Assembly: GCA_038060895.1 (NCBI GenBank)
Contig: JBBTCT010000019.1
Coordinates: forward strand, 20,322-53,206
Direction: 5' to 3'
DNA length: 32,885 bases
Source of the DNA: Planctomycetota bacterium
Lineage (GTDB): Bacteria > Planctomycetota > MHYJ01 > WSZJ01
Shown here: positions 1 to 32,885 of the stretch, in pieces
How the letters are laid out: each line of letters opens with the position of its first letter
How positions within the stretch are numbered: position 1 is the stretch's first letter
Program-made: the position numbers and the translations under genes
Notes under the pieces: generated by a model
Databases searched by the model: none
What the model saw: only the letters and a program-made list of their open reading frames with translations
Told to the model about the DNA's origin: nothing

Positions 1-11
1 AGCCCCCCGAG

Positions 12-467
12 ATGCCCGAGGACGTGAAAATCGTCTCGCGCAACAAGAAGGCACGCTTCGAGTACCACATCATCGACTCGGTCGAAGCGGGGCTGGTGCT
101 GGTGGGAAGCGAGGTCAAGTCGATCCGCGACGGCAACTCGAACATCACCGACGCCTTCGCGCGGATCCAGGACGGCGAGGCGTGGCTCTACGGCATGGAG
201 ATCGCGAAGTATCCGTTCGCGAACATCCTGAACCACGAGCCGAAGCGCGTCCGCAAGCTGCTGCTCAAGAAGTCCGAGATCCGGAAACTGGAAGTGCAGC
301 TGATGGAGAAGGGCCTGACGATCATTCCGCTGGCGCTCCTGTTCCGCCGCGGACTCGCGAAGATCGAGCTTGGCGTCGGGCGCGGGAAGAAGCTGTTCGA
401 CAAGCGGGACGACATGAAAAAGCGCGACGCCGTGCGCGACATCCAGCGGGCGAGCTCGAGAAAGTAG
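12..467 (+). CDS. smpB: SsrA-binding protein SmpB
   Basis: 151 aa ORF with SmpB signatures NKKARFEY, EAGLVLVGSEVKS, HEPKRVRKLLL and GKKLFDKR. The tmRNA gene lies 4.8 kb away. Confidence 0.97.
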   Translation: MPEDVKIVSRNKKARFEYHIIDSVEAGLVLVGSEVKSIRDGNSNITDAFARIQDGEAWLYGMEIAKYPFANILNHEPKRVRKLLLKKSEIRKLEVQLMEKGLTIIPLALLFRRGLAKIELGVGRGKKLFDKRDDMKKRDAVRDIQRASSRK

Positions 468-476
468 GGCGCGCGC

Positions 477-2087
477 CTACTTGCCGAGCTTCGTCAGCGT
501 CAGCGAATCCGCCTTGATCGCGATGAATCCCTTGCTCGCGCGCAGCTCGACGACGAGCTCGACGTCCGCGGCCTCCTCCGTCACCTCGAACTCGAGGTCC
601 ACCGCCTTGTAGTCGCTCGAGCCGACGAGAGAGTTGGCGCGCCTTCCATCCGAAAGCCGAAGCCCCGCCCCGGTGCCGGGAGGGTTGTCGTCCCCTTCGA
701 GCGCGGCGACGTCCTTGGCGCCGACGACGGCACGGAACCGGTACTTCCCCTTCGGGAGCAGCACGCCGCGCCGCCAGGACGCGACGCAACGGCCGCTTTT
801 CCCGGTCGCAATTTTCATAAGATCGACGCCGTTGTCCTTCTCCTGCGTCAGCGCGGCGTCCTCACATTCCGAGTTCGTGCGCCATTTCAGGAGCCGCACG
901 GGCTGGTCCGGCTGAAACACGAGCGGGCGCGGGTCGGGCTGCCCCTTCTGCTCCTTCAGGCTCTTCTCGCGCGCTTCCAGCCGCGCCTTCAGGCCGGTCA
1001 CGGCCGCGTCGTGCGCCCGGGCCGCGTCCTTGTTGTAGGCCTCGAGCACGGGCTGAAGCCGCTTCGCGACCTCGTCCACGCGCCTTTTCAATTTCTCGGC
1101 ATTGAAGAGCGGGAGGAGTTCGCCGACTCGCTTCCGGAACTCCGCCCTCCAGGCAGGGTTTTTCATGATCGCGTTGGCGACGATGGCCGGCGGGTTGTCG
1201 AGGATGGAGGCCTCGGCGTCGCCGAAAAGCTGGTCCATGCCGTGAGGGAGGAAGTTCGCCTTCTTCGTGACCGGGTCGAAGTAAAGGCGGTAGTTGTTGC
1301 GGTTGAGGCAGTAGCCGTCCCAGTGCCCCAGCATCATTTCGATCGCCATGAACGAGATAAACGCCTTCACGTCCACGGCCTCGGGAACGCGCGCCCAGCG
1401 TTTGACCAGGTCGGGCTCCCTGCAGATCTTGAGAAGCGCGACTAGGTCGGAGCGGTCGTCGGGGCCGCTTCCGTCGTCCTTCTGCAGTGCGGCGTCGATG
1501 TCCTGGCAGAAGCCGCCGTCGTACAGGTTGCCGCCGGACTTGTCGAATCCGCGCTTGAGCAGCGTGCGGTCGAAGCCTTCCTTGATGACGTAGAGCCCCA
1601 TGTCGCGCTTGTTGATCCAGACGCGTGCGTGGGTGACACGAGGAGCGAGGATTCCGGCGGCGCGGTAGATGTCGGAGGCGAGAAGCTCATGGAGATAGGT
1701 GTCGTCCTGCGGCGATTTGTTCAGCTGGAACTTGCGCAAGGCGTGAAATTTCTGGTCGTCGTCGCTCTTGTCCATTTTGACGGTGAAGGAAGGCGTGTCG
1801 TCGAACTCGCGATACGAACCGGCGGCGCCCTTGAGTTTGAAGTTCACCTCTTCATACACCGTGCGGTCGTTCTCACGGAGTTTTCCGGTTGCGTACTTGC
1901 GGCCGTCCTTTCGAAGCGCTTCGCAGGCCGCGTCGTCCAGCTCGATGACCAGGCGCGGAATTCCTCCGCCGCGGAAAAACGCGTCGCTCTCGTCGGGCTT
2001 GTCCTTCGGGGACTGCCCGCGAGCCGCGCCGGCCGCGAGGAGGATCGCGGCGACCGCTGCGACGCTACGCCTCGCCCAGCTCGACAT
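477..2087 (-). CDS. CotH kinase family protein (secreted) with a C-terminal beta-rich extension
   Basis: Signal peptide ending AARG-Q. CotH motifs KLKG...S, APRVTHARVWIN...GLYVIKE and HWDGY...NNYRLY...FLPHGMD. Overlaps the upstream DUF4956 gene. Confidence 0.85.
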   Translation of the reverse strand: MSSWARRSVAAVAAILLAAGAARGQSPKDKPDESDAFFRGGGIPRLVIELDDAACEALRKDGRKYATGKLRENDRTVYEEVNFKLKGAAGSYREFDDTPSFTVKMDKSDDDQKFHALRKFQLNKSPQDDTYLHELLASDIYRAAGILAPRVTHARVWINKRDMGLYVIKEGFDRTLLKRGFDKSGGNLYDGGFCQDIDAALQKDDGSGPDDRSDLVALLKICREPDLVKRWARVPEAVDVKAFISFMAIEMMLGHWDGYCLNRNNYRLYFDPVTKKANFLPHGMDQLFGDAEASILDNPPAIVANAIMKNPAWRAEFRKRVGELLPLFNAEKLKRRVDEVAKRLQPVLEAYNKDAARAHDAAVTGLKARLEAREKSLKEQKGQPDPRPLVFQPDQPVRLLKWRTNSECEDAALTQEKDNGVDLMKIATGKSGRCVASWRRGVLLPKGKYRFRAVVGAKDVAALEGDDNPPGTGAGLRLSDGRRANSLVGSSDYKAVDLEFEVTEEAADVELVVELRASKGFIAIKADSLTLTKLGK

Positions 2088-2760
2088 GCTGCACTCCTTT
2101 CACTGCGTTCAATTCGCGCACGAGCGGAACCGCTTCGCTCCCCGCACGAAGCCTCACGGAGTACGTCAGCTCGAGCGCCGCGCCCTGCCGCGCCGTCGCC
2201 GTTCGCACGAGCCGGACGGCTTCGAGGTGCCGTTTCATGGCCGGCTCCAGTTCCGCCTTCGGATCATCTCCCGTGCCGATGCGCACCAGGAGCGGCTGCG
2301 TCGGTCCGCCGCCGCCCGGTCCCTCTTCCGCGGCGGCAATCCGCGACGCCCCGGCCCGCGCAAGCGCGACGACGCCGACGATCGGGACGCCCACGGCGCA
2401 GAGCCCCCAGTTGCCGACCCCCGCAGCCATCCCGGCGACGACGGCGAAGATCACGAACGCCGTATCGCGCGTGTCCTCGACATCGGTGCGGAAGCGGACG
2501 ATTGCGAGCGCGCCGACGAGGCTGAAGGCGCGGGCGACGTTGTCGCCGATGACCATCGTGGTCATGGCGACCAGGGTGCTCAGGAGCACGAGCGCCATTG
2601 CGAAGGAATCGTTGGTCGCCACCGCGCGGCTCACGCACCTGCGGTACACCCAGGCGATCACCAGCCCCGCCACGACGGCAACGAAGAGCCGCAGCGCCGC
2701 AAGATGCACGGGAATCGCAGTCCCCGCCCCCTGCATCAGGTCCCTCATCCACTCAGGCAT
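2065..2760 (-). CDS. DUF4956 domain membrane protein
   Basis: Contains IGDNVARAFSLVGALAIVRFRT...DTRDTAFVIFAVVAGMAAG, typical of DUF4956, plus an ACT-like C-terminus. Sits between the VTC and CotH genes, as in the known triad. Confidence 0.88.
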   Translation of the reverse strand: MPEWMRDLMQGAGTAIPVHLAALRLFVAVVAGLVIAWVYRRCVSRAVATNDSFAMALVLLSTLVAMTTMVIGDNVARAFSLVGALAIVRFRTDVEDTRDTAFVIFAVVAGMAAGVGNWGLCAVGVPIVGVVALARAGASRIAAAEEGPGGGGPTQPLLVRIGTGDDPKAELEPAMKRHLEAVRLVRTATARQGAALELTYSVRLRAGSEAVPLVRELNAVKGVQHVELGEA

Positions 2761-3556
2761 CCCGCGCCGTCCTTCCGTCCACCAGCCCCGCAGCCAGGCA
2801 CGCCCGCCGGTACTTCGAAACGCTTCGGGAAGCGAGGCCGAGCCCGGCGACCAGCACCTTGAACGGCTGCGGCATCGCGTCGCGGAATTTCAGCTCGCAG
2901 ACGACAAGCCCGCCCACCACCGGCCGCGCGCCGGCGTCCTCGACACGCCCGACACGCCAGCCGTCGGCCGGCCCGCAGCGGACCGCGCGATCGAGCGTGA
3001 GGCGGAAATGCCCGTGATCCGAGGCGCCGAAGAACGCGACGCGCAGGTAGGTCAGCCGGCACACCGGCCGGAACCCGCGCGCTTCGATCTCATCCTGGAA
3101 CCAGTCGCCGGGCCATGCCGTCCCGGCCCGCGCCGACGCCAGCCGCTTCAGGTCCCCTTCCTCCACCTCCGACCGCCGCTTCTGAACCCGGTCCCCCCGC
3201 CGCCGCTTCCGCTCCAGGTACACCAGCCCGGCGCTCCCGTAACGGCGCAGCCGGAACTTCGCTCCCTCGAGCTCCTTCGCACGGTGAAACACGTCGAAGC
3301 GCGGCGTGTCGAGGTACAGCGTCGAGACCTCGTAGCCGCCGGCGAGCGCAGGGTCGCCGTGAGAGTCGAGGCCCAGGTTCCCGCGCGCCCACGCCTCAAC
3401 GGCCGCCGCCTTCGCGGCAGCGAGCAGGAACTTCACTTCAAAGGAAGCGGCCCCCGCGGGCGCGAACGACGGAGAAACGAAGGCATCGCCCTGCGATGTG
3501 GGATCTTCCGGTCGAGCTGCGTGCGTGGACTTCCCCTTGTGAACCACGGGGGACAT
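2753..3556 (-). CDS. Polyphosphate polymerase (VTC/CYTH-like) domain protein
   Basis: Motifs EVKF, YEVSTLYLDT, KFRLRRY, LERKRR...KRR, YLRVAF, RLTLD, ELKF and SKY. Start taken at ATG 3556 (MSPVV) rather than the ORF-track 3823, whose extension overlaps the divergent gene. Confidence 0.85.
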   Translation of the reverse strand: MSPVVHKGKSTHAARPEDPTSQGDAFVSPSFAPAGAASFEVKFLLAAAKAAAVEAWARGNLGLDSHGDPALAGGYEVSTLYLDTPRFDVFHRAKELEGAKFRLRRYGSAGLVYLERKRRRGDRVQKRRSEVEEGDLKRLASARAGTAWPGDWFQDEIEARGFRPVCRLTYLRVAFFGASDHGHFRLTLDRAVRCGPADGWRVGRVEDAGARPVVGGLVVCELKFRDAMPQPFKVLVAGLGLASRSVSKYRRACLAAGLVDGRTARDA

Positions 3557-3721
3557 GCTATCCGGAACTCTGAGCGTGAGAAAAAATCGTCGCGCGCCAG
3601 GCTGCGTCGGCCTTAGGCATGGATTGTTTTGGGGCTTGAGGGCCAAAGGCCGACTCCGCCCGGCCCGCGACGGACCCGATTTGGTTCCCGCACCTGCACC
3701 GCTCCAGTATGCTCCGCCGCC

Positions 3722-4708
3722 ATGCCCATCGTCACCAGCTGCGCCTGCGGTTTTCGCTTCAAGGCCCCCGACAAACTCGCCGGCCGCAAAGCGCGCTGCC
3801 CGAAGTGCTCCGAGATCGTGCAAATTCCGGCGCTGGAGGCCGAAGCGGCGTCAGCTCCGATTGAAGAAGCAGCGCCCCCGGCGGAGGCGACGCGAACGAC
3901 GTCGCCGGAAACAGAGACTCATGAGGGGCCGGCCGCGCTTCCGCTCAAGGAGCCGGCCGGCGAAGACGCTCTGGCGCCGGCATCGCCCGGGGCGCCGGCG
4001 GCCTCGCCCGATGAAACGAAGGATGCGGAAGAACCCAAAATAGAGGCTCCGGCTCCGGAGGCCCCGCCGCCGGCGGCCGCTTCTCCCACCACCCGCAGGA
4101 CAGGACGATTCAAGAAAGTATCGGGGGAGAAAGGAACGTCGAGGGCGGAGAAACCGGCGGCCGCGAAGACAGAGAAGCCCGAGCCGAAGCCATCGAAACC
4201 GGCGGGGCCGTCGCAGCCGGGCGCGATCGGGGAGTTCCTGAGTTTCAAGCGGATGATCACGCCGTCGATCGTGAAGCTGCTTTTCTGGCTTGGCGAATTC
4301 CTGCTGGTGCTGTCGGGTCTGGGTTCGGTCGTGTCAGCGATCCTCATGATGACGGCGCGGCACGGGGATGTGGCGATGGGGCTGGTGATGCTCGTTGCGG
4401 GCCCGGTCGGGACGGTCGTCGGCATGCTGCTCTGGCGCGTGATGTGCGAGAGCGCGCTGCTGTATTTCCAGGTGTTCGACCGGCTGGGCGAGATACGGGA
4501 TCTGCTGGCGAAGGGGAAGGAAGGGGGGACGGCGGTGAGCTCCGCGCCGGTTCCCGCAGGACCGGGGCAAGTCGTCGTCGCGGCCTCGACGCCCGCGCTG
4601 GATGCGGCGACGAGTGCTGCCGTTGCGGCCCCTCCGGTGGAAGTTCCTGCGGCTGAGAAACCGCCGGCCGAGGCCGGCAGTGACGCTGCACCGCCGCCGC
4701 AGGCGTAG
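3722..4708 (+). CDS. Zinc-ribbon and DUF4282 domain membrane protein
   Basis: From ATG 3722: CACG...KLAGRKARCPKC zinc ribbon, Pro/Ala/Glu-rich linker, then FLSFKRMITPSIVKLLFWLG and two TM helices ending WRVMCESALLYF (DUF4282-like). Confidence 0.75.
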   Translation: MPIVTSCACGFRFKAPDKLAGRKARCPKCSEIVQIPALEAEAASAPIEEAAPPAEATRTTSPETETHEGPAALPLKEPAGEDALAPASPGAPAASPDETKDAEEPKIEAPAPEAPPPAAASPTTRRTGRFKKVSGEKGTSRAEKPAAAKTEKPEPKPSKPAGPSQPGAIGEFLSFKRMITPSIVKLLFWLGEFLLVLSGLGSVVSAILMMTARHGDVAMGLVMLVAGPVGTVVGMLLWRVMCESALLYFQVFDRLGEIRDLLAKGKEGGTAVSSAPVPAGPGQVVVAASTPALDAATSAAVAAPPVEVPAAEKPPAEAGSDAAPPPQA

Positions 4709-4715
4709 GCGCGGT

Positions 4716-5033
4716 TCACGCGGAGAGGGACGGGTCGCTGGAGTCTCGCTTGCGACACCGGCTCAGGCGTTTCAATTCGGCGATGTCTCCGCGAACGAGG
4801 GCCTCTTTTTTGGCGCGAGTCCAGGACTTAAGCTGGAGTTCGCGGGTGGTTGCGGACTCCCAGGAAGCGTGATGTTCGCTCCAGGCCAGATGGACAGGGA
4901 GCCTTGTCCGGGTGAAATGACAACCCCTGCCCTCGGCATGGAGAGAAAGGCGAAGAGACAGGTTGGTCGCGCGGCCGATGTACAGCGCGCCGTCGGAACA
5001 GCGAAGGATGTAGACGACGAAGGCGCGCGGCAT
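4716..5033 (-). CDS. Small stand-alone GIY-YIG nuclease (YhbQ/UPF0213-like)
   Basis: VYILRCSDGALYIG, RLSLH..G.G..FT..R.P..L, and ATTRELQLKSWTRAKKEAL. Confidence 0.9.
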   Translation of the reverse strand: MPRAFVVYILRCSDGALYIGRATNLSLRLSLHAEGRGCHFTRTRLPVHLAWSEHHASWESATTRELQLKSWTRAKKEALVRGDIAELKRLSRCRKRDSSDPSLSA

Positions 5034-5138
5034 CCGCGAAGGGTAGGAACCTGAATCAGCGAATGCAGTCCGTCGGCTTAGGAATTCGCGCAGGGGAACA
5101 ATTTTCCCACGTCGAGCGGCATGGGAAGCTTGGTCGGG

Positions 5139-5282
5139 CCCTTCGACTCACGCCCGCGGCGAAAGGCCGCCGCGGCGTTCGCTCAGGGCATTCGACTCGC
5201 ATCCTCAAAGTTCGCGCGAGGCTCCGCCATGAGCGAGCCTGTTGAGAGGCGCGAAGCGCCGAACAACAGGCGAGTCGAATGG
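5139..5282. repeat. Cluster of REP-like structured repeats, NNN-TTCGACTC-[hairpin]-TCGCTCA-NNN'
   Basis: Unit on + at 5139-5188: CCC TTCGACTC, stem ACGCCCGCGGCG/CGCCGCGGCGT, TCGCTCA GGG. Partial unit at 5189-5200. Unit on - at 5282-5227: CCA TTCGACTC, stem GCCTGTTG/CAACAGGC, TCGCTCA TGG. A hairpin-less copy lies at 32221-32240. Confidence 0.75.
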
Positions 5283-5660
5283 AGGCGGCGGGAATCGAAC
5301 CCGCGTCCCAGAGAGCTTCAACCGGCACATCTCCGTGCGCACTCTGTGTTTTGTCGTCGCAACCGGAGTCGCCCACAGAGAGGCTCTTCCGGCCGCCAGG
5401 TCCGTTTTTTCCGTGGGCGCAGGGTAGTGGACCGGACACCCATTGCTCTACCTCACGCGCGGCGCTCCGCCCAGCCGGGCCGTCACCTTTTCAGGCAACG
5501 CACCTGCGTAAGGGTGGCTGGGAGGGCGTGACTGCAATTAAGCAGCCAGGTTGTACGCGGGAGTCGCGTGTACAAATGTGCCCAAGGTTTAACGAGGCCG
5601 ATGGGCGTCCTCGGCACGCAGTACCGGCATCCACGCCCCGGTCGAGACCATGGCGCCCCC
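5280..5660 (-). ncRNA. ssrA: Transfer-messenger RNA (tmRNA), one-piece
   Basis: 5' end GGGGGCGCCATGGTCTCGAC and 3' end GGACGCGGGTTCGATTCCCGCCGCCTCCA (T-arm). The acceptor stem GGGGGCG/CGCCTCC has the G3-U alanine determinant. The internal tag ORF ends LAA-stop. The terminal CCA is not encoded after the discriminator. Confidence 0.96.
5538..5567 (-). other. tmRNA proteolysis tag reading frame (A)ATPAYNLAA*
   Basis: GCG ACT CCC GCG TAC AAC CTG GCT GCT TAA, preceded by TTTGTACAC. The resume codon position is inferred. Confidence 0.8.
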
Positions 5661-5798
5661 GTTGAAGTGATGGGGAGATCTTGAAGGGTGGTGGAGCCAT
5701 GCTTGTTGGCTCCGGTTGTCAGAGAACTGAACAGATGATAACGCAAATCGCCAGAAGGTCCGGCACCGATTGCGCGATTTGAGCCGTGAAGAAGAGCC

Positions 5799-5826
5799 CC
5801 CCGGCAGGGCCGCAACCCTGCCGGGG
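5799..5826 (-). terminator. Hairpin downstream of the FN3 lipoprotein gene, possible intrinsic terminator
   Basis: Perfect 11-bp stem CCCCGGCAGGG/CCCTGCCGGGG, 13 nt past the stop codon, followed on - by GGCTCTTCTTC (weak U tract). Confidence 0.5.
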
Positions 5827-5839
5827 ACGAACGATGGAG

Positions 5840-8800
5840 TTACCTCCTCTGGATCGCGTACGTTCCGGTCTCGGAGCCCTTCCCTTTCGTATCTTCCACG
5901 GTCACCGTGAAGTTCCCGCTCGTCGGCGCGACGAAGGTCAGCTCGAGAGTCGGGAGAGGATTGGTGACGCTTTCGGCGCTGACGTTTTTCAGCCCGTCCG
6001 TCGAAACGGCCAGCACGTTGCCTTCCGCGTCGCGGACCGTCAGCTTCGGGGACATCGTCGAACCGTGCCCCGAACGCTCGCTGTCGCCGTCGCTTCCCGG
6101 CGGTGCCGCCGCAGGTCTTGCGTAGGCGGCCAGGGTCACCAATTCCGTGGAAGTCGCGGCGAACGAGAACACGTCCACGTCGCCATCGGCGGAGATGAGG
6201 CCAGAAGCGCGTCCCGCGAGGTCCATCACGTCGGCGGCGCCGGGCGAGTCGTTCGGCTCGGACTCGATGGGGACCGCGAGGAAGCGCTGGAGTTCGAATG
6301 CATACAGCGTGTCGCTGCTCCAGCCCTTCACGCGGATGTAGTGAATCCCGCTTTCACGCAGCATGGCGCGGACCGTGTGAAGACTGCCCTGCTGGGGATC
6401 GGAGGGGATGACCGCGGTGCCGTTGGCGCCGACGATATCCACGATGATGTGATGCCTGGCGTCCTCGCTGTTCTCGGCGTCATAGACCTTGATGCGGACC
6501 AGGTCGCCTGCGGAACCCGTGAAGGCGAACCAGTCCTCGTCCTTCTTGTCGGCGTAGGCGTTCCTGAAATCGCCGTACGCGACCGGGTTAGCTTCCGCCG
6601 GAACGTTGTTGGGCTCGGACTCCGACGTCTTGGGTGCAGGGGAGGAATCGACGTGGAGGAAATAGGGGCCGTCTCCGGAGGAGCCGCCGTCGTCGAAGAC
6701 GCGCACGGTCCAGGTCCCCTTCGTCGAGGCGAGCCAGGTGAACTCGACATCCTCGAAGACCGAGTCGGACACCATCATCGCCTTCTTCCCCGCCGGGTCG
6801 TAGAGCCACAGGCGGGGGTTGGTGTACCCGCATCCTTTCGCGATGCCATTCCGGTACGCCACGACCTCGAACCGGAGAACGGTCGCGGCGGAAACCTCGA
6901 ACGAGAAGTAGTCCGACTCGTTATTGACGTGCCAGCCGTAGACGTTGACGGGCAGCGTCAATTCCTCGGCGTCGTCCCGCTTGTCGTTCCCTCCCTTGAC
7001 TCCCGGGGCTTCCGATTCGAACACGAGCGGAAGCGGGACGGGGCGGACGAGGATCGCGTATTCGCGGACGGCGTTGTCATTGGAAGCCTGGAGGCGCACG
7101 AAGAACTTTCCTGTTACGGGGGCGCGGAAGAGTGGGACGTCGAGGTCATGGTCGCCGGACTTCCAGGAACCGCGGTCATGGCGCAGGAGGGTGTCGCCGG
7201 AGGGGTCGAGAAGCTGGAGGATGGGGATGGCGTCGGAGGAATTCCAGGTTGCCTGGGTCATGCGGGTGCCGAAGAGCTCGACGGTGAATACGTCGCCGGC
7301 GTTGGCCTGGAAAGACCAGTAATCCAGGTCAGCGAGGGTGTCGAGGTGTCCGTGTCCGGCCGTGCCGGGGGGAAGCGGGTTGGCGGTGTCGGTCGAGTTG
7401 TTGGGCTCGGTTTCCTCGATGGTCAGCGTGACCGGGAGGAGCGAGGTCGTGCCTGCGGCGCCGTTGGAGATGCCTGCGGTATTGCCGGCCTCGTCCTTTG
7501 CCCGGATGGAGAAGTAGAAAGTCGTGCCGCTGGCCAGACCCGTGACGACAAAGGTCTGCGCGGAACCAGCGGCGAGCGGCGTGGGAGCACCGGGAACAGG
7601 GTTGGCGGCGTCGAAGAGGGCATCGGTCGTGACAGGCAGGCTGGACCACCGGATCTCATAGAGCGCGGCCGTGCCGGTCCACCCGTCGTCCCCGGGCGCG
7701 GTCCAGGACAGTGAGATCGTCGTGTCGGTCCATGCGACGACGCCGAGGTTGTTGATCGCGGCGGGGGCCGTCAGGTCCGGAGGGGGCGCCGTCGTTCCGG
7801 CGGGCGAATTCGAAATCGCGCCCGTGTTCGGCACTTCATCGACCGCGCGCACCGCGAAGTAGTAAGTGCTGGCGGGCTCGAGATTGTTCACTACGAGGGA
7901 CTGGGGCGTGCCAGCCGCTTCGGGCGCCGGCGGATTGCCCACGGCCGTCGCGTTGTCGAAATCGGTCTCGGTCAGGATCGGGGCCAGCGCGTAGCGGACG
8001 AGGTATGCGGAAGCCGTGCCCGCGTTGCCGTCATCCCCGGGCGCAAGCCAGGTCAAGGTCAGGGTGTAAGGCGTGGGAGTGGAGACGGCGAGGTCATTGA
8101 TGGCCGAAGGTGCCGTCGTGTCGGGCACGGGAAGGGTGGCGGAGACGACGTTGGACAGTTCGCTGACGTTGGGCACTTCGTCACCCGTTCGGAGGGCGAA
8201 CCAGTAGGTCAGCCCCGCCGTCAGATTTCCGGCCGTAAACGTCTCCTGTTCGCCAGGCTGCGCGGGAACCGGCTCTCCGTTAGCGGGCGTTGCCGCGTCG
8301 AAATTCGCCGCGTCGATAGGCGAGGTCGAGTAACGGACGTCGTATGTGGAGGCCGGCCCGCCGCCAGCGCCATCGTCTCCCGGCGCCGTCCACTGCAGCT
8401 TCGCATCCACCGACGACGTCTCGATCACCGCCAGGTCCGTGACGGCCGGTGGAGCCGTGACGTCGGGCGGCGGAAGCGTCCTTCCCTGCACGACGTTGGA
8501 CATCGGGCTGGCGTTGCCCGCATCGTCGATCGTTTTGAGCGCGAACCAGTAGTCGGTTTCCGACGAAAGGCCCATGACCGTCTTCGTTTCCGGGCTGCCG
8601 GGAGCGGCAGGCGTGGGCTCCCCGCTGACTTCGGTCGCGCCGCTGAAATCGGCATCCGTGGCGATCGGCGTGGTCGAGTACCGGAGGTCATACGAGGCCG
8701 CCTGGCCGCTCGCAAAGTCGTCTCCGGAAGCGGTCCATGTCAGGGTGGCAGTCAAGTGAGTGACGCCTGTCAGTGAGAGATCGGTTGCAGCACCGGGCGC

Positions 8801-8971
8801 AACGACGTCGTTTTCTCCCCCGTTACCGGGGAGATTTCCCCCACCGCCCCTTCCCGGTGAACCGCCTGAGCCATCGGACTCCTGGCCCCCGTCGCCATGT
8901 TTCTTCCGGCAGCCCGCGAGCGTGCCGGCGAATACGATCACGATGAGCGAAAACGCGAGAAACCGCTTCAT
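5840..8971 (-). CDS. Surface lipoprotein with 4 fibronectin type III repeats and about 4 PPC (pre-peptidase C-terminal)-like repeats
   Basis: Lipobox LAG-C and SD GAAGGAGG. Four repeats of W(T/L)A(P/S)GDD...Y..RY...PI/PV....F..A....Y.F. Four repeats starting E(T/S)EPN(N/D) or ESEAP...ND, with D.D.(W/Y/V)(F/S).F. Confidence 0.85.
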   Translation of the reverse strand: MKRFLAFSLIVIVFAGTLAGCRKKHGDGGQESDGSGGSPGRGGGGNLPGNGGENDVVAPGAATDLSLTGVTHLTATLTWTASGDDFASGQAASYDLRYSTTPIATDADFSGATEVSGEPTPAAPGSPETKTVMGLSSETDYWFALKTIDDAGNASPMSNVVQGRTLPPPDVTAPPAVTDLAVIETSSVDAKLQWTAPGDDGAGGGPASTYDVRYSTSPIDAANFDAATPANGEPVPAQPGEQETFTAGNLTAGLTYWFALRTGDEVPNVSELSNVVSATLPVPDTTAPSAINDLAVSTPTPYTLTLTWLAPGDDGNAGTASAYLVRYALAPILTETDFDNATAVGNPPAPEAAGTPQSLVVNNLEPASTYYFAVRAVDEVPNTGAISNSPAGTTAPPPDLTAPAAINNLGVVAWTDTTISLSWTAPGDDGWTGTAALYEIRWSSLPVTTDALFDAANPVPGAPTPLAAGSAQTFVVTGLASGTTFYFSIRAKDEAGNTAGISNGAAGTTSLLPVTLTIEETEPNNSTDTANPLPPGTAGHGHLDTLADLDYWSFQANAGDVFTVELFGTRMTQATWNSSDAIPILQLLDPSGDTLLRHDRGSWKSGDHDLDVPLFRAPVTGKFFVRLQASNDNAVREYAILVRPVPLPLVFESEAPGVKGGNDKRDDAEELTLPVNVYGWHVNNESDYFSFEVSAATVLRFEVVAYRNGIAKGCGYTNPRLWLYDPAGKKAMMVSDSVFEDVEFTWLASTKGTWTVRVFDDGGSSGDGPYFLHVDSSPAPKTSESEPNNVPAEANPVAYGDFRNAYADKKDEDWFAFTGSAGDLVRIKVYDAENSEDARHHIIVDIVGANGTAVIPSDPQQGSLHTVRAMLRESGIHYIRVKGWSSDTLYAFELQRFLAVPIESEPNDSPGAADVMDLAGRASGLISADGDVDVFSFAATSTELVTLAAYARPAAAPPGSDGDSERSGHGSTMSPKLTVRDAEGNVLAVSTDGLKNVSAESVTNPLPTLELTFVAPTSGNFTVTVEDTKGKGSETGTYAIQRR

Positions 8972-9225
8972 GGTGCCTCCTTCTGCTGTTCACAAAGTTG
9001 CAATGGAACGGCTCTCGCCGGGCATGCCGGCCCGCGGATTCACTTCCTCTTAATGCCCTTAAGCAACTTGCGTGCGAGACTGGATTCCCGGGAACGGCAT
9101 GTTTCCGGGGCGCCGGGCCAGGTTTCCCGGCGGGTCGGGATTCGTCCCCAGTTCCTGCCGCAACCTTGCGCGTTTCCGCCCCGCTTGCACTCGCTCCCCG
9201 TTCATTCCCGTGAGAGACTCCCTTC

Positions 9226-10161
9226 ATGTCAGCTCCGCACCCCGCAAGAGCAGGGATCCGTTCGACCCTGGTCGGCGTCATCGCCAACGCGGTGCTCGCC
9301 GCCGGCAAGGCGCTCGCGGGAATCCTCGGCAACAGCGCCGCACTCGTGGCCGATGCCATCGAGTCCACGTCCGACATCGCAACCTCGCTCATCGTCCTGG
9401 GCGGCCTCCGCGTCGCCCAGCGCCCGCCCGACGAAGACCACCCCTACGGCCACGGCAAGGCCGAGCCCCTCGCCGCCCTCGCCGTCGCCGTCGCCCTCCT
9501 CGCCGCCGCAGGCGGCATCGTCGTCACCAGCATTCGCGGCATCCTCATCCCTCACCCCGTCCCGGAGAAATACACGCTCGCCGTCCTCCTGGGCGTCATC
9601 GTGATCAAAGAGACCCTCTTCCGATTCGTCTGGCGATCGGGACACGAGACGGGTAGCGGCGCCGTGAAGGCGGATGCGTGGCATCACCGAAGCGACGCAA
9701 TCACCTCAGCCGTGGCCGCGGTCGGGATCGTCCTGGCAATCTGGTGGAATTACCCCCCCGCTGACGAGATTGCGGCACTTTTCGGCGCGGCCATCATCGC
9801 GTTCAACGGCGTGCGGCTCGCTCAACCGGCGATCATGGAAATCACGGACGCCGCTCCCCCGGCGGAGCTGGAAGCGCTGGCGCGCCGCACTGCGCAGGGA
9901 GTCCCGGGAGTGATGGCGGTCGAGAAGTGCCGGTTGAGGAAAATGGGCTTCGACTTCTACGTGGACATTCACGTCGTCGTCGACGGGGCCATGTCGGTTC
10001 GGGACGGGCACGCGATTGCGCACGGGGTCAAGGACGCGCTTCGAGGTTCAAAACTGCGGGTCGCGGACGCGCTCGTTCACGTGGAACCGAACGACGCCGA
10101 GCGGCTGGCGCGGGCGCGGAAATTCGCCTCAGCCGGGGGAGAGGGCGATCGGTCGGACTGA
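9226..10161 (+). CDS. Cation diffusion facilitator (CDF, FieF-like) metal transporter
   Basis: S.ALVADAIESTSD, PPDEDHPYGHGKAE, ADAWHHRSD, and a C-terminal dimerisation domain (VDIHVVVD...GHAIA...VHVEP). Confidence 0.93.
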   Translation: MSAPHPARAGIRSTLVGVIANAVLAAGKALAGILGNSAALVADAIESTSDIATSLIVLGGLRVAQRPPDEDHPYGHGKAEPLAALAVAVALLAAAGGIVVTSIRGILIPHPVPEKYTLAVLLGVIVIKETLFRFVWRSGHETGSGAVKADAWHHRSDAITSAVAAVGIVLAIWWNYPPADEIAALFGAAIIAFNGVRLAQPAIMEITDAAPPAELEALARRTAQGVPGVMAVEKCRLRKMGFDFYVDIHVVVDGAMSVRDGHAIAHGVKDALRGSKLRVADALVHVEPNDAERLARARKFASAGGEGDRSD

Positions 10162-10268
10162 ATTTCCGCTGCCCACAATACGGCCGCGACTTCGCCGTTG
10201 GTCTTTGCGGGGTAACTCCGCGCCACAGGAGACCCGCGGCAAACGTGCTAGACTTTGCCGCATCACCG

Positions 10269-13200
10269 ATGCTGAACGACCAGCAACTGGGGAAAAAGCT
10301 CGTCGAAGCCGGCAAAGTCACCGAAGCCGCGCTGTCGGCGGCGCTTGCCGAGCAGAAGCGGCTGATCATGGAAGGCCGCGCCGCGAGACTGGGTGAGCTC
10401 CTGGTCCAGCGCGGGCTCTGCGCGGCGAAGGACGTCCAGGAAGCCCTCGCCGGACAGGGAAAGAAGATCGGCGAGTGCGATGCCTGCGGCGCCCGCTTCA
10501 ACGTCGTCGCCTGGGCGCCGAACCGCCTTTATCGCTGCGGCAAGTGCCAGGGCGTGCTTCGCCCGGTCGAAGTCTCCGACGACGTCGGGGTTTCCGGAAC
10601 CAAGGTCATGCCCTCGGTCGGCGCCCCCCCGCCCGCGGCTGCGAAGGCGAAACAGAAGCTAGGCAACATCACCCTGATGCGCGAACTCGGCCGCGGCGGA
10701 ATGGGCGTCGTCTACCAGGGCCTGCAGGAAGAACTTCGGCGCACGGTCGCAGTGAAAGTCCTGCTCAACTCCGACGACGCTAAGCTCAAGGCACGATTCC
10801 TCAGGGAAGCGCGCGTCGTGTCGAAGCTGCGCCACCCGAACATCGTCGCCGTGCACGAGCTTGGCGAAGACGCGGGCAAGGCGTACTTCACGATGGACTA
10901 CATCGAGGGCGGGCCGCTCAACGCTCTGTTCGCGCCGAACCGCCTGCCCGTGAAAGAACTGGCCGCGATCGTGGCCACCATGGCACGCGCGATGAACTAT
11001 GCGCACAGGCAGGGCCTGGTCCACCGCGACATCAAGCCGCAGAACATCCTCGTCACAACCGCCGGAGTCCCCTTCCTTTCGGACTTCGGCCTCGCGCGCG
11101 AAATCGAGTCCTCCACCCGCCTCACCATGAGCGGCGCCGTCATGGGAACACCGGCTTACATGTCCCCGGAACAGGCGCGCGGCGAGGGCGCGCGGGTGGA
11201 CGCGCGAAGCGATCTCTATTCGCTTGGCGCCGTGCTCTACGAAGGCCTGGCCGGCCGTCCCCCGTTCGACGGCCAGGACCTGATTTCGATGCTCGAAGCG
11301 ATCATCCACGACGAGCCGGTGCCGCCCTCGGCCCTCGTCGCCGGCGTGCCCGCCGACCTCGAGACGATCTGCCTCAAGGCGCTCGACAAGTCGCCGGAGA
11401 AACGCTTCCAGAGCGGCGAGGATTTCGCCGCCGACCTGGACCGATTCCTCAAGGGCGAGGCTATTTCCGCGCGGCGCAGCGGGGCGATTGAAAAAGGGGC
11501 TCGCTGGGCGAAGAAGCGCCCGGCGCTGGTGGCCTCGGTCGCGGCAGCGCTCGCGGTCGCGCTGGTCGCCGGGGCCGTAATCTGGCGCGGCCGGGTGAAT
11601 GCGGGAGCGGAGCGGAAGCGGCACGAGCGCGAAGTGGCAGAGGGGGCCGAGCGCGAGCGCGTAGCGAAGGAAGAGCGGGCGCGGTACCTGCAGCGACTTG
11701 CAGACCTGGAAGGCCAGCTCGAGCAGGCGAAGACGGACGAGGACAAGGAGCGGATCCGCAAGGAGATCGAGGCGGCCAAGGGCGGCCCGCCGGTGACGGA
11801 CACGGTGAAGAAGCCGGTCGATCTGCCGCCCGTGGAGGCGGCATGGAAGGCCGTGGAAGGTCGCATCCATCGCATGCTGGTCGAGACCCGCCCCGGCGAC
11901 GCCCTCGCGGAGCTCGCGGCGTTCGAGACGAAGACTTCCGAGGACGCGGACTGGAAGACGTCGCGGGTGGCGGGAATCCGCAAGTGGATCGAGGAGAATC
12001 AGAAATTCACGGAAGAGCAGGCAGCGGAGCACGAAGCGACGGGGCGGACGGACGAAGCGATCAAGTCCTGGAAATGGATCGCCTCGTGGAAGGTGGCGGA
12101 GTGCACTTCCAGGGCCGAAGCGGAAATCGACCGGTTGGAGGGCGTTCTCGCGGACGCAGGGAAGGCAACCTGGCGCCGCGAGCACCTCGGCGCTCTCCGG
12201 AAATCGGTTGGCGAAGCGTTGGCGCGGGGCGAACTGGCAGGAGCCGGCGCCTTGATCGATGCAGGGGCCGCGGCCAGCACGGCCGATGGGCAGGAAATCG
12301 CGGACCTGCGATGGATCGTAGAGCGGCTCCGGCAATTCGGGGCGACATTCCGGGCCAACGCGGCGGACAAGGAAATCGGAACGTTGAAGCACGAAACGCC
12401 GGTGAAAGTGGTCTCGGTCCTCGAGGACGGACGCCTCTCTGTGAGCCTTCGCGCGAACGAGGCGGTCATCACGACCACGATCCTGCTCGCCGATGTGCTC
12501 CCCGTTTCCCTCGTGGACGTCGTGCGCAAGTCCGGCGGAGACGAGGATTCGATCGCCCTCTTCTGGTGGTTCTACGACCCGCCGGCGAAGAAAGACAAAG
12601 AGAAGGTCGTCAGCGACAACCAGAAGCGCGCATTGGCCATCGTCGCCAAGTCGCAGAACTCCGGAAAGCTGCTGTCGTTCCTCATCGGACTCCGGGAAGA
12701 ATCCTCGGACCCGGGCGTGGAGAATCCGCCGACTCCGGGCACGGTCAAGGGGCCATGGGCGGTGGAGGGCGAGCCTGACGCGAAGTTCGGATTGAAGTGG
12801 ACGTACCACTTTTCCGCCGGCGAAGTCGCCGACTGGATGATCGCGCCGCGCGGGCCGATGGAGCAGCTGGCCGGCTGGGGCGCGCACCTCGAGAAGAACG
12901 CCGACGGCGCCGGGTTCCGGCTCTGGACGAAAGACGCGATGGCCGGGTGGGCGGGATCGATCGGCCGCATCATGAAGATTCGGGCCCAGGGAACCCTGAC
13001 CCATTTCCCCGAGGGCCGTTTCGGCATCGCTCTCGGCGGCTACCAGGCCTGGGTGACGGCGGGCCAGCACATGTGGTCCGCCGCGCCCTCCGGCAAGTCT
13101 CTCGGAGGCAATAACAGCATCGGGCAGACGGCGCTGAATCGGCCCTTGGTGCTGGAGATCTGGATTGAAGACCTCAATCTTCCTCAGCTGCACATCATCG

Positions 13201-14324
13201 TGGACGGCAAGCCGCTGCAGCAGACGACGATGGAAGAACCGCTCAACGGTCCGACGGGGGTCTACGCGGAGGGCGGAACCGTCGCCGTGTGGGACTGGGT
13301 CGAGGTCTACGGCACCATCGGCGACGACATCGCAGGCCAGCTCGCCGATTTCCGGTCGGTGCTGGCCGCCGCCCGCGCTTCAACCTCCCCGGCAAAGATC
13401 CTCTCCGACGGGAAATCGATGGGCGCGTTCCAGACGATGGGCGAGGGGAAGTGGAGCGCGTCGGGAGGGCAGTTGCGCGGCAAGTCGTCGGGGGTCGGCC
13501 CGAGGCAGGAGGCCATCTTGCGGGCCGGAGGCGCGCGCAATTTCCGGCTGCACTTCAAGTACTGGGCCAGCTCCGCGAAGAATCTCACGCTGGAAGGGCG
13601 CGGCGGTCCCGGCAATGGCATGCTGCGATTCATGCTTCCCCTCGACAAGCCCACCGAGTGGCGTGAGGTTGATCTCATCGCGGCCGAGCGCTGCGTGTGG
13701 TGCACGGTGGATGATTCGCTGCCGCTGTTTATCGCAAATCCGCCGGATTCCGTCTCAGGCGGCGAGATTGCGTTCGTGCTGTTCGGGGGCGAAGCGGCGA
13801 TCGACGACGTGACCCTTCAGGAAATCCCGGGGCTCGACGCCGGATCGGGTCCGTCGTACCCGTGGCCTCCGATGCCCGGTCCCGGCGGCGGTCCGGGCCC
13901 TGGGCCGGGCCCCGGCCCGGGTCCCGGTGCTGACGGCTGGAGCGACCTGTGGGACCGGAAGACGACCGATGGATTCGTCAAAAAGGAAAAGCTGGGTGTG
14001 AAGAATGGCGAGCTCCTGGTCGCGAGCGAATTGACCACCGCCAACGAATGGCCCTCCGTCGAACTCGAAATGGAGTTCGCGGTCGAAGTGAATTCCCAAT
14101 TCCAGGTCGGCGCCAAACAGGACTGGGTGGCGAAAGTTGAGGCGCTGAAGGGAAGGCACCGGCTCTGGCTGAGAATCACGCGCAACGGCGTCGAGATGCA
14201 GCTCGACGGGAAGGCCCTGTCCACGAAGGGCGGTGGCGGCGACAAACCGGGGCCCTTCCGGATCAGAATGGAAGCCGGGATGCTGAAGATCATCTCGCTT
14301 CGACATCGCCCCCCGGGACAGTAG
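10269..14324 (+). CDS. Multidomain Hanks-type Ser/Thr protein kinase (MshEN-like, Zn ribbon, kinase, TM, coiled coil, beta-sandwich domains)
   Basis: LGRGGMGVVY, VAVK, HRDIKPQN, DFG, GTPAYMSPE and DLYSLG. TM helix after the kinase domain. The C-terminal lectin/DUF1080-like character is inferred. Start ATG 10269, or in-frame GTG 10245; the ORF-track start 9927 overlaps the CDF gene. Confidence 0.9.
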   Translation: MLNDQQLGKKLVEAGKVTEAALSAALAEQKRLIMEGRAARLGELLVQRGLCAAKDVQEALAGQGKKIGECDACGARFNVVAWAPNRLYRCGKCQGVLRPVEVSDDVGVSGTKVMPSVGAPPPAAAKAKQKLGNITLMRELGRGGMGVVYQGLQEELRRTVAVKVLLNSDDAKLKARFLREARVVSKLRHPNIVAVHELGEDAGKAYFTMDYIEGGPLNALFAPNRLPVKELAAIVATMARAMNYAHRQGLVHRDIKPQNILVTTAGVPFLSDFGLAREIESSTRLTMSGAVMGTPAYMSPEQARGEGARVDARSDLYSLGAVLYEGLAGRPPFDGQDLISMLEAIIHDEPVPPSALVAGVPADLETICLKALDKSPEKRFQSGEDFAADLDRFLKGEAISARRSGAIEKGARWAKKRPALVASVAAALAVALVAGAVIWRGRVNAGAERKRHEREVAEGAERERVAKEERARYLQRLADLEGQLEQAKTDEDKERIRKEIEAAKGGPPVTDTVKKPVDLPPVEAAWKAVEGRIHRMLVETRPGDALAELAAFETKTSEDADWKTSRVAGIRKWIEENQKFTEEQAAEHEATGRTDEAIKSWKWIASWKVAECTSRAEAEIDRLEGVLADAGKATWRREHLGALRKSVGEALARGELAGAGALIDAGAAASTADGQEIADLRWIVERLRQFGATFRANAADKEIGTLKHETPVKVVSVLEDGRLSVSLRANEAVITTTILLADVLPVSLVDVVRKSGGDEDSIALFWWFYDPPAKKDKEKVVSDNQKRALAIVAKSQNSGKLLSFLIGLREESSDPGVENPPTPGTVKGPWAVEGEPDAKFGLKWTYHFSAGEVADWMIAPRGPMEQLAGWGAHLEKNADGAGFRLWTKDAMAGWAGSIGRIMKIRAQGTLTHFPEGRFGIALGGYQAWVTAGQHMWSAAPSGKSLGGNNSIGQTALNRPLVLEIWIEDLNLPQLHIIVDGKPLQQTTMEEPLNGPTGVYAEGGTVAVWDWVEVYGTIGDDIAGQLADFRSVLAAARASTSPAKILSDGKSMGAFQTMGEGKWSASGGQLRGKSSGVGPRQEAILRAGGARNFRLHFKYWASSAKNLTLEGRGGPGNGMLRFMLPLDKPTEWREVDLIAAERCVWCTVDDSLPLFIANPPDSVSGGEIAFVLFGGEAAIDDVTLQEIPGLDAGSGPSYPWPPMPGPGGGPGPGPGPGPGPGADGWSDLWDRKTTDGFVKKEKLGVKNGELLVASELTTANEWPSVELEMEFAVEVNSQFQVGAKQDWVAKVEALKGRHRLWLRITRNGVEMQLDGKALSTKGGGGDKPGPFRIRMEAGMLKIISLRHRPPGQ

Positions 14325-14337
14325 CGGGGAGCCCGGA

Positions 14338-15123
14338 TTGACTACTCGATTCGAACGCTACGTCGCCATCGGCGACAGTTCCACCGAGGGGCTCGAGGAT
14401 CCCGACGGCGCGGGCGGCTACCGCGGCTGGGCGAACCGGCTGGCGGAGCGCATTGCCGGGATTCAGGGCGGACTCCTCTATGCGAATCTCGGTGTGCGCG
14501 GCAAGCGGGCGCGCGAGATTCGCGAAGAGCAGCTCGGTCCCGCGCTCGAGATGAAACCCGATCTCGCGACAATCTTCGCGGGATCGAACGACATGATCGA
14601 TCGGGGATTCGATCCTGACGCGCTGCTGGCCGACCTGGTTCGCATGATGCGCGCGTTGATCGAAACGGGGACCGTGGTGCTGACGTTCACGCTACCTGAC
14701 CTCACCGGCGTCATGCCGATCGGCCGCCTGTTGTCCCGGCGGGTGAAGGCGATGAACGATGCAATCAAGGCAGCTTCGGCGAAGACAGGTGCCCGTCTCG
14801 TCGACTTCGCGGCGGAATCCGTGGGCTCAGACCCGCGGCTCTGGACCGAGGATCGTTTCCACGTCAACGCCGAGGGCCACGCGCGAATCGCGGCCGCGCT
14901 GGGGCAGGCTCTGGCGCTGCCTGGAAGCGATGACACATGGAGGCTGCCGCTGCCGGGGATCGACGGGAGGAGCCGCCTGACCCGCTGGTCGGAAACCTGG
15001 CGCTGGTACCGGCATCACCTGTTCGGCCGGGCCTGGCCGGGCCGGGCCTCCGCCGAGCTCCTGCGCGCCAAACGCCCGCGGATGGAGCCATTCCCTGCAA
15101 ACACCGCGGACGCTGCCCTCTAA
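14338..15123 (+). CDS. SGNH/GDSL hydrolase family protein
   Basis: Block I GDSSTEG, block II NLGVRG, block III GSND and block V DRFH. TTG start with GGGGAG upstream. Confidence 0.9.
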   Translation: MTTRFERYVAIGDSSTEGLEDPDGAGGYRGWANRLAERIAGIQGGLLYANLGVRGKRAREIREEQLGPALEMKPDLATIFAGSNDMIDRGFDPDALLADLVRMMRALIETGTVVLTFTLPDLTGVMPIGRLLSRRVKAMNDAIKAASAKTGARLVDFAAESVGSDPRLWTEDRFHVNAEGHARIAAALGQALALPGSDDTWRLPLPGIDGRSRLTRWSETWRWYRHHLFGRAWPGRASAELLRAKRPRMEPFPANTADAAL

Positions 15124-15869
15124 CGCGCGCTGCGCAATACCCAGTTCACTTCACCGGGCGGGTAGTACCACGAAGGGCCGGGACCGCGGACGCGCAATCC
15201 GGGGCGCTGCTTCGTGACGTTCGAGCCGTTTGGTGTGTATTCGATCGTCACTCCGACGACATTCCATTGGCGCGGTGCATCCGCCTTCTCTTTCCCGGAG
15301 TTCGACTTGCCCTCCGCGATTCCGCTCAGCTCGCGTTGATCGGGTGTGAGAGTCAGCGTCGCTCCCGCGAACGTCCATGTTCCCAGTTCCGCGGAGGTTG
15401 AGGCAACCAGGTCATATTTTGTCCGGCCGCTGAGCGCGCCTCCGCCGATCGTGAGCTCGTAGCGGCCGCTCTCGAGAAGTCGCAGGGTGATGCTCCGGTG
15501 ATCCTCGCGCCACAGCCCGGCGAGGGTGACGCTCACGCCCTCCGCGACGATCTGGTTGGGTGCGATGAACTCCATGCCGTTCGCCGGTGACTTGTAGATG
15601 AAGTCGTCGGGTTCGCCGGCGCCGGACGGTGCGCTCGTGCCGGCACTCCCGGCCGTTCCCGTCGTCGAAGGAGCGCCCGGAGTGCCGGACTCCTCGCTGA
15701 GTCCCGCAAAGACGCCGGCGAGGAAGACCCCCACAATGAGAAGAATGACGCCCACGCCGAAGCAGCCGCCGAGGATCAGGATCCAGAATCCCGCCCCGCG
15801 TCCCGCACGAACGGCCGCCGCGGGGTACCCCGGACCGGTCTGCGAGCCTTGCGGTTGCGCTTCCATCAT
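15120..15869 (-). CDS. Hypothetical single-pass membrane protein with a beta-rich (lipocalin-like?) extracytoplasmic domain
   Basis: Hydrophobic segment FWILILGGCFGVGVILLIVGVFLAGVF, a Ser/Thr/Gly linker, then LAGLW...GRYEL...GTWTFAGATLTLTP. The start at ATG 15869 is preceded by TAGATT. Confidence 0.65.
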   Translation of the reverse strand: MMEAQPQGSQTGPGYPAAAVRAGRGAGFWILILGGCFGVGVILLIVGVFLAGVFAGLSEESGTPGAPSTTGTAGSAGTSAPSGAGEPDDFIYKSPANGMEFIAPNQIVAEGVSVTLAGLWREDHRSITLRLLESGRYELTIGGGALSGRTKYDLVASTSAELGTWTFAGATLTLTPDQRELSGIAEGKSNSGKEKADAPRQWNVVGVTIEYTPNGSNVTKQRPGLRVRGPGPSWYYPPGEVNWVLRSAR

Positions 15870-16040
15870 TGACGGCAATCTAACACGGAATCGAGCCCAG
15901 GAAATCTACTCCGCACGGGCCGCTCGGGAATGCGGATCGCATGGAGAAAAACCCGAGTGGTATCAGGCTGCGTCGGCCCAGCTATGGCTGTTTGACGGGC
16001 CAATCTGAGACGGGCCCGCTCTGCTCACGCCGTTTTCACA

Positions 16041-16160
16041 GAGCGCGTGAAAAAAGCGGGCGACGGCGCGTGATCGGGTCTCGCGCCCCGCCGTCGGGCC
16101 TTTACGACGGCGGGTTGCGAGTCCCGATCGCGCGATGGCGCTCGATTTTTTCGCGCGCTC
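16041..16160. repeat. Long imperfect palindrome (56-bp arms, 8-nt loop)
   Basis: 16041-16096 and the reverse complement of 16105-16160 match at 46/56 positions without gaps, by manual alignment. Confidence 0.85.
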
Positions 16161-17905
16161 TATCGCGAACACTCTCCCAAACCGGCCGCCGCCGCGCTGA
16201 AAGGCTTGTCCTCGCCGTGGTCGTAGAAGAGCGACTCGTCCGCATTCTCGGTGGACGCCAGGTCGTTGAGCGCTTCCTTCACGCGCGACTTGTCCACGCG
16301 TCGCGAGAAGGCCCCGAAGTCCTCGGACTCCCTGCGTTCCGCGCGCCACAACTCCACAAGGCGCGACACGGCCTCAGGAACACGCTTCGCCGGAAGCTTG
16401 ATGGCGATGTTTCCGATTTGCGCGGCGGGGCCGACGGCGCCGCCCCAGTGGAGAAGCGCGTGCGGCATGTCGCGGCCGTTGACCGACTTCGTGCAGCCAT
16501 AAAGCCCGATGGGGGCGATGTGATGCTGGCCGCAGGAGTTCGGGCAGCCGCTGATCTTGATGCGGAGGCCGGGGACGTTGGCGAAGAGTGCGCGGTTGCG
16601 CTCGAGGTAGGCGATGATGGCTTCCCCGAGACCTTTGGAATTGGTGATGCCGAGGCCGCAAGTCGTGGTTCCGGGGCAGCTCGTGATGTCGAAAACGGAG
16701 TTCGCGTTCGGGTCGGCCAGGCCGAGCGCCGCGAGTTCTTTCCGGACCGCGGGCAGGTCCTGCCCTGCGACATAGCGCAGCACGAAGTTCTGCTCGTTGG
16801 TGATCCGCGCTTCCCCGCCGGAGTAACGCCGGGTGACGTCGGCGAAGCCGCGCAGGCGGATCGAATCGATGTCGCCGACCCGCACCCACGCCGTCACCGC
16901 GTAATACCCGGGCTGCTTCTGCGCGATCACGTTCGCGCGGAACCAGTCGGTGTCCACAAGGGTTGCCGGGGCTTCGCTCGGAGGACGGAGGCCTTCCGGG
17001 CTTCCGCTGAAGCGATGCACGTACTCGTTGAGATCGGGAAACGGCTTGAGTCGTTCGCCGCCGAGGACCTCCTTGAGTTCGCGCTCGTACTCCTCGCGGA
17101 AGCCGTCGATGCCGAGACGCATCATCACGTATTTCAGGCGCGCCCGTTTGCGGTCCTTGCGCTCTCCGGTCCGGTCGAAGACGCGCACGATCGCTTCCGC
17201 GCTCGCGCACAGATGCGTCGCCGGGAGAAAGCCGTGCAGCAACTGCGCCATGTGCGGCTGCGTGCCGAGCCCGCCGCCGACGCGCACCTCGAATCCGCGC
17301 TCGCGGCCGCGGATCCGCGCGATGCAGCCGATGTCGTTGATGGCCGCCTGCCCGGCGTCGTCGTCGCTTCCGGAAAACGCGATCTTGAATTTGCGCGGCA
17401 ACCCCTGCGTCTTCGGATGGCGCAGAAGGAACTCCGCGACCGCGTTCGCGTACGGCGTCACGTCGAACGCCTCCGCCGGGGAAACCCCCGCGAGCCCTTC
17501 GGCCGCGACGTTCCGGACCGCGTTGCCGCAGGCCTCGCGCGTCGTCATCCCCGCTTCCCCGAGCCGGCGCATGAAGTCCGGCACGCGTTCGAGCGGGACG
17601 TAGTGGATCTGGAAGTCCTGGCGGGTCGTGAGATGGATGGAGCCGCGGCCGAATTCCTGTGCCAGGTCGGCGGTGCGCTCGAGCTGGTCGGCGGAAGCGA
17701 TCCCGGCCGGGAGCTTGATGCGGACCATCTGCCAGGTGCCGCCCTGTCGCTGGCCGTAGATTCCGTGGACGAGGCGGAAGGGGCGCCAGCGTTCGTCGGG
17801 GAGTTCGCCCTTTAGGAATTTGTGCATGGCGTCCTCGAAGACGGCAATGTCTTCGTGGAAGGTGGGGTCGGTGAGGGGTCTGGACGTGATGGTGGAAGTG
17901 GTCAT
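16160..17905 (-). CDS. Siroheme nitrite/sulfite reductase hemoprotein (ferredoxin-dependent NirA/SirA type)
   Basis: GIYGQRQ, MVRIKLPAG, TTRQDFQ, CGNAVRN and LPRKFKIA. Siroheme/4Fe-4S ligands CPGTTTC and SGCPNSCGQH. Confidence 0.92.
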   Translation of the reverse strand: MTTSTITSRPLTDPTFHEDIAVFEDAMHKFLKGELPDERWRPFRLVHGIYGQRQGGTWQMVRIKLPAGIASADQLERTADLAQEFGRGSIHLTTRQDFQIHYVPLERVPDFMRRLGEAGMTTREACGNAVRNVAAEGLAGVSPAEAFDVTPYANAVAEFLLRHPKTQGLPRKFKIAFSGSDDDAGQAAINDIGCIARIRGRERGFEVRVGGGLGTQPHMAQLLHGFLPATHLCASAEAIVRVFDRTGERKDRKRARLKYVMMRLGIDGFREEYERELKEVLGGERLKPFPDLNEYVHRFSGSPEGLRPPSEAPATLVDTDWFRANVIAQKQPGYYAVTAWVRVGDIDSIRLRGFADVTRRYSGGEARITNEQNFVLRYVAGQDLPAVRKELAALGLADPNANSVFDITSCPGTTTCGLGITNSKGLGEAIIAYLERNRALFANVPGLRIKISGCPNSCGQHHIAPIGLYGCTKSVNGRDMPHALLHWGGAVGPAAQIGNIAIKLPAKRVPEAVSRLVELWRAERRESEDFGAFSRRVDKSRVKEALNDLASTENADESLFYDHGEDKPFSAAAAGLGECSR

Positions 17906-17912
17906 GACGCAT

Positions 17913-17944
17913 ACATTAGATACTTGATCCGTTTAGTCAACATT
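17913..17944 (-). promoter_or_regulatory. Sigma70-like promoter of the reductase gene overlapped by an Rrf2 (IscR/CymR-like) operator
   Basis: TTGACT (17940-17935), 16-nt spacer, TAATGT (17918-17913), then 7 nt to the ATG. The overlapping AT-rich imperfect palindrome ATACTTGATCCGTTTAGTCAACATT resembles IscR type-1 sites. Confidence 0.55.
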
Positions 17945-18247
17945 CATTTTTCCATCAAACCCGCACCCCGCTTCACCTTCCGCCGGAGCCCCTTCCATGC
18001 GCACCCCCTTGTCCACCTGTGCCGTCCACCCTTTCGCACTCTCCCCTTTCGCCGAGCCTCTCGACGACGGGAAGGACCGCAGCGCTGAGTTCGCGAAATC
18101 GCTGGAATCGGCGGTCAAGGGCACCAGGGATTCGCGCGCGGCCCTTCGCAAAGAGCTCGTCCTCCCCACGCAGAAAATCTCCTCGTGCGCGTGTCCGGCG
18201 AAAACCCGGAAAGAACGCGGCCGCCGCCAAATGACGGGGACTGCGGT

Positions 18248-18276
18248 TTGACCTAGTCTGCCCACGGCCGTAAGAT
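18248..18276 (+). promoter_or_regulatory. Sigma70-like promoter of the flavoprotein gene
   Basis: TTGACC-17 nt-TAAGAT, ending 10 nt before ATG 18287. No SD sequence. Confidence 0.65.
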
Positions 18277-18286
18277 TCCCGGCCCG

Positions 18287-21200
18287 ATGAGCAACACGGC
18301 CACGCTTCAGCCCGGCATTCCCGGAATTACGTATCCCGATCTCTATGCGCCCGCGGCGCTGCAGCGGCTCCTCGACTTGTTCCATGCCGGAGTCGAACGC
18401 GCCGACCCGGCGCTCTGGAAAGCCTGGCAGCCCTACGCCGCTTCCAAAGGCGCGGGGTTCGGTGCGCCGGCAGTCTCCGAACTGCTGATCCGCATGGCAC
18501 CGCACGTCTCGAAGTTCGTTGCGAAACTGTTCGGCGTCGAGGAAGCGGCGGCAGAACTGCGCGCGAAGATCGCGGGAATGCTGCCGATCTACCTGTACAA
18601 GCGCGACTTCATCGGCCGGCGCGTCTTCAAGAAGTACTCGAAGGAGAATCCGCCGAAGCACGCGAAGGGCGTTCTGTCGCGCATGGGGACGGCGATCGTC
18701 GAGGTCTGGAACATCGACGCGAAGGAAGACCCGGAGCTGCGGTACGCGCGCGCTTCGCTCGACCTGGTCGCGATGGAGAAGAAGCCTGACGCCGAAGTCA
18801 TCGAGCTCGTGCGCCAGGCCATCGAAGCCGACGCTTCCGTTCCCGACGCGCAGGTCGTCGCCAAGGCGATTGAGATCATGGAGGCCTGGGCGTTCGTGCG
18901 CGGGTCCGACCCGGTCTACCGCACGGGAATCCGCGGCTGGGCCTCGTACCGGCAACCCGAGGACATGCACTGGCCCGACGACCTCGTCGAGCTGGTCCGC
19001 CCGAACGCCGCGCGCCCCGAGGAGATCGTCGGCCCCGAGCATCGCATGCGCAAACGCGACGGGTTCAAGCTGACCGACCCGCGCATGAACCCGAAGCAGG
19101 CGCTCGGCGAAGTCCACTATTGCATCCTCTGCCACCCGCGCGAGAAGGACTCGTGCTCGCGCGGCATGAAGGGCAAGGACGGGAAGAACGTTCCGAACCC
19201 GCTGGGCGTGCCGCTCGCGGGCTGCCCGCTCGAGGAAAAGATTTCAGAAGCGCACACTCTCAAGAAGGCCGGCGACGTCATCGGCGCCAACGCGATCGTC
19301 TGCGTCGACAACCCGCTCTGCGCCGGCACCGGCCACCGCATCTGCAACGACTGCATGAAAGCCTGCATCTTCCAGAAGCAGGAACCGGTGAACATTCCGG
19401 AAGCGGAGACCGCGACGCTCGTCGAGCTGCTCAATCTCCCGTGGGGATTCGAGATCTACACGTTCCTCACGCGCTGGAACCCGCTCAACGTGAAACGTCC
19501 GTGCGCGCTTCCGTACAACGGGCGCAATGTCCTCGTCGTCGGCCTCGGCCCCGCCGGGTACACGCTGGCGCACCACCTCGCGAACGAAGGATTCGGCGTC
19601 TGCGGGATCGACGGTCTCAAGATCGAGCCGCTTCCGGAAGAGCTGGTCGGAAGGCCCGGCAAGCCGCCGAAGCCGATCCGCGACTGGAAGCCGCTGGTGG
19701 ACGAGCTGGACAACCGGGTGCTGCTCGGATTCGGCGGCGTGAGCGAATACGGGATCACCGTGCGGTGGGACAAGAACTTCCTCAAGGTCGTCTACCTCAC
19801 GCTGCTGCGACGCGAGACGCTGCGCATGTACGGTGGGGTGCGCTTCGGCGGCACGATGCTGCTCGAGGACGCTTGGAAGCTCGGATTCGACCACGTCGCG
19901 ATTGCGGCGGGCGCAGGGCGGCCGACGATCATCGACATGAAGAACAATCTCATCCGCGGCGTGCGGAAGGCGAGCGACTTCCTCATGGCGCTCCAGTTGA
20001 CCGGCGCCTACAAGGACAACGCCCTCGCGAACCTCCAGATGCGGCTGCCCGCGATCGTGATCGGCGGCGGCCTGACGGCTGTTGACGCGACGACCGAGGC
20101 CGCGGCGTACTACCCCCGACAGGTCGAGAAGTTCCTCGACCGCTGGGAGAAGCTGGTCGCGAGCGGGAAGAAGGACGAGGAACTCTGGGCGCGCTTCGAC
20201 GAGGAAGAGAAGATCATCGCGAAGGAGTTCCTCGACCACGGGAAAGAAATCCGCAACGAACGCCGCCGCGCGAAACAGGACGGGAAGGAGCCCGACTTCG
20301 CGAAGCACGTGCGCAAGTGGGGCGGGGTCACGATGGTCTACCGGAAGTCGATCCAGGACTCCCCCGCTTACAGGGTCAACCACGAGGAAGTCATCAAGGC
20401 CCTCGAGGAAGGAATCTCGGTCCTCGAAAAGCACAACCCGATCGAATGCCACCCGGATCGCTTCGGCGCTCTCGATGCAGTGACGTTCGAGAAGTCGCGC
20501 CAGGAAAACGGGAAGTGGATCGACACGAAGGAATTCGTGAAGCTCCCCGCGCGGAGCCTTTTCGTCGCGGCGGGGACGACGCCGAACATCATCTACGAGA
20601 AGGAACATCCCGGGACGTTCAAGCTCGATGCGAAGAAGAAGTTCTTCCAGGCGTTCAAGATCGAAGGCGGCAAGTTGACGCCCGCCGACGGCCCTGGTGC
20701 CGGCGGGTTCTTCACTTCCTATGAGAAGGAAGGAAAGGTCGTCTCGTTCTACGGCGACAACCATCCCGTCTACGCCGGGAGCGTCGTCAAGGCCATGGCC
20801 TCGGCGCGCGACGGCTACGGCCACGTCTCAAAGCTCTTCGAAGCAGATCTCGCGAAGCTCGACGCGGCAAAGCAGCCGGAGCGCGACGCGAAGTGGAAGA
20901 AGACGTGCGCGACGCTCGACGACGGGCTCTGCGCCACCGTCCACGAGGTCATCCGGCTCACGTCGAACATCGTCGAAGTCGTCGTCCGCGCGCCCTTCGC
21001 CGCCGCCCGCTTCGAGCCCGGCCAGTTCTACCGCCTGCAGAATTTTGAGGTGGATGCGCCGGAGCTGGAAGGCACGAAGCTGATGATGGAAGGGATCGCG
21101 CTGACGGGCGCCTGGACCGACAAGCCGAAAGGCCTGCTCTCGATGATCATTCTCGAGATGGGCGGCAGTTCACGGCAGTGCGCGATGCTGAAGAAGGGCC

Positions 21201-21901
21201 AGCGCGTTGTCGTCATGGGCCCGACCGGCGCGCCCACGCATATCCCGCACGGGGAAGACGTCCTCCTCGCCGGCGGAGGCCTCGGCAACGCCGTCCTGTT
21301 CTCGATCGGCAAAGCGCTCAGAACCGCCGGCAACCGCGTCCTCTACTTCGCCGCCTACCGCTCGCCGAAAGACATGTACCACGTTGACGACATCGAGGCC
21401 GCCAGCGACCAGATCATCTGGTCCGTCGATACCGGCGACATGATCAGCGCCCGCCGCCCCCAGGACCGTTCCTTCCGCGGTAACGTCGTGCAGGCGATGA
21501 CGGCGTACGCGAAAGGCGAACTTGGCGAGAAGGTCGTCCCCTTCGAAAGCGTGAAGCGGATCATTGCGATCGGCAGCGACCGGATGATGGCTGCGGTGAC
21601 GAAGTCGCGGAAGGAAGTCCTCGCGCCCTGGCTGAAGGAGCACACCGGCGTCGCTTCGATCAACAGCACCATGCAGTGCATGATGAAGGAGGTCTGCGCG
21701 CAGTGCCTTCAGAAGCACGTGGACCCGGTGACGGGCAAGGAAACCGCTCCCGTCTTCTCGTGCTTCAATCAGGACCAGCCCATGGACTGCGTCGACTGGA
21801 AGAACCTGAATGAGCGGCTGAAGATGAATTCGGTACAGGAGAAGCTCGGGAACATGTGGCTGGACATGATCCTTGCGAAGCATCCGCTCGCAAAGGTGTA
21901 G
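18287..21901 (+). CDS. Fused FAD/Fe-S oxidoreductase: GltD/NfnB-like N-terminal part and FNR/NfnA (PyrK)-like C-terminal part
   Basis: Fe-S Cys cluster CILCH...SC...GCP...C...CNDCMKAC, FAD motif VVGLGPAG, and NAD(P)H motif IGGGLTAVD...YRKS. Then PGQFY, GPTG, GGGLGNA and the [2Fe-2S]-type CMMKEVCAQC...C. Confidence 0.85.
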   Translation: MSNTATLQPGIPGITYPDLYAPAALQRLLDLFHAGVERADPALWKAWQPYAASKGAGFGAPAVSELLIRMAPHVSKFVAKLFGVEEAAAELRAKIAGMLPIYLYKRDFIGRRVFKKYSKENPPKHAKGVLSRMGTAIVEVWNIDAKEDPELRYARASLDLVAMEKKPDAEVIELVRQAIEADASVPDAQVVAKAIEIMEAWAFVRGSDPVYRTGIRGWASYRQPEDMHWPDDLVELVRPNAARPEEIVGPEHRMRKRDGFKLTDPRMNPKQALGEVHYCILCHPREKDSCSRGMKGKDGKNVPNPLGVPLAGCPLEEKISEAHTLKKAGDVIGANAIVCVDNPLCAGTGHRICNDCMKACIFQKQEPVNIPEAETATLVELLNLPWGFEIYTFLTRWNPLNVKRPCALPYNGRNVLVVGLGPAGYTLAHHLANEGFGVCGIDGLKIEPLPEELVGRPGKPPKPIRDWKPLVDELDNRVLLGFGGVSEYGITVRWDKNFLKVVYLTLLRRETLRMYGGVRFGGTMLLEDAWKLGFDHVAIAAGAGRPTIIDMKNNLIRGVRKASDFLMALQLTGAYKDNALANLQMRLPAIVIGGGLTAVDATTEAAAYYPRQVEKFLDRWEKLVASGKKDEELWARFDEEEKIIAKEFLDHGKEIRNERRRAKQDGKEPDFAKHVRKWGGVTMVYRKSIQDSPAYRVNHEEVIKALEEGISVLEKHNPIECHPDRFGALDAVTFEKSRQENGKWIDTKEFVKLPARSLFVAAGTTPNIIYEKEHPGTFKLDAKKKFFQAFKIEGGKLTPADGPGAGGFFTSYEKEGKVVSFYGDNHPVYAGSVVKAMASARDGYGHVSKLFEADLAKLDAAKQPERDAKWKKTCATLDDGLCATVHEVIRLTSNIVEVVVRAPFAAARFEPGQFYRLQNFEVDAPELEGTKLMMEGIALTGAWTDKPKGLLSMIILEMGGSSRQCAMLKKGQRVVVMGPTGAPTHIPHGEDVLLAGGGLGNAVLFSIGKALRTAGNRVLYFAAYRSPKDMYHVDDIEAASDQIIWSVDTGDMISARRPQDRSFRGNVVQAMTAYAKGELGEKVVPFESVKRIIAIGSDRMMAAVTKSRKEVLAPWLKEHTGVASINSTMQCMMKEVCAQCLQKHVDPVTGKETAPVFSCFNQDQPMDCVDWKNLNERLKMNSVQEKLGNMWLDMILAKHPLAKV

Positions 21902-21906
21902 GGCCC

Positions 21907-22944
21907 CTACCTGGTCCCAATCTCATACCCGTAGATCCCCGTCCACTCCTTCATCGCCTTCTCCTGCTCCTCCGAGAGCCTCAACGTCTCCTTCATCCGC
22001 TTCTGCACCGACACCATCAACTCCGCCTCCGCCACAGCCGTCGTCCAGTCGTTCACTTTCTCTCCCGCCGCCTTCTTCTTTTCGGCCTCCGCCTGGATCT
22101 CGTCGTACGCACGCATGTACTCGCCGACGATCGGGGCAATCGAAGCGGCCTGGGTGTCGTCGAGCTTCAGGGCGGACTTCCACTGGCCGCCGATCTGCGC
22201 CGCAACGCTCTCGCGGTCTCCGGAGACGGAGTGCCTCGGCGCCATGGAAGGGATGTCGTTGAACATGTCCATGCCGTCGAGCATCTCGATCTGGTCGGTG
22301 CGAAGCACCCCGCGGATCCCCAGGAACCCGCCTCCCGAGATCTCCAGCATGTCGAGGCTCCGCTCCATCCCGGTCAGTGACTCACGCCCTGCGACGTATT
22401 CCATCCAGCCTTTGTCGGCGGCGGCCATCAACGCCTGGATCTTCGCCATCTGCGCCGCGTCGGGAGGCAGGTCGGAGCCCTCGAGGACGCCGAGCAGCAG
22501 CCCCAGCATCCCCTCCGGAGACATCATCGCCTCCTCCATCGACACGCCGTACTTCTTCGCCGCGTCGGAGAGAAGGGAGAAGAAGTCGCCCATCAGCTCG
22601 GTCTCTGCCGCAGAGCGCTCGCTCTTGTCCTTCATCTGCTCTCGCAACTTGTAGACCTTCGCGCCGAGTTCCTTCCATGTCGGGCCCTTCCTGGCGGGCG
22701 GCTTCACGGCTGCATCGCCGGACCCGCCGGACTTTTCGAGCGAAGCGAGCTCGCCGCGCAGGCGCTCGCCCTCCGACACGAGCGCTCTGAGTTCCGGATC
22801 CGGGGAGGGCTCGCTCTTCGAAGTGGGAGACCCCGGCGCTGCCGGCGCCGGTGAATCCGGCGATCGGTGCCACGCGAAGGCACGGTAGGCCCCTGCGGCC
22901 AGGACGGCACCGACGACCGTTCCGAGCAGAATTCCCTTCAGCAT
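21907..22944 (-). CDS. Hypothetical membrane-anchored helical protein, paralog 6 of tandem array
   Basis: MLKGILLG TM anchor, coiled coil, EEAMMSPEG, WKSALKLDDTQ and LRLSEEQEKAMKEW. SD GGAG. Confidence 0.85.
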   Translation of the reverse strand: MLKGILLGTVVGAVLAAGAYRAFAWHRSPDSPAPAAPGSPTSKSEPSPDPELRALVSEGERLRGELASLEKSGGSGDAAVKPPARKGPTWKELGAKVYKLREQMKDKSERSAAETELMGDFFSLLSDAAKKYGVSMEEAMMSPEGMLGLLLGVLEGSDLPPDAAQMAKIQALMAAADKGWMEYVAGRESLTGMERSLDMLEISGGGFLGIRGVLRTDQIEMLDGMDMFNDIPSMAPRHSVSGDRESVAAQIGGQWKSALKLDDTQAASIAPIVGEYMRAYDEIQAEAEKKKAAGEKVNDWTTAVAEAELMVSVQKRMKETLRLSEEQEKAMKEWTGIYGYEIGTR

Positions 22945-22954
22945 CGAACCGCTC

Positions 22955-24043
22955 CTACTTTCCAGGATCAGACGTCGGCGTGGCCGGTCCGCGCCAGTGG
23001 TTGTACGTGGTTGACCAGTTTTTGAGCGCCAGCTTCTGCTCGTTCGTCAGCGTGAACGAGGAGGCGATTTTCTGCTGCGCGGCGATCTGCGCTTCGAGCC
23101 GCGCCAGCGCCATCTTCGTCTCCCCTCCCTTGATTCCCGCGGCCGTGTCCTTCTGGAACGCCGCCGTCGCCTCGTCGATCGTCCGGATGTATTCCTCAAC
23201 GATCGGTTCGAAGGACTTCGACTGCGACTCTTCAAATTGCAGCGCCTTGGCCCACTGCCTGGAGAAATTATCGCGAATCACCTCGGGGGTGCCGCTGGCG
23301 AAGTGGGAGGCGGTTCCCATGCTCCCCATCATTCCCATTCCCATCGCCTTGAGTGCATTCGCGGCCTCGGCATGCTCCGGTCCCAGTTGGGCGATGAACG
23401 CTTCCGAAGTGCCCAGTCCGTTGCGCATCATTTCGAGCCGTTGTTCGAGCGTCGTGCGGCCTTCCTTGTCTTTCTGAAGCGACTCGAATCCGGCGGTCAT
23501 GTCTGCGGTGAATTTTTCGAGCGCCTGGCGCTCCGCGTCCGTTAGCGGCGGCTCGGAGTCATCGAGGGCGGCGGCCAGGAGCGCCGGCAGTCCATCGGGA
23601 GTCAGCAGCGCCTCGCCGAGCGAAACTCCGCGCTCCTTCGCGATCTTGCCCAGTAGCCCGACCATCTCGAGCATGAGGTCCTGCGATCCCGCCATGCCGT
23701 TCTTCGGATCGTCCTTGATCGCTTTGAAGAACGCGATCAAGCCCTTGGCGATCTTTCCCCATCGATTCGCGGACTTCCCCGGCTTTGCGGCCAGGGCCGC
23801 CTCGGCTGCCTTGGCCTGCGCGAGTTTCAGGTCCGAGATCCGTTTGAGGGTCGCCTCGTTTTCAGCCTTCAGCCGGGCGACCTCTGCGGCGTTGTCCGCA
23901 GGAGGGGAAGCGGGATTCCCGGCCGACCGCTCGGCCGTCTCAGGCGAGGGGGCTCCGGGCGCACTTCCCCGGTCGAGGAGCTTGCAAATGACCAGGGTCA
24001 ACGCAGCGCTGAGGAAAAGTCCGATCACGAAACCGCGGGCCAT
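22955..24043 (-). CDS. Hypothetical membrane-anchored helical protein, paralog 5 of tandem array
   Basis: Start at MARGFVIG (24043) by homology to the neighbours. GEALLTPDG, WAKALQFEESQ and FTLTNEQKLALKNW. Confidence 0.85.
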   Translation of the reverse strand: MARGFVIGLFLSAALTLVICKLLDRGSAPGAPSPETAERSAGNPASPPADNAAEVARLKAENEATLKRISDLKLAQAKAAEAALAAKPGKSANRWGKIAKGLIAFFKAIKDDPKNGMAGSQDLMLEMVGLLGKIAKERGVSLGEALLTPDGLPALLAAALDDSEPPLTDAERQALEKFTADMTAGFESLQKDKEGRTTLEQRLEMMRNGLGTSEAFIAQLGPEHAEAANALKAMGMGMMGSMGTASHFASGTPEVIRDNFSRQWAKALQFEESQSKSFEPIVEEYIRTIDEATAAFQKDTAAGIKGGETKMALARLEAQIAAQQKIASSFTLTNEQKLALKNWSTTYNHWRGPATPTSDPGK

Positions 24044-24216
24044 GAAGGAGGGCTCCGAGAAGGGGTAAGCGAGACTCTGCAAAGCGGGGGCCGATTCAGC
24101 CGGCCTCGGCCCATCGCGAAACCGGCCGCAACTGTACGGCGCGTACACGCGGAGTCAGTGTATTCGGAATCCAGGGGTTGATGTTCGGTGGGCAAGGGCA
24201 AGTGCAAGGGAAACGG

Positions 24217-25317
24217 CTACTTTCCTGCTGGCGGCGGCTCGAATACGTTAACCCCGTACACATCTCCCCACCCCTTCATCGCCTTCGCCTGCTCTTCCGT
24301 CAGCCTCGCCGTCTCCGCCAGCTTCTTCTGCGTCTCGATCATCAATGCCACCTGCCCCTTGTATTGCTCGCTCCAGGAAATCTCTTCGCCGGCCTGCTTC
24401 CTCTTCCAGACCGCATTGTTGATCTCCTGCGCCTTCGCCATGAACTCGTCTACGATCGGGCCGATCGCCCGCTCCTGGATCGGGTCGAGATTCAGCACCT
24501 CGGTCCACTTCCCCGTCAGCTCCTTCGTCACCTTCTCGCGCGATCCTTCAATCCACGTCGAAGGCCCGCCGTCGTCGTGAACTTCGAACATCTCGTACGC
24601 CCTGGCGATCGCCGCCTGCTCCGGCGTCAGGCCGGCCAGCATCGCCCCCATCGTCTTTTGCATCGCTTCCCCTCGCGCGACGCGCTGCTCCAGCTTCGAC
24701 AGGTCGTCGCGTGAAGCGCGGTACGCCTTCCATGCCTCCGCGCCTCCTTCTCGAAGCGCCTCGAGCCGCGCCAGTTCCCCGGGAGACGGAGGCGGGTCGG
24801 ATTGCGCGAGGACCTCGAGCAGCAGTTTTGTCAATCCGTCGGGAGACATGAGCGCCTCTTCGAACGGCATTCCCAGGCGCCGCGACAATTCGGTGACGGC
24901 CGCAAACATCTCAAGCTGCAGATCCTTGCAGTCGTCCGGCCAGTCGTCCCACTTCTTGCCGCGCACCTTTTCGCGGACCTTCGCGAGCTTCGCGGCGATC
25001 TCGCGCCAAGTCTTGGCCGGTGAGGAAGCGGCCGATCCACTGGTGGCCCCCGACTTTGAGATGTCCTCGACCTTCCGGCGAAGCGCCGCATTTTCGGTGC
25101 GAAGGGTCTCTGTCTCCTGGCGGGCCGTCGCGATTTCGGCTCGTAGGCGTTCAGCCTCCGCCCCGGCGGCGGAACTCCCGGAGGATTCCGCCGTCGTCGA
25201 TCCGCCGCCGCCGGACGCGAGTGTAGCCCGTCCCGACTCCACTGCCCTGAGGAGGACCGCCGACAACAGGGCGCCCGCGATCAGCCCTGCCAGCCCCCAT
25301 CCCGCCCGGACGCCCAT
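24217..25317 (-). CDS. Hypothetical membrane-anchored helical protein, paralog 4 of tandem array
   Basis: GLAGLIAGALL anchor, EEALMSPDG, WTEVLNLDPIQ and ARLTEEQAKAMKGW. Confidence 0.85.
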   Translation of the reverse strand: MGVRAGWGLAGLIAGALLSAVLLRAVESGRATLASGGGGSTTAESSGSSAAGAEAERLRAEIATARQETETLRTENAALRRKVEDISKSGATSGSAASSPAKTWREIAAKLAKVREKVRGKKWDDWPDDCKDLQLEMFAAVTELSRRLGMPFEEALMSPDGLTKLLLEVLAQSDPPPSPGELARLEALREGGAEAWKAYRASRDDLSKLEQRVARGEAMQKTMGAMLAGLTPEQAAIARAYEMFEVHDDGGPSTWIEGSREKVTKELTGKWTEVLNLDPIQERAIGPIVDEFMAKAQEINNAVWKRKQAGEEISWSEQYKGQVALMIETQKKLAETARLTEEQAKAMKGWGDVYGVNVFEPPPAGK

Positions 25318-25330
25318 CGAGAACCTCTTC

Positions 25331-26398
25331 CTAATCGGTAATCGTGATTTCCCACGCGTGGCCCAGCGACTTCAGCGCCTTCTGCTGGTCCTCAGTCAGG
25401 TTCACCGACTCCTTGATCCGCTTTTCGACGCCGATCGCCAGATCTGCTCTCGCGAGTGCTTTCTGCACGTCCGAGAGAGGCTGCCCGGCCGCCGCTTTCG
25501 CGTCCCAGTCCGCTTCCATCGAGTCGTACTGCCGGAGGAAATCGCTCACGAGCGGCCTGAGCGGCGCGTCGCCGCCTTCCTGAATATTCAGCGTCCGTTT
25601 CAACTCTTCCAGCAACTGGCCTTCCACCTGGTCGCGCTTCCCCGTCAGCGGCCAGGTATCCACGCGCGCGGCTCCGTCCGACCACATCCGTCCGGTCTTG
25701 AACCAGTCAACCTGCTCCGGCGTGAGCTGCCCGCGAATCCCCGCCATCGCGTCCCAGACGAGCGCCGCGCCGTTGCGGCGCCACTCCAGGGTGCTCAGCT
25801 CGTCCTTCCGCGCACTGAGCGCCTTCCACGTTTCCTCGGCTTTCGCGACTTCGGCCTGCGCACGGAGAAGCGCCTCGGGGTCGAGCGGCGGCTCCGCCCC
25901 CTCGAGCACGGCGAGCATGAGCATCGGCGAGCCGTACGGCGACATCTCGAACTCGTTCAGGTTGAACCCCGACTCCTCCATCAGCTCCTTCGCGATCTCC
26001 ATGAACTGCAGCATCAGGTCGCGGTACTCCTCGCTGTTCTCGTTCTGGATCTCGTCCAGCTTGTCCTTGAGGAGGAAGAGCTTCTTCGCCATCGGCGACC
26101 AGGGATTCGTGAATTTCTTTGCGTCCACGGGCTTCGGCGAGCCCTTGTCCTTCTTCGCCGCTGCGATTCTTCCGTCCAGTCCCTTCAATTCCTCTTCCAG
26201 CGATGCCCTCTCCGCATCCAGTTTCGCCAGCTCGCCTTTCAGCGCCTCGGCCTCGGCGTTGGCGGGTCCTGCCGCTGTTGCGGAGGCGGATTTTGAAGCG
26301 GAGGCCGAGGCGTCGTCGCGTCGCGCTTCCACCGCGCGGAAAAGCACGAACGCCAGCAGGGCGCCAATCACGAGCCCGATGGGAAGTCCCTTCAGCAT
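25331..26398 (-). CDS. Hypothetical membrane-anchored helical protein, paralog 3 of tandem array
   Basis: MLKGLPIGLVIGALL anchor, NEFEMSPYG and VNLTEDQQKALKSL. SD AGGAG. Confidence 0.85.
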   Translation of the reverse strand: MLKGLPIGLVIGALLAFVLFRAVEARRDDASASASKSASATAAGPANAEAEALKGELAKLDAERASLEEELKGLDGRIAAAKKDKGSPKPVDAKKFTNPWSPMAKKLFLLKDKLDEIQNENSEEYRDLMLQFMEIAKELMEESGFNLNEFEMSPYGSPMLMLAVLEGAEPPLDPEALLRAQAEVAKAEETWKALSARKDELSTLEWRRNGAALVWDAMAGIRGQLTPEQVDWFKTGRMWSDGAARVDTWPLTGKRDQVEGQLLEELKRTLNIQEGGDAPLRPLVSDFLRQYDSMEADWDAKAAAGQPLSDVQKALARADLAIGVEKRIKESVNLTEDQQKALKSLGHAWEITITD

Positions 26399-26410
26399 GT
26401 CCTGCTCCTG

Positions 26411-27514
26411 TTATTCCGGCGGCGGGGGCGGTTCGTCCGTGTCGGACGGCTGCGGATTGTTATCCACCCAGAACTGGTAGGTCGTGCCCCAGTCGCGAAG
26501 CGCCTTCTGCTGCGCGGGCGAAAGGGACAGGGAGGAAGCCATCGCCTGCTGGGCCTTGATCTGGGCCTTGACCTGCTCGCGCTGGATCTTTTTCCAGGCG
26601 TTCCGGTCGCCGGAACTCGACTCGGACTTGAACATCTCCTGGGCGCTCTGGTAGTCCTTCATGTAGGTGTCCACGTAGGGACCCAGCAGCGCCTTCTGCG
26701 ACTCGTCGAATTTCAGCGCCTTTGCCCACGCGTCCGTCAAGTTCGACGTCACGGCTTCCTTCGTGCCGTTGGTCCAGTGATTCCCGCCGCCCATCCCCTC
26801 CGACATCATCCCGAACATCTCGAAGCTCTTGGAGCCGTCTTTCTGCGCGTCCGACATCGTACCGAGCACGCTCTGCATGTAGCCGTCGGCGAGTTCCGAG
26901 ATCGCGACCTTCTTCTCGAGCTTTGACATCGCCGCGTCGTCTTCACGGATTTTCTGCCAGTCTTTCGAGTACTTGTCGATGAGCGCGTCGACCTCGGCGA
27001 GCTGCTCAGGCGTGGCCGGGGGCTCCCCGGTTTCGAGCAGCGCACGCAGCAGCGCGGGCAGCCCTTCCGGCGAAGACATCGCCTCGTCCATGGCGACGCC
27101 GCGCTGCTTCGCGATCCGGGCGATCAGGGCCATGAAGTCAAGCTGCGCGGCCTGCAGCTCCTTGCTGTCGCGGTCCTTGTCCTCCGTCGCCCCGAACGCC
27201 TTCGCGAGCAGCGGCGCGAGTTCCTTCCATGACTTTTCGCCCGCCTTTTTCTTTTTCTTCTTCCCGCCGCCCTGCTCCTTCTTCTCCATCGAAGCGAGCT
27301 CGCCCTTCCGGTCTGCAAGCGACTTGCGAAGCGCCTCGTTGCCCGCCTTGAGCGCGTCCGCCTGGGACCTCAGGGAAGCGGTGTCGGGAGCCACGTCCGC
27401 AGGAGCATCGCCCTTGTCGCGCGCGTCGTCCGCCTTGTGCGTCGCCATCGCCTTCAGGACGATTGCCGTCACCAGCGCTCCGGCGACCAGGCCGGCCAGG
27501 ATTCCCTTCAGCAT
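26411..27514 (-). CDS. Hypothetical membrane-anchored helical protein, paralog 2 of tandem array
   Basis: MLKGILAGLVAGALV anchor, DEAMSSPEG, WAKALKFDESQ and LSLSPAQQKALRDW. SD GGAGAGG and an upstream TAGAAT. Confidence 0.85.
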   Translation of the reverse strand: MLKGILAGLVAGALVTAIVLKAMATHKADDARDKGDAPADVAPDTASLRSQADALKAGNEALRKSLADRKGELASMEKKEQGGGKKKKKKAGEKSWKELAPLLAKAFGATEDKDRDSKELQAAQLDFMALIARIAKQRGVAMDEAMSSPEGLPALLRALLETGEPPATPEQLAEVDALIDKYSKDWQKIREDDAAMSKLEKKVAISELADGYMQSVLGTMSDAQKDGSKSFEMFGMMSEGMGGGNHWTNGTKEAVTSNLTDAWAKALKFDESQKALLGPYVDTYMKDYQSAQEMFKSESSSGDRNAWKKIQREQVKAQIKAQQAMASSLSLSPAQQKALRDWGTTYQFWVDNNPQPSDTDEPPPPPE

Positions 27515-27595
27515 CGAGCCTCTCCCATTTGCGCCCCGCGCGCATTCTACGGCGTTGGATGCCGCGAATCGCGGCGAATCACGGCGCTCCGCTCT

Positions 27596-27751
27596 TCAGG
27601 CGACCGTCAGGACGAGAATGACGGCAACGACAATCGAGCCCAGGACGAGGAGCCCCATGACTCCCGCAAGGACGAACCCGAAGGGAAAGGCCCTTGCGCC
27701 AAGGCGCGCCGCACGAAATCTCTGCCCCAGGATGAACCGGATGTGCATCAC
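27596..27751 (-). CDS. Small (about 51 aa) membrane protein with a C-terminal hydrophobic helix
   Basis: Strong SD GGAGG 8 nt before GTG 27751, just after the stop of paralog 1. Basic N-terminus, then GFVLAGVMGLLVLGSIVVAVILVLTVA. Confidence 0.6.
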   Translation of the reverse strand: MMHIRFILGQRFRAARLGARAFPFGFVLAGVMGLLVLGSIVVAVILVLTVA

Positions 27752-27765
27752 GGTGAGTTCCTCCG

Positions 27766-28833
27766 TTATCTGCCCGCGTCGGTCGCATCGAACGAGTATT
27801 CCGTTCCCCATTCCTTCAGCACCTTCGCCTGCTCCTCCGAAAGCCGGATGGTCTCGGCGAGCTTCTTCTGCGCGGCGATCATCGCCGTAAGCCCCGCCGC
27901 TTTCCGCTCGCGCTCCGTCACCTTGAGCCCTGCCGCCTCGCGCCGCGCGAACTCGTCCTTCGCCGCCTGCACGTCGCGCATGAACTCGTCCACGACCAGC
28001 CCCATCGCCGGCCTCTGCGACTCGTCCAGGCGGAGATCCTTCGCCCAGCTCGACTTCAGAGATTCCGCCACCTGCACTGCGGACCCGCCGAAGGACGCGT
28101 GCCGCCCTCCGAAATTCAGGTCGGCATCGAAGAGCTGCATGTCGTCGGCGATCTGCCTCGCTTCGCTACCGAACGCCTCGCGCAGGGAACCGATCGTGCG
28201 CCCCTGCAGTTCGAGCAATTCCCGCTTGCGCTCGTACGACATCAGCCCGTCGCGCTTCCCAAGGTAGTCCGTCCACGCGTCCTGGCCGGCGGCCATGGCG
28301 GCTTCGATGGCCTGCTGCTGCGCGGCGTCCGGCCGGATTCCCGCCGCCTCCATGATCGAGAGCAGGAACGCCGGCATCGCATCCGGGCACGCCGCGATCT
28401 CGTCGAGATTCACGCCATGTTCCTTCGCCAGCTTCCCGAGAAGCCCCAGGAATTCCATCAGCGCCTGCTGCGACTCCGGGGAATTTCCCGCGTCCTCGCC
28501 CTTCATCTTGTCCTTCATTTGATAGAACGCCGCGCCCACGTCTTTCCAGCGGCTCCCCTTCGCGGCTACCGTGGACTTCCCGGCCTTTGCCGCCGCGCTC
28601 GCTTCGAGATCGCCGACCTTTTTCTGAAGCGCTTCCTTCTCGCTGCGCTCGTCCGCCAGGGCCTTCTCGAGCCGGGCGACTTCCTCGGTCCCGGGCTTGA
28701 GCCGGGGATCCTGCTCCCCGATTTTCGCGCCCACTTCTTCGAGCCGCTTTCCCTGGTTCCGATCGACCAGGCGCACTCCTGCGGCGCCGATCAGCGCGCC
28801 GAAAACCAGTCCGAGGACGATGCCCTTCGCCAT
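27766..28833 (-). CDS. Hypothetical membrane-anchored helical protein, paralog 1 of tandem array
   Basis: Start MAKGIVLG (28833) with SD AGGAG. DEIAACPDA, WAKDLRLDESQ and IRLSEEQAKVLKEW. Confidence 0.85.
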   Translation of the reverse strand: MAKGIVLGLVFGALIGAAGVRLVDRNQGKRLEEVGAKIGEQDPRLKPGTEEVARLEKALADERSEKEALQKKVGDLEASAAAKAGKSTVAAKGSRWKDVGAAFYQMKDKMKGEDAGNSPESQQALMEFLGLLGKLAKEHGVNLDEIAACPDAMPAFLLSIMEAAGIRPDAAQQQAIEAAMAAGQDAWTDYLGKRDGLMSYERKRELLELQGRTIGSLREAFGSEARQIADDMQLFDADLNFGGRHASFGGSAVQVAESLKSSWAKDLRLDESQRPAMGLVVDEFMRDVQAAKDEFARREAAGLKVTERERKAAGLTAMIAAQKKLAETIRLSEEQAKVLKEWGTEYSFDATDAGR

Positions 28834-28922
28834 GACGCGGGTCTCCTGTGAATCGCCCGGCTTCCGGGCGCACTGAGAAGAGGTAAGGGGGGGCTGTTTC
28901 ATTTCGCGTAGAATCGGGAGTC

Positions 28923-29315
28923 ATGCCAGAGCGAGAAACGATCCGCAAAGCCATTGACGTCGCGCTTCAGGCCGCGGCCTACGACCAGCTTGGCCCGGCC
29001 GGCACCGATCTCGCGGCCGGTGCGCGTCGCGAGCTCGCAGCGCTGACCGACGGCTGGCCGGATGCCTCGCGCGCCCGTCTCACGGCCGCGGCCCTCGGCC
29101 TCGAGCGCGACCGCCACCAGCTCGACCGCGGGCGCAATCACTTCATCAAGGACTTCCGCCTGCGCCACGGCGCGAACGCGCGTGAATACTCGCTCGAAAT
29201 CCGCTCTCAGATGGAAGCCGGGATGGCCGACTTCAACCGGCGCAAGTCCCTGGCGATCGACGAAGCTGCCGCCCGGCTTCTTGAGGAACTCCAGACGTCG
29301 GGCCATCGCGCATGA
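28923..29315 (+). CDS. Hypothetical helical protein
   Basis: 130 aa with protein-like composition. TAGAAT lies 8 nt before the ATG, and the stop overlaps the next start (ATGA). Confidence 0.7.
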   Translation: MPERETIRKAIDVALQAAAYDQLGPAGTDLAAGARRELAALTDGWPDASRARLTAAALGLERDRHQLDRGRNHFIKDFRLRHGANAREYSLEIRSQMEAGMADFNRRKSLAIDEAAARLLEELQTSGHRA

Positions 29316-29842
29316 TTGCGCTCCGCTGCACCTGCGGGAAGAAGCTGCAGGTTCCCGACCGGATGGCGGGGCGGACGGGCAAGTGCCCGGACTGCGGCGA
29401 GCCGGTGCCCGTCCCGCGCGCGGGGTTCGTGGACGAGGACGGCGAAACGGTCGCTTCCGACAACTCAGCCCTCGAACTCGGGGACGATCCCGTACAGCCG
29501 AAATCGCGGCCTCCCGCGCCGGCGGCGGCCGCGGCAGCCGCCTCCTCCGCGCGCAGGGGAAAAGCCGGCAACGCCCCTTCGATTGCCTGTCCCCGCTGCG
29601 GAACCGCCTACGGTGTCGAAGCGATTTTCTGCCCGCAGTGCGCCGTGGATCTGAGGACCGGAAGGCCCGTGGCGGGGGTCGTGCCCGGGCACATGAGCGC
29701 CCCCCGGGCGGTCCGCTCCGAGTGGCCCATTCTGCTGGTCATGAGTGCGTTCTTCCGGCGCCCCGTCGTCCGCCTCGTCCTCGTGGGGTTGCTCGCCGTC
29801 GCCGCGTACTATGCGTACCGTCACCTTGTGGCCCCGAAATAA
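29312..29842 (+). CDS. Double zinc-ribbon protein with a C-terminal membrane anchor
   Basis: CTCGKKLQVPDRMAGRTGKCPDC and CPRCG...FCPQCAVDLRTG, then the hydrophobic LVLVGLLAVAAYYAY. Confidence 0.8.
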   Translation: MIALRCTCGKKLQVPDRMAGRTGKCPDCGEPVPVPRAGFVDEDGETVASDNSALELGDDPVQPKSRPPAPAAAAAAASSARRGKAGNAPSIACPRCGTAYGVEAIFCPQCAVDLRTGRPVAGVVPGHMSAPRAVRSEWPILLVMSAFFRRPVVRLVLVGLLAVAAYYAYRHLVAPK

Positions 29843-29950
29843 CGGGGGGTCATGACGGCAATTTGTTCATCTGACAAACCGGCCCCGGCAGCATAGAATC
29901 CCGCCCCTTCAGCCCGGCATTCGACCCTCCCCCTCCGAGGAGCCCACACC

Positions 29951-32098
29951 GTGATCGAAATGACGTGCACGTGCGGCAAGCAGATCAAGGTTCCCGACAC
30001 GATGGCGGGCAAAAAAGGCAAGTGCCCGGGGTGCGGATCCGTGATCGAGATTGCAGCCGCTGCGCCGGCGCCGAAAAAGGACGACCTGCTGCTGGAACTG
30101 GACGATCCCAAGCCCAAGGCGCGGCCGATTGAAGCGCTGATTCCGCCGGTCCAGGAGCTACCGGACGCCAAAGGGCCGAAGAAGAAGGCAGGTCCGCGGA
30201 TTTCCAGCGGCGACCTGCTGGGGGACGACAATCCCCACGCCGCGAAGAAGCGGGCCACGGCGCCTCCGAGCACGGGCGAAGGAGCGACTGGCGCTGGAGG
30301 TTCAGAAGGAAAAATTGCCTGCCCTCAGTGCGGCGAGATGTACACGTCTGACACGTTCTTCTGCATGAAGTGCAAGATTGACCTCTCCACCGGAAAGGCA
30401 TTCACCGGGCTCGTCGGGAAACAGTCGAAAACCAACCGCCCCGGCGACGAGTACGACCCCGAAATGCCCTTCTGGAAAATCACGCTCGGGATGCTCTACA
30501 AGCCCGCTTCCATGATGCAGTACTTCGCAGGCTGGTTTGAGCGCAAGGACGTTCAGGTCCAGATGATCGGCTTCTACGTCCTGTCCTTCCTGGCGATCGC
30601 GATCGCAGCGGGCGCGAAGTCGGGGAAAGTGCGGTCGATGGAGCAGAAAGGTCCGACCCCCGAGGAGCAGATCGCAAAAATCGAGAACGATGCGGGGACG
30701 TACACGCCGCACATTTTTGAAGGTTGGACGAAGAGCGGGACGGACGGGCTGGAAGCCAACGACAAGAACCCGTTCGTTTTCCGGATCAACTCGCCAGTCG
30801 GACCAGTCGAAGCGACCGACACCTTCACGGTGAAGTTCGCATTCTGCGAGCCGGGGCCGGGCAAGGGGATCCTGGGTGACGCGTATGTGGTCGCGACAGA
30901 GAACTGGAAGGGGAAGCGACAGGAGTATGCGGAATGGGTCAAGGCGCGTTCCCTTGCCCAGCCGGGCGACTACGAAGCGGACCTGGACGCGGAAATGGCG
31001 AATGGTTCCAGCTACGAGATCATTGTCTACGAGAAGGGGGTCGACCCCTTTGAATCGGGGGTCAAGGCGCGCTCGACGGTCCATGTCGCCTGGGCGTCCA
31101 AGCCCGGTTGGGCCAAACAGGTCTACGCCGATCTCGGCGAAACGGATGCGAAGAAGAAGTCCACGATCGAAGAAGAGGCGGCGAAGCTCGAGAAAAAGAA
31201 GGGAACGCTGATCGCGCCGACGGACTGGAAACGGGCGTACGACTCCAGGACCGGCCGCACCGGGCAGATCGGCGAGTTTTACTGGAAGGTGGAGAATCCG
31301 CCCCAGGATGTTGAGGCGGGGAAGAAGTTCCTGGTCACGATTGAGATGGTCCTTGAGGGCGAGGACAAGAAGCCCGGCGCCCCGATCGACGCCGAGGTAT
31401 ACGTCGCGACTTACGGCGGCTGGGCGGACGACGACGAAGAAGGCGGCGCTGAGAATCCGAAGGCCAATCAGACATCGCCGGGGAAGTACAGCTGCGAGGT
31501 CACGGGCGTCTACGACCGCGCCACCCTGGTGAATTTCATGTTCTGCCCGAAGGGCCAGAAGCTGACCTACAACAATCAACAGGGTGAATTGCTGGTGAGT
31601 TTCCCGACGCGCCCCGGCTGGGCAAAGACCGTGGTCGAGAAGGAGCGCAAGGAATACGAGAAGGAACACGAGAAGGACAAGCCCACGACGGTTGCGGGAA
31701 AAGCCACCAAGGCCCTCATGGGCGGCGCCGCGATCTTCGGGGCCGTTCTCGCCAACATCCTTGGCCTCGCCATCACCGCCGGCGTCTGCACGCTCACCGC
31801 AAGGCTGTTCGGCGGCGGCGGCAGCTTCCTTCTCTTGCTCTGCACGCTCGCGTATGTGACCGGCTTCACCAACATGCTCGAGCTCATTGTCTTCTTCGTC
31901 CCCGCGAAGGAAGTCGACTGGGTTGCGTGGGTCGTCGGCGTCATCACCGCCCTCGCCCACCTGCTCGCGCTGATGAAGGTCTTCGATCTCGACCTCATGA
32001 CCGCGCTTCTGGCTTCCTTCCTCGCCCGGGCCATCGTGCTCTTCGGCGTTGGCTGGCTGATTCTCGCGATCATGGGCACGTCCATGATGATCGGTTAG
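29951..32098 (+). CDS. Double zinc-ribbon, Yip1-like membrane protein with a large duplicated extracytoplasmic insert
   Basis: CTCGKQIKVPDTMAGKKGKCPGC and CPQCG...FCMKC. Yip1-like segments GMLYKPASMM plus TM1, and C-terminal TMs with ARLFGGGGSF...LAY. GTG start with SD GAGGAG. Confidence 0.75.
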   Translation: MIEMTCTCGKQIKVPDTMAGKKGKCPGCGSVIEIAAAAPAPKKDDLLLELDDPKPKARPIEALIPPVQELPDAKGPKKKAGPRISSGDLLGDDNPHAAKKRATAPPSTGEGATGAGGSEGKIACPQCGEMYTSDTFFCMKCKIDLSTGKAFTGLVGKQSKTNRPGDEYDPEMPFWKITLGMLYKPASMMQYFAGWFERKDVQVQMIGFYVLSFLAIAIAAGAKSGKVRSMEQKGPTPEEQIAKIENDAGTYTPHIFEGWTKSGTDGLEANDKNPFVFRINSPVGPVEATDTFTVKFAFCEPGPGKGILGDAYVVATENWKGKRQEYAEWVKARSLAQPGDYEADLDAEMANGSSYEIIVYEKGVDPFESGVKARSTVHVAWASKPGWAKQVYADLGETDAKKKSTIEEEAAKLEKKKGTLIAPTDWKRAYDSRTGRTGQIGEFYWKVENPPQDVEAGKKFLVTIEMVLEGEDKKPGAPIDAEVYVATYGGWADDDEEGGAENPKANQTSPGKYSCEVTGVYDRATLVNFMFCPKGQKLTYNNQQGELLVSFPTRPGWAKTVVEKERKEYEKEHEKDKPTTVAGKATKALMGGAAIFGAVLANILGLAITAGVCTLTARLFGGGGSFLLLLCTLAYVTGFTNMLELIVFFVPAKEVDWVAWVVGVITALAHLLALMKVFDLDLMTALLASFLARAIVLFGVGWLILAIMGTSMMIG

Positions 32099-32109
32099 GC
32101 AGAATCCCG

Positions 32110-32141
32110 CGGGGCGGGAGCCTCCCCTGGCTCCCGCCCCG
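32110..32141 (+). terminator. 13-bp perfect hairpin after the Yip1-like gene
   Basis: CGGGGCGGGAGCC-TCCCCT-GGCTCCCGCCCCG, 11 nt after the stop codon. There is no U tract, so it may be a stabilising stem rather than a terminator. Confidence 0.45.
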
Positions 32142-32220
32142 GACGGTCCCAACGCGGACGTTGCAAACCTCCGCTTCCTGCCTAGAATGGCCCCCCCCCG
32201 ATCCGCGCGAAGCACGGATC

Positions 32221-32240
32221 GTCCTGAGCGAGTCGAAGGA
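32221..32240 (-). repeat. Minimal copy of the REP-like repeat (TCC-TTCGAC-TCGCTCA-GGA)
   Basis: The + strand reads GTCCTGAGCGAGTCGAAGGA, with the same core as the units beside ssrA. Confidence 0.65.
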
Positions 32241-32249
32241 GGAGTTACC

Positions 32250-32885
32250 GTGTCCACCGCGTACAAGATGCTCGTGAATGGCCAGTGGGTCGAAGCGAAG
32301 TCCGGGAAGACGTTTGGAGTGACGAATCCCGCCACGGAAGAATCGCTCGGAACGGTGCCGGAAGCGGGCCCCGAGGACCTCGACCTTGCGGTGAAGGCGG
32401 CGCGCGCGGCGCTGGAAGGGCCGTGGGGAAAGATGAGCGCGGCGGACCGCGGGCGGCTGATCTGGAAAGCGGGCGAGCTGCTGCTGGCGCGGATCGACGA
32501 CCTGTCGAAGCTCGAGACCGCGAACCAGGGGAAGCCGATCTTCGAATCGTCAAAGATCGACCTGCCGTGGAGCGCGGGGTGCTACCAGTACTTTGCGGGA
32601 TGGGCGACCAAGATCTACGGCGACACCGTGACGCTCGGGCCGGGGTCGTTCAACTGCACGCTGAAGGAACCGATCGGCGTCGTCGGCGCGATCGTGCCGT
32701 GGAACTTCCCCATCCTGATCGCGACCTGGAAGCTCGCGCCCGCGCTTGCTGCGGGATGCACTCTCGTGCTCAAGCCCGCTTCCAATACGCCGATCACCGC
32801 GCTGAAACTTGGTGAGATCTTCACGGACGCTGGCTTCCCGCCCGGCGTCGTCAACGTCATCACCGGGCCCGGAGCCCGGACCGGC
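32250..32885 (+). CDS. Aldehyde dehydrogenase family protein (5' part, runs off the window)
   Basis: Not in the ORF track. GTG start with SD AAGGAGGAG. Translates to MLVNGQWV...NPATEE...EPIGVVGAIVPWNFP...WKLAPALAAGCTLVLKPAS...PPGVVNVITG. Confidence 0.95.
   Translation, partial: MSTAYKMLVNGQWVEAKSGKTFGVTNPATEESLGTVPEAGPEDLDLAVKAARAALEGPWGKMSAADRGRLIWKAGELLLARIDDLSKLETANQGKPIFESSKIDLPWSAGCYQYFAGWATKIYGDTVTLGPGSFNCTLKEPIGVVGAIVPWNFPILIATWKLAPALAAGCTLVLKPASNTPITALKLGEIFTDAGFPPGVVNVITGPGARTG

Follow-up and report, generated by a model that had tools for sequence, protein, structure and literature searches.

The window analysed here, a stretch of 32,885 nt, contains an array of six co-oriented minus-strand ORFs of 345–367 aa on a planctomycete chromosome. 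The locus is best read as an operon of seven genes from an uncultured lineage of Planctomycetota, in the order copy 1, a 50 aa single-pass membrane protein, and copies 2 to 6. Each of the large proteins consists of a membrane helix, a linker, a coiled coil and an all-helical head of approximately 260 residues, and the head is made up of an N-terminal helical sub-domain and an internal duplication of one LTXXQ-like unit. We tentatively infer that the array is a periplasm-facing, probably oligomeric set of Spy/CpxP-like chaperones or sensors.

The ORFs and their translations, all on the minus strand, place paralog 1 (subfamily B, 355 aa) at positions 27766–28833 of the window, paralog 2 (subfamily A, 367 aa) at 26411–27514, paralog 3 (subfamily B, 355 aa, the most diverged) at 25331–26398, paralog 4 (subfamily B, 366 aa, the copy chosen for modelling) at 24217–25317, paralog 5 (subfamily A, 362 aa) at 22955–24043 and paralog 6 (subfamily B, 345 aa, the most Met-rich) at 21907–22944, as the preliminary description of six co-oriented genes had it. 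The starts of paralog 1 at 28833 and of paralog 5 at 24043 agree with ortholog ORFs of 355 aa and 362–363 aa, respectively. The measured gaps also reproduce the tightly spaced sub-blocks that had been proposed (copy 1 plus a small ORF; copies 2-3-4; copies 5-6): 17 nt separate paralog 1 from the small ORF, and 12, 13 and 10 nt lie between copies 2 and 3, 3 and 4, and 5 and 6, with 81 nt between the small ORF and paralog 2 and 173 nt between copies 4 and 5.

The small ORF noted earlier after copy 1 is real, and is likely to extend from 27596 to 27748 (minus strand) rather than to be the 71 aa ORF beginning at 27811. In a DNA alignment of the intergenic region between copies 1 and 2, this ORF is conserved, and all six loci compared, window included, carry an ORF of 47–51 aa with the motif (F/Y)PxGF..A..MGL and, upstream of it, a purine-rich, GGAGG-like stretch. 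The 50 aa product has a basic N-terminus and one hydrophobic helix; it matched no Pfam family, and a tblastn search with the 71 aa version returned no match.

The array, its gene order and the 50 aa membrane ORF recur in contigs of related Planctomycetota MAGs. Four of these loci (L001, L002, L003 and L005) hold six family ORFs each in array order, the sixth of L003 being truncated where the contig ends; L006 has four in array order, the fourth likewise truncated, and L004 only the orthologs of copies 4–6. Phylogenetically, the six copies fall into six ortholog groups, p1–p6, each with support of 100/100 (p1 being represented by six rows in the tree), and copies 2 and 5 are sisters (clade support 98/95). 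The orthologs of paralog 4, which are 57–83% identical to it and come from Planctomycetota MAGs, are called ‘hypothetical protein’ wherever they are named. All six copies are under purifying selection, with dN/dS of 0.15–0.22 against the nearest relative, L001, and 0.24–0.41 against L002; the ortholog groups and the former ratios bear out the view that the copies are old, intact and maintained.

That the six genes are paralogs could be confirmed by pairwise alignment. BLASTP matches were significant for 15/15 pairs (E 5.6e-37 to 9e-6; 23–33% identity) and mostly spanned 230–360 residues. Because these values lie far below the best match obtained from 120 shuffled queries (E 0.008), the likeness reflects homology rather than composition. 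The six-way alignment has invariant columns at W96, G140, E145, P150, E201, G250, L267, V281, G302, L331 and Q335 (copy-1 numbering). Among the shared motifs listed in the preliminary description, W..LA, G....E....P, LE, G..E.V...L and L(S/T)xxQ are supported by these columns, whereas ‘PP’ varies.

A Kyte–Doolittle scan found exactly one hydrophobic segment in each copy, within residues 1–28, in line with the N-terminal hydrophobic helix expected. In paralog 4, the segment covers residues 5–28 (25234–25305; minus strand, as for all features of this protein) and may be a signal anchor or an uncleaved signal peptide. The AF2 model of paralog 4 (mean pLDDT 89.3, pTM 0.74, 273 of 366 residues at 90 or above) has an N-terminal helix at residues 6–33 and a single long helix, a coiled-coil-like stalk, at residues 48–88 (25054–25176), flanked by low-confidence linkers at residues 38–45 and 93–96; in PDB sequence searches, the stalk region was matched by coiled-coil proteins only. 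The N-terminal helical sub-domain of the head, residues 100–171 (24805–25020), bears the W..LA and G....E....P.G motifs, and is modelled as helices over residues 104–171, with 10-residue blocks over 101–170 at a mean pLDDT of 95–98. Module 1 occupies residues 172–248 (24574–24804; PPSPGEL ... LTPEQ), and module 2 residues 249–360 (24238–24573; LDPIQ ... LTEEQ). Modelled alone with AF2, module 2 reached a pLDDT of 92.4 and a pTM of 0.85, and is closed by two short strands at positions 5–10 and 105–110 of the piece.

The internal duplication is evident from the alignment of module 1 with module 2 by hhalign (probability 94.7%, E 5.7e-8), against E 0.027 for a reversed control and 0.059 for the best of 20 column shuffles. 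Within the unit, the elements run in the order ‘L/P-x-x-x-Q turn, helix, helix, L-T-x-x-Q turn, helix’, as they do in the periplasmic stress proteins of the LTXXQ family (Spy/CpxP/ZraP). The N-terminal sub-domain does not repeat this unit (hhalign E 0.0059 with module 2, 0.053 with module 1).

No described family had been recognized in the preliminary description, and the curated collections concur: none of the six copies reaches the cut-off of a Pfam model, NCBIfam yields coiled-coil noise far below cut-off on two of the six and otherwise nothing, and PADLOC gives one match, on copy 3 (E 0.0038), and none on the other five. Below threshold, the best score for PF07813 (LTXXQ) among the copies is 21.8 bits against a cut-off of 24.3 bits, in paralog 4 (residues 207–238), with further sub-threshold matches in paralog 6 (19.3 bits, residues 253–310) and paralog 2 (16.2 bits, residues 262–339); in the remaining three, LTXXQ is not matched at E≤1. 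Across 69 relatives, PF07813 matches 19 at E≤0.01, as against two for the next best of 24,736 Pfam models, and three (P0020, 27.1 bits; P0073, 29.4; P0089, 25.9), none of them from the window, pass the cut-off. The matches land collinearly on either module, and in the 69 sequences conservation of the last motif's L and Q is 90% or higher.

Profile comparisons extended this link to Escherichia coli Spy. The family profile matched Spy at E 4.4e-4, the two LTXXQ turns falling in register, and hhalign aligned residues 273–347 of module 2 with Spy 53–138 at E 1e-4 and a probability of 57.5%, more than 100-fold better than reversed Spy (0.017) or the best of 30 shuffles (0.054). The corresponding values for CpxP and ZraP (0.025 and 0.033) did not clearly beat their shuffle minima (0.021 and 0.064), a point of difference from these two proteins, and a small Spy/CpxP/ZraP profile met the family at E 1e-3 to 3e-3 with a probability of only 11–19%. 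The collinear match to Spy over both motifs, the sole recurrence of LTXXQ among Pfam models and the three relatives above its curated cut-off all argue against an alternative in which the heads have no relation to Spy/CpxP and form a new type of helical scaffold in the envelope; the LTXXQ-like turns would then be a convergent helix-capping motif, and the six copies the building blocks of a structural assembly in the planctomycete cell envelope.

We consider such a scaffold unlikely, even though the structural searches speak in its favour. Despite the confidence of the model, Foldseek searches of the PDB with the full model and with module 2 gave no matches at E≤0.001, and no Spy or CpxP chain was among the best 50 matches listed; a head-only family profile found no Spy, CpxP or other solved protein among PDB sequences at E<0.068. 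The family also has a narrow range (a search of 1,835,955,588 representatives gave 184 clusters at E≤0.001, with all named members encountered coming from Planctomycetota), and the strict one-to-one conservation of six copies and a small membrane subunit would suit an assembly of fixed stoichiometry. Against this, the fourth and fifth matches of an ESM-Atlas structure search were Spy/CpxP clusters, at a TM of only 0.42. The most probable Foldseek match of module 2 was the Salmonella VirG-like chain 5io8_B (probability 0.63, TMt 0.52), to which Spy aligns collinearly with a non-significant E of 0.57. The Spy/CpxP likeness proposed earlier has real, if weak, support in that 19 of 69 relatives match PF07813 and the head duplicates an LTXXQ-like unit. 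The label ‘undescribed system’ holds in that no curated family claims the proteins, but overstates the case should the remote relationship to LTXXQ be genuine; the array would then represent a new architecture within a known superfamily.

Passages of PMC4791398 describe Spy as an ATP-independent periplasmic chaperone of E. coli, a soluble protein with a 161 aa precursor that forms a cradle-shaped homodimer. Like the window modules, Spy is built of helices only, with a helical hairpin between two L-T-x-x-Q turns, and it is extracytoplasmic, as the window proteins probably are. The window proteins differ in having two modules per chain behind an extra sub-domain, a coiled coil and a membrane helix, in the strands that close module 2, and in that none of the six passes the Pfam cut-off or finds a significant fold match. 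Spy and CpxP are basic proteins, whereas the heads are acidic (D+E 13.7–18.4% versus K+R 10.7–14.7%).

In our preferred reading as a chaperone or sensor set, the one N-terminal hydrophobic helix would hold each large protein at the cytoplasmic membrane, and the flexible linker and coiled-coil stalk would project the helical head outward to the periplasm. The head would be a very remote relative of Spy/CpxP in which two modules in one chain may replace the homodimer, and six specialised copies would associate via their stalks or heads. Tethered to the membrane and independent of ATP, the set would bind envelope proteins that are unfolded or mislocalised and, like Spy, CpxP and ZraP, could hold these clients, signal their presence, or do both. 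Among the genes adjoining the array there is none for a stress regulator, a protease or another component of envelope quality control.

Charges flanking the hydrophobic segment are ambiguous for topology; from the sequences of fused relatives, we infer that the head faces the periplasm. N-terminal ECF sigma domains are present in 9 of 45 longer or more distant family representatives scanned, and FecR in two, one of which also has zf-HC2; P0285 is a tenth sigma fusion beyond these. With E values scaled to the whole library, a profile stripped of membrane helix and coil still matched five of ten sigma fusions, as well as the two FecR forms, at E≤1e-3; that is, head homology is kept in 7/12 fusions. 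Because a single hydrophobic region separates sigma from head in four of the five sigma fusions scanned, the head of these proteins should lie outside the cytoplasm. Both FecR-type fusions have two hydrophobic segments each, and their head would sit back inside if both span the membrane.

The fusions, and the survival of their homology without coil and membrane helix, favour a different emphasis, which we regard as somewhat unlikely, namely that the heads serve an envelope signalling pathway, chiefly as sensor or regulator modules, and are not chaperones. Stand-alone copies, which have no cytoplasmic part, would bind to signalling proteins in the membrane, for example the sigma-fused relatives, and adjust how these are released or how active they are, as CpxP does for CpxA and ZraP for ZraS. 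CpxP and ZraP, which we take to belong to the same Pfam family or clan as Spy, have genes that adjoin their two-component systems; the fusions suggest a comparable signalling tie for the family head, but no such partner adjoins the array. Passages of PMC6737893 present CpxP and ZraP as small helical periplasmic proteins that bind clients and damp a membrane sensor, with CpxP inhibiting CpxA via its periplasmic domain; ZraP is named as a repressor of ZraSR in the title of a work cited in that paper. In the window, however, the array has no gene for a sigma factor, an anti-sigma factor or a histidine kinase as a neighbour, the sole nearby kinase (9927–14324) being approximately 7.6 kb away with four unrelated genes between, and a purely accessory regulator would not be expected to have as many as six conserved copies.

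The nearest known analogue of an anchored LTXXQ-like head with an ECF link, as generally described, is CnrX of the CnrYXH ECF system, which has an N-terminal membrane anchor and a helical-hairpin periplasmic head, talks to an anti-sigma factor, and senses metals via His and Met ligands. The window proteins differ from CnrX in having no conserved His or Cys, six paralogs and no adjoining anti-sigma gene. ECF sigma factors with fused C-terminal transmembrane extensions, for example the ECF52 type, appear in the abstract of PMC5826349, and distant family members resemble them in running from sigma2-sigma4 through one membrane helix and a coil to the head. Unlike these, the six window proteins lack sigma and anti-sigma domains, and only 3–5 residues precede their membrane helix.

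Co-folding of copy 5 (residues 50–362) with copy 6 (residues 45–345) scored 0.39, against 0.00 for the best of three controls, with runs sharing at least 48% of contacts and a partner pLDDT of at least 80. The mark applied was reached by 116/157 solved complexes and 2/215 mismatched pairs, but at scores of 0.60 or below by only 18/157 solved complexes together with both passing mismatches; these counts are only rough here because our own alignments were used. Co-folding does not distinguish hetero- from homo-association, and in models of this kind coiled coils are prone to pair; the result therefore lends weak support to a predicted association of copies 5 and 6, hetero- or homo- alike, and no more than that to the hetero-oligomeric complex suggested earlier. 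It is also compatible with the sensor emphasis, as homologous heads often pair. The earlier suggestion of immunity proteins found no support.

The domain was rightly called Met-rich: methionine makes up 3.8–7.8% of residues from position 101 to the end, highest in copy 6, compared with 2.0% in seven other proteins of the window (4651 aa in total). This 2- to 4-fold enrichment and a CDF cation-efflux gene in the window (9226–10161) would fit periplasmic binders or buffers of metal, for example of Cu(I) or Ag(I) via methionines, akin to the metal-linked branch of the LTXXQ superfamily with CnrX and ZraP, the latter being part of a zinc-responsive system, going by a reference title in PMC6737893. 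We judge this very unlikely: His and Cys are nearly absent (1–3 and 0–1 per paralog), the invariant columns include no Met, His or Cys, PF13801 (Metal_resist) matches no copy at E≤1, and the CDF gene lies approximately 11.7 kb from the array with unrelated genes between. Methionines also matter in Spy for its chaperone role, as the abstract of PMC12503329 indicates.

The six minus-strand ORFs of 345–367 aa that lie between 21907 and 28833, numbered here as copies 1 to 6 from the 28833 end (P0001 to P0006), form an array of homologues, as the preliminary description had proposed. All 15 pairwise BLASTP comparisons were significant, with E values from 5.6e-37 to 9e-6 and 23–33% identity, mostly over 230–360 residues, against a best E value of 0.008 for 120 shuffled queries. 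A six-way alignment contained 15 invariant columns, among which the motifs picked out from the sequence alone (W..LA, G....E....P, LE, G..E.V...L, P.V and L(S/T)xxQ) were recovered. The array has a GC3 of 79–86%, as do the other genes of the window, in which the G+C content is 65%.

A seventh gene, a conserved small ORF (27596–27748, minus strand) directly behind the stop codon of copy 1, lies in the 251-nt gap that separates copy 1 from copy 2. In the window and in five related loci that include the gap, this ORF has 47–51 codons and starts 7–10 nt past a GGAGG-like stretch. Its product has a basic N-terminus, one hydrophobic helix and the conserved motif (F/Y)PxGF..A..MGL, and a Pfam search assigned it to no family. 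After its stop codon, and before copy 2, a conserved intergenic motif was observed on the minus strand at 27544–27582: all six aligned sequences share GTGA and GCGGCATC without variation, and these are followed by a TAGAAT box in the window and in two related Planctomycetota contigs (L002 and L005), by CAGAGT in a third (L006), and by a different sequence in L003, the piece aligned from L001 stopping short of the box position. This motif may be an internal promoter or an RNA element for genes 2–6. A scan for sigma-70 promoters returned no sites and likewise did not call the motif, and seven terminator-like sites were found where 6.4 were expected.

The array is conserved as a unit. Orthologues of copy 4, at 57–83% identity, all came from metagenomes or Planctomycetota MAGs, where any name given to them is ‘hypothetical protein’, and their alignment led to six MAG contigs. 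Contigs L001, L002 and L005 each carry six genes in unchanged order; L003 carries six, the last of them truncated at the contig end, and L006 ends inside the fourth gene. Contig L004 (positions 1–13389) carries orthologues of copies 4, 5 and 6 only, directly behind unrelated genes for an FtsX-type permease and an S9-peptidase-like protein; the array may be separable into units, or copies 1–3 may be encoded at another site of that genome. A maximum-likelihood tree was built from 35 rows, two fragments shorter than 250 aa having been left out, and in it each positional group formed a clade with support of 100/100. Nei–Gojobori dN/dS ratios for every copy were 0.15–0.22 against L001 (dS 0.61–0.79) and 0.24–0.41 against L002, where dS, at 0.72–1.06, is near saturation. 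Together with the orthologue clades, these values indicate that the six copies are old, non-redundant and under purifying selection, which bears out the earlier impression that they are old and maintained. Origin by duplication of a three-gene unit was also tested: only the split of copies 2 and 5, as sisters, from copies 1, 3, 4 and 6 was supported (98/95); the pairings 1+4, 3+6, 3+4 and 4+6 were neither shown nor rejected (AU p values of 0.057–0.19).

The family is small. A search of 1,835,955,588 representative proteins with the six-copy profile yielded 184 clusters at E≤0.001, of which 90 remained at E≤1e-10 and 56 at E≤1e-30, and the matches to a 69-row profile in a word-indexed search were almost all orthologues of copy 4.

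The only hydrophobic segment of each copy lies within residues 1–28. The AlphaFold2 model of copy 4, built on a 69-row alignment (mean pLDDT 89.3, pTM 0.74), comprises a membrane helix (residues 6–33), a poorly ordered linker, a long helix (48–88), a second linker and a compact head (104–358) of eleven helices and two short strands (253–258 and 353–358). Mean pLDDT in 10-residue blocks over 101–360 was 94–98, except for one block at 85. The head is internally duplicated: hhalign aligned residues 172–248 with 272–357 at a probability of 94.7% and an E value of 5.7e-8, compared with 0.027 for the reversed sequence, 0.059 for the best of 20 column shuffles and 0.006–0.37 for other segments. The second unit, module 2 (249–360; module 1 is 172–248), was modelled alone with a pLDDT of 92.4.

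The suggestion that the six belong to no described family was upheld in that Pfam, NCBIfam and PADLOC lack a model that identifies them. NCBIfam offered nothing for four of the six copies, and only coiled-coil matches far below the cut-off for P0003 and P0004. PADLOC gave one match, a JetC-like coiled coil on P0003 (E 0.0038), and none on the other copies, and so makes no case for a defence system.

Whether the heads are remote relatives of the LTXXQ family (PF07813), which contains Spy and CpxP, is a finer question. None of the six copies reaches the PF07813 gathering cut-off of 24.3 bits for the whole-protein score: P0004 scored 21.8, P0006 19.3 and P0002 16.2 bits, and P0001, P0003 and P0005 had no match at E≤1. 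Of 69 family members, three pass it (P0020, 27.1 bits; P0073, 29.4 bits; P0089, 25.9 bits) and 19 match LTXXQ at E≤0.01. In the whole set of 24,736 Pfam models, the second most frequent family matched two members; LTXXQ is the sole Pfam family matched repeatedly among the relatives. The matches are collinear with either module. The expected layout of two motifs flanking a helical hairpin is found in sequence and model of P0004, with a canonical LTXXQ only in the second motif of each module: module 1 has PSPGEL (approximately 177–182) and LTPEQ (230–234) around helices 179–205 and 208–228, and module 2 has LDPIQ (277–281) and LTEEQ (339–343) around helices 286–308 and 315–336. Across the 69 sequences, conservation at L339 and Q343 is 90% or higher.

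Profile comparisons with hhalign pointed in the same direction for Spy. The family profile aligned residues 271–348 with residues 51–139 of Escherichia coli Spy, the two LTXXQ turns coinciding (E 4.4e-4, probability 33.5%), and module 2 gave an E value of 1e-4 and a probability of 57.5%, compared with 0.017 for reversed Spy and 0.054 for the best of 30 shuffles. Module 2 did not score clearly above shuffles against CpxP and ZraP. A Spy/CpxP/ZraP mini-profile was poor because the listed Spy matches from which it was built were all at least 89% identical. Against PDB sequences, the head-only profile found nothing below an E value of 0.068 by hmmsearch, with Spy and CpxP both absent at E≤10, and the profiles of six and 69 rows gave no more than coiled-coil and transmembrane noise. 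Neither the full model nor module 2 had a Foldseek match in the PDB at E≤0.001, and the matches listed included no Spy or CpxP chain. The most probable match of module 2 was a Salmonella VirG-like protein (5io8_B; probability 0.63, TMt 0.52), with which Spy itself aligned collinearly at a non-significant E value of 0.57; a literature search for the VirG-like protein yielded nothing useful. In a structure search of the ESM Atlas, Spy/CpxP clusters stood in the fourth and fifth of ten rows (TM 0.42).

The resemblance to Spy and CpxP suggested in the preliminary description finds weak support in the LTXXQ matches of 19 of the 69 members and the Spy E value of 1e-4, but the six copies fail the PF07813 cut-off and no fold match is significant. 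On balance, we lean towards a remote LTXXQ relationship of the heads. That the heads are an unrelated new scaffold, a reading that the PDB searches would suit and the register of both LTXXQ turns would not, is a small but real chance. The head is at any rate a confidently modelled helical domain with no significant PDB neighbour, in a family of approximately 180 clusters for which neither Pfam nor NCBIfam has a model.

The heads are enriched in methionine (3.8–7.8% versus 2.0%), which would fit a pliable client-binding surface. The enrichment could also fit a role in metal binding, but there is no invariant Met, His or Cys column, and we consider a metal binder very unlikely. Histidine and cysteine are scarce (1–3 and 0–1 per protein, respectively), and none of the six copies matched Metal_resist (PF13801) at E≤1.

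Longer or more distant relatives suggest a link between the head and ECF sigma signalling. Among 45 such representatives, nine have an N-terminal ECF sigma domain and two a FecR domain, one of these also with zf-HC2; a tenth sigma fusion, P0285, was found beyond the 45 scanned. The fusion proteins (P0100, P0109, P0133, P0144, P0147, P0148, P0156, P0163, P0164, P0285, P0090 and P0106), of approximately 550–625 aa, consist of the ECF sigma domain, or of FecR (with zf-HC2 in P0090), followed by a membrane helix and then the helical head. A profile trimmed of the membrane helix and coil matched five of the ten sigma fusions at E≤1e-3 (3.1e-10 to 3.9e-5, with E scaled to the whole library) and both FecR forms (1.2e-16 and 5.4e-9). 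Of five sigma fusions scanned, four show just one hydrophobic region between the sigma domain and the head. As a sigma domain is cytoplasmic, a single hydrophobic region would put the head outside, and these relatives suggest a head that faces the periplasm. Two hydrophobic segments are present in each of the FecR forms, and this casts some doubt on the side of the head; these forms may be run-on gene calls, since a family-like Met-x-Lys-Gly start immediately precedes the second segment. That the array has purely a sensor or regulator role, as the fusions might suggest, appears rather unlikely. At E≤1, none of the six copies matched Sigma70_r2/r4, zf-HC2 or RskA-type Pfam families of ECF sigma or anti-sigma factors, and such domains were seen only in the distant relatives.

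Spy is described as a periplasmic chaperone that works without ATP, contains two LTxxQ motifs and dimerizes into a cradle shape (PMC4791398). CpxP has a Spy-like structure, inhibits the sensor CpxA via its periplasmic domain and is titrated by misfolded proteins, and a reference cited in the same paper calls ZraP, in its title, a chaperone and repressor of ZraSR (PMC6737893). By analogy with these roles, we propose a model where the six proteins would be tethered to the membrane, face the periplasm and bind envelope proteins in a non-native state, with two modules per chain in place of the Spy dimer and with coiled-coil stalks that would bring the copies together; their chaperone or sensor-modulating activity is putative. 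When copies 5 and 6 were co-folded, the outcome was in the class of ‘weak support’, with a score of 0.39 against 0.00 for the best of three controls, agreement between runs in at least 48% of contacts and a partner pLDDT of at least 80. Of 157 solved complexes, 116 reach the mark for this class, as do two of 215 mismatches; at scores of 0.60 or below, only 18 of the 157 do so, together with both of the mismatches that passed. The co-fold used our own alignments, so that these counts apply to it only approximately. The predicted contact adds only a little to the odds of association, and would not separate hetero- from homo-oligomers.

We regard the array as a variation on the Spy/CpxP theme, with six paralogs that are each anchored and internally duplicated. 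Provided that the remote relationship is real, it extends that superfamily by membrane-tethered proteins, by internally duplicated single-chain ‘pseudo-dimer’ heads and by a strictly conserved six-paralog operon, and ties the module to transmembrane ECF sigma factors. A bolder proposal, which we regard as a long shot, is that the operon encodes a lineage-specific machine of fixed stoichiometry, in which six tethered Spy-like subunits would combine with the 50-aa membrane subunit into a single periplasmic assembly, holding damaged envelope proteins and reporting to the single-chain transmembrane ECF sigma factors with the same head. Such a machine would be a previously unknown system of envelope quality control and signalling, with chaperone and sensor as paralogs of each other. 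To our knowledge, hardly any work has been done on how Planctomycetota cope with envelope stress, and literature searches that paired LTXXQ, CpxP or Spy with Planctomycetes or Planctomycetota turned up no publication on proteins of this kind.

The flanks of the array are syntenic on both sides, and because the compared genomes are close kin this says little about function. On one side lies a divergent trio of plus-strand genes (28923–29315, 29312–29842 and 29951–32098), which encode a 130-aa protein, a zinc-ribbon protein and a 715-aa zinc-ribbon and Yip1-domain membrane protein. The 130-aa protein adjoins the array in all five loci with that flank, and had no Pfam family and no usable lead in the Atlas; the zinc-ribbon and Yip1-domain proteins have paralogous N-termini. 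On the other side, the gene for a 1204-aa oxidoreductase (18287–21901, plus strand), with a Pfam match to Pyr_redox_2 only, is convergent with copy 6 and ends 5 nt from its stop codon. It adjoins a nitrite/sulfite-reductase-like gene (16160–17905, minus strand), and the pair is syntenic in L002 and L005.

Further from the array, a Ser/Thr protein kinase gene of up to 1465 aa (9927–14324, plus strand) has a first start that overlaps a CDF cation-efflux gene (9226–10161), and the true start is therefore probably further downstream. Genes for CotH-kinase-domain, VTC-domain and DUF4282 proteins are clustered at 477–4708, where gene calls are uncertain because ORFs overlap on both strands. The window also contains a partial SmpB gene (3–467, plus strand; Pfam E 1.4e-55) and a full-length tmRNA gene (5277–5660, minus strand; Rfam RF00023, 127.4 bits).
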